Part shown: positions 1-64,000 of the stretch, in pieces
How the letters are laid out: every line of letters begins with the position of its first letter
Numbering within the stretch: the stretch's first letter is position 1
Assembly (NCBI GenBank): GCA_008501735.1
Contig: QQUF01000045.1
Location: 5,735 to 69,734 of the forward strand
DNA from: Calditrichota bacterium
Lineage (GTDB): Bacteria > CLD3
Length of the DNA stretch: 64,000 bases
Direction: 5' to 3'
Position numbers and translations under genes: made by a program
Notes under the pieces: generated by a model
The model's input: the letters and a program-made list of their open reading frames with translations, nothing else
What the model was told of the DNA's origin: nothing
Databases searched by the model: none

Positions 1-558
1 AATTTCTAGAGCATCTTCATAATGATTTTTCCCAAGTGGCATAATTTGATTTGTTCTACCATTCAGAACTTCTGTAAAACCTTTTGTTTTGAAATTATTG
101 ATGTCATTTTCAGAGAATCTAACTACAGATTCGATAGAAGCCCAAGTTACAACTGATTTAGGTTTTAAAATTTTTGAAGCCAAAATTACAATTCCGCCAC
201 CACGACTGTGTCCTAAAAACCCATAAGGCAAATTTTGAAGTTCCGGCTGTAATTTTCCTGAATTAACAAACTCAACAACTTCTTTTAAATCTAAAATCTC
301 ACGAGAATAAGTATTTGCTTTGAAATTTTCGAGATTCGTAAAATTCTCAAAATCCTCCTCTACTCCATTCAACGAGAAATTAAAACTAACAACATTAAAA
401 CCTTCTTTTCCTAAAGCTTCTGCAACAAAAGGAAACCAACCCCAATTTTTAAAACCTTTGAAACCGTGACAGATAAAAATTATTGGAGCATTCTTTTTCC
501 CTTCAAAGAAATCACCATAAATTTTAAAATTTTCAGAGTTTGTAAATTCAAATTTCAT
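1..558 (-). CDS. alpha/beta-hydrolase fold esterase (3' end truncated by window start)
   Basis: Manual reverse-strand translation from ATG at 556-558 gives MKFEFTNSENFKIYGDFFEGKKNAPIIFICHGFKGFKNWGW... and a GHSRGG nucleophile elbow (GxSxG); runs to window edge without stop. Confidence 0.7.
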   Translation of the reverse strand, partial: MKFEFTNSENFKIYGDFFEGKKNAPIIFICHGFKGFKNWGWFPFVAEALGKEGFNVVSFNFSLNGVEEDFENFTNLENFKANTYSREILDLKEVVEFVNSGKLQPELQNLPYGFLGHSRGGGIVILASKILKPKSVVTWASIESVVRFSENDINNFKTKGFTEVLNGRTNQIMPLGKNHYEDALEI

Positions 559-645
559 TTTTTTACCTAAGATTTTTAATTATTTCAAGACAAGAAAATA
601 TTTGTTAATTTGGCAATCTAAATTTTAACAAAAAGGTAAGAAAAA

Positions 646-861
646 ATGGCATTAAATCCGAAATTATTAGAAGTTTTAGTTTGTCCAGAAACAAAAGCAA
701 AATTGCTTTACGACGAACCTAACAACAAACTTATTTCAACTGATCCAGATTCAAGACGTAGTTATAAAATTGTCGATGACATTCCAATTATGCTTATTGA
801 CGAATCAGAAATAATGGAAAAAGATTCTTGGAAAGACGCTGTTTCAAAGCTTAGAAACTAA
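646..861 (+). CDS. Trm112 family protein (UPF0434)
   Basis: 71 aa; LLEVLVCPETKAKL motif typical of Trm112/YcaR-like small proteins; ATG start. Confidence 0.75.
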   Translation: MALNPKLLEVLVCPETKAKLLYDEPNNKLISTDPDSRRSYKIVDDIPIMLIDESEIMEKDSWKDAVSKLRN

Positions 862-863
862 AA

Positions 864-1670
864 ATGGCTATCCAAAAAATTAAGGCACTTATTTTAAGAA
901 GTGTCAATTTTCACGAGACTAGTCGTATTCTTACTGTTTTTACAGAAGAATACGGCAAAATCACTTTGATTGCAAAAGGAGTCAGAAAGTCTAAAAGTCA
1001 ATTAATTGGAATTTTAGAACCCACCAATATTATCCAAGCAATAATTTATAAAAAGCCAAACCGAGATATTTACACCTTAACTCAAGCAGAACTTTTAACT
1101 TCTCTCACTAAATTAAAGCAGGACTTAAAGAAACTTTATTTAGGATATGCAATTCTTGAGACGATTCTAAAACTCACTGAAACCGAAGATGAATCACCTG
1201 AGCTTTTTAAGCTTGCTGCAAATTCACTTTTCTTCTTGAATAAATCTGGAAACAATAATTGGAATCAACTTTTTTTCTTTTGGTTTGAATTTCTAAAATT
1301 AAGTGGTTATCAAATGAATTTCTTTAATTGTTTTAGATGCGAAAAAGTTTTTGATAATGGTTACAAATGGAGATTCTCAAAATTTGATGGTGGAATTTTG
1401 TGTGATAATCATAACACAAGTGCAAACATTCCAATTATTACAAAAAATGCAATTCTTGCAATTCAGAAAATTAAAACTTCAAAGTTACAATCTGTTACAA
1501 GTTTTGAAATTGCCAACTCAACTGCTTTAGAAGTTACAAAACACATAGAACTTTATTTTCAAGAACATTTTGAGAATTTTGTGGGCTGGAATTCAACAAA
1601 ACAGTTAAGTGAAGTTTTAAGAGAGATGCAGAAGAATCCTGTGAAAGAGAAAATCCAAATTGACAATTAA
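864..1670 (+). CDS. recO: DNA repair protein RecO
   Basis: 268 aa; N-terminal OB-fold-like sequence (ILRSVNFHETSRILTVFTEEYGKITLIAKGVRKSKS) and C-x2-C...C-x2-H/N zinc-finger region (CFRCEKVF...LCDNHN); 2 nt after the trm112 stop. Confidence 0.85.
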   Translation: MAIQKIKALILRSVNFHETSRILTVFTEEYGKITLIAKGVRKSKSQLIGILEPTNIIQAIIYKKPNRDIYTLTQAELLTSLTKLKQDLKKLYLGYAILETILKLTETEDESPELFKLAANSLFFLNKSGNNNWNQLFFFWFEFLKLSGYQMNFFNCFRCEKVFDNGYKWRFSKFDGGILCDNHNTSANIPIITKNAILAIQKIKTSKLQSVTSFEIANSTALEVTKHIELYFQEHFENFVGWNSTKQLSEVLREMQKNPVKEKIQIDN

Positions 1671-1673
1671 ATT

Positions 1674-2180
1674 TTAATTCAAATTAATTTCAAGATTTTC
1701 ATTTTGCTTTGACTTTTCGATTCTAAGATTCCTAAAAAACTCTTTCAAAATCCCTGAACATTTGGCTTCCAAAACACCCTTCTCAATTTCAATTTTATGA
1801 TTGTAAAGATTGCTACTTGCCAAATCTAACTTTCCACCACAAGCTCCTGTTTTGGGGTCGCTTGTTCCAATAACAATTTTCTTAAGGCGAGACAAAACCA
1901 AAGCTCCAAAGCACATTGTACAAGGTTCTAAAGTTACGTACATTGTAGCCTCAGACAAGAATTTGCTATCAAGATTTGCACAAGCAGAGGTTATTGCTAA
2001 AATTTCAGCGTGAGCAGTTGGGTCTTTTAAAGTTTGGACTAAATTGTGGGATTTTGCAATGATGCGATTTTGGTAAACAATCACTGCACCAATTGGAATT
2101 TCTTTTTTTTCGTAGGCTTTTTCAGCTTCAAGGAATGCTGATTCCATAAACTTTTTGTCAGAATAAATTGAAAATTCCAT
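1674..2180 (-). CDS. tadA: tRNA adenosine(34) deaminase TadA
   Basis: 168 aa; CMP/dCMP deaminase zinc motifs HAEILAI and LEPCTMCFGAL. Confidence 0.9.
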   Translation of the reverse strand: MEFSIYSDKKFMESAFLEAEKAYEKKEIPIGAVIVYQNRIIAKSHNLVQTLKDPTAHAEILAITSACANLDSKFLSEATMYVTLEPCTMCFGALVLSRLKKIVIGTSDPKTGACGGKLDLASSNLYNHKIEIEKGVLEAKCSGILKEFFRNLRIEKSKQNENLEINLN

Positions 2181-3818
2181 TTAATTTAATTCTAATTTAG
2201 GTAGGAATATTTTAAAAACTGTTCCTTCGTCAGTTTTAGTTTCTAAATTTATTGAACCTTTATGAGCTTCAACAATTCGCTTTGCAATCGCGGTTCCAAG
2301 CCCTGAACCTTTTGCTTTACCTAAAGTTGTAAAAGGTTCGAACAAAGTATCTCGAATTTCTACAGGAATCCCGTTTCCGTCATCTCGAATTTGAATTTCA
2401 ATATTTTTTGAATGCTCAATTGCTACTAATTCAATGTTACCATTTTTATCTAAAGCTTGAATTGCATTTATGAAAAGATTATTAATTGCCCTTTTGATTT
2501 GATTCCTATCTAAGTTAAAATCTTTTTCGAATCTAATTTCAATACTAACTTTGATTTTCTTTAATAACAAGTCGTGAGTGTTTTCAGTTTTAATATCTTC
2601 AAGGATTTCAGAAATTGAAGTTGGTCGTAAATGTAATTTTTCTTGACCTTTTGCAAAATTTAAAATCTCCATAAGCATTTCATTAGTATCAAAAACTTTG
2701 TCTTTAATTTTGCCGATTTGAGATGTTAGAAATTCGTCTTCACCAATTTTCATATCTATTATACTTGCATAACCGTGAATCACCGCTAATGAATTTTTTA
2801 CATCGTGAATTATCAGACTTGACATTTTACCGATTGTACTCATTTTTTCTGCACTAGCAACTTGAGAATAAAGTGTTGCATTTTGAATTGCCATTGCTGC
2901 ACTCGAACTAAGTAATTTTAAAAATTCCTCATCGTCGTCAGTAAAAGAGCCTTTTATTTTATTCAGAAGTTGAAAAATTCCGATGAGATTATTTTCATTT
3001 CCAATAATTGGGACACAAATCAAATTTCGTGTGTTGTAACCGCTTTCTTTATCAAAACTACTATCAAACTCAGGTTCGTCGTAAGCATTTTTAACATTAT
3101 AAACTTTTTTCTTTAAAGCAGCTTTTCCAGCAATTCCAACTCCAATTGGCAATCGAATTTCTTTAAACTCATCACCGTCAAAGATTTTTGAAACTAAAAT
3201 TTGCTTATTCGCCTCATAAATATAAATTGTCCCTCTTTCTGCTTTTATATTTTCTTTAGCAATGTTTAAAACATAACGTAAAATTTGATTTAGGTCTAAA
3301 GAGGAATTTATTTCTTTGCTAATGTCAAGAATACTCGAGAATCTATTTATCGATTTATTCAGTTTTCGTTGCATTTGAGCAATCATTTCAACTAAATCCT
3401 CGTCTGTTCTTCGAATTCGGCGACTTAGTTTCACTGATAATTTTATTGCTAATCCAGGATTACTTCCAGCAAAATTCAAGAATTTTTTTTCTTCAATTAA
3501 CAAGACTTTTACATCAGTTAATGCAAAAACAGAAGCTGAACGAGGTCGTTTTTCCAAAACTGCCATCTCGCCAACTAACTCACCTTCATTTATTACTTTT
3601 TCGATTGCGATATTTTTAGATTCTGCACGTTTTGAAATTTTAAGTTTTCCCTCAATTAAAAGAAAAAGTACGTTTCCTGTGTCTCCTTCTTCAAATAAAA
3701 CTTCACCTGCTTTATACTCTTTTTCTTTAAAACTAGGTTCTAAAGAGTTGAATTCTTCTTCTGAGAGTTCAGAAAAGATACTTTTTTGGAAAACCTTTTT
3801 GTACTTTGTAAAAAACAT
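2181..3818 (-). CDS. sensor histidine kinase with N-terminal cyclic-nucleotide-binding and GAF domains
   Basis: 545 aa; cNMP-binding-like (GEVLFEEGDTGNVLFLLIEGKLKI ... GELVGEMAVL), GAF-like middle region, HisKA H-box (IIHDVKNSLAVIHGYASI) and HATPase_c N/G1/G2 boxes (NLFINAIQA, DDGNGIP, GSGLGTAI). Directly abuts tadA on the same strand. Confidence 0.85.
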   Translation of the reverse strand: MFFTKYKKVFQKSIFSELSEEEFNSLEPSFKEKEYKAGEVLFEEGDTGNVLFLLIEGKLKISKRAESKNIAIEKVINEGELVGEMAVLEKRPRSASVFALTDVKVLLIEEKKFLNFAGSNPGLAIKLSVKLSRRIRRTDEDLVEMIAQMQRKLNKSINRFSSILDISKEINSSLDLNQILRYVLNIAKENIKAERGTIYIYEANKQILVSKIFDGDEFKEIRLPIGVGIAGKAALKKKVYNVKNAYDEPEFDSSFDKESGYNTRNLICVPIIGNENNLIGIFQLLNKIKGSFTDDDEEFLKLLSSSAAMAIQNATLYSQVASAEKMSTIGKMSSLIIHDVKNSLAVIHGYASIIDMKIGEDEFLTSQIGKIKDKVFDTNEMLMEILNFAKGQEKLHLRPTSISEILEDIKTENTHDLLLKKIKVSIEIRFEKDFNLDRNQIKRAINNLFINAIQALDKNGNIELVAIEHSKNIEIQIRDDGNGIPVEIRDTLFEPFTTLGKAKGSGLGTAIAKRIVEAHKGSINLETKTDEGTVFKIFLPKLELN

Positions 3819-3920
3819 TAAAATCCATTATTATTTTAATTAAGTAAAGTTAAAAACTTTTTTCCAATAATTTTTGTTTTAAATCAAAAGTTAAACTTTT
3901 TCATAAAAAAGAAATTTCAA

Positions 3921-4376
3921 ATGTTAGAAAACCAAAAAGAATTAAAAACAAGTTTCGAGAATCGCCTAAACTCTTCTGAACTTTCAAAAATATTTAATGT
4001 CAAATTAGGTAATTTCGACTTGGATTATGCAGAATTAATTATTGAACATTCGAGTTTAATTTCAAATCCGACAGGCAAAGGCACGATTAATGGCGGAATT
4101 TTAGCAATGCTTTCTGACTCCGCGACTGCTTATGCTTTGGCAACAAACTTTAATGGACAAATGAGCTTTGCAACAATTGACTTGCAAATCCACTACTTAG
4201 CTCGTGCAAAATCAACTGTAACAGCTAAAGCAAAAGTAATTCGTAAAGGCAAAAGAATTAACGTTGCTGAAGTTGAAATCTTTGATATCGAAAACACAAT
4301 GGTTTCAAAAAGTATAGTTACTTTTATTCTCACAAAACCAATGGAATTTACACACGGAATTAAAAAGGAAAAATAA
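3921..4376 (+). CDS. PaaI-family (hotdog fold) thioesterase
   Basis: 151 aa; GGILAMLSDSATAYA motif characteristic of PaaI/YbgC-like hotdog thioesterases. Confidence 0.7.
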   Translation: MLENQKELKTSFENRLNSSELSKIFNVKLGNFDLDYAELIIEHSSLISNPTGKGTINGGILAMLSDSATAYALATNFNGQMSFATIDLQIHYLARAKSTVTAKAKVIRKGKRINVAEVEIFDIENTMVSKSIVTFILTKPMEFTHGIKKEK

Positions 4377-4377
4377 A

Positions 4378-4770
4378 ATGGAATTTTCAAAATCTCCTAC
4401 AAATAATTTTAAAGAAGCAATGACAGAAATTTTGATGTTAATCCCAAACTTTATGGCTTTAATGTACGGACTAATCAAAGATTCAAGAGTTCCTTCAATT
4501 GAAAAGAAAATCTTAGCAGGAACAATTGCTTACGTAATTTTACCTTTGGATTTAATGCCTGATGCAATTCCATTTATTGGGCAAATTGACGATATTTTTC
4601 TTGTTGCAGTAACTTTAAAACGAATTTTGACTTCAGTTCCTGAAAGTATTTTAATGGAATATTGGAACGGCGAAAAAGCACTACTTGGAATCGTCGAATC
4701 AATTATTGAAACTGCAGTAAATTTCTTACCTGAACAGGTTAGAAATGTTCTTCTAAGGAAAATTGATTAA
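4378..4770 (+). CDS. DUF1232 (YkvA-like) membrane protein
   Basis: 130 aa; LDLMPDAIPFIGQIDDIFLVAVTLK motif; starts 2 nt after the preceding stop. Confidence 0.6.
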   Translation: MEFSKSPTNNFKEAMTEILMLIPNFMALMYGLIKDSRVPSIEKKILAGTIAYVILPLDLMPDAIPFIGQIDDIFLVAVTLKRILTSVPESILMEYWNGEKALLGIVESIIETAVNFLPEQVRNVLLRKID

Positions 4771-4837
4771 TACAAAAATTAAAATTTTGAATACTTTTTT
4801 CAGATTCTAAACCCTATCTAAAACTTTGGAGAAACAA

Positions 4838-7240
4838 ATGTTTACAATTACAAAATCAATCTCAAGTGCATTGGTTCTTGGTCTCGTTTTTGCAAATTCT
4901 GCAAAATCACAGACAATCGTTGAATGGTACACTTCAATGGGAAACTTTAAAGGAGAAATGAGAGAAGACATTGTACCAATAACGGCAAATAATTTTATCT
5001 CTCTCGCAAATCAAAATTTTTACGATAATATAATTTTTCATAGAGTAATTGCAGATTTTATGATTCAAGACGGCGATCCTACAGGAACAGGAAGTGGTGG
5101 ACCAGGTTATACAATTCCAGACGAATTTCATCCAGATTTAATTCACGATGGACCAGGAGTGATTTCAATGGCAAATGCTGGACCAAATACTGGAGGTTCA
5201 CAATATTTTATAACAGTAGTTCCGACTCCTTGGCTTGACAATGCTCACGCAATTTTTGGACACATTATCGAAGGAATGGACAATGTTTTTGCGATTAGTG
5301 AAGTTCCGACAAACGCAAATGACAGACCATTAACTGACGTTGTTATTGACAGTATTCGTGTTCTTGGTGTGATTTATCCGCACATTGATTTGGAAGAAAG
5401 TTGGGTTGTTGAAAAAACTGTAAACTCTGACGCTGACGGAATTATTAATCCACTCGAAGAAGTTCAAGTTACTTTTAAAGTAAAAAGTTGGGCTGGTTGG
5501 GCTGATGCCCAAAATGCCGAAGCAACTTTGGAATCTGACGACCCAAGAATCACAATTTTAAGCGGAAATTTACCACTCGGAACTTTAGCAAATGGTGACT
5601 CTACAGACAATTTAACAATGCCTTTAGAATTTTATGTAAACACAAACGAAGCCTTTACAACTACAATTGATTTGAAATTCACCGCAAATGCTAACACAAA
5701 TTACCCTTTTGAAGTCATTTATCCGTTAGAAATTGACATCACTTTGAACCAAGCAGGTTTTCCATTTGTAACAAGTTCACGTTCATCTGCTTTGCTCATT
5801 GACATCGACAACAACGGAACAAACGAAATGGTTTTTGGCGACGATTCAGGAAATATTCACGCTGTTACAGCTGACGGAATAAATGAGTTAAACGGATTTC
5901 CTGTAAATATTGGAGGAGGAATTAGAACTGCACTTGCTGCTGCTGACTTCGATTCCGACGGGAAAATGGAATTAGTCGCAAGTACGATGAATGGAAAATT
6001 AATTGCAGTTGACTACACTGGAACTGTAATTTTTGAACACTCAAGTACAGGTCTTTATTTCGGAAACCCAATGATTGCTGACGTTGACGGAAACGGAACT
6101 AAAGAAATTATCGGAGTAACAAGCACAGGGCATATGAACGTAATTGATTTTGCAGGAAATAATTTTGGAGCATTTCCAGTGCCAATTGGTGGAACTGTTC
6201 TTTCTCCTCCTGCGACTGCTGACATTGACGGAGACGGAAACCACGAAATCATTTTTACCTCAAATGCAAACGGCGGCTCTGTTCACGCAGTTTCAACAAC
6301 AAACGCTCAAGACATTACAGGATTTCCTTACAATGCAAATTCTGTTTCGACAAATGGAGTTACACTTGCAGAGTTAAATTCAACTCCAAATCCTGAAATT
6401 CTGGTTGGTTTGACAAGTGGAGAATTATTAGCAATTGCTTCAAACGGAACTTTACTTTTTTCCAAAACTGCTGACTCAGCTATCAAAACTGGAATCATTG
6501 CATCAGATTTGAATAATGATTTGGGGCTTGAAATCGCTTTTGTGAGCAATAATGGAACTGTTTACATTACTGACTCAAATGGAGGCGACCTTTTCGGATT
6601 TCCTTTCGCCTTGTCAGGAATTACAGAATCTACACCGATTTTGGCAGACTTGAACGGAAACGGAACTTTCGATTTACTTTTCGGAGACAATAACGGGTTC
6701 ATTCACGCAATTGATATGAATGGTGATGCAATTGATAATTTCCCTCTTGAAATTGGCGGAACTTTAAAATACAGTGCTTCCATTGGCAGACTTGACTCTG
6801 ACTCAGATTTTGAAATCACAATGCCAAGCACAGGAAATTTTGCAGTAATTGATTTCAAAAACACAGCTTTTTCAAATTGGTCGGTTTTTAGAGCAAATCC
6901 ACAAAGAACAGGAAATGCTTTGGAGGTTTTCACAAACATTGAAGAAAATGAAAACGTTAACCCGAAATCATTCCAACTCTCTCAAAATTACCCGAATCCT
7001 TTTAACCCAACAACTTCAATAAATTACGAATTAGAAATTACGAATTACGAAAATGTTAAGTTGTTAATTTTTGATACTTTAGGAAAGAAGGTCAAAGAAT
7101 TTAGTTTGACAAGCTCAAAAGGAACTGTTGTTTGGGACGGTAAAAATAATGCAGGAAAATCTGTTGCAAGTGGAGTTTATTTTTATAAAATTGAAGGAAT
7201 TGACTTTGCTTCGGCTAAGAAAATGCTTTTACTAAAATAA
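4838..7240 (+). CDS. secreted cyclophilin-type peptidyl-prolyl isomerase fused to FG-GAP/VCBS-like repeats with T9SS C-terminal sorting domain
   Basis: ORF track starts at 4826 (TTG); first ATG at 4838 gives signal-peptide-like MFTITKSISSALVLGLVFANSA. Cyclophilin motifs FHRVIADFMIQDGDPTGTGSGGPGY and GVISMANAGPNTGGSQYFIT; repeated DxDxDG-type blades (DIDNNGTNEMVFGDD, DFDSDGKMELV, DVDGNGTKEIIGV, DIDGDGNHEIIF, DLNGNGTFDLLFGD); C-terminal NYPNPFNPTTSINYEL...GVYFYKIE T9SS tail. Confidence 0.8.
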   Translation: MFTITKSISSALVLGLVFANSAKSQTIVEWYTSMGNFKGEMREDIVPITANNFISLANQNFYDNIIFHRVIADFMIQDGDPTGTGSGGPGYTIPDEFHPDLIHDGPGVISMANAGPNTGGSQYFITVVPTPWLDNAHAIFGHIIEGMDNVFAISEVPTNANDRPLTDVVIDSIRVLGVIYPHIDLEESWVVEKTVNSDADGIINPLEEVQVTFKVKSWAGWADAQNAEATLESDDPRITILSGNLPLGTLANGDSTDNLTMPLEFYVNTNEAFTTTIDLKFTANANTNYPFEVIYPLEIDITLNQAGFPFVTSSRSSALLIDIDNNGTNEMVFGDDSGNIHAVTADGINELNGFPVNIGGGIRTALAAADFDSDGKMELVASTMNGKLIAVDYTGTVIFEHSSTGLYFGNPMIADVDGNGTKEIIGVTSTGHMNVIDFAGNNFGAFPVPIGGTVLSPPATADIDGDGNHEIIFTSNANGGSVHAVSTTNAQDITGFPYNANSVSTNGVTLAELNSTPNPEILVGLTSGELLAIASNGTLLFSKTADSAIKTGIIASDLNNDLGLEIAFVSNNGTVYITDSNGGDLFGFPFALSGITESTPILADLNGNGTFDLLFGDNNGFIHAIDMNGDAIDNFPLEIGGTLKYSASIGRLDSDSDFEITMPSTGNFAVIDFKNTAFSNWSVFRANPQRTGNALEVFTNIEENENVNPKSFQLSQNYPNPFNPTTSINYELEITNYENVKLLIFDTLGKKVKEFSLTSSKGTVVWDGKNNAGKSVASGVYFYKIEGIDFASAKKMLLLK

Positions 7241-7276
7241 TAGAAAAATATAACAATTTTAAAATTAGGGATTAAG

Positions 7277-8752
7277 ATGAAAAAAACAATTAAGTTTATA
7301 CTTATATCTTCTGCCTTTGGAGCATTTGCTTCTAATTCGTTTGCACAAAAAATTTATTGGACTGATACCAACTCTGATAAAATCCAAAGAGCTGATTTAG
7401 ATGGCTCAAATGTAGAGGATTTAGTTTCAACTGGCTTGATGAGTCCTGAAGGGTTGGCATTAGATTTAAATAGTTCCAAAATGTATTGGGTTGATTTTGG
7501 TACAAATAAAATTCAAAGAGCTAATTTAGATGGCTCGAATGTTGAAGATTTGATTTCAACTGGCCTTGTCGATCCTTTTGATTTAGCATTAGATTTAAAT
7601 AATTCTAAAATGTATTGGGTTGACGCTGGCACGAATAAAATGCAAAGAGCTAATTTAGATGGCTCGAATGTTGAAGATTTGATAACTAGTTTAATATACC
7701 CATATGGAATAACTTTAGATTTAGTAAATTCAAAAGTATATTGGACAGACGCAGCTCAAGCAAGAGTTTATAGAGCTAATTTGGATGGTTCTAATATTGA
7801 AATAATTATTCCAGGTGGCAGTTTCTTAAACCCAAAAGGTATTGCTTTGGATTTAATAAATTCTAAATTGTATTTTACTGATCAAGGTGACCCAAGAGTT
7901 GTTAGGTCTAATTTAGATGGTTCCAATATAGAAGTCATTTTTACAGATACAGAATTAAGCGAAAACTCTCACCCTCAAGAAATTGTTCTAGATATTGCAA
8001 ACTCTAAATTTTATTTTGCTCTTTCTGGAACAGATAAAATTTCTAAAGCAAATTTTGATGGAACCTCATTAGAAGATGTAATCATAGGAATTCCAGCTCC
8101 TCGTAGTTTAGCCTTATCCATAAGTGATAATCCACTTTCTGTTGAACTTTCCTACTTTAATGCACATCAAATTGGAAACTCAATCCAATTAAACTGGGCA
8201 ACAGGTTCTGAAAAAGATAATGCTGGTTTTAATATTTATAGAAAATTTGCTGATAATGATTTTTTTAAAATCTCTTCTTTTAGAACTAACATAAGTTTGA
8301 TAGGTCAAGGTAACACATCTTTCGATACTCAATATAAATTTACTGACTACTCGAATTTTAATAATAGTGAAATTTACACTTACTTAATTGCTGATGTAGA
8401 TGCAAAAGGAGCCGAAACAATACATAAAGAAATATCACAAAGTGTTTTATTTGAACTTAAGACACAAAAAGTCAATAGATTTGCATTAGAACAGAATTAC
8501 CCAAACCCTTTCAACCCGAAAACAACAATTTCTTATCAACTTGAAAAAGATTCAGAAGTAAACCTTAAAATTTACAATGAAAAGGGAAATTTTGTAAAAA
8601 GCTTATCAAATGGCTTCCAAAAACAAGGGTCTTACAAAGTTATTTGGGATGGCACCGACAATAATGGAAATCAAGTTTCAAATGGCACTTATTTTTATAA
8701 ACTTATAACTGAAACTTTCTCTCAATCAAATAAAATGATTTTATTAAAATAA
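7277..8752 (+). CDS. YWTD (LDL-receptor class B-like) beta-propeller protein with T9SS C-terminal sorting domain
   Basis: 491 aa; signal peptide; repeated blades of the form KIYWTD/KMYWVD...KIQRANLDGSNVEDL; conserved pre-CTD module LSVELSYF...SIQLNW...GFNIYRK; T9SS tail NYPNPFNPKTTISYQL...GTYFYKL. Confidence 0.8.
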   Translation: MKKTIKFILISSAFGAFASNSFAQKIYWTDTNSDKIQRADLDGSNVEDLVSTGLMSPEGLALDLNSSKMYWVDFGTNKIQRANLDGSNVEDLISTGLVDPFDLALDLNNSKMYWVDAGTNKMQRANLDGSNVEDLITSLIYPYGITLDLVNSKVYWTDAAQARVYRANLDGSNIEIIIPGGSFLNPKGIALDLINSKLYFTDQGDPRVVRSNLDGSNIEVIFTDTELSENSHPQEIVLDIANSKFYFALSGTDKISKANFDGTSLEDVIIGIPAPRSLALSISDNPLSVELSYFNAHQIGNSIQLNWATGSEKDNAGFNIYRKFADNDFFKISSFRTNISLIGQGNTSFDTQYKFTDYSNFNNSEIYTYLIADVDAKGAETIHKEISQSVLFELKTQKVNRFALEQNYPNPFNPKTTISYQLEKDSEVNLKIYNEKGNFVKSLSNGFQKQGSYKVIWDGTDNNGNQVSNGTYFYKLITETFSQSNKMILLK

Positions 8753-8764
8753 TCCAACAAACCA

Positions 8765-8793
8765 AACCTGAAAGGTATAAAACCTTTCAGGTT
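8765..8793. terminator. bidirectional intrinsic terminator hairpin between convergent genes
   Basis: Perfect inverted repeat aacctgaaaggt / acctttcaggtt (12-bp stem, loop ataaa) between the stops at 8752 (+) and 8800 (-). Confidence 0.5.
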
Positions 8794-8799
8794 TCAATT

Positions 8800-10017
8800 T
8801 TAATTCTTAATAAATTTTTTGCTAATCGAAATGTTTCCAAGTTTGAGTTTCAGGAAATAATTTCCAACAGCTAATCTTGAGATGTCAATTTCTTTGGCTT
8901 CGGCAAATGAAGTTGAAAGTACTTCTTGCCCCAAGATATTGAAGATTTTAATTTCCTCTACTCTACTTGCCACAAATTGATTCATCTTAAATCGAATTAC
9001 ACCACTTGAAGGATTTGGCGAAATTGAAATGCTGTTTGCGATTTCAGTTGCTTCGTCATTTGAGATGTGTTCATTAATCGAAGTTGTCATACAAATTGAA
9101 CTCGAATTTGAAACTCCACAACCTGCAAACGGAGGTCCAATTGTGAAAATCATATCAGGATTTCCACTCAAACATCTTGGAATTACAGGAAAATCTTCTG
9201 TTAAAACGTAATAGTAAATTCCGTTTGGATATTCAGGAGTAACTCCGAACCTTCCGTTACATTCGTCCAAAGAATTCGCCGTTCCGCTTACAAATTCGTA
9301 ATCTTGTGTGTAAGTTCCATCATAATTTCCGTCAGGAGCAGTAATTCCGTCTCCAGGGCGAGTTCCACTTTTAAGTTGATATTGAGAAGTTATTTCTACG
9401 ATTGCACTATTTGCATCGTTTGGGTCATCATAAACATATTTGTAATAAATCGGATAACCGTCTGCGGCATAACCAATTAATGGAGAATGACTTCCTGCTG
9501 TTGCACCAAAATCGGTTCCCAAAGTTGAAGGAAATCCGTGATAATGATATTTTCCATTTGGCTGAACGTGAGCATCGTTAAAATCCAAACCTAAGTTAAC
9601 ATTACTTGAAAGAGCGTTCAAATTCCAATCTGTGTTAAGTTGACCTGTGTTAGGGTTTTCAAAAAATTCTGCTGCAATTGGGTCAAATATCAATCCATTA
9701 GTAGCAATTCCAAATTCCCAAAATGCACAGCCTCCTGTCGTTCCTTCATCAAGAAAAGTCTTAGAAGTTGCCATTGTCGGAAAAGCACACATCGACTTTG
9801 TTAGTTGCTGAGCAGAAATTGCATTGGGGTTTCCGGGGTTTGGAAAAGTTCCTGTTGAGTGATCTGGAAGAGAATTTGAGTAAACAGTTCTAACAGCTCC
9901 GTCAGTTGTAAAACAAACTGCATTTGTGGTTGTATTACTGAAAATTGCATTTGAATCGCATTGAGAATAACCTTGCGAGGCTAACCCAATCAGAATTAAA
10001 AATGAAAGTTTTTTCAT
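8800..10017 (-). CDS. YHYH-domain secreted protein with T9SS C-terminal sorting domain
   Basis: 405 aa; signal peptide MKKLSFLILIGLASQGYSQ; GKYHYHGFP motif (YHYH domain); C-terminal tail ISISPNPSSGVIRFK...GNYFLKLKL resembling a T9SS CTD. Confidence 0.7.
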   Translation of the reverse strand: MKKLSFLILIGLASQGYSQCDSNAIFSNTTTNAVCFTTDGAVRTVYSNSLPDHSTGTFPNPGNPNAISAQQLTKSMCAFPTMATSKTFLDEGTTGGCAFWEFGIATNGLIFDPIAAEFFENPNTGQLNTDWNLNALSSNVNLGLDFNDAHVQPNGKYHYHGFPSTLGTDFGATAGSHSPLIGYAADGYPIYYKYVYDDPNDANSAIVEITSQYQLKSGTRPGDGITAPDGNYDGTYTQDYEFVSGTANSLDECNGRFGVTPEYPNGIYYYVLTEDFPVIPRCLSGNPDMIFTIGPPFAGCGVSNSSSICMTTSINEHISNDEATEIANSISISPNPSSGVIRFKMNQFVASRVEEIKIFNILGQEVLSTSFAEAKEIDISRLAVGNYFLKLKLGNISISKKFIKN

Positions 10018-10493
10018 TTTTCACTCCTAAACTTATGAATAATTTTGGTTCTTTTATCTGTCATTTTATAAGTCAAATCTTCATTCCTTAGATTAAACCT
10101 TATGATATTTGAATAATTTTCATCGTAAGTATTAAAACAAGTATTTTCAATTTTTAGCTCAATGATTTCCTTTACCAAAAGATTAGAATCAAAATTTAGA
10201 ATTAAATAATCGTTTTTTTCAACTATTGCCATATTTTTAAACTCAATTTTCACTTCACTTGCAAAACTAGCAAAATTGTTTTCTAAATATTTTTCAATAC
10301 ACCAAAACAACTCCGAAGAATCTGAACAAGAATCTTTAGTCTTTAGTTCTTCTTTTAAATCAAAAATTTTGAATTTTACTACAAGTTGTAACTTTTCGGC
10401 TTTTTCAGAAAAAGTAAAAAATGCTTTGTGACCAATGTGTGCGAAAGAATTACTCGTTAGAATAAATATTAAAATCGAAATAAATTTGCTCAA
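10014..10493 (-). CDS. hypothetical secreted protein (probable operon partner of the YHYH protein)
   Basis: 159 aa ORF overlapping the downstream gene by 4 nt; hydrophobic N-terminus; start codon appears to be TTG (no in-frame ATG near the 5' end), so the start is uncertain. Confidence 0.45.
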   Translation of the reverse strand: MSKFISILIFILTSNSFAHIGHKAFFTFSEKAEKLQLVVKFKIFDLKEELKTKDSCSDSSELFWCIEKYLENNFASFASEVKIEFKNMAIVEKNDYLILNFDSNLLVKEIIELKIENTCFNTYDENYSNIIRFNLRNEDLTYKMTDKRTKIIHKFRSEK

Positions 10494-10654
10494 TCTTTTA
10501 GCCTAAATTATTGAATTTAAAATTTTTACTTTTTGCACTTTAGTATTTTTATAAAACTTTTACAAGAAAATTTTCAATTGGATGTAATTTCAGTTTTTAA
10601 TTTGTGAAAACATAATTTCTGTTTTATGTTTTTCTACAAATTTTTAAAACAAAG

Positions 10655-13600
10655 ATGTTTATGCCTTACAAAATCATTTCAAAAATTGCATCTGGAACTT
10701 TCGGAACAGTTTACAAAGCTCAAGAATCAACTAAAGGTGAATTCTACGCACTAAAATTAATTCACGAAAATTACAAAACCCCTATAGAACTGAAACGAAT
10801 CAAACGAGGTTTTGAAACTGCACAAAAAGTCTCACACCCAAATTGTGTTAAAATGATTGAATGGTACGAGGAAAAAGACCAAATCGGTTTTGTGATGGAA
10901 TTTGTGGATTCCGTAGGGAACAAAAATCTTTGTTCCCTACAAAATAAAATCTCAAAAATCATTCAAATTTCAAATGGACTTGAAGCACTTCACTCAAGAG
11001 GAATAATTCACAGAGACCTAAAACCTTCAAATATTCTTGAGGATAAAAACGGACAAATTAAAATCACAGACTTTGATTTGGTTAAAACACAAGAGGCTTC
11101 AACAATTACAAATTCAAAATCGTTTTTGGGAACAGTAAAATTCTCTTCCCCCGAACAGTGCAAAGATTCAAGCAAAATTGACCACAGAAGCGACCTTTAC
11201 TCACTCGGAATAATTTTTTATAAACTTCTAACTAACAGATTTCCTTTTGATGGAGATTCCGTAACAAATATTATTCTTGGACATATAAGAACTCCTCTGA
11301 TTTCTCCGACTCAATTTAATCCCGAAATCCCAATTGAGATTGAAAATGTTGTCAAAAAATTATTAGCAAAAAATCGAAATGACAGGTTCAATTCGGCAAA
11401 AGAAGTAGTCGAAAAACTCCACGTATTTTTAGAAACTCCAACCGAAACTCAAATCCAAACTTCAAGTGATTTTCTTCTTTATCCAAGATTTATCGGAAGA
11501 GAAAATGATTTTAAGAAACTTGAAAAATCATTTTCAAAAACTTCGGAAAGAAAACCACAGTTTGTTTTGATTTCAGGCAAATCGGGAAGTGGTAAGACCC
11601 AACTTTGGAAAGAATTTAAAGAAGGATTTTCTGATAGAGAAACACTTTACCTTAACACAAAATGCAAGGAAAATTCCACAAGTCTTGAACCGTTAAGAGA
11701 AGTTTTATTTCAATGTTTAGAGATTTTGGAAGGATTTTCCGACAATGAAAAACTTCCCTATTTTGGGAATTTCTGTAGAGACTTGGAAATTATTTTACCG
11801 CAAATTTCACAACTTAGCTTTTTTGAAAAACTACCTCAAACCGTAAAACTTTCTCAAGAAGATGGAATTTTTAGATTGTTTGAGGCAGTAGTAACCTTGC
11901 TCAAAAATTTGCAGAAAGAAAAGATATTAGTTTTGTTTTTTGACGATTTACAATGGGCAGATTCGCAAACAACTAAATTTTTACACTTTCTACAAAACAA
12001 CTTTAAAAATGAAAAACTTTTGTTTGCAGGAACTTTAAGACCAAATTTTTCTAAATCCGAACTCAAAGAGAATTTTATAGAAAATTGCTCCCAAATAGAA
12101 CTTGAGTCTTTAACTCTTGGGCAAGTAAAAGAAGTGTTGACTTCAATGCTCGGACAAGTTGAACCTGTAGAAACCAATTTTGCACAGTTGATTTTGGAGA
12201 AGACGGAAGGAAATCCACTTTTTATTCAAGAAATTATGTTTCACTTATTGGAGCAGAAGAAAATTTATAAGAAAAAAAATAAGTGGGTTCTTTCTGAAAG
12301 TGAGATTTTGTCCGAAGAATTACCAAAAAGTATTCATTCGACAATTACAAAAAGAATGGAAGTTCTTCCAAAATCGGTTAAGAACATTTTGCAGATTGCT
12401 TCGGTAATTGGTAAAAGTTTTGATTTTGAATTACTCAAAATTCTTTTGCCAAATTTATTGGAAGTCGAAATTCAAAAAGCACTTTTAAAATCTTGTGAAG
12501 AAAATTATTTGACATCATTTTCAGAGAATTATGAATTTTATCACGACTCAATTCGTGAGACTTTAGAGAAACAAATTCAGTCAAAGAATAAAATTAAATT
12601 CCACAAACAAATTGCGAAATATCTCGAAAGAAAGTTTGACGGTGAAAACGAAGATTTGATTTTACAGCTTGCACATCATTTTTACGAAGCAAAATTAAAA
12701 CAAAAAGCAAAGAAGTATTGTTTGTCTGCAAGTAAGGTTGCTGAAAAAAAATACTCAATCTCAAATGCCATTGATTTTTTGACAAAAGCTATTGAATTAG
12801 AAGTAGATAAAGTCAAAATCATTTCTTTGACGATAAAAAAAGCACTTCTTATGAGAACTTTGGGTGTTCCTAACGAACCTTTGAAGATTGCAAAAAAGGC
12901 ACACAAGCTTTCATTAGAATTGAATGATGAGAATTTAATTGTAGATTCTCTTTTAGTAGTAGGCAACGAAGAAATCCAAAACTTTTTGTTTGAAGAAGGT
13001 TTTGCATCTTTAAATGAAGGATTGAAAATTTCTAAGAAGTTAGGAGATGAAACAAGACTTTCAAAAGCCTTGTTTAAGCTAGGTCAATATTACACAATGA
13101 AAGGTGATTTTGAAGAATCAAATTCTTATTGCCAAAAAGCACTAAAGTTAGCGATAAGTAATGGTTTAAAAGAGCTGGAAATGAAAGTCAATTTTAATAT
13201 TGCAGTTAATTTCCAAAATATTTGGGAATTTGAAAAAGCCTTAAAATACTTAGAAAATAGCATAGAACTTTCTAAAGAATTAAAATTTATCTCAGAATCA
13301 ATTTTTTATGAGACTTCTAAAGGAGTAATTTTAAGAAACTTAGGGAAACTCGAAGAATCTTATAACCTTTTTCTAAAAAATCTTACGAAAACCCAAAAAT
13401 ACGGATTTTATGAAGGAATAATTACAGCAACTTTCGGGATTAGCAATTATTTTTTCATAAAAGCCAATTACTCAAAATCAATTCCTTATTTGGAAAAAAG
13501 TATCTCTATTGCCGAAAAAATTAATGACCCAAAAGCCCTTTTGGAAGGCTTCCAAAACTATTCTTCAGTTCAATTTTTAATGGGAAATTTTGAAAAAAGT

Positions 13601-15706
13601 AATGAGTGCTTAAGAAAAGTTTGGATACTTGCAAATACTTCTAATACAAAAAAAGATTTTGCAACTTATTATAAAACAAAAGGCTTAAATCAATTTGCTC
13701 AAAAAGAGTTTGAAGCATCTGCTGAATCATTTTCCAAATCAATTCCTTTTAGAAATAATGACTATTCGGTCGGAGGAGTTTTGTTTCTCAAAGCAAATTC
13801 GCTTTTTGAACTTGGTGATTTGGAAAGTGCACAAAAAGAAAACAAACAAGCAAAAAACTTAGCAGAAAAAGTAAACGACCTTCAAACAATTACCAAATCC
13901 AAAATCCTTTCTCTAAAAATTGATTTTAACTTCGGTTTGCAAAAAAAAGCATTGGAAGGTTTGTTAGAAATTACTGAAACAGAAAAAAATGAGAAATTAC
14001 TTGCAACAGCACTTTTTGAGTTTTGTTCACTTTTTGCAAAAAATCAAAATCTTACTTTGCTCCCCGGCAAAAAAATAAATTTTGAAAGTTACAGAAAAAG
14101 AACACTTGAGCTTTTCCGAAAATTAATCCAAAATGACGAAAGTTTTGAGCTTAAAGAAAAACTAATCATTCTTGAAAACCTCAAAAATGAATCGGGAATC
14201 TTTCATTCAGGTTTCTTAAACTCACTTGTTCCTTTGATGGAACCCGAAACAATTTTGAGCGAATCAGTTGAATACCTAACTACGCAAACACAATCTAATA
14301 ATTGCTTTATTGTCCTTAGAAATAAAATAACAGGAAAATTTGAACCTTGTTTCTTTTCCAAAAATTACGAAGACAAAGAAATTGATTTTAGTCAAACGAT
14401 TTTGGAGGAAGCAATTAGAACCAATCAATCAATTTTGGTAGAAAATGCTTTGGATTCCGAGAAATTCAAAAGTAATGAAAGTATCATTGGTAAAATTTTC
14501 CTTTCTGTAATTTCCGTTCCATTTGGGAAAGATGGTGAAGCAATCGGAGCAATTTATTTAGATAGAACAAATCCTGAAAATGATGTTTACCAAAATTCCG
14601 ACTTAGAAAAGGTAAAAGGAATCGGTAAAGTTTTGTTGCCTGTAATCCAAAAACAAAACGAAAACCTAACTTTAAAAATCAAATCTCAAATTCAAGAATT
14701 AGGAATTTTTATCGGTAACAGCCCAAAAATGCAAAAAGTTTATGAAGAAATTGAAAATGCTGCAAACTACAATTTCCCAGTTTACATTTTTGGAGAAACA
14801 GGAACAGGAAAAGAACTTGTTGCAAATGCTTTACACAAACTTTCACCGCGAAGAAATGAGCCTTTTGTAGCGTTAAACTGTTCGGCAATTCCAAAAGACT
14901 TAGCAGAAAGCGAACTTTTCGGACACAAAAAAGGAGCTTTTACAGGAGCTACTTTTGATAAAAAAGGTGTTTTTGAATTAGCGGAAAATGGAACTCTTTT
15001 GCTCGATGAAGTTGGCGACCTTAGTTTGGACAACCAAGCAAAACTACTTAGAGTCATTCAAGAAAAAAAGCTAAGAGTAATCGGTTCTGAAAAAACCACG
15101 AAGGTAAATGCAAGAATCCTTGTTGCCACTCACAAGAACTTAGAAGAGGAAGTGCAAAAAGGGAATTTCCGTGAAGATTTGTTACACCGATTAGATGTTT
15201 TGAAAATATTAGTTCCACCACTAAGGGAAAGAATTGAAGACATTCCACTTTTGGCGTTTCACATTTTGGAAAAATTCAATTTGGAATCAGGTAAAAAAAA
15301 CAAAGGGCTTTCCAAAGATATTATTAAGGATTTTGAAAATTATAAATGGAAAGGAAATGTCAGAGAGTTAGAAAACAGAATTATCAAAGCCTCAGTCAAA
15401 AAGAAAAAAGATGTGCCTTTGACATTAAAAGATTTTGATTTTCTAAATCCCAAAAAGTCTGAAAAAGTAATTCAAATTACCCCTAACGAATCTCAAAATC
15501 TAAATTCTGAAAACCTAATTAATTTGGTTCACAAATTAGAAGGTGAAACAATTTATGAAAAATTAGCAACTGTCGAAAAAGCAATTATTACCCAAGCATT
15601 GAATGAGTACAACTGGAATAAAACAAAAGTATCCGCGAAGCTTGGAATTAGTAGAATGCAAATCAACAGAATAATTGCACGTTTTAATCTTGTGAAAAAA
15701 AGTTGA
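10655..15706 (+). CDS. giant multidomain regulator: Ser/Thr protein kinase - MalT/LAL-type P-loop NTPase - TPR - GAF - sigma-54 activator AAA+ - Fis-type HTH
   Basis: 1683 aa. Kinase motifs: ASGTFGTVYKA, YALKLI, HRDLKPSNIL, ITDFDL (DFG-like), SSPEQ (APE-like). Walker A GKSGSGKTQLW and Walker B LVLFFDDLQWAD (LAL-type). TPR-like central region. GAF-like (IGKIFLSVISVPF...GAIYLDR). Sigma-54 activator: GETGTGKELVANALH, ESELFGHKKGAFTGA (GAFTGA loop), LLDEVGDL, FREDLLHRLDV. C-terminal HTH KVSAKLGISRMQINRII. True start may be the second ATG at 10661 (MPYKII, matching the paralog). Confidence 0.85.
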   Translation: MFMPYKIISKIASGTFGTVYKAQESTKGEFYALKLIHENYKTPIELKRIKRGFETAQKVSHPNCVKMIEWYEEKDQIGFVMEFVDSVGNKNLCSLQNKISKIIQISNGLEALHSRGIIHRDLKPSNILEDKNGQIKITDFDLVKTQEASTITNSKSFLGTVKFSSPEQCKDSSKIDHRSDLYSLGIIFYKLLTNRFPFDGDSVTNIILGHIRTPLISPTQFNPEIPIEIENVVKKLLAKNRNDRFNSAKEVVEKLHVFLETPTETQIQTSSDFLLYPRFIGRENDFKKLEKSFSKTSERKPQFVLISGKSGSGKTQLWKEFKEGFSDRETLYLNTKCKENSTSLEPLREVLFQCLEILEGFSDNEKLPYFGNFCRDLEIILPQISQLSFFEKLPQTVKLSQEDGIFRLFEAVVTLLKNLQKEKILVLFFDDLQWADSQTTKFLHFLQNNFKNEKLLFAGTLRPNFSKSELKENFIENCSQIELESLTLGQVKEVLTSMLGQVEPVETNFAQLILEKTEGNPLFIQEIMFHLLEQKKIYKKKNKWVLSESEILSEELPKSIHSTITKRMEVLPKSVKNILQIASVIGKSFDFELLKILLPNLLEVEIQKALLKSCEENYLTSFSENYEFYHDSIRETLEKQIQSKNKIKFHKQIAKYLERKFDGENEDLILQLAHHFYEAKLKQKAKKYCLSASKVAEKKYSISNAIDFLTKAIELEVDKVKIISLTIKKALLMRTLGVPNEPLKIAKKAHKLSLELNDENLIVDSLLVVGNEEIQNFLFEEGFASLNEGLKISKKLGDETRLSKALFKLGQYYTMKGDFEESNSYCQKALKLAISNGLKELEMKVNFNIAVNFQNIWEFEKALKYLENSIELSKELKFISESIFYETSKGVILRNLGKLEESYNLFLKNLTKTQKYGFYEGIITATFGISNYFFIKANYSKSIPYLEKSISIAEKINDPKALLEGFQNYSSVQFLMGNFEKSNECLRKVWILANTSNTKKDFATYYKTKGLNQFAQKEFEASAESFSKSIPFRNNDYSVGGVLFLKANSLFELGDLESAQKENKQAKNLAEKVNDLQTITKSKILSLKIDFNFGLQKKALEGLLEITETEKNEKLLATALFEFCSLFAKNQNLTLLPGKKINFESYRKRTLELFRKLIQNDESFELKEKLIILENLKNESGIFHSGFLNSLVPLMEPETILSESVEYLTTQTQSNNCFIVLRNKITGKFEPCFFSKNYEDKEIDFSQTILEEAIRTNQSILVENALDSEKFKSNESIIGKIFLSVISVPFGKDGEAIGAIYLDRTNPENDVYQNSDLEKVKGIGKVLLPVIQKQNENLTLKIKSQIQELGIFIGNSPKMQKVYEEIENAANYNFPVYIFGETGTGKELVANALHKLSPRRNEPFVALNCSAIPKDLAESELFGHKKGAFTGATFDKKGVFELAENGTLLLDEVGDLSLDNQAKLLRVIQEKKLRVIGSEKTTKVNARILVATHKNLEEEVQKGNFREDLLHRLDVLKILVPPLRERIEDIPLLAFHILEKFNLESGKKNKGLSKDIIKDFENYKWKGNVRELENRIIKASVKKKKDVPLTLKDFDFLNPKKSEKVIQITPNESQNLNSENLINLVHKLEGETIYEKLATVEKAIITQALNEYNWNKTKVSAKLGISRMQINRIIARFNLVKKS
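10913..10940. repeat. perfect hairpin (10-bp stem, loop aaaatctt) embedded in the kinase-domain coding sequence
   Basis: gtagggaaca-aaaatctt-tgttccctac read directly from sequence; encodes VGNKNLCSL. Same position and same loop as the hairpin at 20074-20101 in the paralog, but a different stem sequence. Confidence 0.6.
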
Positions 15707-16570
15707 GTTTTAAACTTAACTTTTCTGGACTTTAAAACCTTTTTTATAATTCTTCGCCAAGTGAGCTTGATAAAAAGACTTTTAGAATGAATCGATAATC
15801 GAAAACTCGGACATTTTTCTATCATTCTAACTGATGTTACGCAAAAGAAAATAAGAACTCGGTAAAAGCTAAATTTTCTGATAAAATTTGACGTTGCTTT
15901 AACCACCCCATTTTTTCCTTTTCAGAAACTAAAGTTTCAAACGAAAAAATTCCTCTCCTTCAAAAGGGTAGAAAAAAACAAGTTGTGCTTTATACAACCG
16001 AAAACTCTCCTCCTTTACAAGGAGGAGACAGAAAACAAATTCAAGCGAAGCGTTAGAATTTTTTTCAGAGGTGGATTAAACACAAGTCAAAATAAAAAAA
16101 TCAAACTTTTCCTAATTTGCGTAACATCAGATTCTAAACTAACGTGAGTTTGAGAAAAAACTGAACTTTATCTAGCTCCTAACGCTCTTCGTAAGGGTTT
16201 TCTTTATGGAAGCCAAGATAAATATCTTTGAGAAAGGGCAACCACAAGGGTTTGCCCATACAATCTTTGTAAGAGCTTTTTTTCAAAAAATTATTTCTCG
16301 AACTCATCTTTATTCCCTCTTCAAAGTGTAACAGATTGTTCCACTTATAATTCCCATCTCATACTTTCTAACTTTTATTCTGCATTTAAACCCTACGACT
16401 AAAGACTGTAACAATTTGTTATAGCGACCGAAACACCTGTTTTTTCAATAACTTACAAACAGGAAAATCAAAAATGTAACAATTAGTTCCAAGTTCTTAG
16501 TTTAGCATCAATCTATTTTATTTGTTCTAAATATTTATTTATTAACAAATTATACTTTCAAATTCCCTTT

Positions 16571-16586
16571 TGGCATTGAGTTTGGA
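16571..16586 (+). promoter_or_regulatory. weak sigma-54-like promoter candidate (TGGCA-N6-TTGGA) upstream of the 16640 cargo gene
   Basis: tggcattgagtttgga matches the -24 TGGCA element and part of the -12 element (TTGG instead of TTGC), about 55 nt upstream of the ATG. Near-match only. Confidence 0.2.
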
Positions 16587-16639
16587 ACTAACAATTTTGT
16601 CAAACAACAAATTCATTACAAACCAAAGGAAACAAGACA

Positions 16640-18109
16640 ATGAAAAAACTTACAACTTCACTTATCACACTTAGCTTAGGGTTAACTTTAGCCTCAAATT
16701 CTTTCGCAATTAAAATGTATTGGAGTGATACTATAGATCATAAAATTCAACGAGCAAATTTAGATGGCTCAAGTGTAGAAGATTTAGTTTCAATTCCAGG
16801 TAATAGCGATATTTATGGAATAGCATTAGATATTAATAATTCAAAAATGTACTGGGCTGATTATGGAGAAGATAAAATCCAACGAGCGAACTTAGATGGT
16901 TCGAATGTAGAAGATTTGATAACAGTATTTGACTCTATATTTAACTTTGATCCTTTGGGAATTGCATTAGACTTAACAAATTCCAAAATATATTGGGTTA
17001 ATAATGGTGATAAGATAATGCGAGCAAATTTAGATGGCTCAAATGCGGAAGACATTGTCACCGGACTTAGTAGCGGAGTTGTAGATATAAATTTAGATAT
17101 TATAAATTCAAAAATTTATTGGAATGATGGTGGAACAGGTAAGATCCAAAAAGCAAATTTAGATGGCTCGAATGTGGAAGATGTCGTAACAGGAATAAAT
17201 TCTACTTATTTTATGGCTTTAGACCCAATAAATTCTAAAATATATTGGACAGGTTTTGATGCACACAAAATTGAACGAGCTAATTTAGATGGCTCAAATG
17301 TGGAAGATGTCGTAACAGGTTTAGATGAGCCGTTTGATATAACTCTTGATATTGCAAATTCCAAAATATATTGGACAGAAGCTGACAATAACAAAATCCA
17401 ACGTTGCAATTTTGACGGAACTAATGTTGAGGACCTTGTTACAGGATTATCGGAACCCGGTGCAATTGTTCTTGGTGTTCCTGACATTGCACTTTCAGTA
17501 GAACTTGCTTCTTTCTCCGCTCGCCAAATAGAAAACTCAATCCAACTCAATTGGTCAACAGCTTCCGAAACTGAAAACGAAGGTTTCAACATTTACAGAA
17601 AAATAAGTGGAAGTGAATTTGTCCAAATCGCTTCTTACAAAAGCCACAGAGAACTCAGAGGGCAAGGAAACACTTCTGTTGAGACAAATTACACTTTCAC
17701 TGACAATTCAAAATTACAAAACAATGAATTTTATACTTACGTAATTTCTGATGTTGAAACAAACGGACTTGAAACAAAGCACGAAGAAAATTCTCAAAGC
17801 GTCTTTTTTGAAATAAAAACTCAAGCTGTAAAAAGATTTGAGTTAGCTCAAAATTTCCCTAATCCTTTTAACCCAAGCACAACAATTTCTTACCAACTTG
17901 CCAAAGACACAAGAGTAAGTCTCAAGATTTACAACGAAAAAGGTGAATTTGTAAAAGAACTCACAAACGGCTTTCAGCACGAAGGTTCACACAATGCAGC
18001 TTGGGACGGAACAGATGAAAATGGAAAATCAGTTTCAAGCGGAACTTACTTCTACAAACTCCAAGCAGGAACTTTCACACAAACTAACAAAATGATTTTG
18101 TTGAAATAA
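16640..18109 (+). CDS. YWTD beta-propeller protein with T9SS C-terminal sorting domain (paralog)
   Basis: 489 aa; signal peptide MKKLTTSLITLSLGLTLASNSFA; repeated KMYWSD/KIYWVN...RANLDGSNVEDV blades; LSVELASFSARQIENSIQLNWSTASETENEGFNIYRK module; T9SS tail NFPNPFNPSTTISYQL...GTYFYKLQ. Confidence 0.8.
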   Translation: MKKLTTSLITLSLGLTLASNSFAIKMYWSDTIDHKIQRANLDGSSVEDLVSIPGNSDIYGIALDINNSKMYWADYGEDKIQRANLDGSNVEDLITVFDSIFNFDPLGIALDLTNSKIYWVNNGDKIMRANLDGSNAEDIVTGLSSGVVDINLDIINSKIYWNDGGTGKIQKANLDGSNVEDVVTGINSTYFMALDPINSKIYWTGFDAHKIERANLDGSNVEDVVTGLDEPFDITLDIANSKIYWTEADNNKIQRCNFDGTNVEDLVTGLSEPGAIVLGVPDIALSVELASFSARQIENSIQLNWSTASETENEGFNIYRKISGSEFVQIASYKSHRELRGQGNTSVETNYTFTDNSKLQNNEFYTYVISDVETNGLETKHEENSQSVFFEIKTQAVKRFELAQNFPNPFNPSTTISYQLAKDTRVSLKIYNEKGEFVKELTNGFQHEGSHNAAWDGTDENGKSVSSGTYFYKLQAGTFTQTNKMILLK

Positions 18110-18132
18110 ATTTGCTCTCTCCTCTTGTGAAG

Positions 18133-18151
18133 GCCTCATTCAAAATGAGGC
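18133..18151 (+). terminator. possible intrinsic terminator hairpin after the 16640 gene
   Basis: gcctcat-tcaaa-atgaggc inverted repeat just after the stop codon; trailing T-run is weak. Confidence 0.35.
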
Positions 18152-18192
18152 TTGCACTTTAATTAAAGATTTAAAATTTAGGAAACAAGGCA

Positions 18193-19665
18193 ATGAAAAA
18201 ACTTACAACAACACTCTTAACACTTAGTTTAGGCTTAACCTTAGCTTCAACTTCTTTCGCAGATAAAATGTATTGGACGGATTATGGAACAAAAAAAATC
18301 CAACGTTCTGACTTAGATGGTTCAAATATCGAAGACCTTGTTACAACAGGGTTAGGTTTTCCTTTTGGAATGACCTTAGATTTAACTAATTCCAAAATGT
18401 ATTGGGCGGATGGTTCGACAAATAAAATCCAACGTTCTGACTTAGATGGTTCAAATATCGAAGACCTTGTTACAACAGGGTTGAGTTTTCCTGTAGGAAT
18501 CACCTTAGATTTGACTAATTCCAAAATTTATTGGTCAAACTACGGTGACTTAAATATTCAAAGGTCTAATTTAGATGGCACAAATGTGGAAGAAGTAGTT
18601 ACAAATCTGGATACTCCTCTTGGAATTGATTTAGATTTAACAAATTCCAAAATTTATTGGGTTGACACAGGAACGAATAGAATCCAAAGAGCAAACTTAG
18701 ACGGTTCAAGTGTAGAAAATTTAGTTACATCAGGGGTAGATAATTGCAGATTTATTAAGTTAGATATAGCTAGCTCAAAAATGTATTGGACTGATACTTC
18801 AGCAGATAAAATCCAAAGAGCTAATTTAGACGGTTCTAATGTGGAAGATTTAGTTACTACAGGATTAAGTTCCCCTGTAGGTTTAGCTTTAGATATTCCA
18901 AATTCGAAAATGTATTGGACTGATACTTCAGCAGATAAAATCCAAAGAGCAAACTTAGACGGTTCTAATGTGGAAGATTTAGTTACTACAGGACTAAGTT
19001 CTCCTTCTGCAATCGCACTTAATCTTACAGACGCACCACTTTCGGTAGAATTAAATTCTTTCTCTGCTCGTCAATTTGAAAATTCAATCCAACTTAATTG
19101 GTCAACAGCTTCCGAAACTGAAAACGAAGGTTTCAACATTTACAGAAAAACAAGTGGAAGTGAATTTGTCCAAATCGCTTCTTACAAAAGCCACAGAGAA
19201 CTCAAAGGACAAGGAAACACAACATTTGAGACAGGTTACACTTTCACTGACAATTCAAAATTACAAAACAGTGAATTTTACACTTACGTAATTTCTGATG
19301 TTGAAACAAACGGAGTTGAAACCAAGCACCAAGAAAATTCTCAAAGCATAAAATTTGTTTTTGATGAAGAAATTTCACAAACAAAACTTGACTACATTTT
19401 AGCTCAAAATTTCCCTAATCCTTTTAATCCAAGCACAACAATTAATTTTCAAGTTGCGAAAACCCAAGATGTTAGACTTGCAGTTTATAATTTAAACGGA
19501 AAACTTGTGAAGGAACTTGTCAACGAACCGAAAGCCAAAGGCTCACACAATGCAGTTTGGGACGGAACAGATGAAACCGGAAAATCTGTCTCAAGTGGAA
19601 CTTATTTCTACAAAATCTCGGCAGGCACTTTCACACAAACTAACAAAATGATTTTATTAAAATAA
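18193..19665 (+). CDS. YWTD beta-propeller protein with T9SS C-terminal sorting domain (paralog with near-identical internal blade repeats)
   Basis: 490 aa; same architecture as 16640..18109; 5' region including the ribosome-binding context and signal peptide is homologous to the preceding gene. Confidence 0.8.
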   Translation: MKKLTTTLLTLSLGLTLASTSFADKMYWTDYGTKKIQRSDLDGSNIEDLVTTGLGFPFGMTLDLTNSKMYWADGSTNKIQRSDLDGSNIEDLVTTGLSFPVGITLDLTNSKIYWSNYGDLNIQRSNLDGTNVEEVVTNLDTPLGIDLDLTNSKIYWVDTGTNRIQRANLDGSSVENLVTSGVDNCRFIKLDIASSKMYWTDTSADKIQRANLDGSNVEDLVTTGLSSPVGLALDIPNSKMYWTDTSADKIQRANLDGSNVEDLVTTGLSSPSAIALNLTDAPLSVELNSFSARQFENSIQLNWSTASETENEGFNIYRKTSGSEFVQIASYKSHRELKGQGNTTFETGYTFTDNSKLQNSEFYTYVISDVETNGVETKHQENSQSIKFVFDEEISQTKLDYILAQNFPNPFNPSTTINFQVAKTQDVRLAVYNLNGKLVKELVNEPKAKGSHNAVWDGTDETGKSVSSGTYFYKISAGTFTQTNKMILLK

Positions 19666-19685
19666 ATTTGCTCTCTTACTAGAAT

Positions 19686-19720
19686 AGCCTGACAATTAAA
19701 ATTGTCGGGCTTTTTTGTTT
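19686..19720 (+). terminator. intrinsic terminator (hairpin plus T-run) after the 18193 gene
   Basis: agcctgacaatt-aaa-attgtcgggc stem (one G-U wobble) followed by ttttttgttttg. Confidence 0.6.
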
Positions 19721-19776
19721 TGTGAAATCTAGATTTCTGTTTTAAGTTTTCTAACCCAATTAAACAGAGATACAGA

Positions 19777-22700
19777 ATGCCTTACAAAATCATACGTAAA
19801 ATCGCCTCAGGAACTTTCGGCACAGTTTACAAAGTCCAGGAAACAACTAACAGTGAATTCTACGCCTTAAAATTAATCCACGAAAATTACAAAAGCCCTA
19901 AAGAACTGAAAAGAATCAAACGTGGTTTTGAGTCAGCTCAAATAGTATCACACCCAAATTGTGTAAAAATGATTGAATGGTATGAGGAAAAAGACCAAAT
20001 TGGTTTTGTGATGGAATTTGTAGATTCCGTAGAGACGCAAAATCTCGCGTATAGTGAAAAGAATAATTCCCTTGTAGAGACGCAAAATCTTGCGTCTCTA
20101 CAAAATAAAATTTCAAAAATAATTCAAATTGCAAATGGGCTTGAAGCACTTCACTCAACAGGAATCATTCACAGAGATTTGAAACCTGCAAACATTCTTG
20201 AAACCAAAGATGGTCAAATTAAAATCACTGATTTTGATTTAGTGAAACTTGACGATTCCTCCACTCTCACAGCTTCGGGAGCTTTCCTTGGAACTGCAAA
20301 ATATTCTTCTCCTGAACAATGCCAAAACTCTGCTAAAATTGATTTCCGTTCTGACCTTTACTCACTTGGAGTTCTTTTCTACCAATTAGTTTGTGGCAGA
20401 GTTCCTTTTGAAGGAGATTCATTGGCAGAAATTGCACTTGGTCACATTCGTACTCCACTAATTTCTCCAAAACAATTTGTTCCTGATTTACCAGAAGTTT
20501 TGAATACAGTAATTGCCAAACTCCTAAAAAAAAATCCAAAAGATAGATTTCAATCTGCTCAAGAAGTCTCAAAGATTTTAGATACTTTTTTGAAAGAAGG
20601 AAAAGTTGAAAACTTGGAAACTTTCGGTGATTTTCTTTTAACTCCGGGTTTCGTTGGACGAGGAAAAGAATTTTCAGAGTTGAGCAAAATCTTTTCAGAA
20701 ACAACTAACAAGCTGAAAACAATTCTAATTAGTGGTGAACAAGGAGTTGGAAAAACAAAATTGTGGAAAGAATTCAGACTTGGTTTACCAAAAAACTCAA
20801 CTTTAGTGTTTGAGACAAAGTGCAGACAAAATGGAAACACTTTTGAACCACTTCAAACAATTCTTGCAAAAGCATTAGAACAAATCGAGAAACTTTCTGG
20901 CAAAGAACAAGCTGAAAAAATTGGACGATTTGGAAAAGACCTTTGTAAGATTTTTCCACAACTTGAACAAAAATTTTTTTTTAAACATTTACTGGAAATT
21001 CCAGCTCTTGAGGGTATTGAATCAGAGCTTAGACTTTTTGAAGCATTTACAAATTTCCTAAATAATATTCAAAAAGAAAAACAGACTTTAGTTTTCTTTT
21101 TCGACGACTTACAATGGATTGATGAACTTAGTCTAAAGTTTCTTGGTTATTTAACAAGGAGTTTATCTAATAATTCAATTTTAGTTTTGGGAACTATTAG
21201 AAAAGAACAAATTGAAAATGTATTAGAAGAAATTGATGATTCTAAGATTCTCACTCTCGAAAATTTTGAATTAGAAGAAGTCCGTGAATTTCTCACAAAA
21301 ATGTTTGGCAAAGCTGACCCTGTAAACACAAGATTTTGTGAAGAAATTTTGAAACGCACAGGTGGAAATGTTTTGTTTGTTCAAGAGCTAATTTTTCACT
21401 TGTTAGAAACAAAGGAATTGAATAAAAGTGAGGGTGATTGGGATTTAGGTGAAGAATCTTTCACAAAACTAAAACTACCAAAATCAATTCAAAGTGTTGT
21501 TGGTGAACGTCTAAATTTCTTACCTAAAAATTTACTAAAGTTACTCGAAGTTGGTGCACTTCTCGGAAAGTTTTTTACAACGAAAGTAGTGGCAGAAGTC
21601 CTTTCTTTAGAAGAAAATGAAGTTGAAAGTAAATTAGCAAACTCGACTTTTGAAGGTATTTTAGAAAAATCGGAAAGTAATATTTTTGAATTCGTAAACG
21701 ACTCTTTTAGAGAAAGCCTTTCAAATTCGCTAAAACCAAATACCAAAAAGTCAATTCACAGAAAGATAGCAGTTTACTTAGAGAAGCGTTTTAATGAATT
21801 TGAAATTTTGGAAGAACTTGCTAATCATTACTTTGAAGCTGGTGTGAAGAAAAAAACTTTTAATTACTGTTTGAAAGCTGGAGTTTCTTTAAAAGAGGTT
21901 TATGACTATGCGAAAGCAGAAACATTTATTTCAAATGCAATTACTGCAATTGAAGCGAGAAATATTTCCGAAAGAATAAATATTTCTAACCTAAAGGCTG
22001 AATGCTTAGAAAAGTTGGGTGATTTTGAACAAGCCGAAAAAATTTATTCCCATAATTTAAAATTGGCATTTGATTCAAATTCTGAAAATGAAATAATAGC
22101 TGATATTTATTTTGCTTTGGGTAGAATTAATTCTGAATTATTTAATATTGAAAATACTCAAAAATATTTTAAACTATCTTTAAACCTTTACATCAAATTA
22201 AGAGATTTTAAATTTATAATTTTAATTCATAAAGAATTGTCTCGTTCATTTATTTATCAAAATAAATTTTCTGAAGCCCAAAAATATTTAGATTTAGCAT
22301 TAGAAGTTGCTGAAAGTAATAAAATTTATGATGAAGTGATTAGTTGTTATACTTACCAATGTACTATTCTTGGAAGTGTCGGAAAATTCGATGAGGTTTT
22401 GATTTATGCAAAAAAGATTAATGATTTTGAAGAAAAGCAAGGAAGTTCAAGGAAAGATTTTACGGGTTTAATTTTTCTCGGTTGGGTTTATAAAAACTTA
22501 ACAAATTTTGTAAAAGCATCTTTTTATTTTGAAAAAGCTGTTAAAAATTTAGAGAAGAACAGTTATTCTGATACATATTTAAGAGCGTTAAACGGTGTTA
22601 GCCTTTGTAATTTTGAATTAGGAAATTTTGAAAAAGCAATTGAATTCTCTTTGAAAACTATCAGACAAGCAATCCTAATTAAAGATTTTAGACAAGTAGG

Positions 22701-24834
22701 AAATTCTTACAACGACATTGCATTATTTTATACAACCTACGGAAACTTTGATGAAGCCTCTAAAATGCTTGACAAAAGCATTGAAGTATCAAGAAAAATT
22801 AATGATGAATTTCAAATTGCAAATTCATTTTATCTTTTGGGAGAGATTGAATTTTTTAAAAGCAATTTTTTAGAAGCGATTTCAAATTATGAAGAATCTG
22901 TTAAAATTTATAGTAAAATTGAAATGGAGTTCAAAGCTCCAATTTTATTATACAATCTTTCTAAGTCAAATTATAAACTCAGAAACTACCCAAAAGCATT
23001 AGAAAATATATCTAAAAGCCAAGAACTTGCCCAAAAATTTGAAAATGAGAATGTAATTTTCAATTGTCAAATTTTGAAAAATAAAATTGATTTTATGTTG
23101 GGAAATAAAGAGCAAGCAATTCAAAATATTTACTCTTTTATTCAATCTGAAAATGATGAAAGAAAATCAGCAATTTTAAGAATTTCATTCTGTAATCTTT
23201 TTGCAAAAGACCGAAGTTTGGGAATTTTGATTTCAGAGGATTTTGATTTTCAAGAATTTCTTTTAGAAACAAAAAGTTTAACTGAAAAGGTTCTGAAAGA
23301 GAAGTTTAATTATGAAATTTCTAAGGACTTAGAAGAACTGAAACTTCTTGAAAAACCTTCTATTAGCTTGGATTTAGATTTAATTTCCTCGTTTGTGAAA
23401 TGGATTGAACCTTCAAATCTTTTTAGCGAACTTTTAGAATTTTTGAAAAAACAAACAAATGCAACTTCGGCAATTCTTATTTTACAGAATCCAATTACCA
23501 AAAAATTTGAAATTGCAAGTTCAACGAATGAAATTTCAAATGAGGATTTAGATTTTAGCAAAGGTATTTTTGAAGAATCAATAAAAAATCATAAACCAAT
23601 TCTAATTGAGAATGCTTTAGAGAATCCAAATTTTAGTTCAAACCAAAGTGTTGTCGGTAAGATTTTCCTTTCGGTTTTAGTTGTCCCAGTAAGTCTAAAT
23701 AAAAAAGTTATTGGAGCAATTTACGTTGAACGCTCAAAATTGGAATTAGAAAAATTTAGAATCCCTGATTTGCAACAAGTCGAAAGAATTGCAAAACTTA
23801 TTTCACCGATTTTGCAAAAACAAAACGAAAACAAAGTTCTTAAAACTGAATCAGAAGTTAAAAAATTAGGAATCTTCATTGGTAACAGCCTAAAAATGCA
23901 AAAATTATATCAGCAAATCCAAAATGCTGCGACAGTTGATTACACAACTTACATTTACGGCGAAACCGGAACAGGGAAAGAATTAGTTGCAACTGCTCTG
24001 CACAAATTAAGTCTAAGAAAAGACAAACCTTTTGTAGTAATTAATTGCTCGGCAATTCCGAAAGATTTAGCTGAAAGTGAACTTTTCGGACATTCAAAAG
24101 GTGCGTTTAGTGGAGCAATTTCTGATAAAACAGGAAAATTTGAACTTGCAAACGAAGGAACACTTTTCCTTGATGAAGTCGCAGAATTATCTTTGGAAAT
24201 TCAAGCAAAACTGCTCCGAGCAATTCAACAAAAGGAAATTTGGCGAGTCGGTGGAAACAAAGGAATAAAAGTAAACATAAAAATCATTGTTGCAACTCAC
24301 AAAAATCTTAGCGAGGAAGTTCAGAAAGGTAATTTCCGTGAAGACCTTTTTCACAGATTAGATGTTTTGAAAATCGAAGTTCCTCCTTTGAGGGAAAGGT
24401 TAGAAGACATTCCACTTTTAGCAAATTCAATTTTAGAAAAAGTCAGTAAGGAGTTGAACAAAAAATTCTTGGGTTTCTCACAAAGTGGAATTAAATCTCT
24501 TTTTGAACAAAGATGGAAGGGGAATGTCAGAGAATTAGAAAATGTGATTACAAAATCAGTAATAAATCTTCAAATTGAAAAGTCATTAAGCGAAAATGAT
24601 TTATTCCCAAATCAAATTACCAAACGAAATTCAGATGAACCTTTAGAAGTAATCCTTAATGGAAAATCTTTTGATGAGAAATTAGAAAACTTGGGTAAAA
24701 AAATCTTGTTAACAAACTTAGAGTCCACAAATTGGAACAAACGGCAATCGGCAAGAGAATTAGGAATTAGTAGAAATAGGCTCAAACGTTTGATTTCTAA
24801 GTATGAGCTTGTTGAACCACATTCTTCACTTTAG
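19777..24834 (+). CDS. giant multidomain regulator, paralog 2: Ser/Thr kinase - LAL-type NTPase - TPR - GAF - sigma-54 activator - HTH
   Basis: 1685 aa; kinase motifs (ASGTFGTVYKV, HRDLKPANIL, ITDFDL, SSPEQ); Walker A GEQGVGKTKLW and Walker B LVFFFDDLQWID; TPR-like region; GAF-like (VGKIFLSVLVVPV...GAIYVER); sigma-54 activator (GETGTGKELVATALH, ESELFGHSKGAFSGA, FLDEVAEL, FREDLFHRLDV); C-terminal HTH (RQSARELGISRNRLKRLI). Confidence 0.85.
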   Translation: MPYKIIRKIASGTFGTVYKVQETTNSEFYALKLIHENYKSPKELKRIKRGFESAQIVSHPNCVKMIEWYEEKDQIGFVMEFVDSVETQNLAYSEKNNSLVETQNLASLQNKISKIIQIANGLEALHSTGIIHRDLKPANILETKDGQIKITDFDLVKLDDSSTLTASGAFLGTAKYSSPEQCQNSAKIDFRSDLYSLGVLFYQLVCGRVPFEGDSLAEIALGHIRTPLISPKQFVPDLPEVLNTVIAKLLKKNPKDRFQSAQEVSKILDTFLKEGKVENLETFGDFLLTPGFVGRGKEFSELSKIFSETTNKLKTILISGEQGVGKTKLWKEFRLGLPKNSTLVFETKCRQNGNTFEPLQTILAKALEQIEKLSGKEQAEKIGRFGKDLCKIFPQLEQKFFFKHLLEIPALEGIESELRLFEAFTNFLNNIQKEKQTLVFFFDDLQWIDELSLKFLGYLTRSLSNNSILVLGTIRKEQIENVLEEIDDSKILTLENFELEEVREFLTKMFGKADPVNTRFCEEILKRTGGNVLFVQELIFHLLETKELNKSEGDWDLGEESFTKLKLPKSIQSVVGERLNFLPKNLLKLLEVGALLGKFFTTKVVAEVLSLEENEVESKLANSTFEGILEKSESNIFEFVNDSFRESLSNSLKPNTKKSIHRKIAVYLEKRFNEFEILEELANHYFEAGVKKKTFNYCLKAGVSLKEVYDYAKAETFISNAITAIEARNISERINISNLKAECLEKLGDFEQAEKIYSHNLKLAFDSNSENEIIADIYFALGRINSELFNIENTQKYFKLSLNLYIKLRDFKFIILIHKELSRSFIYQNKFSEAQKYLDLALEVAESNKIYDEVISCYTYQCTILGSVGKFDEVLIYAKKINDFEEKQGSSRKDFTGLIFLGWVYKNLTNFVKASFYFEKAVKNLEKNSYSDTYLRALNGVSLCNFELGNFEKAIEFSLKTIRQAILIKDFRQVGNSYNDIALFYTTYGNFDEASKMLDKSIEVSRKINDEFQIANSFYLLGEIEFFKSNFLEAISNYEESVKIYSKIEMEFKAPILLYNLSKSNYKLRNYPKALENISKSQELAQKFENENVIFNCQILKNKIDFMLGNKEQAIQNIYSFIQSENDERKSAILRISFCNLFAKDRSLGILISEDFDFQEFLLETKSLTEKVLKEKFNYEISKDLEELKLLEKPSISLDLDLISSFVKWIEPSNLFSELLEFLKKQTNATSAILILQNPITKKFEIASSTNEISNEDLDFSKGIFEESIKNHKPILIENALENPNFSSNQSVVGKIFLSVLVVPVSLNKKVIGAIYVERSKLELEKFRIPDLQQVERIAKLISPILQKQNENKVLKTESEVKKLGIFIGNSLKMQKLYQQIQNAATVDYTTYIYGETGTGKELVATALHKLSLRKDKPFVVINCSAIPKDLAESELFGHSKGAFSGAISDKTGKFELANEGTLFLDEVAELSLEIQAKLLRAIQQKEIWRVGGNKGIKVNIKIIVATHKNLSEEVQKGNFREDLFHRLDVLKIEVPPLRERLEDIPLLANSILEKVSKELNKKFLGFSQSGIKSLFEQRWKGNVRELENVITKSVINLQIEKSLSENDLFPNQITKRNSDEPLEVILNGKSFDEKLENLGKKILLTNLESTNWNKRQSARELGISRNRLKRLISKYELVEPHSSL
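20074..20101. repeat. perfect hairpin (10-bp stem, loop aaaatctt) embedded in the kinase-domain coding sequence, preceded by a partial direct copy at 20029-20050
   Basis: gtagagacgc-aaaatctt-gcgtctctac read directly; a 22-nt near-copy gtagagacgcaaaatctcgcgt lies 45 nt upstream; together they encode an insertion (VETQNLAYSEKNNSLVETQNLASL) relative to paralog 1. Confidence 0.6.
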
Positions 24835-24900
24835 TAAAGCATTACAGCAAAAGGATCTAATACGAACCACCATAAATTCAATAATTTAAATTATTTATAA

Positions 24901-24960
24901 AAAAGGGTCTAGAGTGAACCCAATGATTTTAAAATCATTGGGTTCACTCTAGACCCTTTT
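24901..24960. terminator. 60-bp perfect palindrome (probable bidirectional terminator or protein-binding site) downstream of regulator paralog 2
   Basis: aaaagggtctagagtgaacccaatgatttt immediately followed by its exact reverse complement aaaatcattgggttcactctagaccctttt; flanked by an A-run on the 5' side and T-run on the 3' side. Confidence 0.55.
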
Positions 24961-25137
24961 TTTGTTTAAAGGAACAATGGGCTTGAATCAAATTATTGAT
25001 TTTACACAACTTATACAACCTTTGGAAAATTTGGCACAGAATTAGTAACTACTTTGAGGTAATTAATTACATAGCCTTTCGTCTCGTAGTTTTATTGCTA
25101 CGAGGCGATTTATTAATTAAAACTAAGGAACTAAAAA

Positions 25138-26613
25138 ATGCACAAATTTACAAAAGCCTTCATTTCTTTAAGTTTACCACTTTGCTTTATCGCAAACGTC
25201 AATGCACAGAAAATTTATTGGTCCGACCAACCAAATTTGAAAAGAGCAGATCTAGATGGCTCAAATGTAGAAGACATTACTCCAGCAATTTTTAACGGTC
25301 CAAGAGCCGTTACAGTTAATAAAACAGAATCAAAGATTTATTGGGTTGACCAAAACGGATTTAATTATCGCAAATCTGATTTAGACGGTACAAATTTGGA
25401 AACTTTGTTCAATACAACAGGTGGTGCAGGAACTGCAATGGCAATTGATGAAACAAACTCAAATATTTATCACGGAAATGTTAGTTTTGTAGGTGGCTTT
25501 AACCCATTTATTGAAAAAAGAAATTTAGATGGTTCGAACAACTCTACAATTATTAGTTCTTTATCTGGTAGTGTCAAAGATATTGCATTAGATGTTAATA
25601 ACTCTTTAATTTATTTTACAGTTTCAAATACAATCCAAACAGTAAACTTTGATGGCTCTAACCAACAAACTATTGTTACAGCAACAAGTAATATTCAAGA
25701 CATTACTTTAGATTTGACGAATAATAAACTTTACTACACAGACCAAAACACTGGTTTAAATACTGGAAAAGTAGTAAGAACAGACTTAGATGGTTCAAAT
25801 CCAACAGACATTCTTACAGCCTTATCTAATCCTGAAGATATTCATTTAGATGTAACAAATTCTCAAATCTATTGGGGAGACGGTGGAGAAGATAAAATTT
25901 TTAGATGCAATTTTGACGGAACAGGAACTGAGACAATTGTCACTGGAGTCAGTATTTCTATTGCTGATTTCTCATTAGTCTCAGCAGATGCACCACTTTC
26001 TGTAGAATTAAATTATTTCACAGCTCGTCAAATTGAAAACTCAATTCAGCTTTCCTGGGCAACGGCTTCTGAAACTGAAAATGAAGGTTTTAATGTTTAT
26101 AGAAAATTAGGAAATGAGGATTTTGTAAAAATCGCTTCTCACAAATCTCACACTGAACTTAAAGGGCAAGGGAACACTTCTTTAGAAACTTTTTACACCT
26201 TTAATGACAACTCAAAATTACAAAATGGCGAATTTTACACTTACCTAATTTCAGACGTTGAAACAAATGGAATTGAAACTAAGCACGAAGAATCTGCTCA
26301 AAGTGTTCTTTTTGAAGTCCAATCACAGGAAGTCAGAAAATTCGAGTTAAAACAAAACTATCCTAATCCTTTTAATCCAAGTACAACAATTTCTTACAAT
26401 CTTGCAAAAGATTCAAAAGTAAGTCTCAAGATTTACAATGAAATAGGTGAATTTGTCAAAGAACTCACAAATGGTTTTCGTTACGAAGGTTCACACAATG
26501 TAATTTGGGACGGAACTAACAACAATGGAAAATCTGTTTCAAGTGGAACTTACTTCTACAAAATTTCAGCAGGAACTTTCACACAAACTAACAAAATGAT
26601 TCTACTCAAATAA
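25138..26613 (+). CDS. divergent YWTD-like beta-propeller protein with T9SS C-terminal sorting domain
   Basis: 491 aa; signal peptide; degenerate blades (KIYWSD, KIYWVD, LIYFT, KLYYTD, QIYWGD with DLDGSN/DLDGTN); LSVELNYFTARQIENSIQLSW module; T9SS tail. The C-terminal ~375 nt is identical to the next gene. Confidence 0.75.
   Translation: MHKFTKAFISLSLPLCFIANVNAQKIYWSDQPNLKRADLDGSNVEDITPAIFNGPRAVTVNKTESKIYWVDQNGFNYRKSDLDGTNLETLFNTTGGAGTAMAIDETNSNIYHGNVSFVGGFNPFIEKRNLDGSNNSTIISSLSGSVKDIALDVNNSLIYFTVSNTIQTVNFDGSNQQTIVTATSNIQDITLDLTNNKLYYTDQNTGLNTGKVVRTDLDGSNPTDILTALSNPEDIHLDVTNSQIYWGDGGEDKIFRCNFDGTGTETIVTGVSISIADFSLVSADAPLSVELNYFTARQIENSIQLSWATASETENEGFNVYRKLGNEDFVKIASHKSHTELKGQGNTSLETFYTFNDNSKLQNGEFYTYLISDVETNGIETKHEESAQSVLFEVQSQEVRKFELKQNYPNPFNPSTTISYNLAKDSKVSLKIYNEIGEFVKELTNGFRYEGSHNVIWDGTNNNGKSVSSGTYFYKISAGTFTQTNKMILLK
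26083..26457 (+). repeat. ~375-bp tract identical to 28413..28787 (copy A)
   Basis: Direct by-eye nucleotide comparison: gaaggttttaatgtttatagaaaattagg ... gaaataggtgaatttgt is identical in both adjacent genes, whereas flanking sequence differs at multiple sites. Confidence 0.8.
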
Positions 26614-26694
26614 ATTATCAGATTTAAAGTTGGAAATTGGAAAAGAAGCGATATTGGAAAATTTAAATTCTAAACAACAATAGGAATTAACAAA

Positions 26695-28944
26695 ATGAAA
26701 AATTTAGCTAAATCCATTTTAACCATAGTAATTAGCTTTAATTTCTTTTCGAATAGTTTCGCAGAGTATGAGAAAAAAATTGTTTCTAATGACTTGGTAG
26801 CAGATGATTTTTTAGGTCAAGATGTTGACATTAGTGGAGATTACGCAATTGTTGGAGCTCCAAATGATGACGATGGATTTCTAAGTTCGGGTTCAGCTTA
26901 CATTTTTAAAAGGTCTGGAACTGCTTGGGTCCAACAAGCAAAACTAACGGCAAGTGATGCTGCACAAGGTGTTAATTTCGGAAAGGCTGTTGCTATTAGT
27001 GGAGATTATGCCGTTGTTGGTTCTAATTCGTCTTTTATTGCAGGTTCTGCAAATGTTTTTGTCAGGACTGGAAATTCTTGGACTGAGCAAGCTAAGATTT
27101 CGGGCTTAGACCCAACGGCTAATAATGAATTTGGCTCATTTGTTGAAATTGATGGAGATTACATAATTGTTGGAGCTCCAAGAGCTGAACACGGTGGAAT
27201 TCAAAATACAGGTGCAGTTTACATATTTCATAGAAGTGGGACAAGTTGGAATCAGCAGAACAAACTTGTAGGCTCTGGTTCAGGTTCTAATGATGGTTTT
27301 GGGTATTCAGTTTCAATAAGTGGAGATAAAGCTATAGTTGGAGCAAACGGCACAAATAATGCTGGAATAGCTTACATTTTTGAAAGAAATGGTTCATCTT
27401 GGACTCAACAAACTGCATTAATTCCGAATGATACTCATTCAAATGCTTTCTTTGGACAAGGAGTTGGGATTTATGAAAATTATGCTGTAATTGGTGCTCC
27501 ATTTCATAATGGAACAGAATCAGCTTCAGGTTCCGCTTATGTATATAAATTTTCAGGTGGTTTTTGGACTCAAGAGGCTCAACTTTTTGCAAGTGATATT
27601 GGTGCAAATGAATTTTTTGGTTGGTCGGTAGATATAAACGGAACTGACTTGTTTATTAGTTGTTTAAATGAAAATGATGGAAGTTTTTCTCAAATTGGTT
27701 CTGCTTATCATTTCGCAGAAGAAGGAAACAACTGGGTCCAACAGGCAAAATTCAAAGCAGATGATGGAGCTTCAGGAGATAATTTTGGATTCCAAATCGC
27801 AGCCTCTTCAAGTTTTGCAATTGTTGGAGCTTATCAAAATGATGGAGTTGCAACTGATGGAGGAGCAGCATACATTTATTCAATAAACCCATTCGGGAAT
27901 GGTGATGTAACAAAAGCAATCTCTGGAGATGTTGATGTGAGTTTTGACGAAGGTTCTGGTGATAACACAACTCCAAATGAGGACACAGGAATAGACATTT
28001 CTTTTACTGGTGTCTCGAATTCTGCAAGTGTTCAATGTGAATCTTTTCCAGAAGCCCCAACAGGAACAAATGGAATTTCAGGAACGGTACAAGAAGTTCG
28101 TTGGGTAATTACAAATTCGGGATTGAATTTTGCAAATGCTGAAATTAAAATTGATATGACAACACTTCCTATTGAAATGAATAATCCTAATACAGCAATA
28201 ATTTATCATCGTTCAACTCCTGGAAGTGGAACCTTTTCAGCACTTGCAACAACCGTTGATGGAAATAATCTTGTCGCAAACACGCCAAGTTTTAGTGAAT
28301 TTGCAATTGGTGGCGGAGATTCTCCTCTTGCAGTGGAATTAAGTTCTTTTTCTGCTCGTCAAATTGGAAGTTCGATTCAACTTAATTGGTCAACAGCTTC
28401 TGAAACTGAAAACGAAGGTTTTAATGTTTATAGAAAATTAGGAAATGAGGATTTTGTAAAAATCGCTTCTCACAAATCTCACACTGAACTTAAAGGGCAA
28501 GGGAACACTTCTTTAGAAACTTTTTACACCTTTAATGACAACTCAAAATTACAAAATGGCGAATTTTACACTTACCTAATTTCAGACGTTGAAACAAATG
28601 GAATTGAAACTAAGCACGAAGAATCTGCTCAAAGTGTTCTTTTTGAAGTCCAATCACAGGAAGTCAGAAAATTCGAGTTAAAACAAAACTATCCTAATCC
28701 TTTTAATCCAAGTACAACAATTTCTTACAATCTTGCAAAAGATTCAAAAGTAAGTCTCAAGATTTACAATGAAATAGGTGAATTTGTAAAAGAACTCACA
28801 AATGGATTCCGTTACGAAGGTTCACACAATGTAATTTGGGACGGAACTAACAACAACGGAAAATCTGTTTCAAGTGGAATTTACTTCTACAAAATTTCAG
28901 CAGGAACTTTTACACAAACGAATAAAATGATTTTGCTGAAGTAG
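26695..28944 (+). CDS. FG-GAP repeat (integrin-alpha-like) beta-propeller protein with T9SS C-terminal sorting domain
   Basis: 749 aa; signal peptide; repeated FG...GAP units (FLGQDVDISGDYAIVGAPNDDDG...SGSAYIF, FGKAVAISGDYAVVGS, FGSFVEIDGDYIIVGAPRAEHGG, FGYSVSISGDKAIVGA); LAVELSSFSARQIGSSIQLNW module; T9SS tail; starts 81 nt after the preceding gene with no terminator between. Confidence 0.8.
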   Translation: MKNLAKSILTIVISFNFFSNSFAEYEKKIVSNDLVADDFLGQDVDISGDYAIVGAPNDDDGFLSSGSAYIFKRSGTAWVQQAKLTASDAAQGVNFGKAVAISGDYAVVGSNSSFIAGSANVFVRTGNSWTEQAKISGLDPTANNEFGSFVEIDGDYIIVGAPRAEHGGIQNTGAVYIFHRSGTSWNQQNKLVGSGSGSNDGFGYSVSISGDKAIVGANGTNNAGIAYIFERNGSSWTQQTALIPNDTHSNAFFGQGVGIYENYAVIGAPFHNGTESASGSAYVYKFSGGFWTQEAQLFASDIGANEFFGWSVDINGTDLFISCLNENDGSFSQIGSAYHFAEEGNNWVQQAKFKADDGASGDNFGFQIAASSSFAIVGAYQNDGVATDGGAAYIYSINPFGNGDVTKAISGDVDVSFDEGSGDNTTPNEDTGIDISFTGVSNSASVQCESFPEAPTGTNGISGTVQEVRWVITNSGLNFANAEIKIDMTTLPIEMNNPNTAIIYHRSTPGSGTFSALATTVDGNNLVANTPSFSEFAIGGGDSPLAVELSSFSARQIGSSIQLNWSTASETENEGFNVYRKLGNEDFVKIASHKSHTELKGQGNTSLETFYTFNDNSKLQNGEFYTYLISDVETNGIETKHEESAQSVLFEVQSQEVRKFELKQNYPNPFNPSTTISYNLAKDSKVSLKIYNEIGEFVKELTNGFRYEGSHNVIWDGTNNNGKSVSSGIYFYKISAGTFTQTNKMILLK
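28413..28787 (+). repeat. ~375-bp tract identical to 26083..26457 (copy B)
   Basis: See copy A; identity ends abruptly on both sides. Confidence 0.8.
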
Positions 28945-28970
28945 CTAAACTCTCTCTTACAAACATAAGA

Positions 28971-29003
28971 AGCCTGACAATTAAATTTGTTAGGCTTTTT
29001 TTA
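28971..29003. terminator. bidirectional intrinsic terminator between convergent genes
   Basis: agcctgacaa-ttaaat-ttgttaggct hairpin followed by ttttttt; homologous to the terminator at 19686-19720; overlaps the 3' end of the minus-strand DinB-like gene. Confidence 0.55.
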
Positions 29004-29493
29004 TTGCAGTAATCTTCGCGAGATGATGGTCATCGTGTTCAGCAATGAAGAAACACAAATCAACAACTGTCATCAACTTTTTTAGTCTTGGGTGAAATAC
29101 GGAAGTAAAAACTTTTTCTGTTGACAAATTTTCAAGTCTCATTACTAATTCACCCCTTTCTTTTCTAAAATCAACCAAAATTTCTTTTAAGTCTTTTCCG
29201 TTGTGATTAGAATTTTCGGTTTTTAGATTTTGTAAATCCGCAGCTCGTAAAGTTTCTATTTTGTTTTCGAAATCATCTAATCTTCCAAGCCAAAGTTCTT
29301 CCAAATCTAATAAGTGTCCAACATTTTCTTGAATTGACCAAGAGGCTTCATCAATTTTAGTGGTACAAATACTTGGAGAAAGGTTTCTAGTTCTTTCTTC
29401 TAATCTTAAAGGAGTTCCTCTCAGCCTTTCGAGTAGATTTGGGAAAAGCCAAATTGGAGTTTCCAAAGCAAATTTTCTATCAAACCACTTCAT
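28990..29493 (-). CDS. DinB/YfiT-like (DinB_2) family metal-dependent protein
   Basis: 167 aa; four-helix-bundle-like sequence with histidine-rich C-terminal motif (FFIAEHDDHHLAKI) typical of the DinB_2 superfamily. Confidence 0.6.
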   Translation of the reverse strand: MKWFDRKFALETPIWLFPNLLERLRGTPLRLEERTRNLSPSICTTKIDEASWSIQENVGHLLDLEELWLGRLDDFENKIETLRAADLQNLKTENSNHNGKDLKEILVDFRKERGELVMRLENLSTEKVFTSVFHPRLKKLMTVVDLCFFIAEHDDHHLAKITAIKKA

Positions 29494-29588
29494 TTAAATT
29501 CTTCATATTATTTAAAATTTGAAATGAGTTCAGCCTTTAGGTTGTTTTTTACACAATCAGCCTAAGAACTTACCATTAATTTCTTATT

Positions 29589-32500
29589 CTATTTTTCTAA
29601 CTCAATTTCTTTTATTAAACTTGGTGCAGTCAGTGAATCAGTGTTTGCAGTAACTACGTAAAAGACTTTATTTCCAAGGTTAAAAGCGTTTTGATCTGAG
29701 AAATTCAAATTTTGAGTTGTTCCAATTTGAGAAGAAGTTCCAATACTAAATTTTGGATTTCCTGCATTTTTATAAATTTTGTAAAAATTAGCACCAACAA
29801 TTGAATTCCAACTTAACTGAACATTGTTTCCAACCAAGTTTAAAGAAACTTGAGGAGGTATCAACTCACTACTTGTAATTGAAATGTCATCAAAAGCAAA
29901 ACCGTCTGTTGCAATTGTATGATTGTCTCTGTGTTGAAATCTAACATAAAATGGATGTGAAATTGTCATTCCGTTTGAATTTGCAACTTGACTTAAATTC
30001 ACTGCAAATTGATTCCAACCGCTAAAACTTTGAGGTAGAAGTTGAAAAGCTAATACATAATTTTCACCGTCATCACTTATAAAAATTCCATCTTCTGAAT
30101 TGTCTTCATCGGCAAAATCTTTCCACCAAAATGAAAGCATCAAATTTGAATTATTTTCAGGGTTTATTTCAATTGTTGCAGAGTTTGTACTTGTATTTTG
30201 ATCAACACTTGAATCCATAGTTAAATGGTAATTTCCACTATGAGTTGGCAGCCCTAATGAATTTGTAACTTGAACTTGACCGAAGGAACTACTTGATTCA
30301 AATTTCCACCATTCTCCGAGAGGCTGATTTTCAAATCCTTCCGAAAAAGGTAAAGTTGTGGAATAGTCAACTGGTACCACTAAAATTTGATTTGAATAAC
30401 TCGAACTTCCAATAGAATTTACAGCTTTCACTCTGTAAATATAACTAACACCTTCAACCAAATTGAAATCTGTAAAACTCCACTCATTTTCATTTGTTGT
30501 TCCAACTTCTGTAAAAGTTGACCAAATATTATCAATTTTTCTTTCAATAATAAAATGAGTTTCATTATAAGAATTTTCTGTCCAATTTAGCTTGACTTTC
30601 AAGGACTTTGAATTATCTGATATTAAATTTGTCGGAGCTTGAGGAACGCCTTCCAAAGTTGTTGCACTCAAAGTATTTGTGTAATGAGAATTACCTATAG
30701 AATTATAAGCTGTAACTCTGTAAAAGTATTCTGTTTTTTCTTCCAAATTTGTGTCAATGAAAGTCTCAATGTTTGCATCAACTGTGTCAACGACAGAAAA
30801 ACCCGAATTTTGATTATTTGACCTTTCAATGATAAATCCTAATTCATCATTTGACTGGTCAATCCAAAAATTGTAAATCTCACTTGTAGAGGTCGCTAAT
30901 AAAAATAAATTTGTCGGAGCTTGAGAAGAAGTTCCTGCATTTGAGTCAACAACCAAATTTACAGGAATATTAATAATTGGGTCTACAGGGTCATTTGAGG
31001 CAAATTCTAAAGTAGTGTTGTAAATTCCATTTGTTAAATTTGTTGCGTCTAAACTCAAAGTCAAAAGTTCCTGACTAATTCCTGTAACTAACCCATTTTG
31101 TGGAGAAATACTTGCCCAAGTTGGTGAATTTGTAAATGTTGTATTATAAGAAAGAATCGAACCCAAAATTCCACTAACAACATTTATACTTTTATTTACA
31201 AAGCCATTTGGAGCTAAAGAAAGCGTAACATTATTTGTCAAAATAATACCTGAAGGATTTGAGAAACTCTCCAAATTCGATTCCCAAAGCCCTCTACCAA
31301 AAGTCGCTGCTCTGATTTTCCCTGAAGGATAATGAAGTTCGATTTCTTCAACTACAACATTTGGTAAACCATTACTAAAGTCCTGCCAATTTCCTCCACC
31401 TGTTGTTGAAAAGAAAATTCCTAAATCAGTGCCAATATAAACTTGATTTGGAAAAAGTGGGTCAATTGCAATACAATTTACAGGCATATCGGGAAGATTC
31501 CCTGAAACATTTGTCCAGTTCAAACCGCCGTCAGTTGATTTAAATACTTTCTCGCCACTCGAACTCGTGAAACCCGAATGAGTTACCCAAACTGTGTGTT
31601 CGTCATTTGGGTGAACTGCGATGTAAGTGATTGAATTACTTGGCAAATTCCCACCAATGTCAATCCAAGAATTTCCACCGTTTGTAGTTTTAAAAATATT
31701 ACTTCCGTTTGCAGTATAAATCACATTTTGGTTTGAGTTTGCAAGCACAAGTGAAGTCAAATTTCCTGCTCCCAAATCATCACTTATCGGGAACCAATTT
31801 GCACCTTGGTCAGTACTTTTGTAAACTTTAATTGTGGTTCTGTAAAGTTCATTAGTGTTGTAAGGATTTATCACGAAAGGAGTTACCCAAGCACCATTTT
31901 CATTTACTCCATTGTTAATTCCAGAATTATTTACTCCAGCATTTGTTGATTTTAAAAATGAACCGTTTTGGTAACTTGTGTAAATGATATTCGGGTTTGT
32001 TGGGTCAACAGCACATTCCATTCCATCACCACCAGAGACTTTTGTCCAAACTCCATTGTCTATTTTTGAAGTTCCATTGTCTTGAGCTCCTGTGAGGACA
32101 AACTCTGGGGTCATTTGTGAAACTCCAAGTGTGTAAAATTGTCTAATTCCCAAATTCCCACTAATATTTTCGTAAGAAGCTCCACTGTTTGTTGACTTGT
32201 AAATTCCACCATCATTTCCGATTAAAACTGTGTTTCCGTCATAAAAAACAACCGTGTGATTGTCAACGTGCATCGAACTTGAAAGATTTGTTACTTGATT
32301 GTTGATTGACCAAGTTGAACCACCATTAACAGAACGATAATTCCCGACTACTCCAACAATTACGTTGTTTTCATCAGTTGGCGAAACTCCGAGATGTAAA
32401 TCATACCAAGCCTGATTTCCGCTTGTTACTGAAGAATCAGCCAAAGTCCAAGTCGCTCCATTAGTTACACTTTTAAAAAGCGTTGCATCATCTGAATTTG

Positions 32501-33488
32501 TAAACAATGAAAAAACTGTTGAAGGGTTTGTAGCTCCTGTTACGTCAACTGCAATTCTATCGTAATCAATGTTATTGAATCCACTAAAAGTTGAATTCCA
32601 AGTTTCACCGTTGTCAGTAGATTTATAAATTCCATTGCTTTGTCTTGCTGCATACCAAGTTGTAGTATTGTTTGGGTCAAATTCAATGTCTTTGAAAGTT
32701 CCTGATTCTTTGGTTATCCAAGTTGCCGCAGCATCAGTTGATTTTAGAATTCCTTCTCCTGTAACAGCAAAAATTGTATTAGAATTCGTTGGGTCAAAAA
32801 TCAATTCATAAATTTTTGCATAATTCTGGATATTGTAACTTAAACCAGTTGTGTTCCAAGTTTGTCCGCCGTCAATTGATTTTAAAACTCCAATACTAAT
32901 TGTAGCTCCGTGGTCTCTGTCTCCTGTTGCGATGTACATAATATTTGTATCATTCGGGTCAATCAAAATCCAAGAAATTCCAAGTGTTGGCAACTCATCA
33001 GTCATTGGTTCCCAATTTTGTCCGTTATCAACTGTCTTCCAAAGTCCGCCTGCAGGAGTTCCAGCCCAAATAATGTTTGAATTGTTTGGGTCAACAGCAA
33101 TGCAATCAACTCTTCCGCTTCCCTGACCGCTTCCACTTGGATAAAGAACAATTTGCTCTGGTCCCATTTCTGTCCAATTTGCAGTATTGATTTGATTTGT
33201 TCCTTTTCCATTTCCAAAATTTAATTTCTTTTGTTGCCAAGCATTCCACAAAGCAGTTGGATTTGGGAAATCTCCATTCGGTTCTATTCTGTCTTGCCAA
33301 AAATGTTCCCAACGTTTGAAAGGCTTCCAACCTTCTCCTTTTCCGGGAATTTTTCCTTCCCAATGTTGGGTAAAGGCTTCTTGAATTTCGTAAAAATTGG
33401 CGTTTCTATCCAAATCTTTCATCCAAGGTTGTGCAAATAATTGAGTAATAAAAATTAGACTTAAGGAAATTGTTAAAAGAAATTGCAT
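29589..33488 (-). CDS. secreted BNR/Asp-box repeat beta-propeller protein with FN3 domains (tandem paralog 1 of 3)
   Basis: 1299 aa; signal peptide MQFLLTISLSLIFITQLFAQ; many Asp-box repeats (SIDGGQTWN, STDNGETWN, SVNGGSTW, STDQGANW, TTNGGNSW, STDGGLNW); FN3-like segments (e.g. EYFYRVTAYNSIGNS, SYIYRVKAVNSIGSS); no T9SS tail recognisable. Confidence 0.8.
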   Translation of the reverse strand: MQFLLTISLSLIFITQLFAQPWMKDLDRNANFYEIQEAFTQHWEGKIPGKGEGWKPFKRWEHFWQDRIEPNGDFPNPTALWNAWQQKKLNFGNGKGTNQINTANWTEMGPEQIVLYPSGSGQGSGRVDCIAVDPNNSNIIWAGTPAGGLWKTVDNGQNWEPMTDELPTLGISWILIDPNDTNIMYIATGDRDHGATISIGVLKSIDGGQTWNTTGLSYNIQNYAKIYELIFDPTNSNTIFAVTGEGILKSTDAAATWITKESGTFKDIEFDPNNTTTWYAARQSNGIYKSTDNGETWNSTFSGFNNIDYDRIAVDVTGATNPSTVFSLFTNSDDATLFKSVTNGATWTLADSSVTSGNQAWYDLHLGVSPTDENNVIVGVVGNYRSVNGGSTWSINNQVTNLSSSMHVDNHTVVFYDGNTVLIGNDGGIYKSTNSGASYENISGNLGIRQFYTLGVSQMTPEFVLTGAQDNGTSKIDNGVWTKVSGGDGMECAVDPTNPNIIYTSYQNGSFLKSTNAGVNNSGINNGVNENGAWVTPFVINPYNTNELYRTTIKVYKSTDQGANWFPISDDLGAGNLTSLVLANSNQNVIYTANGSNIFKTTNGGNSWIDIGGNLPSNSITYIAVHPNDEHTVWVTHSGFTSSSGEKVFKSTDGGLNWTNVSGNLPDMPVNCIAIDPLFPNQVYIGTDLGIFFSTTGGGNWQDFSNGLPNVVVEEIELHYPSGKIRAATFGRGLWESNLESFSNPSGIILTNNVTLSLAPNGFVNKSINVVSGILGSILSYNTTFTNSPTWASISPQNGLVTGISQELLTLSLDATNLTNGIYNTTLEFASNDPVDPIINIPVNLVVDSNAGTSSQAPTNLFLLATSTSEIYNFWIDQSNDELGFIIERSNNQNSGFSVVDTVDANIETFIDTNLEEKTEYFYRVTAYNSIGNSHYTNTLSATTLEGVPQAPTNLISDNSKSLKVKLNWTENSYNETHFIIERKIDNIWSTFTEVGTTNENEWSFTDFNLVEGVSYIYRVKAVNSIGSSSYSNQILVVPVDYSTTLPFSEGFENQPLGEWWKFESSSSFGQVQVTNSLGLPTHSGNYHLTMDSSVDQNTSTNSATIEINPENNSNLMLSFWWKDFADEDNSEDGIFISDDGENYVLAFQLLPQSFSGWNQFAVNLSQVANSNGMTISHPFYVRFQHRDNHTIATDGFAFDDISITSSELIPPQVSLNLVGNNVQLSWNSIVGANFYKIYKNAGNPKFSIGTSSQIGTTQNLNFSDQNAFNLGNKVFYVVTANTDSLTAPSLIKEIELEK

Positions 33489-33518
33489 TTTGAATTCTTT
33501 TTAAGTTTAGAGTGAATT

Positions 33519-36500
33519 TTACTTCTGAATTTCTAATTTCTCAGAAGTACTAATTGGTACAGAAGTTGAATCTGTGTTAGCAGTAACAATGTAAAATATT
33601 TTGTTTTCAGAACTAAAAGCATTTTGGTCTGTAAAATTCAAAGTTGATGTAATTCCCAAGAGATTTGAATTGTTCACGCTAAAGTTTGGGTTTCCGATAC
33701 TCTTGTAGATTTTATAAAAATTTGCACCAAGAACGGAATTCCAATTTAATTGAATGTCATTTCCAACCAAGTTTAAAGTTACTTGTGGAGACAACAATTC
33801 ACTACTTGTAATCGAAATGTCATCAAATGCAATTCCATCTCCATCAGAAATTGGAAAGTTGTCTCTTTGCTGAAATCTAACAAAAAATGGATGCGAAATA
33901 GTCATTCCAACAGAATTAGCAACTTGGCTCAAATCTACTGTAAACTCTGTCCAACCAGAGTAACTTTCCGGAAGCAATTGCAAAGCTAAAACATAATTTT
34001 CACCGTCATTACTAATAAAAATTCCATCTTCTATGTTATTCTCATCACCAAAATCTTTCCACCAAAACGAAAGAATTAAATTAGAATTATTTTCAGGATT
34101 AATCTCAACTGTTGCAGAATTAGTACTAACTTTTAAATTTTCACTTATATCCATTGTCAAATGATAATTTCCACTGTGAGTCGGTAAACCTAAGGTATTT
34201 GTTACTTGAATTTGCCCGAAAGTACTGCTTGTTTCAAATTTCCACCATTCACCCAAAGGAGAATTTTCAAATCCTTCATTAATCGGTAATGTAGTTGTGT
34301 TATCAATTGGAACAACCGTAATTTGATTTGAATAAACTGAACTACCAATGGAATTTATAGCCTTGACACGATAAATGTAAGAAACTCCCTCAACCAAATT
34401 ATTATCTGAAAATGTCAATTTATTTGCCTCAACACTTCCAATTTCCGTAAAACTTGACCAAATATTATCAACTTTCCTCTCAATCACAAAATTGGTTTCA
34501 TTATCCGAATTATCTGTCCAACTTAACTTTACTTGCAAAGAGTTAGGAGTATCACCAATCAAATTAGTTGGAGCTTGCGGAACGTCGTCCAAAGTAGTTG
34601 CCGAAAGAGTATTTGTGTAATGCGAGTTTCCTGTTGCATTGTAAGCCGTAACTCTATAAAAATATTTCGTAGCTACTTCTAAATTAGTATCTACAAAAGT
34701 TGTAATATTTGCATCAACAGAATCTACAACTGTAAAGCCTGAGTTTTCATTTTTAGAACGCTCAATAATAAAACCTAATTCGTCATTCGATTGGTCAGCC
34801 CAAAAAGTATAAATATCACTTGTAGATGTTGCCAATAGGAATAAATTTGTTGGAGGATTTGGAGAATTTCCAGCATTTGGGTCAACAGTTAAATTTACAG
34901 GAATATTGATAACAGGATTTGTTTGGTCACTTGTTGTAAGTTCAAGAGTCGTGTTATAATTTCCATTTGTTAAATTCGTTGCATCTAAACTCAATGTTAG
35001 AATTTCATTCGTTATCCCGACCAATAAACCGTTTTGTGGAGAAATTGATGCCCAAGTAGGTGAATTAATTAAAGTTGAATTATAAGAAAGAGCCGCTCCT
35101 AAAGTCCCATTAATTAGACTTATATTTTTGTTCGCAAAACCATTTGGTTGCAAAGAAAGTGTAACATCATTTGTCAAAATTATTCCTGCTGAATTTGAGA
35201 AACTCTCCAAATTTGATTCCCAAAGTCCTCTTCCATAAGTTGCAGCTCTAATTTTTCCTGAAGGATAATGAATTTCAATTTCGTTGACTACAACATTTGG
35301 CAAACCGTTACTAAAATCCTGCCAATTTCCTCCGCCTGTTGTTGAAAGAAAAATTCCTAAGTCTGTTCCGATATAAACTTGGTTTGGGAAAACTGGGTCA
35401 ACAGCAATACAATTTACAGGCATATCAGGAAGATTCCCAGATATATTTGTCCAACTTAAACCTCCGTTAGTAGTTTTAAAAACTTTTTCTCCACTTGAAC
35501 TTGTAAAGCCAGACATCGTTACCCAAACTATATTTTCGTCAGTTGGGTGAACTGCGATATAAGTAATTGAATGAAGTGGTAAATTAGAACTTATATCAGT
35601 CCAAGAATTTCCACCATCTAAAGTTTTTAAAATAGTATGAAAATTCGCTGTATAAATTACATCTTGATTTGAGTTTGCAAGTGCAAGTGAAGTCAATCTT
35701 CCTATCCCAAAATTATCACTAATCGGAAACCAATTTGCTCCTTGGTCAGTACTTTTATAAACTCTATTTGTAGTCCTAAAAAGTTCGTTAGTGTTATAAG
35801 GATTAATTATAAATGGAGTTACCCAAGGACTATCTTCATTGATTCCATTATTAATAGCAACGTGAGTAGTACCTGCATCTGTAGATTTTTTAAAATATCC
35901 AAGTTGGAAGCTAAAATAAATTATGTTTGGGTCAGTTGGGTCAACAGCACATTCCATTCCGTCAGCACCAGAAATATTTGTCCAAACTCCATTTTCCACT
36001 TTTGCATTTCCATTGTCTTGAGCTCCTGCAAGAACCATTTCGGGTGTCATTTTTGAAACACCAATTCTATAAAGTTGCCTAATTGCAATATCTCCATTAA
36101 TGTTCTCATAAGAGACTCCAGCATTTACTGATTTGTAAACTCCTCCATCACTTCCAATCAGAACCGTAGAACTATCAACCCAAACAACTGTGTGATTGTC
36201 AACGTGAACATTACTTTGGAAATTATTTATTAGCTGATTGTTTAAAGTCCAGGTCGAACCACCGTCAACAGAACGAAAATTTTCTATTACACCAACTAAT
36301 ACAATGTTTTCATCAGTCGGAGAAACTCCAAGATGCAAATCGTACCAAGCTTGAGAACTACTTGTTACAGCAGAATCTACAAGAGTCCAAGTTGTTCCGT
36401 TAGAAACACTTTTGAACAAAGTCATATCATCTGGGTTTGCGAACAAAGAATAAACTATAGAAGGGTTTGTAGCTCCTGTTACGTCAACTGCAATTCTACC

Positions 36501-37427
36501 ATAATTAACTCCATTGAATCCGCTAAAAACTAAATTCCAAGTTTCACCATTATCAGTAGATTTGTAAATTCCACTACCTTGTTTTGCTGCGTACCAAGTT
36601 GTAGTATTGTTTGGGTCAAATTCAATGTCTTTGAAAGTTCCTGATTCTTTAGTTGTCCAAGTTGCCGCAGCATCAGTTGATTTTAGAATTCCACCACTTG
36701 TAACAGCAAAAATTGTATTAGAGTTTGTAGGGTCAAAAACTAATTCATAAATTTTTTTATAATTCTGAATATTATAACTTAAACCAGTTGTGTTCCAAGT
36801 ATTTCCTCCATCAATTGACTTCAAAACTCCAATTCCAATTGTTGCTCCGTGGTCTCTGTCACCAGTTCCTATGTACATAATATTTGTGTCATTCGGGTCA
36901 ATCAAAATCCAAGAAATTCCAAGTGTCGGGAAATCGTCAGTCATTGTAGTCCAATTTTGCCCATTATTAGTTGTTTTCCAAAGCCCACCAGAAGGAGTTC
37001 CAACCCAAATCGTATTGTAATCATTTGGGTCAACTGCGATACAATCAACTCTTCCAGCTCCGTGGCTATCACCATTTGGATAAAAAACATTTCCCAAAGG
37101 TCCCATTTCTGTCCAATTTGCAGTGTTGATTTGATTTGTTCCTTTTCCATTTCCAAAATTTAATTTCTTTTGTTGCCAAGCATTCCACAAAACTGTTGGA
37201 TTCGGGAAATCTCCATTTGGCTCAATTCTATCTCGCCAATAATGTTCCCAACGTTTAAACGGTTTCCAACCTTGTCCTTTTCCTGGAGTTTTTCCTTCCC
37301 AATGCTTATTGAACGCTTCTTGAATTTCATAAAAATTAGCATTTCTATCTAAATCTTTCATCCAAGGTTGAGCAAAAAGATTTACCGAAAAAAGTAAGCT
37401 AAGCAAAAGTGATAAAATTATTTTCAT
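33519..37427 (-). CDS. secreted BNR/Asp-box repeat beta-propeller protein with FN3 domains (tandem paralog 2 of 3)
   Basis: 1302 aa; colinear with paralogs 1 and 3; long nucleotide tracts identical to paralog 3. Confidence 0.8.
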   Translation of the reverse strand: MKIILSLLLSLLFSVNLFAQPWMKDLDRNANFYEIQEAFNKHWEGKTPGKGQGWKPFKRWEHYWRDRIEPNGDFPNPTVLWNAWQQKKLNFGNGKGTNQINTANWTEMGPLGNVFYPNGDSHGAGRVDCIAVDPNDYNTIWVGTPSGGLWKTTNNGQNWTTMTDDFPTLGISWILIDPNDTNIMYIGTGDRDHGATIGIGVLKSIDGGNTWNTTGLSYNIQNYKKIYELVFDPTNSNTIFAVTSGGILKSTDAAATWTTKESGTFKDIEFDPNNTTTWYAAKQGSGIYKSTDNGETWNLVFSGFNGVNYGRIAVDVTGATNPSIVYSLFANPDDMTLFKSVSNGTTWTLVDSAVTSSSQAWYDLHLGVSPTDENIVLVGVIENFRSVDGGSTWTLNNQLINNFQSNVHVDNHTVVWVDSSTVLIGSDGGVYKSVNAGVSYENINGDIAIRQLYRIGVSKMTPEMVLAGAQDNGNAKVENGVWTNISGADGMECAVDPTDPNIIYFSFQLGYFKKSTDAGTTHVAINNGINEDSPWVTPFIINPYNTNELFRTTNRVYKSTDQGANWFPISDNFGIGRLTSLALANSNQDVIYTANFHTILKTLDGGNSWTDISSNLPLHSITYIAVHPTDENIVWVTMSGFTSSSGEKVFKTTNGGLSWTNISGNLPDMPVNCIAVDPVFPNQVYIGTDLGIFLSTTGGGNWQDFSNGLPNVVVNEIEIHYPSGKIRAATYGRGLWESNLESFSNSAGIILTNDVTLSLQPNGFANKNISLINGTLGAALSYNSTLINSPTWASISPQNGLLVGITNEILTLSLDATNLTNGNYNTTLELTTSDQTNPVINIPVNLTVDPNAGNSPNPPTNLFLLATSTSDIYTFWADQSNDELGFIIERSKNENSGFTVVDSVDANITTFVDTNLEVATKYFYRVTAYNATGNSHYTNTLSATTLDDVPQAPTNLIGDTPNSLQVKLSWTDNSDNETNFVIERKVDNIWSSFTEIGSVEANKLTFSDNNLVEGVSYIYRVKAINSIGSSVYSNQITVVPIDNTTTLPINEGFENSPLGEWWKFETSSTFGQIQVTNTLGLPTHSGNYHLTMDISENLKVSTNSATVEINPENNSNLILSFWWKDFGDENNIEDGIFISNDGENYVLALQLLPESYSGWTEFTVDLSQVANSVGMTISHPFFVRFQQRDNFPISDGDGIAFDDISITSSELLSPQVTLNLVGNDIQLNWNSVLGANFYKIYKSIGNPNFSVNNSNLLGITSTLNFTDQNAFSSENKIFYIVTANTDSTSVPISTSEKLEIQK

Positions 37428-37468
37428 TTTTAAGTTATTTGAGTTTTGAGTTTGATTTTTTGAACTAA

Positions 37469-40400
37469 TTATTTTTGTATCTCCAATTTTTTAGAAATAC
37501 TAATTGGAGCGGTAAGTGAATCCGTGTTTGCTGTAACAATGTAGAAAATTTTATTACCAAGGCTAAATGGATTTGAATCTGAGTAATTCAAATTTTGTGT
37601 TACTCCGACTAAATTTGAAGTACTTGGACTAAAGTTTGGGTTTCCGATACTCTTGTAGATTTTATAAAAATTTGCACCAAGAACTAAATCCCAATTAAGC
37701 TGAATGTCATTTCCAACCAAGTTTAAAGTTACTTGTGGTGGTAACAATTCACTACTTGTAATCGAAATGTCATCAAATGCAAATCCTTCACTGTCAGAAA
37801 TTGGAAAGTTGTCTCTTTGCTGAAATCTAACAAAAAATGGGTGCGAAATAGTCATTCCAACAGAATTAGCGACTTGGCTCAAATCTACTGTAAACTCTGT
37901 CCAATCAGAGTAATTTTCCGGAAGCAATTGCAAAGCTAAAACATAATTTTCACCATCATTACTAATAAAAATTCCATCTTCTATGTTATTCTCATCACCA
38001 AAATCTTTCCACCAAAATGAAAGAATTAAATTTGAATTATTTTCAGGATTAATCTCAAGAGTCGCTGAATTAGTACTATATTTTAAATTCTGACTGACTG
38101 ACATTGTTAAATGGTAGTTTCCACTGTGAGTCGGTAACCCTAAAGTATTTGTTACCAAAATTTGACCATAAGGACTATCTGAATGAAATTTCCACCATTC
38201 ACCCAAAGGAGAATTTTCAAATCCTTCGTTAATCGGTAATGTAGTTGTGTTATCAATCGGAACAACCGTAACTTGATTTGAATAAGCTGAACTTCCAATA
38301 GAATTTATAGCCTTGACACGATAAGTATAAGGAACTCCTTCAACTAAATTATTATCTGAAAACGTCAATTTGTTTGCCTCAACACTTCCAATTTCCGTAA
38401 AACTTGACCAAACATTATCAGTTTTTCTTTCAATTATAAAATTTGTCTCATTATCCGAATTATCTATCCAACTTAACTTTACTTGCAAAGAGTTAGGAGT
38501 ATCACCAATCAAATTAGTTGGAGCTTGCGGAACGTCGTCCAAAGTAGTTGCCGAAAGAGTATTTGTGTAATGTGAATTTCCTGTTGCATTGTAAGCCGTA
38601 ACTCTATAAAAATATTTTGTAGCTGCTTCTAAATTAGTATCTACAAAAGTTGTAATATTTGCATCAACAGAATCTACAAATGTAAAGCCTGAGTTTTCAT
38701 TTTTAGAACGCTCAATAATAAAACCTAATTCGTCATTCGATTGGTCAGCCCAAAAAGTATAAATATCACTTGTAGATGTTGCCAATAGGAATAAATTTGT
38801 TGGAGGATTTGGAGAATTTCCAGCATTTGGGTCAATAGTTAAATTTACAGGAATATTGATAACAGGGTTTGCTTGGTCATTTGTTGTAAGTTCAAGAGTC
38901 GTGTTATAATTTCCATTTGTTAAATTCGTTGCATCTAAACTCAATGTTAAAATTTCATTCGTTATCCCGACCAATAAACCGTTTTGTGGAGAAATTGATG
39001 CCCAAGAAGGAGAGTTTATTAAAGTTGAATTATAGGAAAGAACTGAGCCTAAAGTCCCATTAATTAAATTTATACTTTTGTTCACAAAGCCATTTGGTTG
39101 TAAAGAAAGCGTAACATCATTTGTCAAAGTTATTCCTACCGGGCTTGAGGAACTTTGCAAATAAGATTCCCAAAGTCCTCTACCATAAGTTGCAGCTCTA
39201 ATTTTTCCTGAAGGATAGTGAATTTCAATTTCTTCAACTACAACATTTGGTAAACCATTACTAAAATCCTGCCAATTTCCTCCTCCTGTTGTTGAAAGAA
39301 AAATCCCTAAGTCTGTTCCGATATAAACTTGGTTTGGCAAAAGTGGGTCAACAGCAATACAATTTACAGGCATATCAGGAAGATTCCCTGTAACATTAGT
39401 CCAACTTAGCCCTCCGTTAGTAGTTTTAAAAACTTTTTCTCCACTTGAACTTGTAAACCCAGACATCGTTACCCAAACTATATTTTCATCAGTTGGATGA
39501 ATTGCAATATAAGTAATTGAATTTGTTGGTAAATTAGCACTTACATTAGCCCAAGAATTTCCACCATCTGTTGTTTTTAAAATATTGTAAATATTTGATG
39601 TATAAATTACATCTTGATTTGAGTTTGCAAGTGCAAGTGAAGTCAATCTTCCTATCCCAAAATTATCACTAATCGGAAACCAATTTGCTCCTTGGTCAGT
39701 ACTTTTAAAGACCATATTTGTAGCTCTATAAAGTTCATTTGGGTTATTCGGGTTAATTAAAAATGGTGTTACCCAAGCTCCATCTTGGTTGATTCCATCG
39801 TTTACTGCAAAAAGGTTTGAACCACCGGATATAGATTTCAAAAAATAACCTAATTGAAAACTCACATAAACTATGTTAGAATTTGTCGGGTCAACTGCAC
39901 ATTCCATTCCGTCACCGCCAGAAATACTCGTCCAAACTCCGTTATCAACTTTTGCAGTACCGTTATCTTGTGCACCGCCTAAAATGAATTCAGGGTCAGT
40001 TTTTGAAACACCAAGTCTATAAAATTGTCGAATTCCCAAATCTCCACTAATATTTTCGTAAGTGCTACCACCATTTGTTGACTTGTAAACGCCACCATCA
40101 TTTCCAAGAAGAACAGTATTTCCATCTTCAAAAACACTTGTGTGATAATCTGAGTGCATAAATGTAGAAGTTGGAAAATTTGTTACTTGCTCATTTGTAA
40201 CCCAATTAATACCGCCATCTATGGAACGATAATTTCCAACTACTCCAACGATTACATTATTCTCATCTGTCGGAGAAACACACAAATGTAAATCGTACCA
40301 AGCTTGAGCACTACTTGTTACAGCAGAATCTACAAGAGTCCAAGTTGTTCCGTTAGAAACACTTTTGAACAAAGTCATATCATCTGGGTTTTCGAATAAA

Positions 40401-41377
40401 GAATAAACTGTAGAAGGATTAGTAGCTCCCGAAACATCAACTGCAATTCTACCGTAGTTTACTCCATTGAATCCGCTAAAAGTTGAATTCCAAGTTTCAC
40501 CATTATCAGTAGATTTGTAGATTCCACTACCTTGTTTTGCTGCATACCAAATTGTTGTGTTGTTGGGGTCAAACTCAATGTCCTTAAAAGTTCCTGTTTC
40601 CTTTGTTGTCCAAGTTGCTGCAGCATCAGTGGATTTCAAAATTCCACCACTTGTAACAGCAAAAATTGTATTAGAGTTTGTAGGGTCAAAAATTAATTCA
40701 TAAATTTTTTTATAATTCTGAATATTATAACTTAAACCAGTTGTGTTCCAAGTATTTCCTCCATCAATTGACTTCAAAACTCCAATTCCAATTGTTGCTC
40801 CGTGGTCTCTGTCTCCTGTTGCGATGTACATAATATTTGTGTCATTCGGGTCAATCAAAATCCAAGAAATTCCAAGTGTCGGAAAATCGTCAGTCATTGG
40901 AATCCAATTTTGCCCATTGTTTGTAGTTTTCCAAAGCCCACCTGAAGGAGTTCCAATCCAAATTGTATTTGAATCATTTGGGTCAACTGCGATGCAATCT
41001 ACTCTTCCATTGTTTGGAGCATCTCCATTTGGATAAGCAACGAGAACTTCAGGACCAATAACTGTCCAGTTTGCAGTGTTGATTTGATTTGTTCCTTTTC
41101 CACCAAAAATTGCTTTCTTTTGTTGCCAAGCATTCCACAAAACTGTTGGATTCGGGAAATCTCCATTTGGCTCAATTCTATCTCGCCAAAAATGTTCCCA
41201 ACGTTTAAACGGTTTCCAACCTTGTCCTTTCCCTGGAGTTTTTCCTTCCCAATAATTATTGAAAGATTCTTGAATTTCGTAAAAATTAGCGTTTCTGTCT
41301 AAACCTTCCATCCAAGGTTGTGCAGAAAGGCAATTTGCGAATACAATTAAAATAAAAGCCGTAATAAAATTTTTCAT
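37469..41377 (-). CDS. secreted BNR/Asp-box repeat beta-propeller protein with FN3 domains (tandem paralog 3 of 3)
   Basis: 1302 aa; same architecture; 45 nt downstream of the methyltransferase gene on the same strand. Confidence 0.8.
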   Translation of the reverse strand: MKNFITAFILIVFANCLSAQPWMEGLDRNANFYEIQESFNNYWEGKTPGKGQGWKPFKRWEHFWRDRIEPNGDFPNPTVLWNAWQQKKAIFGGKGTNQINTANWTVIGPEVLVAYPNGDAPNNGRVDCIAVDPNDSNTIWIGTPSGGLWKTTNNGQNWIPMTDDFPTLGISWILIDPNDTNIMYIATGDRDHGATIGIGVLKSIDGGNTWNTTGLSYNIQNYKKIYELIFDPTNSNTIFAVTSGGILKSTDAAATWTTKETGTFKDIEFDPNNTTIWYAAKQGSGIYKSTDNGETWNSTFSGFNGVNYGRIAVDVSGATNPSTVYSLFENPDDMTLFKSVSNGTTWTLVDSAVTSSAQAWYDLHLCVSPTDENNVIVGVVGNYRSIDGGINWVTNEQVTNFPTSTFMHSDYHTSVFEDGNTVLLGNDGGVYKSTNGGSTYENISGDLGIRQFYRLGVSKTDPEFILGGAQDNGTAKVDNGVWTSISGGDGMECAVDPTNSNIVYVSFQLGYFLKSISGGSNLFAVNDGINQDGAWVTPFLINPNNPNELYRATNMVFKSTDQGANWFPISDNFGIGRLTSLALANSNQDVIYTSNIYNILKTTDGGNSWANVSANLPTNSITYIAIHPTDENIVWVTMSGFTSSSGEKVFKTTNGGLSWTNVTGNLPDMPVNCIAVDPLLPNQVYIGTDLGIFLSTTGGGNWQDFSNGLPNVVVEEIEIHYPSGKIRAATYGRGLWESYLQSSSSPVGITLTNDVTLSLQPNGFVNKSINLINGTLGSVLSYNSTLINSPSWASISPQNGLLVGITNEILTLSLDATNLTNGNYNTTLELTTNDQANPVINIPVNLTIDPNAGNSPNPPTNLFLLATSTSDIYTFWADQSNDELGFIIERSKNENSGFTFVDSVDANITTFVDTNLEAATKYFYRVTAYNATGNSHYTNTLSATTLDDVPQAPTNLIGDTPNSLQVKLSWIDNSDNETNFIIERKTDNVWSSFTEIGSVEANKLTFSDNNLVEGVPYTYRVKAINSIGSSAYSNQVTVVPIDNTTTLPINEGFENSPLGEWWKFHSDSPYGQILVTNTLGLPTHSGNYHLTMSVSQNLKYSTNSATLEINPENNSNLILSFWWKDFGDENNIEDGIFISNDGENYVLALQLLPENYSDWTEFTVDLSQVANSVGMTISHPFFVRFQQRDNFPISDSEGFAFDDISITSSELLPPQVTLNLVGNDIQLNWDLVLGANFYKIYKSIGNPNFSPSTSNLVGVTQNLNYSDSNPFSLGNKIFYIVTANTDSLTAPISISKKLEIQK

Positions 41378-41422
41378 TTGAATTTCTTTTGATTGAGTTT
41401 TGTTTGGAAAACTAAATTAAAA

Positions 41423-42031
41423 TCAAACTTTTAACTTAGCAAGAATAAAAAATTCTCTGTCCTTTCGCCTCTCAACAAAATGTTTGTTATTTTCTAATTT
41501 TAAAATTTCGAAATCTTTTTCAAATCTTTCCAAATACTCTTCTTTGCTTCCGCCAAAAGGAGGTCCTTCTTCCGTCAGTGGAAAACTCATCAAAGCCCCA
41601 ATGAAAGTTCCGTTTGGTTTCAGATTTTTACTTGCAGTTTTTATATAACTTTCTCTTTCAGTTGGGTGAATTGCACAAAAGCAAGTGTGTTCAACCCAAA
41701 AGTCAAATTTGTTTTCAAAAGTATAATTTGTAACATCTCCACAAACCAAATTGATTTTTAAATCCAACTCTTCTGCTCTTTCCTGAACGATTTCCAAAGC
41801 CTTTTCAGAGACATCAAGAATTGTTACTCCAAAACCTTTTTGAGCTAAGAAAATTGCGTCATTACCTCTTCCTGCTCCGGGAACAATTGCAGTTTGATTT
41901 TTTCCATCAAAATTTTCAAAGTATTTTACAAAGATTGGTGAAGGCTCACCTAAATCCCAAGGAAAATCGTTTTGTAAGTAGTGGTCGTTCCATTTTTTTG
42001 CAGTCATTTTGAATTCCTTTTGTAAATTCAT
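41423..42031 (-). CDS. SAM-dependent methyltransferase, thiopurine S-methyltransferase (TPMT)-like
   Basis: 202 aa; N-terminal W-rich motif (KKWNDHYLQNDFPWDLGEPSP) and SAM-binding glycine-rich motif (AIVPGAGRGNDAIFLAQKGFGVTILDVS). Alternative start at the second ATG (MTAKKW, 42007). Confidence 0.6.
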   Translation of the reverse strand: MNLQKEFKMTAKKWNDHYLQNDFPWDLGEPSPIFVKYFENFDGKNQTAIVPGAGRGNDAIFLAQKGFGVTILDVSEKALEIVQERAEELDLKINLVCGDVTNYTFENKFDFWVEHTCFCAIHPTERESYIKTASKNLKPNGTFIGALMSFPLTEEGPPFGGSKEEYLERFEKDFEILKLENNKHFVERRKDREFFILAKLKV

Positions 42032-42052
42032 TAAAATTAAAATTAGGAAAAA

Positions 42053-43132
42053 TTGATGGCTGAAAATATTCGTTTTTTAACCCAACACAAAAGAAAAAAT
42101 CCAAAACAAATTCTTTCAGAATTATCTGAGTTTACAAAATCTGATGCCAAACTCGATGTTTATGGAACAGGAGATTTAATTTCCAATTTTGAGAAAAAGA
42201 TTGCTGAACTACTGGGTAAAGAATCCGCAGTTTTTATGCCAAGTGGAACAATGGCACAACAAATCGCACTCAGAATTTACTCCGATTGGAAAAATATTTC
42301 CACTGTTGCCTTTCACCCTTTGTCTCACCTTGAAGTTCACGAACAAAATGCCTACTCAAAACTTCACAACTTAGATTCAGTTTTAGTGGGTGAAAGTAAC
42401 CGAAAGTGGAAAATTGAAGACTTTCAAAAAATCGAAACTGAAATTTCAACTCTGCTTGTAGAGCTTCCACAAAGAGAAATCGGCGGACAACTTCCGACTT
42501 GGGAAGAATTAACTAAAATTTTTAGTTGGGCAAAAGAAAAAGAAATTGCTCTGCACCTTGACGGAGCAAGACTTTGGGAATGCAAACCATTTTACCAAAA
42601 ATCTTACGCAGAAATTTGCGAGCCGTTTGACAGTGTTTACGTTTCGTTTTACAAAATCTTAGGTGGAATTGCAGGAGCAATTTTGGCTGGTTCTGAGGAG
42701 TTGATAAAAGAAGCGAAAATTTGGCAAAGAAGGCACGGAGGAAATTTAATTTCACTCTACCCTTACGTCCTTTCGTCCCAAAAAGGACTTGAAGAGCATT
42801 TACCACAAATTGATTCTTACGTTTCAAAAGCTCAAGAAATAGCGAAAACTTTAAGTAAATTTCCAGAATTAGAACTAATTCCAAATTCGCCACAAACAAA
42901 TATGTTTCACCTTTACTTAAATTTTCCAAAAGAAAAATTAGAATTGGCTTCAAAAAAGATTATCGAAGAAGATAAAATTCAAATTTCAGGTTATTTTAGA
43001 GAGATTTCAAAAGATGAAAAATCAATGTTTGAATTTACAGTTGGGAGTTCAACTTTGAATTTTGAAAAAGATGAAATTGAAAGTATTTTTAGAAAATTAA
43101 TCGAAATTGCAAAAACTGATAGCCTGAACTAA
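42053..43132 (+). CDS. ltaE: low-specificity L-threonine aldolase (PLP-dependent, beta-eliminating lyase family)
   Basis: 359 aa; motifs DVYGTGDLISNFEKKIAELLGKESAVFMPSGTMAQQIALRIY and HLDGARLWE typical of threonine aldolases. Confidence 0.75.
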   Translation: MMAENIRFLTQHKRKNPKQILSELSEFTKSDAKLDVYGTGDLISNFEKKIAELLGKESAVFMPSGTMAQQIALRIYSDWKNISTVAFHPLSHLEVHEQNAYSKLHNLDSVLVGESNRKWKIEDFQKIETEISTLLVELPQREIGGQLPTWEELTKIFSWAKEKEIALHLDGARLWECKPFYQKSYAEICEPFDSVYVSFYKILGGIAGAILAGSEELIKEAKIWQRRHGGNLISLYPYVLSSQKGLEEHLPQIDSYVSKAQEIAKTLSKFPELELIPNSPQTNMFHLYLNFPKEKLELASKKIIEEDKIQISGYFREISKDEKSMFEFTVGSSTLNFEKDEIESIFRKLIEIAKTDSLN

Positions 43133-43166
43133 AAGTCAGACAATCAGAAAATTATGAGGTAAAAAA

Positions 43167-43367
43167 ATGGCAAGAGTAAAGCCTGAAGAAATTATTGAGG
43201 ATTTAAGTTCATTTTTCAAAAGAGCAATGCAAGAAGCAGTGAAAGACACTTTCCCAAATCAAGAAATCGATTCTGATGCACTTTTCAGAAATTTTAAAAG
43301 ACAAGTCAGAAGGCGTTCAGGAAGTTGGCAAAATGTTTCAGACAGGGCTGTTCAAAGTGATTATTAA
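43167..43367 (+). CDS. small hypothetical protein (66 aa)
   Basis: ORF with upstream aggt ribosome-binding-like sequence in an otherwise empty intergenic gap; no recognisable motif. Confidence 0.25.
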   Translation: MARVKPEEIIEDLSSFFKRAMQEAVKDTFPNQEIDSDALFRNFKRQVRRRSGSWQNVSDRAVQSDY

Positions 43368-43482
43368 AAATTAAAATGGAGAATAATTATGAGAATTTTT
43401 TTGTTAGTATTGAATTACCACCCGTTAAGCAAAAAACAACTTTAGAATTAATTTCAATTGAATAAACCAAACTCTAAAATTT

Positions 43483-45081
43483 TTAGTTCGTTCTTAGAAT
43501 TGGAGGTTTTTCATTTAGTTGGTCTAATAATGGTTTATCTCGCTCATAAATATCATTTCTAAAATTCACATTTCCGTTAGAATCAACCCAAGCTGTCCAA
43601 TACAAAAGGTGAACATTTGGCTGTTCTTTTAGTTGCACAGTTTGTGTTTTTCTGGTTTCCACAACTTTGTTAATACTTTCACGATTCCAATTAACTTCAT
43701 CGTTTAAAAAATATTCCGCTAATACTAATGATTCTTGAACTCGAATACAACCTGAGCTAAAAGCTCTTTCATTCTTTGAGAATAATTCTTTTGAAGGAGT
43801 GTCGTGCAAGTAAACGTGAAATTGGTTAGGAAACATAAATTTTACTGCTCCAAGAGCATTTTCAGGTCCTGGAGGTTGACGGTAAGTGTAACCTTTTACG
43901 GCTTTACTATTCCAATCAATTTCAGAAATTTTTATCTGATTGCCTTGATTGTCAAGAACTGATAATTTTTTCTTTTCGAGATAAGAAACATCTTTTTTCA
44001 CTGCGGGCAAAACATCAGCATTTAAAATTCCAGGAGGAACAGTCCAAGTTGGATTTAGAACTAAATACTGCATTTTGGAGCTAAAAACAGGAGTTTTACG
44101 AAACGGCTTTCCGACAATTATTTTATGCGTCCTTATTAACTTTCCATCTTTTATAACTTCTAACTCGAAATTGGCAATGTTTACTTTTAAATAATAATTT
44201 CCAAATTCTTGTTGAAGCCAACGCCAACGTTCCAAATTAGCTTCGATTTGATTAATGCGTTGTTCGAGCGAAATATTTAATGTTGCAATAGTTTTTTTAC
44301 CAATATTTCCATCATCTTCTAACCCATTTCTTTTTTGGAAAAGCTGAATTGCTTTGAAAAGATTCTCGTCATAAAAACTTGGATTTTCGGTAGTCTTGTC
44401 TTTTAAATCTCCGAGAATGAAAAGTCTTTCTCTAATAATTGAAAGGCGTTCGTCGTTTCCATTTTCTTTAATAGTTTCTCCAATTGGAATGTTTGCCCAA
44501 CTCTCATTGGTTTTCTCACGGTAAATTTTGAGTGTTTTCTTAAGGTTTTTATAAATTTCGTGTTTAGGCATTGTTGCTTGGATTGCATTTTTAATATCTC
44601 CTGATTCAATTGCATTTTCCAAAATTTCAAGAGGATTTCCTTCTCGTCTTACAACGTGCCATTCTGCATCAATTGTTTGCGGATTTACTTTTCCCGAAAA
44701 TAAATGTGAAGTGTAAAGCAGAAATGCGTCCGTCAAAAGAATGTCTAATTCAGCCTTTTGAAACTCTGTTTTGGTCGAATTTGTCAAAAACTGTTGCAAT
44801 TTTTCAAAATGATAATCTCTTGGGTTAAGACCTTCTTGGTCAGCTTCTTTAATTGCTGTTAATAATTCAGATGAAGTCTTGGAATTCCAAGCTAATTTGA
44901 AAAATCGTTTCTGATAGAACAGTGAAACAGATTTTGAGCAGTGAATTTGTTCATTCAAAGCACTAAAAGAAACATTTGAGCTGTTTTCAATTTTTAACCT
45001 GACGATTTCATTGCCATTTAAAATTAAAGGAAGAATTAAGATTGAAAACGAAAATGAAAGTATTAAAAAGTATTTATTCAT
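43483..45081 (-). CDS. murein L,D-transpeptidase (YcbB/LdtD-like) with peptidoglycan-binding domain
   Basis: 532 aa; signal peptide; PG-binding-like region (LFQKRNGLEDDGNIGKKT); YkuD catalytic region with HDTP...SSGCIRV motif. Confidence 0.8.
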   Translation of the reverse strand: MNKYFLILSFSFSILILPLILNGNEIVRLKIENSSNVSFSALNEQIHCSKSVSLFYQKRFFKLAWNSKTSSELLTAIKEADQEGLNPRDYHFEKLQQFLTNSTKTEFQKAELDILLTDAFLLYTSHLFSGKVNPQTIDAEWHVVRREGNPLEILENAIESGDIKNAIQATMPKHEIYKNLKKTLKIYREKTNESWANIPIGETIKENGNDERLSIIRERLFILGDLKDKTTENPSFYDENLFKAIQLFQKRNGLEDDGNIGKKTIATLNISLEQRINQIEANLERWRWLQQEFGNYYLKVNIANFELEVIKDGKLIRTHKIIVGKPFRKTPVFSSKMQYLVLNPTWTVPPGILNADVLPAVKKDVSYLEKKKLSVLDNQGNQIKISEIDWNSKAVKGYTYRQPPGPENALGAVKFMFPNQFHVYLHDTPSKELFSKNERAFSSGCIRVQESLVLAEYFLNDEVNWNRESINKVVETRKTQTVQLKEQPNVHLLYWTAWVDSNGNVNFRNDIYERDKPLLDQLNEKPPILRTN

Positions 45082-45760
45082 TGTTTTTTATCAATTTTGA
45101 ATTTTTAAAATATTTGGCTTCAGGGTAATAAATAAAAAGACAAGACTTGTTCTTTAATAAATTTATTACTTCTTTGTGTTTACTCATTGAAATTGCAGGA
45201 CAACCATAACTTCTTCCTAATCTACCATATTTTTTTATAAAATTTTTGTTAACATATTTTGCTCCGTGCATAACAATGCTTCTTTCTCTTGCATTATCAT
45301 TAATTCCTTCTTCCATACCATCTAAATAAAGTGAAAGACCGTGTTTTCCGTAATAAGTTTTACCTGTAACATAAAAACCGAGGCTACTTTTCTTAGATTG
45401 AAGAACATTAGAAAAATTGGTAGCAAACTCATTTCCTGTATTTCTTCCGTGAGAGACAAGAAGATGATGCAATATTTTTTTCTTTTTCAAGTCAATTACC
45501 CACATTCGCTTCTTATTTGAAGACAGACTAAAATCTATTATTGTTAATAAATTTTTGCCTCCTAACAATCCCATTCCTTTGAGTTTAGAATAACCAATCA
45601 TTCCTTTTTCAAAAACCTCAAATTTGGGCTTTTGACTATCAGTTTCAAGACTATTGAAAAGTATTAAGGTTGAGTTTTCCTCATTTTCAATATTTTTGAA
45701 TGAAAACATTAATGAAACTGAGAATAATAAAAATAAATACTGAAAAATTTTTAGTGGCAT
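45074..45760 (-). CDS. L,D-transpeptidase catalytic-domain family protein (YkuD_2-like)
   Basis: 228 aa; signal peptide; VMHGAKYV...GRLGRSYGCPAIS (His/Cys catalytic pair context); overlaps the downstream L,D-transpeptidase gene by 8 nt. Confidence 0.6.
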   Translation of the reverse strand: MPLKIFQYLFLLFSVSLMFSFKNIENEENSTLILFNSLETDSQKPKFEVFEKGMIGYSKLKGMGLLGGKNLLTIIDFSLSSNKKRMWVIDLKKKKILHHLLVSHGRNTGNEFATNFSNVLQSKKSSLGFYVTGKTYYGKHGLSLYLDGMEEGINDNARERSIVMHGAKYVNKNFIKKYGRLGRSYGCPAISMSKHKEVINLLKNKSCLFIYYPEAKYFKNSKLIKNNE

Positions 45761-45843
45761 TGTAATTTTAAAACCTAAAACTTATATGAAAGAATAAAAT
45801 AAAGAACAATTTTCCAAAGTGAACAACATTAATTATGATTGAA

Positions 45844-46338
45844 CTAATTTGCAAAGAGTAATTCACTCATTGCGTAGTAAACTGCCATAAAAGCGGAAAA
45901 GATGCAACTACTCAAGAAACGTCTTTCATTTGAAACTTTGTTTTGAATAAGGTAATTGCCGATAATTGAAATTGGAATTGAGCCAACAAATGAATCCCAA
46001 CCAATTCCCCAAAGTGACGAATTGATTCCTCCAAAGTCTAACGAAATTACTTTTAGGAAAAATAAATGCCTCGTTACCCAAAGTGGATTAAAGTAAGCAG
46101 AGGCAAGTAAAGCTCTGTTCATCAAAGCTTTAAAACTCTTATCAGTTTCTGGAATTTTGTAATTTATCCAATTGAAGAAATTCGGGATTTCAAATGCGTA
46201 AACAGTTCCGCCAATCAAAATCATTCCGAGAAGTCGTGTGAGTAAAAATTCACCTGTCAGAAGACTTGCAACAGAATCACCAATTCCGTAAATCAAAAGT
46301 CCTGTGATGATGTTTTGCTTTGTGTATTCGAGTTTCAA
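45844..46338 (-). CDS. hypothetical integral membrane protein
   Basis: 164 aa, several hydrophobic segments; apparent TTG start, so the start is uncertain. Confidence 0.4.
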   Translation of the reverse strand: MKLEYTKQNIITGLLIYGIGDSVASLLTGEFLLTRLLGMILIGGTVYAFEIPNFFNWINYKIPETDKSFKALMNRALLASAYFNPLWVTRHLFFLKVISLDFGGINSSLWGIGWDSFVGSIPISIIGNYLIQNKVSNERRFLSSCIFSAFMAVYYAMSELLFAN

Positions 46339-46509
46339 ATTCCAACCAATCTTAGTTTTAATTTTAATTGAACAAAAAAGTAAAAGATAAATTTTAGTAA
46401 CTCAATCATAAAATCCGACTATTCGTTTACCTTTTGGCTAAAAAGAAAAATTACTTATCTTTAGCCCTCCAAAAAAGAACTCTAAATTAGCTTAACCGAA
46501 AGAATCCTC

Positions 46510-49254
46510 TTGTTACAAAATCATCCTTATTCTGACTTTATTCACAAAGTCGCAAAACCTGCTCGTTACCTTGGTGGCGAATACAACTCTGTTGTGAAAG
46601 ATTTCAACTCTGTTGACGTTACAATGTGTTTGGCGTTTCCTGACCTTTACGACATCGGAATGAGCCATCTCGGAACAAAAATCCTTTACAATATTCTTTG
46701 TAAAAATGAAAAAATTCTTGTTGAAAGAGCTTTCACTCCTTGGCTTGACCTTGAAAAAGAACTTCGTGAAAGAGATTTGCCTCTGCTCTCTTTGGAAACT
46801 CATAAAAGATTTATTGATTTTGATGTTGTTGGATTTTCATTACAGTACGAACTGACCTTCACAAACATTTTAACAATGCTTGACCTTTCAGGAATTCCAT
46901 TTAGAAGCAAAGACAGAAATTTAGATTTTCCACTTTTGATTGCTGGTGGACCAAGTGCAACTCACCCAGAAGCAATTGCAGATTTTATTGATGTTTTTCT
47001 TCTCGGCGATGCAGAAGAAAAACTACCCGAATTGCTTTTGAAGTACGCTGAACTCAAAGAAGCTAATTTAAACAAAACTGAAATTTTAGTCGAACTTTCA
47101 AAAATCGGCGGGCTTTACATTCCAGCTCTTTACGAAACTGAAATCTCTGATTTTGGATTTGAAATTGTAACGAATCCTAAATTTGAAGGCGTTCCCGAGA
47201 AGCCACAAAGAGTAATTCTTGAAGACATTAACAGATTTCCATTTCCAGATGACAGTCCAGTTGCAGCAGCAGAAGCGATTTTTGACAGAATGAGTGTTGA
47301 AATTGCAAGAGGTTGTACAGAAGGTTGTAGATTTTGTCAAGCAGGAATGATTTACAGACCTGTTCGCGAAAGAGACCCAAATCAAATTGTTGACACTTTA
47401 GTTTCAGCAATCAAAAAAGGCGGTTACGACGAAGCAAGTTTGACTACTCTTTCAACTGCTGATTACTCGTGCATTTCGCCTTTAATCAAAAAAGTTAATG
47501 AGAAGTTACGTCCAGAAAAAGTTTCACTTTCAGTTGCAAGTTTACGTGCTTACGGATTAACAGAAGATGTTTTAGATGAAATTTCTTCTGTAAAAAATTC
47601 AGGTTTGACTTTCGCACCAGAAGCAGGAACGCAAAGAATGCGAGATGTAATTAATAAAAATATTTCAGAAGCAGACATTCTCAAAACTGCTGAAAATGTT
47701 TTCTCACGTGGTTGGCAAAGAGTCAAACTTTATTTTATGATTGGACTTCCAACAGAGGAAAAAGAAGACATTGCAGGAATCGCAAAAATGGGAATTCAAA
47801 TGCGAGACATTGCTTACAAATACCACAAAAAAGGTAGAGTGAACATTAATGTTTCGACTTCTTCTCACGTTCCAAAACCTCACACTCCTTTCCAGTGGTG
47901 TGCAATGGATTCGATTGAAACTATTGTTGAAAAGCAGAGATTTTTGAAAGACCTTTGCCGTTACAACAAACTCGACTTCAAATACCACAACCCTAAGACT
48001 TCTTATTTAGAGTGCATTGTTGGACGTGGTGACAGAAGAATTTCCGAAGTAATTGAAAAGGCTTGGGAAAAAGGTGCAAGATTTGACGGTTGGGATTCAG
48101 AATTAAAATTTGATGCTTGGCTCGAAGCACTTGAAGAAGTCGGTTTGGATTACGATATTTTTCTTGGAACAATTCCAGTTGACACTCAACTTCCTTGGGA
48201 CCATTTGGATATGCAACTTGAAGAAAAATTCCTCAAAACTGAATACAAAAGATCAATGAAAGACAAACTTTCGCCTCCTTGCGGAAAACCAGTTGGAGCT
48301 CAAGTTCACCACACAAATCTTGAAGATGCAGAAAATGACAACAAAATTCTTGTTTGTTACCACTGCGGAGTTACTTGCGATATGGATTTTATGCGACAAG
48401 AACGAAAAGATTTTCTAACAGAAATGGGTTCTTTCACGAAAGAAGATTTGAAGCCAAGTTTTGAAAAAACTGCTTTTAAATCTGCACAAGAAAGATACAA
48501 TTCTGGACTTGCTCCTCACGATTTCAAACAAGGTGAACCTGTGAAATACCGTCTTGGATTTGCGAAAAAAGGTGTTTTTGCAATGCAAGGTCATTTGGAT
48601 TTGATTCGTACTATTCCACGAATTTTCAAACGGGCAGAAATTGAACTTTTCTACTCAGAAGGTTTTAGTCCGAAACCACAAATGAGTTTTAGTTCAGCTC
48701 TGAGTCTTGGCGTTGAAGGTTTGCAAGAATTTATGGATATTTCTTTGCTTCACGAAATTCCTGTTGATGAGTTTTTTAGGAAACTTTCAGCAGTTGCTCC
48801 AGAAGGTTTTGAATTACTTTCTGTAACTCGTGTGCCAAAAGGTGAAAAAGGTATTTCAAAAGTAATTAAAGTTCTTGATTATATTTTAAGAGTTGATAAT
48901 TCAATTGAAAAAGATTTGTTTCAAGAGAAAATTAATAATTTCTTAGACTTAGAAACTTTGGATATCGAAATTGAAAGAAAAGGCAAAGTCAAAAAAGTTG
49001 ACGCTCGAAAAGTTGTTCGTGAAATCGAAATTCTAAATGAAAATGAAATCCCAAGCGATTTGATTCTTGGGCAGAAGGGTGGATTTTTTGTAAAAATTAG
49101 CATTAATAACATCGAATCAAGAGCTAAACCTTACGAAATTATCGAAGCAATTTTGGGTGAAGAGATTAACTACGAACCAACAAAAATGGCAAGAATTGGA
49201 AATTGGACTTTAGTTGACGGAAATTTACAGCCGATTTCTGAAGTTGTAAATTAA
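46510..49254 (+). CDS. radical SAM protein fused to a C-terminal DUF2344-like domain (TIGR03960/TIGR03936-like)
   Basis: 914 aa; radical SAM CxxxCxxC motif CTEGCRFCQAG; N-terminal B12-binding-like region; long C-terminal extension. Start codon appears to be TTG at 46510 (in-frame stop at 46483). Confidence 0.75.
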   Translation: MLQNHPYSDFIHKVAKPARYLGGEYNSVVKDFNSVDVTMCLAFPDLYDIGMSHLGTKILYNILCKNEKILVERAFTPWLDLEKELRERDLPLLSLETHKRFIDFDVVGFSLQYELTFTNILTMLDLSGIPFRSKDRNLDFPLLIAGGPSATHPEAIADFIDVFLLGDAEEKLPELLLKYAELKEANLNKTEILVELSKIGGLYIPALYETEISDFGFEIVTNPKFEGVPEKPQRVILEDINRFPFPDDSPVAAAEAIFDRMSVEIARGCTEGCRFCQAGMIYRPVRERDPNQIVDTLVSAIKKGGYDEASLTTLSTADYSCISPLIKKVNEKLRPEKVSLSVASLRAYGLTEDVLDEISSVKNSGLTFAPEAGTQRMRDVINKNISEADILKTAENVFSRGWQRVKLYFMIGLPTEEKEDIAGIAKMGIQMRDIAYKYHKKGRVNINVSTSSHVPKPHTPFQWCAMDSIETIVEKQRFLKDLCRYNKLDFKYHNPKTSYLECIVGRGDRRISEVIEKAWEKGARFDGWDSELKFDAWLEALEEVGLDYDIFLGTIPVDTQLPWDHLDMQLEEKFLKTEYKRSMKDKLSPPCGKPVGAQVHHTNLEDAENDNKILVCYHCGVTCDMDFMRQERKDFLTEMGSFTKEDLKPSFEKTAFKSAQERYNSGLAPHDFKQGEPVKYRLGFAKKGVFAMQGHLDLIRTIPRIFKRAEIELFYSEGFSPKPQMSFSSALSLGVEGLQEFMDISLLHEIPVDEFFRKLSAVAPEGFELLSVTRVPKGEKGISKVIKVLDYILRVDNSIEKDLFQEKINNFLDLETLDIEIERKGKVKKVDARKVVREIEILNENEIPSDLILGQKGGFFVKISINNIESRAKPYEIIEAILGEEINYEPTKMARIGNWTLVDGNLQPISEVVN

Positions 49255-49333
49255 AGCATTTGTAAAATTATAGATTTTGCAAAACCAATTTGCTATTTTT
49301 GTAAAATTTTAACCCCACACGGAGGATTTTAAA

Positions 49334-50278
49334 ATGAAGTTGTTACAACTTTTAATCGTTAGTTTAATTTTTGTCATCGGCTGTGGAAGCAATCCAGTTG
49401 AAGAAGCACTCAAAGAAATCAACGAAGGAAAACCTAACAAAGCAATTCGGATTTTGAGCAAAGCGGAAAATCCAACCCCAGAAATGAAAGACGTTCTTGC
49501 AAGAGCACGTTTACTTCAAGGTAAGATTGTTGTAGAAAAAACTCGTAAACCAGAAGTTGGTGAACGTGCAATGGAAGCTGCTGAAAAGGATTTGGAAGGC
49601 GTTACAATTTCTGCTGAGACAAAAAAAGTAAAAGAAGAATTTTTTATGGCAATGGCAGATGCTTTTAATAAACTCAAAGTTTATGACAAAGCATTCGAGT
49701 ATTACGATGAGCTTTTAAGTTTTGCACCAAATAATGCAGAAGCCAAAAAACAACTTGATGATTTAAGTAGTTCAAGAGGAAATTATTACCTTGAAAAAGC
49801 ACAAAATGCTTTCGACGATAAAGATGATGCTTTAAAATACGAAGCATTAAAAAACTTTCGTTTAGCTGAAAAGTACTTACCAAATGCAGTAGATTACGAT
49901 GATTTTTATCAAAAAATCTACAAAACTACAAGAAATATGTTCAGTTTTGACGACTACTCAATCAGAATCAATGACATTAAACAAGACAAAGAGTTGACAG
50001 GTGTTTTGATTGACATTCTTAACAACACAGAATCTGAAATGAATGTCAATGTTGACAATTTTAGTTTAGTTCTGAAAGATGGAAAAACTATTAAATACGA
50101 CGCAAAAAGTGCAGAAGACGGACTTAAGAAATTTGAATCCAAAAAACTCGCTTCATTTAAAAGCACAGGTGGAGTTGTTTTCTTTCAAGGCGGAAAAGAT
50201 ACCATCAAACCTTCTGACTTAGAAAAAATAACTTACACTGACGGCGATATCGAAATCGAAAAACACTTTGCTTTCTAA
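49334..50278 (+). CDS. hypothetical lipoprotein
   Basis: 314 aa; lipobox-like FVIGCGS after a hydrophobic signal sequence; ggagga ribosome-binding site 8 nt upstream. Confidence 0.5.
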   Translation: MKLLQLLIVSLIFVIGCGSNPVEEALKEINEGKPNKAIRILSKAENPTPEMKDVLARARLLQGKIVVEKTRKPEVGERAMEAAEKDLEGVTISAETKKVKEEFFMAMADAFNKLKVYDKAFEYYDELLSFAPNNAEAKKQLDDLSSSRGNYYLEKAQNAFDDKDDALKYEALKNFRLAEKYLPNAVDYDDFYQKIYKTTRNMFSFDDYSIRINDIKQDKELTGVLIDILNNTESEMNVNVDNFSLVLKDGKTIKYDAKSAEDGLKKFESKKLASFKSTGGVVFFQGGKDTIKPSDLEKITYTDGDIEIEKHFAF

Positions 50279-50311
50279 ACCTTAGTTCTTAATTTTCAAT
50301 AAAATTTTTAA

Positions 50312-50347
50312 AACTTCCATTTAGAAATTAAATGGAAGTTTTCTTTT
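50312..50347 (+). terminator. intrinsic terminator after the lipoprotein gene
   Basis: aacttccattta-gaaat-taaatggaagtt perfect hairpin followed by ttcttttat. Confidence 0.5.
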
Positions 50348-50398
50348 ATCATTTTGTTTCTATAAATCAATTTTTAATAATTCTCTGAAAGTTTTTTT

Positions 50399-50848
50399 AT
50401 GTCTAAAGCAAACAAAGAAGCATTGCAAATTCTCAAAAAATACCTTAAGAAAAATAATATGCGTTACACTCCAGAACGTGAAATTATTTTGAACGAGGTT
50501 CTTGCAATAAAATCTCACATCGAAGCAGATTCACTTTTTGCAAAACTTCACAACAAAGGAGTTAGAGTTTCACGTGCTACTGTTTACAGAACTTTGGATT
50601 TACTTATCAAATGCGGTTTGGCAGAAAAAAATTCTTTTGGACAAAACCACGCTCACTACGAACCAATTTTCGGTCAAGACCACCACGACCATTTAATCTG
50701 TAATTTTTGTGAAAAAGTTATTGAATTTCACAACGAGGAAATTGAAAGAATACAAAACCAAATTTGTAAAAATTTTGATTTTAAACCATTAAGCCATACA
50801 CATCAAATCTTTGGGGTTTGTTCCGATTGTCAAAAGGAAGACAACTAA
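50399..50848 (+). CDS. fur: Fur-family metal-responsive transcriptional regulator
   Basis: 149 aa; winged-helix region (RATVYRTLDLLIKCGL); metal-site motifs HYEPIFGQDHHDHLICNFC and C-x2-C at the C-terminus (VCSDCQ). Confidence 0.8.
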   Translation: MSKANKEALQILKKYLKKNNMRYTPEREIILNEVLAIKSHIEADSLFAKLHNKGVRVSRATVYRTLDLLIKCGLAEKNSFGQNHAHYEPIFGQDHHDHLICNFCEKVIEFHNEEIERIQNQICKNFDFKPLSHTHQIFGVCSDCQKEDN

Positions 50849-50852
50849 TTCA

Positions 50853-51530
50853 ATGAAACCAGTTTTACTTATCGCAGCCAAAAACCCTCTTCCAGGAAAT
50901 GTTAAAACAAGGTTGACTCCAGATATTTCACACAAACAAGCATCTGAACTCTACACCTGTTTTTTGCAAGATTTGGTGGAAAGAGTTTTTTCACTCACTG
51001 AGTTTGAAACTTACATTTCTTTTAGCCAGAATTCTGAAACAGATTTGGAAGATTTGAAAAAGTTACTTCCTTATCCAAATTTGAAATTCCAAATTCAAGA
51101 AGGAAGCGATTTGGGTGAAAAGCTCAAAAATTCCTTTGATTACTTTTTCAGTTTAGGTTATAACAGAATTGTAATTGTTGGAAGCGACCACCCAGATTTA
51201 CCTTTAAATATTTTACATAAGGCTTTTGAAAACCTGCAAAAAAGTAATGCAGTTATCGGACCTGCAAATGATGGAGGTTATTACTTAATTGGTTTGAGCA
51301 AACCTGAAACCGATGTTTTTGAAAATATTGATTGGAGTACGGCAGTTGTTTTTTCGCAAACAATTGAGAAATTTGCTGATTTAAAACTTAGCCACGATGT
51401 TTTAAGAGTTTGGTCAGATGTTGACGATTACGAAGCTTTACTTAAATTTTGGGACAAACTCCCAAAAGGCGTTTGTCCGAGAACAGAAGACTTTTTAGAA
51501 AACCTATTTAAGAATGTTCAAAAAGTTTAA
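50853..51530 (+). CDS. DUF2064-family glycosyltransferase-like protein (TIGR04282-like)
   Basis: ORF track gives 50811; start at ATG 50853 (MKPVLLIAAKNPLPGNVKTRL) chosen because it follows the fur stop; motifs IVIVGSDHPDLP and GPANDGGYYLIGL. Confidence 0.55.
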   Translation: MKPVLLIAAKNPLPGNVKTRLTPDISHKQASELYTCFLQDLVERVFSLTEFETYISFSQNSETDLEDLKKLLPYPNLKFQIQEGSDLGEKLKNSFDYFFSLGYNRIVIVGSDHPDLPLNILHKAFENLQKSNAVIGPANDGGYYLIGLSKPETDVFENIDWSTAVVFSQTIEKFADLKLSHDVLRVWSDVDDYEALLKFWDKLPKGVCPRTEDFLENLFKNVQKV

Positions 51531-52683
51531 AGTTATTGAATTAGCAAGTGTTCTCGCAGGACCTTCTGTAGGAATGTTTTTCGCTGAACTTGGAGCAACA
51601 GTCCTTAAGGTTGAAAACCCTAAAACTAATGGTGATGTTACTCGAAGTTGGAAACTAAAATCCGAATCAAAAGAGAATGATGTTACAGCTTATTTTTCAA
51701 GTGTAAATTGGGGAAAAAAATCGATTGGAATTGATTTTTCTAAAAAAGAAGGTCAGGAGATTATTTATGATTTAGTGAAAGATGCTGACCTAGTTATTTC
51801 GAGTTTCAAGCCAAAAGATGATGTAAAATTTAACCTCGATTACTCTACTCTTTCAAAAATAAATCCAAAATTAATTTATGCCCAAATCACTGGATTTGGA
51901 CTTGATTCGGACAAAACAGGTTACGACGCAATTGTTCAAGCTGCAACAGGTTTTATGTTTATGAATGGTGAGAAAGGTTCGATTCCAACCAAAATGCCAG
52001 TTGCTTTAATGGACGTTTTGTCTTCTCACCAACTCAAAGAAGCGGTTCTTTTGGCAATAATTCAAAGAATGCAAACGGGAAAAGGTTCATTTGTAACAAC
52101 TTCGCTTTATAACACTGGACTTGCATCGCTTGTAAACCAAGCAACGAACTGGTTAGTTGGTAAAAAAGTCCCACAAAGAATCGGTTCTGAACACCCGAAC
52201 ATTGTTCCTTACGGAAGTATTTTTATCACAAAAGACAAAAAAGAAATTGTCCTTGCAATTGGGAATGACAGACAATTCCAAGCCATTTGTAAAATCTTGG
52301 GAAACAGTAATTTAGCCTTTGAAGAAAAGTTCAAACATAATTTTAACAGAGTCCAAAATAGAAAAGAAACTCAAAATGAATTGGCTAAACTAATTTCCAA
52401 TTTTGAAAGGGATTTCTTGATTAATGAATTAGATAAAAATCAAATTCCTGCAAGTGGTATTTTTGATTTAAAAGAAGTTTTTGAGCAAGAACTTTCGCAA
52501 AAAATGATTTTAAAATCTGATGAAATTTTAGGTGTAAGAAGTGTTGCTTTTGACGGAATTGAAAAAGTCCGGGAAATTGCTAAACCTCCTCACTTTAACG
52601 AACACTCAAAAGAAATTTTAGAGGAAGTTTTAAACTACCCTAAGGAGAAAATTTCCGAATTAGAAAAGTTAAAAATTATTTAA
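51514..52683 (+). CDS. CoA-transferase family III (CaiB/BaiF) protein
   Basis: 389 aa; N-terminal KVIELASVLAGPSVGMFFAELGATVLKVENP typical of family III CoA-transferases. Confidence 0.8.
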   Translation: MFKKFKVIELASVLAGPSVGMFFAELGATVLKVENPKTNGDVTRSWKLKSESKENDVTAYFSSVNWGKKSIGIDFSKKEGQEIIYDLVKDADLVISSFKPKDDVKFNLDYSTLSKINPKLIYAQITGFGLDSDKTGYDAIVQAATGFMFMNGEKGSIPTKMPVALMDVLSSHQLKEAVLLAIIQRMQTGKGSFVTTSLYNTGLASLVNQATNWLVGKKVPQRIGSEHPNIVPYGSIFITKDKKEIVLAIGNDRQFQAICKILGNSNLAFEEKFKHNFNRVQNRKETQNELAKLISNFERDFLINELDKNQIPASGIFDLKEVFEQELSQKMILKSDEILGVRSVAFDGIEKVREIAKPPHFNEHSKEILEEVLNYPKEKISELEKLKII

Positions 52684-52685
52684 AA

Positions 52686-54818
52686 CTAAAAGTCAAACTT
52701 GCCTTGATTTGGGTCAATTTTCTTTAAGTTAAATTTAATTTTACCAACAATATCTTTTTCATCAAGTTTTTCATTGTTCTTAGTTTTTGGTTTTTCTTCA
52801 AGTGCTTTCTTAGGCTCTTGAGTTACCGTTTTGGGTTCAGAAGTTGCTTGAATTTTCTTTTGGGTTTCGGCTGAATTGCTTTCATTTTCCTCTTTTGCCT
52901 GTTCTAATTCAGCAGTTTGCGAATTATTTAGGATTCTAAATTTTATGATATTTTTTGTCGCAATTCTAACACCTTTTGCTCCAACTCCTTTTATTAAAAA
53001 GTCATCTGCTAAGAAGTCATTGAATAAAACTTTCATTCCTTTTGTCTTTTCATACTCTGCTCTAAAAGCAAAATTCTCTTTCCAATTGAATTGCTCTAAT
53101 TTGTTCGATTTTGAATCAAATAAATTGTATTCTTTTTCTAAAATGAATTTTGAGATTTGAAATCTTTTGATGTAACAATAATTTGATTTTTTATCTCTAT
53201 AAATTAGATTAAAAGTAATTTCTTTGCTCACAACGTCGAAGTAAAGTAAGCCTTTTCCAACAAAAAGTTTGTCAGGAACATTGATAACTTTATAAATTCC
53301 GTCTTTGAAAATCATTAAAATCTTATGGTAAGGAGAAGTTTCAATAAACTTATCGCTTTTAACACTTGAACCAATAAAACCACTTGCTTTGTCATAGCCA
53401 AGTTTTGTGTTTTTAATAGCAACTTCTTTCAAAGTAATTTCCTCGAAACTCGAAATCTTAGTTTTACGGGAATAATTTTTGCCAAATTTGTCAAGAATTG
53501 CTTGGACGTAATTAATTGAATAAGTGATAATATTTTTGAGATTCGCTTTAATTTCGCGAATCTTTTTGTTGATTTCCTTTACTTCTTTACGATTTTTTTC
53601 AATGTCATAACGCGAGATTCTTTTGATTTGAATTTGCAATAATTTTTCAACGTCGTCCAAATTAACGTCTCTTTGGAGTAACTCACGAAAATTATTCACA
53701 CCGTCTAAAACTGCTTTCTGAGTTGCTTCGTAAGTTTTACACTCTTCAATATCTTTGTAAATTCTGTTTTCAATAAAAATTTGTTCTAAGGTTTTAAAAT
53801 GAAGCTTTTCTTGATTTTTGTCCAAATCAATTTGAAGTTCTTTTCTAAGATTTTCGACTAAAAGCTCGGTACATCTTTGCAGAACATCGTTAATATTTCT
53901 AAAAATCGGCTTTCCATTTTCAATGACAATCAAGTTTACGCTTGTAGAAATTTCGCAATCGGTAAAAGCATAAAGTGCTTTAATTGCATCTTGAGCGTCA
54001 TAACCTTTTGACAAAGTAATTTCGATTTCAACATTTTCAGAAGTAAAATCATTTATCGAATTGATTTTGATTTTATTCTTTTTCGCTGCATTTTCGATTG
54101 AAGTGATTAAACTATCGGTTGTTGTTCCGTAAGGAATTTCCTTAATCACGAGAACTTTGTTTGCACTTTGTTCAATGATTGCACGAATTTTTACTTTTCC
54201 GTTTCCTTTTTCATATTCACTAACATCAATTAAACCACCTTGTAAAAAATCAGGAAAAATCTCAAATTCTTCTTCTTTTAAAAATTTGATTTGAGCTTCA
54301 AGAACTTCGTTGAAATTATGTGGAAGGACTTTTGTTGACATTCCAACAGCAATTCCTTCTGTTCCTGCAAGAAGTAAGTAAGGGATTTTGCAAGGAAAAA
54401 CTAAAGGCTCAAGATTCCTTCCATCGTAACTGTCCAAAAATTCTGTTATTTCTTTGCTGTAAAGAACTTCTTTTGCCAAAGGAGTCAAACGGCACTCAAT
54501 GTAACGAGCCGCAGAAGCTGAATCTCCTGTAAAAATATTCCCAAAGTTTCCTTGTTTTTCGATAAAATAATCTTTGTTAGCGATGTTTACCAAAGCGGAA
54601 TAAATTGAAGCATCTCCGTGAGGGTGATATTTCATTGTGTTTCCAACAACGTTTGCAACTTTATGAAATTTACCGTCGTCCATTTCATTCAAAGAGTGCA
54701 TAATTCTTCTTTGAACGGGCTTTAAACCATCTTCAATTTGTGTTATTGCTCTGTCTTTAATTACGTAAGAAGCGTACTCGATGAAATTTTGATTCATCAA
54801 GGGTTTTAGGTATTTCAT
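52686..54818 (-). CDS. parC: type IIA DNA topoisomerase subunit A (ParC/GyrA-like; short C-terminal domain suggests topoisomerase IV)
   Basis: 710 aa; GLKPVQRRIMHSL, KYHPHGDASIYSALVNIA and active-site tyrosine context AARYIECRL; no gyrB/parE neighbour in the window. Confidence 0.65.
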   Translation of the reverse strand: MKYLKPLMNQNFIEYASYVIKDRAITQIEDGLKPVQRRIMHSLNEMDDGKFHKVANVVGNTMKYHPHGDASIYSALVNIANKDYFIEKQGNFGNIFTGDSASAARYIECRLTPLAKEVLYSKEITEFLDSYDGRNLEPLVFPCKIPYLLLAGTEGIAVGMSTKVLPHNFNEVLEAQIKFLKEEEFEIFPDFLQGGLIDVSEYEKGNGKVKIRAIIEQSANKVLVIKEIPYGTTTDSLITSIENAAKKNKIKINSINDFTSENVEIEITLSKGYDAQDAIKALYAFTDCEISTSVNLIVIENGKPIFRNINDVLQRCTELLVENLRKELQIDLDKNQEKLHFKTLEQIFIENRIYKDIEECKTYEATQKAVLDGVNNFRELLQRDVNLDDVEKLLQIQIKRISRYDIEKNRKEVKEINKKIREIKANLKNIITYSINYVQAILDKFGKNYSRKTKISSFEEITLKEVAIKNTKLGYDKASGFIGSSVKSDKFIETSPYHKILMIFKDGIYKVINVPDKLFVGKGLLYFDVVSKEITFNLIYRDKKSNYCYIKRFQISKFILEKEYNLFDSKSNKLEQFNWKENFAFRAEYEKTKGMKVLFNDFLADDFLIKGVGAKGVRIATKNIIKFRILNNSQTAELEQAKEENESNSAETQKKIQATSEPKTVTQEPKKALEEKPKTKNNEKLDEKDIVGKIKFNLKKIDPNQGKFDF

Positions 54819-54940
54819 AAAGTTAAACCGTAAGTTGAAAAGGTTGATTTGGGAGTAATAAAATAAGGTCTAAAAATAAGAAAAGTGGGTTGGCTTACAA
54901 ATCATTTTATTTAAAGAATTAATAATTTTGGTATAAAAAA

Positions 54941-54963
54941 AGCCTAACAAAATTTGTTAGGCT
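54941..54963 (-). terminator. intrinsic terminator for the minus-strand coiled-coil gene
   Basis: agcctaaca-aaatt-tgttaggct hairpin; on the minus strand it is followed by a U-run. Confidence 0.45.
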
Positions 54964-54970
54964 TGAATTT

Positions 54971-55999
54971 TTATTCTTCTTCAATTTCTTTGATTTTGGC
55001 TTTTAAATCCTTGACATCTTTAAAGACTTCTTCGATTTTTTCTTCCTTCTCACCGATGTAATTTTCGATTTTTGAGATGTAAGCATTATCGCTACCCTCA
55101 TAATTCTCAATTAATTCATCAAGGTAATCGATTTCATTTTCAAGTTTATCAAGTTCTTCTTCTTTTTTGCCAAGCATAAATTTGATTTTAGGCAATTTGT
55201 CTTGTAATCTTTTAGAATCATCTTCAAGCAAACTTCTGATTCTTCCGCGTGAAGTTGCAAAACTACCGTCTTTAATTCTTCCAATTGCCACATCGCCAGC
55301 TTTTTGAAGAATTTCGTGAACATCTTTATATTGTTTTCTTGTAAGAATTGAATTTTTGATTTCAGTTCTTACTTCTCTTATCATTTTTATTGCATCGTGT
55401 GGATTTTCTTCTGTCGCAATTGCTAAAATTTTATTTGCTTCTTCTGAAAGGTGATTAAAAGCAGTTTCGCCTATTTTTTCTCTTCTCGTCTCGTGGTCAT
55501 CTTTAGCTTTCTTCCAAGCGTTCCAACATTTTTTACGTTCAGTTCTAAGAAGGTAATCGCTTATTTTTTTTAGCTTGTTCAAACTTTTGATTAAAATATT
55601 GTTAGCTTTATCGAATTCACTTTGAGTATTAGCATCAGAACCTAACTCAACTGCTTTTTCGATTTGCTCCATTATTTCAGCAGCAATTTTTTCAGATTCA
55701 CCTCTTTTAGATTCCCATTCTTTATCTTGTTTTTTCCGAACATCATCACAAAGATGTTTAAATGTTCTCCACAAAACTTTTCGGTCATCTGGAAGTAACT
55801 CTAAAGTTTTAAACAACTTAGTTATTTCTTTTGCGTGAGTGAAAAAAAGTTTATAATCTCTTTTTCCGTCATCTCCAAAATGACTGTATTCTAAGTTATA
55901 AATTTCATCTCTGATTTGTTTATTATTTTGGTCGGCAATAACAATTTTATTGTCATTTTCGTTTTCGTTATTTGCGACATTTTCTGGTTGAGAATCCAT
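54971..55999 (-). CDS. hypothetical acidic coiled-coil protein
   Basis: 342 aa, no signal peptide, very E/K/D-rich with heptad-like periodicity; no recognisable catalytic motif. Confidence 0.45.
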   Translation of the reverse strand: MDSQPENVANNENENDNKIVIADQNNKQIRDEIYNLEYSHFGDDGKRDYKLFFTHAKEITKLFKTLELLPDDRKVLWRTFKHLCDDVRKKQDKEWESKRGESEKIAAEIMEQIEKAVELGSDANTQSEFDKANNILIKSLNKLKKISDYLLRTERKKCWNAWKKAKDDHETRREKIGETAFNHLSEEANKILAIATEENPHDAIKMIREVRTEIKNSILTRKQYKDVHEILQKAGDVAIGRIKDGSFATSRGRIRSLLEDDSKRLQDKLPKIKFMLGKKEEELDKLENEIDYLDELIENYEGSDNAYISKIENYIGEKEEKIEEVFKDVKDLKAKIKEIEEE

Positions 56000-56159
56000 A
56001 CAAATTGCTCCTGTGTTTGATAAATATTAACAAGAAGCTACCTGACTAATTTTGATAGTCAGCAACTTACATTATTTTAAAGCCTTTGAATTTACTAAAT
56101 AATCTCTTTAATCAAAATACAATAAATAAAATTTTATTAACGATTTTGTAAACAAAAAA

Positions 56160-56181
56160 AGCAAGACAAAATGCCTTGCTT
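56160..56181 (-). terminator. probable intrinsic terminator downstream of pspA
   Basis: agcaag/cttgct stem; on the minus strand followed by a U-run. Confidence 0.35.
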
Positions 56182-56204
56182 TTTTATTTTTCAAATAACT
56201 TTTC

Positions 56205-56882
56205 TTACTTATTCATACTTGCCTTTAAAGCAGCTAACTCGTCATCAACTACACTTGAAGTTTCAAGAGCTTCAAACTCCTTTTCAAGGTTTGAATCTGA
56301 GCTACTTTCACCTGCAATTTCCGCAGCTGCATCAGCTTGAGCTTCTTTGTCTTCGATTTTTCTTTCAAATCTATCGAAGCCACCGAAAGCATCGCCACCA
56401 ATTCCACTAACTGAAGCTGAGATTTCCTCTTTCGCTTTTGCCGCTCTAAAACGTGCAATTAGAGTATCACGTTTGATTTTTGCATCGTCTAACTTTTTCT
56501 TTAACTCGCGAAGTTGTTCTCTAAGCTGAGTTGCTGTGGTTTTAGCTTGCTCGTAACTTGGAAGTAGATCATCAGCAGCTCTTTGGTAATTATTCTTCTT
56601 TTCAAGTGCTGCTTTTGCCAAATCGTCTCGGCTATTTTGGATTGCCAAAACAGCTTTTTGTTGCCACTCTTCTGCTAAGGTCAAATTTTGTTTGTATTGT
56701 CTTTCTAATCTTTTCTCATTTGCAACAGCAACCCCGACAGAATTTGTCGCTTTGCTAATTGCTTCTTCCATTTCAATGACCATTTGTTTAATCATTTTTT
56801 CTGGATCTTCGGCTTGGTCAACTAAATTATTAATGTTTGCTTTAACTACATCTGAAATTCTATTAAAAATGCTACGTGCCAT
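56205..56882 (-). CDS. pspA: PspA/IM30 family protein (phage shock protein A-like)
   Basis: 225 aa; N-terminus MARSIFNRISDVVKANINNLVDQAEDPEKMIKQMVIEMEEA is the canonical PspA/Vipp1 start; coiled-coil throughout. Confidence 0.8.
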   Translation of the reverse strand: MARSIFNRISDVVKANINNLVDQAEDPEKMIKQMVIEMEEAISKATNSVGVAVANEKRLERQYKQNLTLAEEWQQKAVLAIQNSRDDLAKAALEKKNNYQRAADDLLPSYEQAKTTATQLREQLRELKKKLDDAKIKRDTLIARFRAAKAKEEISASVSGIGGDAFGGFDRFERKIEDKEAQADAAAEIAGESSSDSNLEKEFEALETSSVVDDELAALKASMNK

Positions 56883-56950
56883 TTTATTTATCCTTTTTTT
56901 AGGTTTCCGTTAATTGAAGTTATTTCTCTTTACGAAAAAATTTTGAAAAG

Positions 56951-57424
56951 TTACGAAAAACTTGCGTGAATTACCAAAGCAATTGTGATGTAAAAAGATG
57001 CTTCGAGTAAACCAACTGCTATATTTTTATCTTCAACAATTTCTTTATCAATTGAAAATGCCATTGTTTTATTCAAAATGAATCTTCCTAACGAAAGAGC
57101 AATTAGCCCAATGATAAAATAAGAAACTGTCAAAATCATATCTTTTATAAAAATTGCTGCGAGACTTTTATCCTCAGCATAAAAGTAACTATCTCCAGAA
57201 ACAGTTGCGTGAATGATTATTCCAAGTGCAATGTAAAAACCAGCTTGTGTAACTCCTACTGCAACATTATCATTTTCTGAAAGTTCGTGTTTTAAGTCGT
57301 AAGGAGTGATGAAGTCAAATACTTTACCTCCAATTATGAGAATCAAAATTCCCATTACAAAGTAAATCACTGAATGAAGTATTCCATTTAGTAATTCAGG
57401 AAAGTTTGTTATTAATTCGCTCAT
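56951..57424 (-). CDS. DUF350-like membrane protein (duplicated two-helix module)
   Basis: 157 aa; two related hydrophobic repeats (NVAVGVTQAGFYIALGIIIHATVSG and NIAVGLLEASFYITIALVIHASFS). Confidence 0.55.
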   Translation of the reverse strand: MSELITNFPELLNGILHSVIYFVMGILILIIGGKVFDFITPYDLKHELSENDNVAVGVTQAGFYIALGIIIHATVSGDSYFYAEDKSLAAIFIKDMILTVSYFIIGLIALSLGRFILNKTMAFSIDKEIVEDKNIAVGLLEASFYITIALVIHASFS

Positions 57425-57433
57425 CTTTTGCTC

Positions 57434-57952
57434 CTATGAACCTGGTAAAATTTCAATTTCAAAATCTTTTACTGACTTACCAATCGAAACTGTCAATGAA
57501 CCGCCTGCTTTTTCAATTGAAAGCATTTCGCCATCTTTTGCTTCAAAATCCCAATATTCTGTGCGAAATTGTGATTTTTTCCCACTTTCAATTGTTCTTG
57601 TAACATTTGCCATTCCGTGTTCAGTTTGATTGAAACTTTTTCCAGAATGAGAGAAAGTTGAACTAATCGGCTCGTTTACGGGAATTATAATTTCTTCCCA
57701 AATTACTAATTCTAAACTATCATCTTCGACAACAGACAAAAATTTTTGATTTTCTTCTAAATCTTTAAACCCATAACTGTACCATTTAAAATCACCATCT
57801 TCATAAATGAAAGTCGCCGAGACAACATAATCTTCTCCGTAATAAGTCAAAATATCTCCGCAACGAATGTTGAAAAAATTACGTTTTTCGATATCCGATT
57901 TACTTTCTTCAACTGGAAAAAGTGATTTTTTTAATTTACTAAAAAAGCTCAT
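57434..57952 (-). CDS. hypothetical protein, possibly DUF4178-like (PspA-associated)
   Basis: 172 aa; no catalytic motif; assignment by size and position between DUF350 and ftsH only. Confidence 0.4.
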   Translation of the reverse strand: MSFFSKLKKSLFPVEESKSDIEKRNFFNIRCGDILTYYGEDYVVSATFIYEDGDFKWYSYGFKDLEENQKFLSVVEDDSLELVIWEEIIIPVNEPISSTFSHSGKSFNQTEHGMANVTRTIESGKKSQFRTEYWDFEAKDGEMLSIEKAGGSLTVSIGKSVKDFEIEILPGS

Positions 57953-59887
57953 TTAACTTGCCTTTGCATCTTTTACTTCTTTTGGTTCTTCGCTGAAAGT
58001 ATCAACTTTATTTGGATTTGGTCCTAAAATTTCAACTAAAGTATCTCTTTCAATAATTTCCTCTTTAAGCAACTTTTGAGCTAATTCTTCAAGTTTGTCT
58101 TTGTGTGTGTAAAGGACTTGTTTCGCTCTTTCGTAAGATTCGGTTATGATTTTTAAAATTTCTTCATCAATAATTTGTGAAGTCTTTTCACTGTAATCTC
58201 TTGAAGCTGCTCCGTAACCGAGAAAATTATTTTGCTGTGATTCAGTCAATGAAATGTTTTCCAATTTCTTGCTCATTCCATAAACTTTAACAATGCTTTT
58301 GGCAATGTCAGTCGCTTTATTCAAATCGTCAGAAGCACCTGTTGAAATTGATTCAAAAATTATGTCTTCTGCTGCTCTTCCACCTAACAAAGCACAAATT
58401 CTGTCCAAAAGTTCTTCTTTTGAAAGCAAATATCTGTCTTCCAATGGCATTTGAATTGTGTAGCCTAAAGCTCCCATTCCTCTTGGAATTATTGAAACTT
58501 TGTGAACAGGGTCAGAAAATGGTAAAAAATATCCAACCAAAGCGTGTCCAGTTTCGTGGTAAGCGACAATCTTTCTTTCTCGTGGATTTATCAATTTATT
58601 TTTCTTTTCAAGTCCTGCAATTACTCTTTCAATTGCATTTTGAAAGTCAATCATTTCAACTATTTCTTTGTCGTACCTTGCAGCAAGTAAAGATGCTTCG
58701 TTACAAATATTTGCAATTTCTGCTCCTGCAAAACCCGGAGTTTGTGCAGCTAAAGTTTTTGTATCAATACTGTCGTCTAAAGGCATATTACCTGTGTGAA
58801 CTTCAAAAATTTTGATTCTTCCTTGCAAATCAGGTCTGTCAAGCCCAACTTGTCTATCAAATCTTCCAGGTCTCAGAAGTGCTGGGTCAAGAACGTCAGG
58901 TCGATTTGTCGCACCGATTAACAAAACAGTTTTGTCAGTGTTAAATCCGTCCATTTCAACTAAAAGTTGGTTCAAAGTATTTTCACGTTCGTCATTTCCA
59001 CCTTGCATAGAAGCTCTTGAACGGCTTCTTCCAATTGCATCAATTTCGTCAATAAAAACAATACAAGGCGATTTCTCTTTTGCCGTGTTGAACAAATCAC
59101 GAACTCTTGAAGCTCCAACTCCAACAAACATTTCAACAAAATCCGAACCGCTCAAGCTAAAGAATGGAACTCCAGCTTCTCCTGCAAGTGCTTTTGCGAG
59201 TAAAGTTTTACCTGTTCCAGGAGGTCCGACAAGCAAAAAACCTTTTGGAATCTTTCCGCCGAGTTTCTGAAATTTTTTGGGATTTCTAAGAAATTCTACA
59301 ACTTCTGTAACTTCTTCAATTACTTCGTCAATTCCTGCAACATCCTTAAAAGTTACTTTTAAGTTATCGTTTTCATTGTAAAGTTTTGCTTTTGATTTCC
59401 CGACACTCAAAATTCCGCCTGATGAGCCACCTCCCATTTTCTTGAAAAAGAAACTCCACAAAACGACAATTAAAATTAAAGAGAAAATCCAAGAAAAATT
59501 ATTTTCAAACCAATTATTGTTAATTACTCTTTTGTACTCAACATTTTGTTTGTCAAGTTCTTCAACAAGAGTTGGGTCGTTTATCAAAACAACTTTAAAT
59601 TTTCGGCTTGGGTTTATTCTTTCTTCTTGAGCCATAAAGTTAAAAGGAGAAGGATTAGCATCTTGAAATTGAGGAGTTTCTTCACCAAATTCAGCTTTTC
59701 TGACTCCAATTATTACATCTTGAATAAATTTAACTTCTTGGACTCTTCCTTCTTTTAATTCGGCTTTAAATTGGTTGTAAGATAATTCGGGAACTCTCTC
59801 TTGTGGGAAAAATAGTAAGGGTAAAAGGACAAAAATCGCAGCAAAAATTGCAACATTAATCCAAAGGTAAGATTTTTTTTTATTCAT
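57953..59887 (-). CDS. ftsH: ATP-dependent zinc metalloprotease FtsH
   Basis: 644 aa; N-terminal TM; AAA Walker A GPPGTGKTLLAKALAGEAGVPFF, Walker B VFIDEIDA; zinc motif HETGHAL. Confidence 0.9.
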   Translation of the reverse strand: MNKKKSYLWINVAIFAAIFVLLPLLFFPQERVPELSYNQFKAELKEGRVQEVKFIQDVIIGVRKAEFGEETPQFQDANPSPFNFMAQEERINPSRKFKVVLINDPTLVEELDKQNVEYKRVINNNWFENNFSWIFSLILIVVLWSFFFKKMGGGSSGGILSVGKSKAKLYNENDNLKVTFKDVAGIDEVIEEVTEVVEFLRNPKKFQKLGGKIPKGFLLVGPPGTGKTLLAKALAGEAGVPFFSLSGSDFVEMFVGVGASRVRDLFNTAKEKSPCIVFIDEIDAIGRSRSRASMQGGNDERENTLNQLLVEMDGFNTDKTVLLIGATNRPDVLDPALLRPGRFDRQVGLDRPDLQGRIKIFEVHTGNMPLDDSIDTKTLAAQTPGFAGAEIANICNEASLLAARYDKEIVEMIDFQNAIERVIAGLEKKNKLINPRERKIVAYHETGHALVGYFLPFSDPVHKVSIIPRGMGALGYTIQMPLEDRYLLSKEELLDRICALLGGRAAEDIIFESISTGASDDLNKATDIAKSIVKVYGMSKKLENISLTESQQNNFLGYGAASRDYSEKTSQIIDEEILKIITESYERAKQVLYTHKDKLEELAQKLLKEEIIERDTLVEILGPNPNKVDTFSEEPKEVKDAKAS

Positions 59888-60004
59888 TTATTTATACTTA
59901 TTGTTAGTCAAAAATTAGATTCACCAAATTAACACTATCCAAAATGATTCTCAAGTAAAATCAAAGTTGAGTTTTACAAAGATTAGTTTTAATAGTTTCA
60001 AATT

Positions 60005-63000
60005 TTAGAACTTTCCCTTTTTCAATTTGATTTTGTGTTTTTGAATTAAGGTGTAAAGTTTCTTTCGGTCAATCCCCAGAGATTCTGCAGTTTTACTTTT
60101 GTTCAAACCATTTTTCTTGAGTTCAAAGATTATCACTTCTTTTTCAAAAACAGCCAATTTTCCTGTAAGGTTCAAGCCATTTTCCAAATCAGCTACAACG
60201 TTTGCGACTTTCTTTTCAAGCGGAATTTTATTCAATTCGCGATTTATATTAGAATTATCTGAAATTATGTTGAACTTCTGAGACAGGTTTTTAATGTGCA
60301 AGGAATTGACAAACGAGTTATTTTCGACTTTCATTACAATTTTTGCAATCGTGTTTTCAAGCTCACGAACATTACCTTTCCAATTTACTTTTTGCAAAAC
60401 TTCTCTTGCTTCGTTTGTAAATCCCAAAATCTTTTTATTAGCCTTGTTCGCAAATTTACGCAACAGAAATTCTGCCAAAATAGGAATGTCCTCTACTCTT
60501 TCTTTCAAACTTGGAACGCGAATGTAAATTACATTTATTCTATGAAACAAATCTTCTCTGAACCTTCCTTTCCGAACTTCCTCTTCCAAATCTTTATGAG
60601 TTGCAACGACCAAACGAGAATTGATTTTAATCGCTTCTTCACCTCCAACTCGCCAAATTTCTTGATTTTGGATTACTCTCAATAATTTAGCCTGAATTTC
60701 TAAAGACAATTCTGCAACTTCATCTAAGAAAATTGTTCCGTTTTGCGAAAGTTCAAACTTGCCTTTTTTCAGAGAACTTGCACCTGTAAACGAACCTTTT
60801 TCGTGTCCAAAAAGTTCACTCTCTGCTAAGTTTGGTGGAATCGAAGCACAATTTATTACAACAAAATTATGCTTCGCTCTCTCGCTAATATTGTGTAAAG
60901 ACTCAGCAACCAACTCTTTTCCTGTCCCACTTTGTCCGTGAATGTAAACAGTAAAATCGACTTCTGCCGCTTCTTCAATTTCTTTGTAAAGATTTAGCAT
61001 TGCTTTGCTGTTTCCAACAAATTTTTCAAAGTGCCTACTACTGACAGATGAAATTTTTTCTACATCTTTGATTTTTTCTAAAACCAGTAAAATCAATTCA
61101 AAAACAAATTCAAATTTTTGCAAATCAACTTTTGAGAAAGATTTTGTTGAATTTTCATTTTTCCAATTACATAAAATTTGACTACACTTTTTCTCTGAAT
61201 CAAAAATTGGCATTAAAATTAAGTTTTCTTTAAAAATCGTTTTTTCGTTACGAATTGAATTTTGTAAATCTTCTTTTTCGACTCCAAAATTTGGATTCTG
61301 AAATCCTTCATTTTCAACAAGTATTTCACAAAAATCCGAACCTGTTTCATTTTTCAAGAACGCTAAAAGTTCGTTTAATGAAGTATGAGGGTTTAATAGT
61401 TCAATAAAATTTCTTAAAAGGTTTTTAACGTTAATCGATAAATTTTCAGAAGCGTTAAAATCATCATTTTGAAAAACCTCTAATTTTTTCTTAACAAAAA
61501 AGTCAAACTCTTTGCTCAAAATTTCTTGAAAAAGATTTTCAGCTTTAGTTTTGTAATCAAGAATTTCCAGTTTTGTTGCAATCTCAAAACCATTTTCAAA
61601 GGAACTTTTTAACAATTGGTAAAGTTCAAAACAAAAGTTTGCAAAGTATTTTTTATTAGTGCTAATTGCTGCTAAAGATTTTAATTCGCCAATTGCTTCC
61701 TCTTCGTTTCCTTGCAAATAACTTAGCCTTTGCTCCAAAATTCTCGCTTCGTTTAACTCGTCAAGAAAAGTGTAAACTTCGCAAATCTCTCTGGTCTTTT
61801 GGGTTTCATAATTCATTCCAAGCAAATTATTTTCGTCCAAATTAATTGCAATCATTTTCAAATTTGATTGAACAAACTGCCTCAAGAAACCTAATTCGCT
61901 AAAAAGAAATTTCGCTTTTTCAAAATTCGCCAAAGCATCAACTTTTTCTTCTCCTTCGAGTTGGAGAATTCCTAAATCGAAAATCGAAGTTGCAAGGAAC
62001 TGATAATTATTGACCTGCGTAGATTTTTCAATTGCCGTTTCTACGTAGCCTCTTGCTCTTTCTAAATTATTTGCTTGGAAATTTATTTGAAAAAGATTGT
62101 CCAAAGTCTCGAAGTAAGTTCTTTCATCTTTTATCTCAACTCCCAAGAAAGCCTTTTCAAAGTAACTTTCTGCTTCTTCAAATTTTCCTTTTGAAAAATT
62201 TATTTTCCCTAAAAAATTCAGCGGAATTGAACTTGGTTGAAATTCATTCAGACAATTCAAAAAGTATTCTTCAGCTCTCTGAAAGTTATGAATTAGAAAA
62301 TTCGTTTTGCCCAAAAGAAACAAAGAAGTAGCAATTGAATACCCGTCATTGACACTTTCCGAAACTTCCAAGCACTTTTCAAAAGCGTAAACTGCTTCCG
62401 AATATTTTTTCTGTTTCAAGTAAACCAAGCCAATATTTTTATAAAGTTCAAATTCGCTTTCTGAATTTCTAAGTTTTTTCGCAAATTTGAAAGCAAGTTC
62501 AAGAACTTTTTCCGCACGAAAATAGTCTTGGACTTTAAAGTAAACCTCAAATTCTAGCATAAAAATTTTAATCAAAAATTCTTCAGGAAGCCTTTTAGCC
62601 TGTCCTAAAATCTGCAAAACTTTAAAAATCGAAAATTCTTCAGAAGCAATTTCAACAGCATTTGAGTAAAACTCAAATGCCTTTTCATAATTTTTTGACT
62701 TATGGTAAAATCTTGCAATTTTGAGAATTTCTTCAAAATTTTCAGGGCTTTGCGATTCACTTACAAAAGCAATTTGCTCGCTTAATTCTATGATTTCTTC
62801 GTCTGCGAAAGATTTGTAAAAAATATTTTGGTAAAACTGCTGAACGAAAAAATATTTTCCTGTTTCAAGGTCAAAGTCAACGATTCCTAATTTTCTTGTT
62901 TCTTCAAGTTCGATAATAATTTCATCAATTTTCATATTCGTAAGTTCAGATAGAACAGAAACTTCAAATTTTTCATTAAAGATTGATGCAAGTTGTAAAA

Positions 63001-64000
63001 CCGTTTGAGCAGTAATATTTATGTTTGATATTTTTTCAAAAAAGATTTCTTCCAAAGACTCAAAATCCTTTGCTTCTGGATTTGCAAAACGAATTGTTTC
63101 ACTTTCTGAAATTTTGATTTTTTCCGTTTCATAAAAATGCTTAAAAACTTCTATCGAGTTGGAAATATTACCTTTAGAGATTGAGAATATTTTTGATTGG
63201 ACATTTTTGTTAATACTTAACGCAATTTTATCAATCATCGAGGAAAGAAAATCTTCACTCTGAATTTTATCCAAAGACGGAAAAAAAAGGACTTCAATTT
63301 TTTCAAGGTCAAAACCTCTTCTAAAAGAATTTTCATCAGAAGCGAAGTTCAAAACAATTTTCAAGTTATTTTGGCTAAAGAACTCTGCAAATTCTAAAAA
63401 TAAATCTGAAGTTTTTTTATTAGTTAACTGAAATTCTTCGCAGTAAATCAGCAAATTCTCATTCGTCATTCCACAAAATTCTTCGATAAAATTGAAAATC
63501 GATTCTTTAAAATTTAAAATATTTTGGTTAATCGGATTTTGTGCAAGAAAATCTTGAATTGTCGGAATTTTCAAAATTTCAGGCGAAATAAATTTCAGAG
63601 TTGTAAGGTATTTTCCAATCAAATCTTTTTGTTGTTTTTTACCGAAATCGCCAATTTTTGAAAACATTTGGAAAATTATAGATTCAAATGGTTCAAAGTC
63701 ATAAGAATTTTCTGAGCATTTAGTTTCAAAAATTAAATGCTCCTTTTGCAGAAGCTCAAATTTGCAATTTTCCCAAAACTTAGACTTGCCAACTCCTTCG
63801 TCCCCTTTAATTAAAAGAACAGTTTTTTCACTTTCCATAAATTCCTCAAAGTTTAACTGCTCCGAAAATCTGTCAATGAACTTTGGGAAATTCAATTTGG
63901 AATTAAATTTGAACTGTGTTTCATTTTGAGATACTTTTTCCAAGTCTTCAATTAATTCAAAAATACACTGGTACCTATCTTTTGGATTTTTCTCCAAAAG
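60005..64000 (-). CDS. giant multidomain regulator, paralog 3 (N-terminal kinase region runs off the window): LAL-type NTPase - TPR - GAF-like - sigma-54 activator - HTH
   Basis: The ORF track start at 63997 is a TTG; the reading frame stays open to the window edge and begins ...LEKNPKDRYQ, aligning with the kinase C-lobe end (KNPKDRFQ) of paralog 2. Walker A GDEGVGKSKFW; TPR-like region; sigma-54 activator (GQSGTGKELVAESLH, ESELFGHEKGSFTGA, FLDEVAEL, FREDLFHRINV); C-terminal HTH (KSKTAESLGIDRKKLYTLI). Confidence 0.8.
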   Translation of the reverse strand, partial: LLEKNPKDRYQCIFELIEDLEKVSQNETQFKFNSKLNFPKFIDRFSEQLNFEEFMESEKTVLLIKGDEGVGKSKFWENCKFELLQKEHLIFETKCSENSYDFEPFESIIFQMFSKIGDFGKKQQKDLIGKYLTTLKFISPEILKIPTIQDFLAQNPINQNILNFKESIFNFIEEFCGMTNENLLIYCEEFQLTNKKTSDLFLEFAEFFSQNNLKIVLNFASDENSFRRGFDLEKIEVLFFPSLDKIQSEDFLSSMIDKIALSINKNVQSKIFSISKGNISNSIEVFKHFYETEKIKISESETIRFANPEAKDFESLEEIFFEKISNINITAQTVLQLASIFNEKFEVSVLSELTNMKIDEIIIELEETRKLGIVDFDLETGKYFFVQQFYQNIFYKSFADEEIIELSEQIAFVSESQSPENFEEILKIARFYHKSKNYEKAFEFYSNAVEIASEEFSIFKVLQILGQAKRLPEEFLIKIFMLEFEVYFKVQDYFRAEKVLELAFKFAKKLRNSESEFELYKNIGLVYLKQKKYSEAVYAFEKCLEVSESVNDGYSIATSLFLLGKTNFLIHNFQRAEEYFLNCLNEFQPSSIPLNFLGKINFSKGKFEEAESYFEKAFLGVEIKDERTYFETLDNLFQINFQANNLERARGYVETAIEKSTQVNNYQFLATSIFDLGILQLEGEEKVDALANFEKAKFLFSELGFLRQFVQSNLKMIAINLDENNLLGMNYETQKTREICEVYTFLDELNEARILEQRLSYLQGNEEEAIGELKSLAAISTNKKYFANFCFELYQLLKSSFENGFEIATKLEILDYKTKAENLFQEILSKEFDFFVKKKLEVFQNDDFNASENLSINVKNLLRNFIELLNPHTSLNELLAFLKNETGSDFCEILVENEGFQNPNFGVEKEDLQNSIRNEKTIFKENLILMPIFDSEKKCSQILCNWKNENSTKSFSKVDLQKFEFVFELILLVLEKIKDVEKISSVSSRHFEKFVGNSKAMLNLYKEIEEAAEVDFTVYIHGQSGTGKELVAESLHNISERAKHNFVVINCASIPPNLAESELFGHEKGSFTGASSLKKGKFELSQNGTIFLDEVAELSLEIQAKLLRVIQNQEIWRVGGEEAIKINSRLVVATHKDLEEEVRKGRFREDLFHRINVIYIRVPSLKERVEDIPILAEFLLRKFANKANKKILGFTNEAREVLQKVNWKGNVRELENTIAKIVMKVENNSFVNSLHIKNLSQKFNIISDNSNINRELNKIPLEKKVANVVADLENGLNLTGKLAVFEKEVIIFELKKNGLNKSKTAESLGIDRKKLYTLIQKHKIKLKKGKF

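Follow-up and report, generated by a model that had tools for sequence, protein, structure and literature searches.

In-frame hairpins in two Calditrichota regulator kinases are probably copies of a dispersed 28-bp palindromic repeat

Two paralogous regulator genes in the window, by which we mean the whole 64-kb stretch of Calditrichota DNA analysed, carry a hairpin at the same codon position of their kinase domains, directly after FVMEFVDS (Table 1). We argue that these hairpins are probably in-frame copies, resident in the two genes, of a tiny dispersed GTAG...CTAC repeat of 28 bp that resembles the GTAG-type REP elements. The stem differences would then match because the two copies are variants of an element that is palindromic by construction, not because of selection on the structure of the kinase mRNA. 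A sequence-only reading of the window had favoured selection on a nucleic-acid structure. It was right that both hairpins are real and that the paralogs differ at four arm positions, each compensated in the opposite arm, as can be read directly from the sequence.

Table 1. Features of the two regulator genes (positions are those of the window)
Feature	Positions	Strand	Description
Paralog 1, NCBI DWQ06_12280	10655..15706	+	Ser/Thr kinase, AAA_16/STAND, TPR, GAF, sigma-54 activator and HTH_8 domains
Paralog 1 palindrome, GNK variant	10913..10940	.	28 nt, perfect; GTAGGGAACAAAAATCTTTGTTCCCTAC
Paralog 2, NCBI DWQ06_12295	19777..24834	+	Architecture equal to paralog 1
45-nt unit (element + 17 nt)	20029..20073	+	Tandem duplicate of 20074-20118; 32/45 identical
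Decayed upstream copy of ETQ variant	20029..20056	.	6/12 pairs left; GTAGAGACGCAAAATCTCGCGTATAGTG
Paralog 2 palindrome, ETQ variant	20074..20101	.	28 nt, perfect; GTAGAGACGCAAAATCTTGCGTCTCTAC

The GNK variant is GTAGGGAACA AAAATCTT TGTTCCCTAC, read in frame as VGNKNLCSL(Q), and the ETQ variant is GTAGAGACGC AAAATCTT GCGTCTCTAC, read as VETQNLASL(Q). Their stems are indeed perfect, but the extent first given, 10 bp around an 8-nt loop, is too short: they reach 12 bp in paralog 1 and 14 bp in paralog 2, with a 4-nt AATC loop. About 40% of four-fold sites differ between the two paralogs, even in the conserved N-terminus. Since both copies are perfect despite this divergence, some maintaining force acts on them, and, as had been claimed, protein coding alone does not account for perfect palindromes of two kinds at a single site. 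The same difference led us to reject recent gene conversion between paralogs 1 and 2 as the source of their similar flanks. No further family-like copies were found in the window, and the window together with 5.5 kb beyond it has no intergenic copy, only three intragenic ones. On this count the element may be inactive in the Calditrichota genome. The window showed no sigma-54 promoter signal either.

The strongest reason to look beyond the kinase genes is the distribution of the 28-mers. A pattern scan of genome contigs (596 Gb, one genome per species) with the query GTAGNGNNNNAAAATCTTNNNNCNCTAC found at least 118 loci in at least 15 phyla; by our own arithmetic chance would give about 17 matches to the 18 fixed bases in 596 Gb, and far less than one palindromic match among those. 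The 127 instances among the matches listed include 103 perfect palindromes and 46 that are identical to the paralog-2 28-mer and come from unrelated phyla. The paralog-1 28-mer accounts for 1/127 among the matches listed. It lies in another reading frame inside the thiamin pyrophosphokinase gene of a Roizmanbacteria MAG (L040), and beyond the regulator protein family the GNK variant occurs just that once among the matches listed and never in viral contigs. Listed copies also come from the interior of contigs, in isolate genomes and closed long-read genomes alike, so a sequencing or assembly artefact is an unlikely source of the cross-phylum 28-mers. The sequence-only reading had itself named a dispersed repeat as the finding that would tell against it, and a dispersed repeat is what these exact 28-mers, spread across contexts, turn out to be.

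The unit is a perfect or nearly perfect palindrome that consists of a 14-nt half-site followed by its reverse complement. Its ends are GTAG(A/G)G...C(C/T)CTAC and its interior is variable but self-complementary: across 38 variants, Watson-Crick pairing holds at the five free pairs in 94-98% of copies, where column composition would give 46-75%. GTAG is paired with the 3' CTAC in the 103/127 perfect copies among the matches listed, which makes the unit symmetric. Every copy starts with GTAG(A/G)G, as do extra palindromes found without a fixed interior, although GTAG itself was fixed in the search patterns. These extra GTAG..CTAC palindromes in the listed loci are all exactly 28 nt long (9/9). 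The edges are sharp, pairing ending at the element boundary, and there is no target-site duplication, flanking direct repeats of 1-6 nt being at chance level. Copies are read in different frames, giving VETQNLASLR, RRDAKSCVST, CREQKSLFPT and VETQDFASLH.

Most copies of the family are intergenic and near gene 3' ends; those of the window are instead intragenic. Among the matches listed, open frames shorter than 150 aa hold 80/127 copies; 30 copies lie between convergent genes, 33 between co-directional and 7 between divergent ones, at a median of 47 nt from a gene 3' end. Some genomes hold a variant of their own in several copies: there are 5 in an Ardenticatenaceae MAG, and Gracilimonas, a Deferribacteres MAG and a Planctomycetaceae MAG are further cases. 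Within the DNA retrieved 4-6 copies occur in some MAGs and phage contigs. Other in-frame intragenic copies lie in HsdR (3 copies), a ThiD-ThiE linker and a CHAT protein, and the one in thiamin pyrophosphokinase is a 7-aa insertion relative to PDB 3lm8. The IMG/VR contigs contain 105 copies with the ETQ stem and 73 with a GGGGCGA stem; their centres recur and most are full palindromes. The paralog-2 28-mer is found there letter for letter in phage contigs. Some IMG/VR copies sit between capsid, tail and baseplate genes, and where two copies in a viral contig enclose ORFs, these are phage structural genes. No exact copy turned up in GenBank phages or PLSDB plasmids, and a literature search with the arm sequences brought up nothing except unrelated primers and shRNAs.

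Within the regulator family, peptides of ETQ or GNK type occupy the site in P0122, P0140, P0142, P0127, P0145, P0001 and P0128, and in P0127 a GNK copy comes after an ETQ copy. The palindromes of most of the informative paralogs are deduced here from these peptides. Exact-protein searches had no match for P0001, P0122, P0127, P0145, both window regulators or the gene upstream of paralog 2; the Logan contigs end within the conserved N-terminus, short of the element; and a metagenome scan for kinase relatives returned kinases of at most 36% identity and no orthologous DNA. The element is old in the Calditrichota regulator clade, and the paralogs differ in its variant, its copy number (one or two) and its decay or absence. 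A loop inversion was considered for the KDF peptide of P0145 and is not required, for the NL, NF and DF centres are joined by single substitutions around AAAATTTT.

Paralog 2 has the element twice. The partial upstream copy that had been noticed there is real: 20029-20050 and 20074-20095 agree at 21/22 bases with a 45-nt offset. The full 45-nt units have 32/45 bases in common against a background mean of 12.8, which identifies the extra 15 codons of paralog 2 as the element together with 17 nt, duplicated in tandem. In the upstream copy the palindrome is gone. A doubled peptide like that of paralog 2 is also present in P0001, P0127 and P0140. A duplication or recombination hotspot had been suggested here, and the suggestion holds only insofar as one 45-nt tandem duplication took place.

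The element-coded residues of paralog 2 (86-105) have pLDDT below 50 inside an otherwise confident kinase fold and align with the hinge/alphaD region of StkP. They are predicted to be disordered, forming a loop that joins the hinge to helix alphaE in place of helix alphaD. The right arm codes for S-L, which aligns with the conserved S-L at the start of helix alphaE. Paralog 1 has no net insertion and is shorter than its homologs at the site; the element therefore replaced sequence there and was not simply inserted. It must be noted that 28 nt is not a multiple of 3, and every in-frame copy therefore requires an accompanying indel.

It is worth considering whether selection on the regulator gene could still be preserving the hairpin as a cis-acting structure of its RNA or DNA, for example a translational pause that helps the kinase to fold, an RNase site or a recombination site. 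The hairpins are strong (predicted RNA energies of -18 kcal/mol for paralog 1 and -21.9 kcal/mol for paralog 2, with 0/200 shuffles folding as well), they show four compensated pairs, both window copies are perfect despite the four-fold-site divergence, and the element occurs at one site in many paralogs. We nevertheless consider this explanation unlikely. Intergenic DNA, other genes, other frames and phages of unrelated phyla contain the same 28-mers, which does not support selection specific to this coding region. Homologs that lack the element or leave stem changes uncompensated also exist: paralog 3 and the more distant P0131-P0136 are without it, L201 keeps 9/12 pairs, L203 4/12 and the upstream copy of paralog 2 6/12, and complete pairing is impossible in P0122, where compensation would make a stop codon. 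In five site sequences the paired share of cells is only 76.7%, and nearly all both-sided changes set paralog 1 apart from the rest; pairing kept through independent compensation is not borne out. Rfam E-value scans matched no family, giving only sub-threshold miRNA-like hairpin noise, and sequence identity continues across the element without a break, which argues against a recombination boundary. Of the roles first proposed, only that of an in-frame relic left by a small palindromic element gained support; a translational pause, an RNA-processing site and an inversion site did not.

The 28-mer could also be a minimal MITE, moved by cut-and-paste, in which two 14-bp terminal inverted repeats from an IS family with a DDE transposase directly adjoin each other. 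Its outer bases are conserved and its interior is variable yet matched, as in IS terminal repeats, and the copies are palindromic right through the centre. However, target-site duplications of 1 to 6 bp are not above expectation, no transposase lies near the copies, and a GTAG head with a hairpin is the signature of an HUH/REP substrate (PMC8266576), and we find this origin improbable. Less probable again is that the palindromes were made in place by intrastrand template switching from native kinase codons, with their likeness to sequences elsewhere coincidental. Template switching is generally known as an established route to perfect palindromes with compensated changes, and both the alignment of the right-arm S-L with the conserved S-L and the lack of a net insertion in paralog 1 would suit it, but identity at 28/28 bases to at least 46 copies in unrelated genomes is not coincidence, the fixed length and GTAG(A/G)G head are common to a family, and element-free homologs have unrelated codons at the site. 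That the palindromes are chance or an assembly artefact has only the small size of the feature in its favour and is hardly credible, given two GTAG-N20-CTAC matches in the window against 0.11 expected, at homologous codons, and the same peptides in independent MAG and Logan assemblies.

We return to the dispersed repeat as the probable source of the hairpins. One copy would have landed in the kinase hinge/alphaD segment of an ancestral Calditrichota regulator, partly replacing it, and would then have been inherited through the expansion of the paralogs. The element was duplicated in tandem once (45 nt), the ETQ..ASL and GNK..CSL variants would have been exchanged or replaced among paralogs, and other copies decayed. 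Intragenic survival would be occasional, where the roughly 9 encoded residues fall in a tolerant loop. The unit may be the substrate of a single-strand HUH/Y1 enzyme like RAYT or TnpA-REP. Going by PMC8266576, the 5' GTAG could act as the guide, with the complementary 3' CTAC supplying the CT cleavage dinucleotide. Such an enzyme would account for the sharp edges and the absent target duplication. At the DNA level, re-copying, replacement or hairpin-templated correction might keep the copies perfect. We infer HUH/RAYT-like mobilisation, no transposase having been found: the window ORFs include no Y1/RAYT (PF01797-type) protein or transposase, the 101 ORFs that flank copies elsewhere include no such hit and no recurrent family (copy neighbours being the scope of that search), and an approximate E. 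coli RAYT query met just one enterobacterial relative in the viral contigs.

A bolder claim is conceivable, and we put it forward tentatively as something that may well prove wrong. The 28-mers might be a largely undescribed pan-bacterial class of ultra-small, autonomous-looking repeats of fixed length with no transposase beside them, their variants identical across at least 15 phyla and phages, kept perfect and swapped in place by copying or correction of DNA even in an essential protein domain. If so, the ETQ and GNK variants that alternate at a single codon position would document in-place replacement in nature. At the locus itself a tempting false positive falls away: perfect compensatory covariation between paralogs is no evidence for a functional mRNA structure when the sequence belongs to a family of self-complementary repeats.

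The family has much in common with the GTAG REPs and REPtrons. Both have a GTAG head by a short GC-containing hairpin of 20-40 nt, compensated stem changes between copies and no target duplication. In both, copies favour positions downstream of genes, with an excess in convergent and co-directional spacers and with TAG or CTA sometimes abutting the gene end. Both also show occasional intragenic copies in loops or linkers and, in some genomes, several copies of the genome's own variant. Canonical GTAG REPs are usually lineage-specific and not identical across phyla, whereas identical 28-mers here span at least 15 phyla and phage genomes. GTAG REPs are found downstream of genes and at times inside them in loops or linkers, and in the canonical form just one end has GTAG, as a tag left unpaired (Di Nocera 2013, PMC3733652); in the 28-mer it is paired with the 3' CTAC, giving a full 28-bp palindrome of fixed length. 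TnpA-REP, guided by GTAG, cuts at a CT that may lie 5' or 3' of the REP, and group-3 REPs are perfect palindromes (Corneloup 2021, PMC8266576). The family also differs from GTAG REPs in that no RAYT was found in the window or among the 101 flanking ORFs and in that the window copies are all intragenic. The symmetric 28-mer is not described in Nunvar 2010 or the RepRanger paper. As a REP-like family it is unusual in being a strict 28-bp palindrome, in the identity of its variants across phyla, in its presence in phage structural modules and in its repeated survival in proteins, here the kinase hinge/alphaD segment, HsdR and thiamin pyrophosphokinase. A mechanism of maintenance or replacement, if identified, would bear on how REP-type elements spread and stay homogeneous and on how tiny selfish palindromes give proteins loop-sized novelties.

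Three further systems offer partial likenesses. In quasi-palindrome template-switch mutagenesis (Ripley; Lovett laboratory), an altered arm passes its change on to the opposite arm at the DNA level. It likewise yields "compensatory" changes without selection on RNA, but it is a mutational process with no element family and leaves identical copies in unrelated genomes unexplained. The cyanobacterial SDR4-6 are reportedly dispersed hairpins of 21-27 nt with compensatory variation, said to be restricted to a subgroup of the Nostocales and proposed as the smallest mobile elements; as so described, they are alike in being small dispersed hairpins that sit in or beside their own copies. Rickettsia palindromic elements (RPEs) are said to be specific to Rickettsia, 100-150 bp long and in frame in coding genes. 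They differ from the present element in size (28 nt) and have no sequence relationship to it, but both, like intragenic REPs or MITEs in general, are selfish palindromic DNA in frame, with a peptide that falls in a surface segment and does not destroy the protein.

We argue that this locus adds a new intragenic instance to a REP-like family (REP, repetitive extragenic palindrome). The two palindromes lie exactly where the sequence-only reading placed them, each directly after ...FVMEFVDS in the kinase domain of a regulator protein of ~1,685 aa. The pairing it described is borne out, but the 10-bp stem length is not: paralog 1 forms 12 bp and paralog 2 forms 14 bp, with AATC as the loop. It was also correct that four positions of the arms differ between the paralogs, with a compensating change in the opposite arm every time. 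RNA folding energy is -18 kcal/mol for paralog 1 and -21.9 kcal/mol for paralog 2, with 0 of 200 shuffles as stable. The window contains two GTAG-N20-CTAC sequences where 0.11 would be expected, and besides the regulator copies no other family-like sequence was found across the 64 kb. The upstream partial copy in paralog 2, with its 15 additional codons, is a tandem duplication; it took in the element and 17 bases 3' of it. The two 45-base units agree at 32 of 45 bases (background 12.8), and the upstream copy is no longer a palindrome, with 6 of 12 pairs left.

Features of the window, which derives from an NCBI Calditrichota MAG, and the element site in homologous regulator proteins (P-numbers); L-numbers are retrieved DNA loci
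Feature	Position	Peptide or domains	Remark
Paralog 1 gene, DWQ06_12280	10655-15706	N-terminal Ser/Thr kinase, AAA_16/STAND, TPR, GAF, sigma-54 activator, HTH_8	
Paralog 1 kinase domain	10655-11554		
Paralog 1 palindrome	10913-10940	VGNKNLCSLQ	GNK variant
Paralog 2 gene, DWQ06_12295	19777-24834	Domain set as in paralog 1	
Paralog 2 kinase domain	19777-20721		
Paralog 2 upstream copy	20029-20056		Decayed ETQ copy
Paralog 2 palindrome	20074-20101	VETQNLASLQ	ETQ variant
Paralog 3, third regulator	60005-63997 and beyond (L199:1119-5798)		1,559 aa
Long palindrome	24899-24962		Perfect, 64 nt (32 + 32 nt, no spacer)
Four ~490-aa paralogs	7277-8752, 16640-18109, 18193-19665, 25138-26613	YWTD/LDL-receptor class B beta-propeller, FlgD_ig, T9SS C-terminal sorting domain	
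Three tandem ~1,300-aa paralogs	29589-41377	Sortilin/VPS10, fibronectin type III	
HsdR gene, Geobacter MAG	L112:655-3957		Type I restriction R-subunit
P0122		VETQNLTSLQ	Necessarily imperfect: compensation would require a stop codon
P0140		VETHRSASVGKDNSI-VETQNLASLQ	Two copies
P0001		VETQKLASSKKNNSV-LETQNLASLK	Two copies
P0127		VETQNLASSEKNNS-VGNKNFCSLQ	ETQ copy, then GNK copy
P0142		EGKPIFL-VGNKNFCSLQ	GNK copy
P0145		EGEPIS-VGNKDFCSLQ	GNK copy

A search for further GTAG palindromes uncovered a dispersed repeat family in many groups. The pattern GTAGNGNNNNAAAATCTTNNNNCNCTAC (18 bases fixed, interior pairing not enforced) matches at least 118 stretches when one genome per bacterial or archaeal species is scanned. 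By arithmetic, chance would give ~17 matches of 18 fixed bases in 596 Gb on both strands, of which ~1 in 1,000 would be palindromic. Among the matches listed, 103 of 127 instances are perfect over the 10-nt arms; 46 are identical to the paralog-2 28-mer and 1 to that of paralog 1. At the five pairs that the pattern leaves free, 94-98% of copies are Watson-Crick, where column composition predicts 46-75%; these copies comprise 38 variants. Hosts among the matches listed are Bacteroidota, Chlorobium, Planctomycetota including anammox bacteria, Chloroflexota, Desulfobacterota, Binatia, several CPR lineages, Acidobacteriota, Armatimonadota, Omnitrophota, Spirochaetota, Deferribacteres, Latescibacteria, Marinimicrobia and Gammaproteobacteria. 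The host genomes include isolates and closed long-read chromosomes, and some hold several copies of their own favoured variant.

With the centre left unfixed, the extra GTAG...CTAC palindromes in the retrieved loci are all exactly 28 nt. Scanning IMG/VR turned up 105 copies bearing the ETQ stem and 73 bearing a GGGGCGA stem; recurrent centres there include AAAATCTT, GATTAATC, AAAATATT, TTCATGAA and ATCATGAT, the majority palindromic themselves. It follows that the unit is a 14-nt half-site, with a conserved GTAG(A/G)G, joined to its own reverse complement. Complementarity ends at the edge of the element (pairing is 34% one position outside it and ~25% further out), and the flanks of family copies show no target-site duplication. 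Eighty of the 127 copies fall within open frames <150 aa. Those with close genes on both sides are convergent in 30 cases, co-directional in 33 and divergent in 7, and copies lie a median of 47 nt from the 3' end of a gene. Next to the copies lie ordinary housekeeping genes; no gene family recurs among them, and none encodes a Y1 transposase. On viral contigs some copies lie between capsid, tail and baseplate genes. In IMG/VR phage contigs L206, L207, L208, L220 and L224, copies with centres AATAGCTT and AATATTTT are exactly 1,857 nt apart, and this pair brackets the major capsid gene in several related contigs. In some genomes the 28-mer forms part of a larger repeat whose flanks are conserved (e.g. 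tatgtg...attgcggcg), or belongs to short tandem arrays with a period of 120-260 nt (L007, L011, L019 and L108 from a Planctomycetaceae MAG; L026 and L098 from Dehalococcoidia; L078). No exact copy was found in GenBank phages or PLSDB plasmids, and an Rfam search gave no family match.

Copies also lie inside other genes. The paralog-1 28-mer occurs in a Roizmanbacteria thiamin pyrophosphokinase gene in a different frame (CREQKSLFPT), where it inserts 7 residues by comparison with PDB 3lm8. The Geobacter HsdR gene has three in-frame family copies; a fourth lies directly outside it. One copy is in the linker of a ThiD-ThiE fusion and one in a CHAT protein. The ETQ 28-mer is translated at different sites as VETQNLASLR, RRDAKSCVST or VETQDFASLH. 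Since one 28-mer is read in several frames, the identity is at the DNA level and not protein convergence.

The site peptides and DNA of relatives, with variant, doubled, decayed and absent copies, mean that the element is old in the regulator clade: it was duplicated once, two variants alternate at one position, and it has decayed in some lineages. Among relatives with retrieved DNA, P0128 (L201) keeps 9 of 12 pairs and P0129 (L203) 4 of 12. For the five site sequences available as DNA, 76.7% of cells are paired, and nearly all both-sided changes are paralog 1 versus the rest. Paralog 3, taken from a Logan contig identical to the window where sampled, lacks the element at the corresponding site. 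It is probably a pseudokinase, judging by its degenerate kinase-like domain (HQKLRPNN, no glycine loop). The distant homologs P0131-P0136 and P0148 have ordinary EGKPIS.LK.. sequence there.

Paralogs 1 and 2 have not undergone recent homogenisation: over codons 1-150 they differ at 39-43% of four-fold sites, and elsewhere at 50-70%. Both window copies are perfect despite this divergence, so some process maintains or renews palindromy. The sequence-only reading had primarily proposed a gene-specific nucleic-acid structure under selection. This is unsupported. The family-wide pattern places maintenance at the level of the element and not of the kinase mRNA. As a secondary option the reading had named the in-frame relic of a small palindromic element, and this was right. 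The palindromes could be maintained by re-copying or replacement by a mobilising enzyme, by gene conversion between paralogs, or by hairpin-templated correction.

Aligned to the StkP and PknB structures, the element-coded residues fall on the hinge/alphaD segment, where paralog 1 is ~six residues shorter. An AlphaFold model of the paralog-2 N-terminus has a confident kinase fold (mean pLDDT 80), and pLDDT drops below 50 exactly at residues 86-105, the stretch from both copies; helix alphaE starts at 108. The element therefore encodes a tolerated surface loop, probably disordered. Both kinase domains have DFD in place of DFG and SPE in place of APE. The first ~85 residues of the paralogs are ~89% identical and the remainder 15-50%; the N-termini of P0122, P0127 and P0140 look similar by eye.

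It must be noted that the window has a second kind of palindrome. The long one lies 65 nt past the paralog-2 stop codon, is flanked by an A-run and a T-run, and resembles a bidirectional intrinsic terminator of unusual length; it falls outside the GTAG...CTAC family. The four beta-propeller/T9SS genes are interspersed with both kinase/sigma-54-activator genes, an arrangement that suggests joint duplication of regulator-target cassettes.

The element matches the substrates of REP-associated HUH/Y1 enzymes in its GTAG head, structure-defined stem, sharp edges, lack of target duplication and position near the 3' ends of genes, and may be mobilised by such an enzyme. TnpA-REP (RAYT) requires GTAG as a guide and cuts at a CT dinucleotide located either 5' or 3' of the hairpin; the REPs of group 3 form perfect palindromes (PMC8266576). 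GTAG REPs are already known from inside the genes of several species, where they plausibly occupy loops or linkers (PMC3733652). In the 28-mer the GTAG, as putative guide, pairs in cis with the CT-containing CTAC, and likewise on the other strand, which would set the boundaries of the unit. No RAYT gene was found among the ORFs of the window or those flanking copies, which counts against membership of the GTAG REPs. Unlike in those, the GTAG of the 28-mer is paired and not an unpaired tag, and individual variants are identical across phyla, which is atypical for REPs. The 28-bp family itself is a more interesting lead than the single locus: symmetric, and spread across phyla and phages, it appears to be a variant of GTAG REPs that has been under-described.

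Follow-up and report, generated by a model that had tools for sequence, protein, structure and literature searches.

Two adjacent genes, D and E, lie on the forward strand of the 64-kb window (the whole stretch of 64,000 nucleotides that we analysed), which derives from a MAG of an uncultured Calditrichota bacterium. Gene D (25138..26613) is an ORF of 491 aa encoding a YWTD/LDL-receptor class B beta-propeller followed by a C-terminal module, with Pfam matches to Ldl_recept_b, FlgD_ig and Por_Secre_tail. Gene E (26695..28944), whose 749-aa protein is identical to NCBI KAA3597875.1, comprises seven FG-GAP repeats (FG-GAP_2 at 6e-90, in seven stretches), a spacer of ~150 aa and the C-terminal module, which again matches Por_Secre_tail. 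The two genes are probably co-transcribed. A scan for the sigma-54 promoter pattern gave 40 matches against 32 expected, which is not significant. The module copies occupy 25986..26613 in D and 28317..28944 in E, both on the forward strand and in register at an offset of 2331 with their stop codons aligned; the copy in D is the entire stretch homologous to E and finishes at the stop codon. A blastn alignment of 25986-26612 with 28317-28943 gives 94.6% identity over 627 bp without a gap. Upstream of 25986/28317 the nucleotide identity of D and E is 24-41% per 100 bp, and the N-terminal parts, which belong to different repeat families, show 23% amino-acid identity in a forced alignment. Judged from these alignments, D and E share homology only in their final 627 bp and their N-terminal parts are unrelated; the first-pass annotation had treated them as otherwise diverged paralogs, a description that does not hold beyond the C-terminal module.

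The module consists of an FnIII-like beta-sandwich, a short linker at residues 115-122 and, from about residue 123, a T9SS type A sorting domain. Its AlphaFold model (pLDDT 79) shows two beta-sandwiches, with the sorting domain predicted to form the one at module residues 123-209. Foldseek searches with the module returned tandem FnIII/Ig pairs as best matches, all of them generic; the first domain found no Pfam family at E <= 10, and a PDB sequence search with the module gave weak FlgD matches on the sorting-domain half only. The sorting domains of D and E score 28.4 and 31.4 bits against TIGR04183 (cut-off 23), and 30.4 and 31.7 bits against Por_Secre_tail/PF18962 (cut-off 27). As both exceed the curated cut-offs, the products of D and E are predicted T9SS type A cargo, in agreement with the earlier designation of D and E as cargo genes. 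By eye, the N-termini of D (opening with MHKFTKAFISLSLPLCFIANVNAQ) and E (opening with MKNLAKSILTIVISFNFFSNSFAEYE) resemble signal peptides: basic residues come first, then a hydrophobic core, and an A-x-A-like sequence closes the stretch. No T9SS machinery (PorU/V, SprA, GldK-N and others) is encoded within the 64-kb window, and a literature search for Calditrichota or Calditrichaeota together with T9SS found no papers.

An exact repeat scan places a 374-bp direct repeat inside the two module copies, at 26083..26456 in D and 28414..28787 in E (both forward strand; offset 2331). No exact repeat in the window is longer than this identity tract, and the runner-up measures 155 bp. It corresponds to D residues 316-440, or module residues 34-158, starting inside the FnIII-like domain, spanning the linker and ending ~33 residues into the sorting domain. 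The sites that abut the run, 26082 and 26457, differ between D and E, and the edges of the tract are thus known to the base. Identical tracts had been reported here at 26083-26457 and 28413-28787; the block is real, with 374 of 375 positions identical at offset 2331, but these coordinates had slipped by one base, and the offset of 2330 that they entail gives just 36.5% identity.

The differences between D and E over the 627-bp homology (n = 34) are not uniformly distributed. The 5' flank (25986..26082 in D, 28317-28413 in E) carries 22 of them in 97 bp, the tract none in 374 bp, and the 3' flank (26457..26610 in D, 28788-28941 in E; both flanks on the forward strand) 12 in 154 bp, so that identity along the module steps from 77% to 100% and then to 92%. 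Under the Sawyer/GENECONV criterion a discrete tract holds significantly fewer differences than its homologous flanks, and this is what we find: the pairwise fragment test gives p <= 1e-4, and a Fisher test of 0/374 differences in the tract against 34/251 in the flanks (all sites) gives 8e-15. When the differences were permuted, none of 200,000 runs reached the observed length, either with all sites or with the 288 sites that are polymorphic among the five paralogous copies, and an analytic estimate puts the probability of such a run at about 2e-12. Chance is excluded as the origin of the tract.

The silent sites follow the same pattern. Third codon positions differ at 12/33 in the 5' flank, 0/124 in the tract and 10/52 in the 3' flank (Fisher, tract against flank: 1.2e-9 for the 5' side and 2.6e-6 for the 3' side), and NG86 dS goes from 0.95 in the 5' flank (dN 0.15) to 0 in the tract (0.013 as computed, the single difference being the boundary site 26457) and 0.43 in the 3' flank (dN 0.008). 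The flanking differences had been described as mostly synonymous, which is true of the 3' flank (11 of 12) and not of the 5' flank, where 12 synonymous stand beside 10 non-synonymous differences (NG86), with nine amino-acid changes. Because silent sites are homogenised in the tract, selection at the protein level cannot account for its identity, and since the tract straddles the boundary of two protein domains, its cause must act on DNA rather than on protein. Purifying selection on the nucleotides themselves, with the tract serving as a regulatory site, a small RNA, a template of the diversity-generating retroelement type or another functional DNA or RNA element, would be such a cause; nothing speaks for it directly beyond the perfect identity itself, and the same stretch in three further module-bearing genes of the window, A, B and C, is just 71%, 79% and 70% identical to D/E. 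An Rfam scan of 24800-29600 found nothing in the tract and, elsewhere, only sub-threshold hairpin matches on an unrelated palindrome. We consider selection of this kind scarcely credible. A diversity-generating retroelement was rejected separately: Pfam searches found no reverse transcriptase among the window's 41 long non-nested ORFs (at least 100 aa), and all four bases occur at the 34 differing sites, with no restriction to adenine.

Genes A (7277-8752), B (16640-18109) and C (18193-19665) each encode a YWTD propeller with the C-terminal module, and their module copies lie on the forward strand at 8123..8752 (63% aa and about 70% nucleotide identity to the D module), 17480..18109 (78% aa and 80% nucleotide identity) and 19027..19665 (70% aa identity), respectively; the central part of the module in C carries a different sorting-domain subtype. 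Many more module-bearing paralogs are located outside the window. Comparison with these copies reveals that the segments of D and E have different relationships. In the 5' flank the identity of D and E (77%) is lower than that of C with D (83.5%) or with E (84.5%), though over 97 bp with few sites; within the tract D and E are 100% identical, compared with 69.5% for C and 78.6% for B against D/E. Phylogenies of the tract and the 5' flank are therefore incongruent once the other paralogs are included, with the same reservation as to the few sites of the 5' flank, and as far as sequence can tell, such a mosaic of D, E and C segments is what gene conversion would predict. Along the 3' flank, too, identity is higher between D and E (92%) than between B and D (84%; Fisher p = 0.05), which makes D and E sister copies there as well. 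At the 12 differing sites of the 3' flank, D and E each agree with other paralogs at some, and across all 34 differing sites both agree with A, B or C somewhere and in no consistent pattern, and neither gene stands out as the donor.

The earlier reading of the sharply bounded block as the product of recent gene conversion or recombination is borne out by the discrete-tract statistics, the fall of dS to zero and the mosaic phylogeny. We propose that recent ectopic (interlocus) gene conversion between the modules of D and E left this tract, a conclusion we regard as probable. A neighbouring account is recent module capture or partial duplication, by which one gene would have gained the part from 26083 to the stop codon from its neighbour's C-terminal part, the 3' 154 bp being later overwritten by, or diverging through exchange with, a third paralog. 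The homology of D and E does start at the module start and end exactly at the stop codon, which indicates that the module was joined to unrelated N-termini at some time, and both the closeness of D and E in the 3' flank relative to B and D and the many paralogs outside the window would suit a capture. However, the homology does not stop at the 5' edge of the tract but continues in frame for another 97 bp, at 77% identity, so the module was present in both genes before the event, and where a homologous segment already in place is replaced, the process is by definition gene conversion; moreover, neither a duplication junction nor extra sequence is present. We therefore find a capture unlikely. 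It differs from our preferred explanation in the history of events and shares its mechanism.

The pattern of D and E recurs in the window. Genes B and C share a near-identity tract (17549-17657 against 19096-19204; 109 bp with one mismatch) that is significant in a Sawyer-type permutation (p <= 1e-4), and dS is lower in the module than in the N-terminal part for both B-C (0.44 against 1.17) and B-D (0.75 against 1.49). A separate tandem trio of genes is also mosaic, the identity of its members T2 and T3 swinging between 70% and 100% per 150 nt. These pairs bear on the possibility that the D-E tract is an artefact of assembly, in which copies really ~90% identical throughout had their center collapsed or mis-threaded and the same sequence was written twice. 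Metagenome assemblers merge low-divergence bubbles on purpose, the contig here, 359,093 bp long, comes from a MAG, and the related protein P0002, of the same submission block, has a 309-aa exact internal duplication that is possibly an assembly product. Against this, the reading frames of D and E are intact with their stops in register, and dense differences survived the assembly as far as either edge of the tract. With exact runs of at most 17 bp in the 77%-identical 5' flank, the two paths should be without common k-mers, and hence there would be no bubble through which one version could be swapped in. Popping would be confined to a few isolated SNPs at least k bases from each other and from the edges, which would allow a divergence of roughly 1.3% at most, 6-17 times below that of the flanks. 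Finally, the graded pattern of the other paralog pairs in the window occurs at lower identity, where collapse is impossible. We judge an artefact very unlikely. In a MAG, SNPs that stand alone between near-identical repeats can be lost during short-read assembly, and the 100% of the tract could thus truly be about 99%.

Similar cases are found beyond the window. In the same accession block, the adjacent genes KAA3604310/11 and KAA3606901/02 have modules that are 94% and 88% identical, with N-termini 58-67% identical within the pairs. An unrelated Ignavibacteriaceae MAG (L003), from another phylum-level lineage, has an NHL-propeller gene adjoining a Laminin_G_3 gene with a common module, in which identity runs from 80% (255 bp) to 100% (246 bp) to 92% (90 bp) and 0/82 third positions differ in the tract. 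The identity peak covers the junction of the FnIII-like and sorting domains in all three examples (the window, L003 and L022), and could mark either a preferred initiation zone or selection on the junction. Protein E itself has no close relatives among the sequences searched: its closest non-self homolog is 55% identical, a search against 185,579 GTDB species representatives, which include neither the source genome nor its near relatives, gave distant, module-only matches of at most 41% aa identity and led to the independent analogues L003 and L022, and an exact 79-nt piece of the tract had no matches among JGI metagenome contigs.

These observations suggest a model for the origin of the tract by gene conversion. 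We infer that non-reciprocal homologous recombination, presumably RecA-dependent, took place between direct module copies 2331 bp apart, in which a template copy, in either D or E, would have overwritten 374 bp of the other module and wiped all differences, synonymous ones included. The event would have stopped on its 5' side where D and E are only 77% identical, a divergence with exact runs of at most 17 bp that may be expected to block heteroduplex extension, and its 3' end would fall within 92%-identical sequence, which may be the remnant of an older exchange. To produce the three steps in identity, either at least two events or an exchange involving a third paralog is required. We rejected simple unequal crossover as a mechanism, as it would delete or duplicate what lies between the two module copies (the last part of D and the N-terminal portion of E) instead of leaving both genes intact around a block of identity. 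Conversion is recurrent, with concerted evolution of the module among cargo genes of this genome whose N-terminal propellers are diverged or unrelated. We raise only tentatively, and consider it rather doubtful, that the module is a portable 'export cassette' and that, throughout the FCB group of bacteria, its copies in neighbouring cargo genes are systematically homogenised. Were this true, concerted evolution would keep the signal for secretion and anchoring in step with a single sorting machinery, and the common homology would let unrelated N-terminal domains be swapped to yield new cargo.

The D-E tract cleanly illustrates a well-known process and is an ordinary textbook sign of recent gene conversion between repeats; its pattern is expected from known bacterial gene conversion and opens no long-standing question. 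Its significance is in part practical. Two exact direct copies of 374 bp, lying 2.3 kb from each other in coding sequence, can break or mis-join short-read assemblies, and they may be a substrate for RecA-mediated deletion that would join the D propeller to the tail of E with loss of the FG-GAP domain. In this uncultured Calditrichota genome the C-terminal export module of T9SS cargo evolves in concert as the functional N-terminal domains diverge, and phylogenies of such families will mislead as a result, whether they are inferred from the sorting domains or from the whole proteins; these regions likewise call for care when paralogs are counted, dN/dS is estimated or SNPs are called at strain level.

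The genes tufA and tufB are an example of interlocus gene conversion and concerted evolution in bacteria. Further examples are rRNA operons and the PE/PPE and ESX genes of M. tuberculosis. D and E resemble such cases in having discrete tracts of tens to hundreds of bp that are identical between the copies and set in otherwise diverged sequence, in the homogenisation of synonymous sites, in the differing phylogenies of tract and flank, and in repeats that are hard for short reads (PMC6002687, PMC12046097, PMC13061034). They differ in that the converting unit is a C-terminal two-domain export module and not a whole gene, in that the N-terminal parts are unrelated (YWTD and FG-GAP), and in their source, an uncultured Calditrichota MAG.

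A close parallel is seen in rgpA, kgp and hagA of P. gingivalis, where modules of adhesin and sorting domains are rearranged and exchanged by recombination (PMC5266723). Both systems involve T9SS type A cargo with near-identical C-terminal modules subject to recombination or gene conversion (PMC5266723). The P. gingivalis genes, however, are dispersed and belong to a host-associated organism, whereas D and E are adjacent and their organism is environmental; there the exchange is discussed in terms of antigenic and functional variation, and it extends to allelic exchange from strain to strain (PMC5266723). The module described here combines an FnIII-like with a sorting domain, in place of the cleaved-adhesin or DUF2436 domains of P. 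gingivalis, and Pfam searches showed no homology of the D/E module to the P. gingivalis adhesin domains.

The arrangement is also reminiscent of the programmed cassette conversion systems Neisseria pilE/pilS and Borrelia vlsE and of diversity-generating retroelements, where genes for surface proteins carry near-identical repeats at their 3' ends and sequence is copied from one repeat into another. D and E, however, each have a start codon, a signal-peptide-like N-terminus and a sorting domain; as complete genes they are not silent cassettes, and cassette variation was rejected on this ground. The outcome also separates the two kinds of system, for the effect of the exchange between D and E is homogenisation, as opposed to the diversification that cassette systems and retroelements produce.

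Genes D (25138-26613, 491 aa) and E (26695-28944, 749 aa) are adjacent on the same strand, separated by 81 bp without a terminator-like site, and contain an exact 374-bp repeat; direct-repeat search and base-by-base comparison show that 26083-26456 is identical to 28414-28787 at an offset of 2331. An all-against-all search for exact repeats identifies this tract as the longest in the 64-kb window, with a runner-up of 155 bp. The first-pass annotation was right in reporting an identical block, but gave it as 375 bp at an offset of 2330, with the second start off by one base: 374 of 375 bases match at offset 2331, while identity at offset 2330 is 36.5%. The sites directly outside the exact run, 26082 and 26457, both differ between D and E.

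The N-terminal portions of the two products are built on different scaffolds, a YWTD/LDL-receptor class B beta-propeller in D and seven FG-GAP repeats in E; both begin with a sequence that, judged by inspection only, is signal-peptide-like, and both terminate in a T9SS type A sorting domain that passes the curated thresholds of Pfam and NCBIfam. The NCBI entry for protein E is KAA3597875.1, assigned to a 'Calditrichaeota bacterium' MAG (359-kb contig). Nucleotide homology runs from 25986/28317 to the aligned stop codons (627 bp, no gaps, 94.6% identity) and defines a common C-terminal module of 208-209 residues. Upstream of this point the genes are unrelated, with 23% amino acid identity in a forced alignment; D and E are not paralogs over their whole length. 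The AlphaFold model of the module (pLDDT 79) places one beta-sandwich at residues 5-112 and another at 123-209, with a linker of low confidence between them, and Foldseek matches it to tandem FnIII/Ig pairs. The second of these predicted beta-sandwiches is the sorting domain. The first matches nothing in Pfam at a cut-off as loose as E <= 10, and its sequence shows the motif PL-x-VEL-x-F-x-A...W-x-T-x-SE-x-[DE]N-x-GF-x-[VI]-YR (window 25986-26340, with equivalents in A, B, C and E and in loci L001-L013 from GTDB genomes); the predicted fold of this motif-bearing domain is an FnIII-like beta-sandwich, and in MAGs of Calditrichota, Ignavibacteria and Melioribacteraceae it stands before T9SS sorting domains. 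The window has three more YWTD-propeller genes that end in the same module, namely A (7277-8752), B (16640-18109) and C (18193-19665), at 63-78% amino acid identity to that of D.

The D and E modules are distinguished by 34 sites, whose distribution bears out the sharply bounded tract described in the first-pass annotation. The 5' flank (25986-26082 in D) has 22 differences in 97 sites (77% identity; 12/33 third positions; dS 0.95, dN 0.15) and the 3' flank (26457-26610) has 12 in 154 (92% identity; 10/52 third positions; dS 0.43, dN 0.008), against none in the 374 sites of the tract (0/124 third positions; dS and dN both 0). The flanking differences had been called mostly synonymous, which is accurate for the 3' flank (11 of 12) and holds for only about half of those in the 5' flank. 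A run of this length arose in none of 200,000 permutations of the differences over all sites, nor in 200,000 trials restricted to the 288 positions at which the five module copies vary, and an analytic approximation puts its probability at ~2e-12. Fisher tests on third positions separate the tract from the 5' flank (1.2e-9) and from the 3' flank (2.6e-6). As silent sites are erased in the tract, protein constraint cannot be the cause; moreover, the tract spans module residues 34-158, starting within the FnIII-like domain, crossing the linker and ending one third into the sorting domain, and therefore follows no protein-domain boundary.

Once the other paralogs are added, the relationships read from the alignment are incongruent between segments. 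In the 5' flank the D-E identity of 77% is not above that of C-D (83.5%) or C-E (84.5%); within the tract the two are identical, with C at 69.5% and B at 78.6% to both; and in the 3' flank D-E (92%) exceeds B-D (84%). Together with the permutation and third-position tests, this incongruence supports the original reading of recent gene conversion or recombination. We considered two further candidates. A functional element at the nucleotide level is unlikely, given that A-C are only 70-79% identical in the tract and that Rfam has no match within it. A DGR or cassette system is ruled out: all four bases occur among the differing sites, the 41 long, non-nested window ORFs (>=100 aa) searched with Pfam include no reverse transcriptase, and D and E are complete.

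The best explanation of the tract is ectopic gene conversion, a non-reciprocal homologous recombination between the module copies of D and E. A single unequal crossover would have removed or doubled the intervening stretch, and is excluded by the presence of two intact genes. The 5' end of the tract is the point at which identity drops to 77% and exact runs never exceed 17 bp, and here heteroduplex extension may have been halted by mismatches. The 3' end lies inside 92%-identical sequence that could be left over from an older exchange or, equally on these data, from one involving a third paralog. The pathway of recombination, how many events took place and the identity of the donor are inferred.

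Full collapse of the two module copies during assembly of the MAG would also yield an identical block. Considering how de Bruijn assemblers work, this is unlikely: the assembler retained dense D-E differences right up to both tract edges, and the 5' flanks have no common k-mers, so that there would be no bubble allowing either version to take the other's place. In the worst case the assembler merged a small number of scattered SNPs within the tract, corresponding to a divergence of ~1.3% or less, which would still be 6-17 times under that of the flanks.

Comparable patterns recur in the window. The B-C pair is significant in a Sawyer-type test (p <= 1e-4) and has a 109-bp stretch with one mismatch (17549-17657 vs 19096-19204). 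Values of dS are lower in the module than in the N-terminal propeller for B-C (0.44 vs 1.17), B-D (0.75 vs 1.49) and C-D (0.91 vs 1.28). A tandem trio of ~1300-aa genes with a Sortilin-Vps10/BNR-like propeller and fn3 (29589-33488, 33519-37427 and 37469-41377, all on the - strand) includes a mosaic between copies 2 and 3, whose identity per 150 nt varies from 70% to 100% and whose longest exact run is 155 bp, and probably reflects further gene conversion; copy 1 is 65-91% identical to the other two. The accession block of KAA3597875.1 holds other FG-GAP-plus-module proteins, and adjacent genes there have modules 88-94% identical and N-termini 58-67% identical; the MAG has at least 15 genes with the module. 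One protein of this block (KAA3604309.1, P0002) contains 309 residues of FG-GAP repeats twice over without a single difference (residues 105-413 and 430-738), the product of a very recent tandem duplication or of faulty assembly. The sorting domain itself occurs as two subtypes, reading '...QTKLDY.LAQNFPNPFNPST.INFQ.AKTQDV...' and '...VRKFEL.QN[YF]PNPFNPSTTISY.LAKD..VSLKIYN...', which distinguish the modules of B and C (17480-18109 vs 19027-19665) and, among related database proteins, P0004, P0101 and P0084 from P0002 and P0025. These subtypes are joined to the same or different FnIII-like halves, making the module itself a recombinant mosaic.

The window also encodes three giant regulators. 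Two on the + strand (10655-15706, 1683 aa; 19777-24834, 1685 aa) combine a Ser/Thr protein kinase, AAA_16/STAND, TPR, a sigma-54 activator domain and HTH_8; a third on the - strand (60005-63997) runs off the window end, its visible part without a kinase. Same-strand secreted T9SS cargo genes follow 3', the YWTD-propeller genes B and C after the first and D and E after the second, which suggests a recurring 'sensor-EBP plus cargo' unit. Weak -24/-12-like sites occur upstream of B (16571-16585) and D (25032-25046), in a window where such sites show no enrichment (40, against an expected 32). The 933 bp between the first regulator and B (15707-16639) contain no + strand ORF longer than 54 aa; the spacer before D is only 303 bp. 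A perfect 64-bp palindrome (24899-24962; 32-nt arms, no spacer, A6/T7 runs on its sides) sits 65 bp past the second regulator's stop, with a terminator score on both strands and only sub-threshold Rfam hairpin matches. In the leader of D, ~30 nt 5' of the start codon, a hairpin with a 12-bp stem (TCGTCTCGTAG...CTACGAGGCGA; 25079-25108) is followed by a T-rich run and could be an attenuator or stabilising structure.

Analogues occur among 80 loci taken from GTDB genomes. In an unrelated Ignavibacteriaceae MAG (CAYMUL010000008.1), adjacent NHL-propeller and Laminin_G_3 genes (8948-10675 and 10941-12668) have unrelated N-termini and a common FnIII-like plus sorting-domain module, with successive identities of 80% (255 bp), 100% (246 bp exact; 10340-10585 = 12333-12578; third-position differences 0/82) and 92% (90 bp), beyond which they are unrelated. 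On sequence comparison this anatomy is the same as that of D-E. A second MAG (JANQEH010000158.1) has adjacent genes (45-1277 and 1635-4484) with ~700 bp in common at their 3' ends, where a 400-bp centre at 94% identity is flanked by 68% and 72%. That the module is a portable export cassette, systematically homogenised across FCB-group bacteria, strikes us as doubtful. Bacterial paralogs are well known to undergo interlocus gene conversion and to evolve in concert, rRNA operons and M. tuberculosis repeat families being examples (PMC6002687, PMC12046097, PMC13061034), and the P. gingivalis T9SS cargo genes rgpA, kgp and hagA have common C-terminal modules rearranged and exchanged by recombination (PMC5266723). 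The D-E case is a new instance of a known process, in an uncultured lineage; relative to known bacterial gene conversion it adds a modest twist, in that the unit undergoing conversion is an export module of two domains carried on unrelated N-terminal domains.
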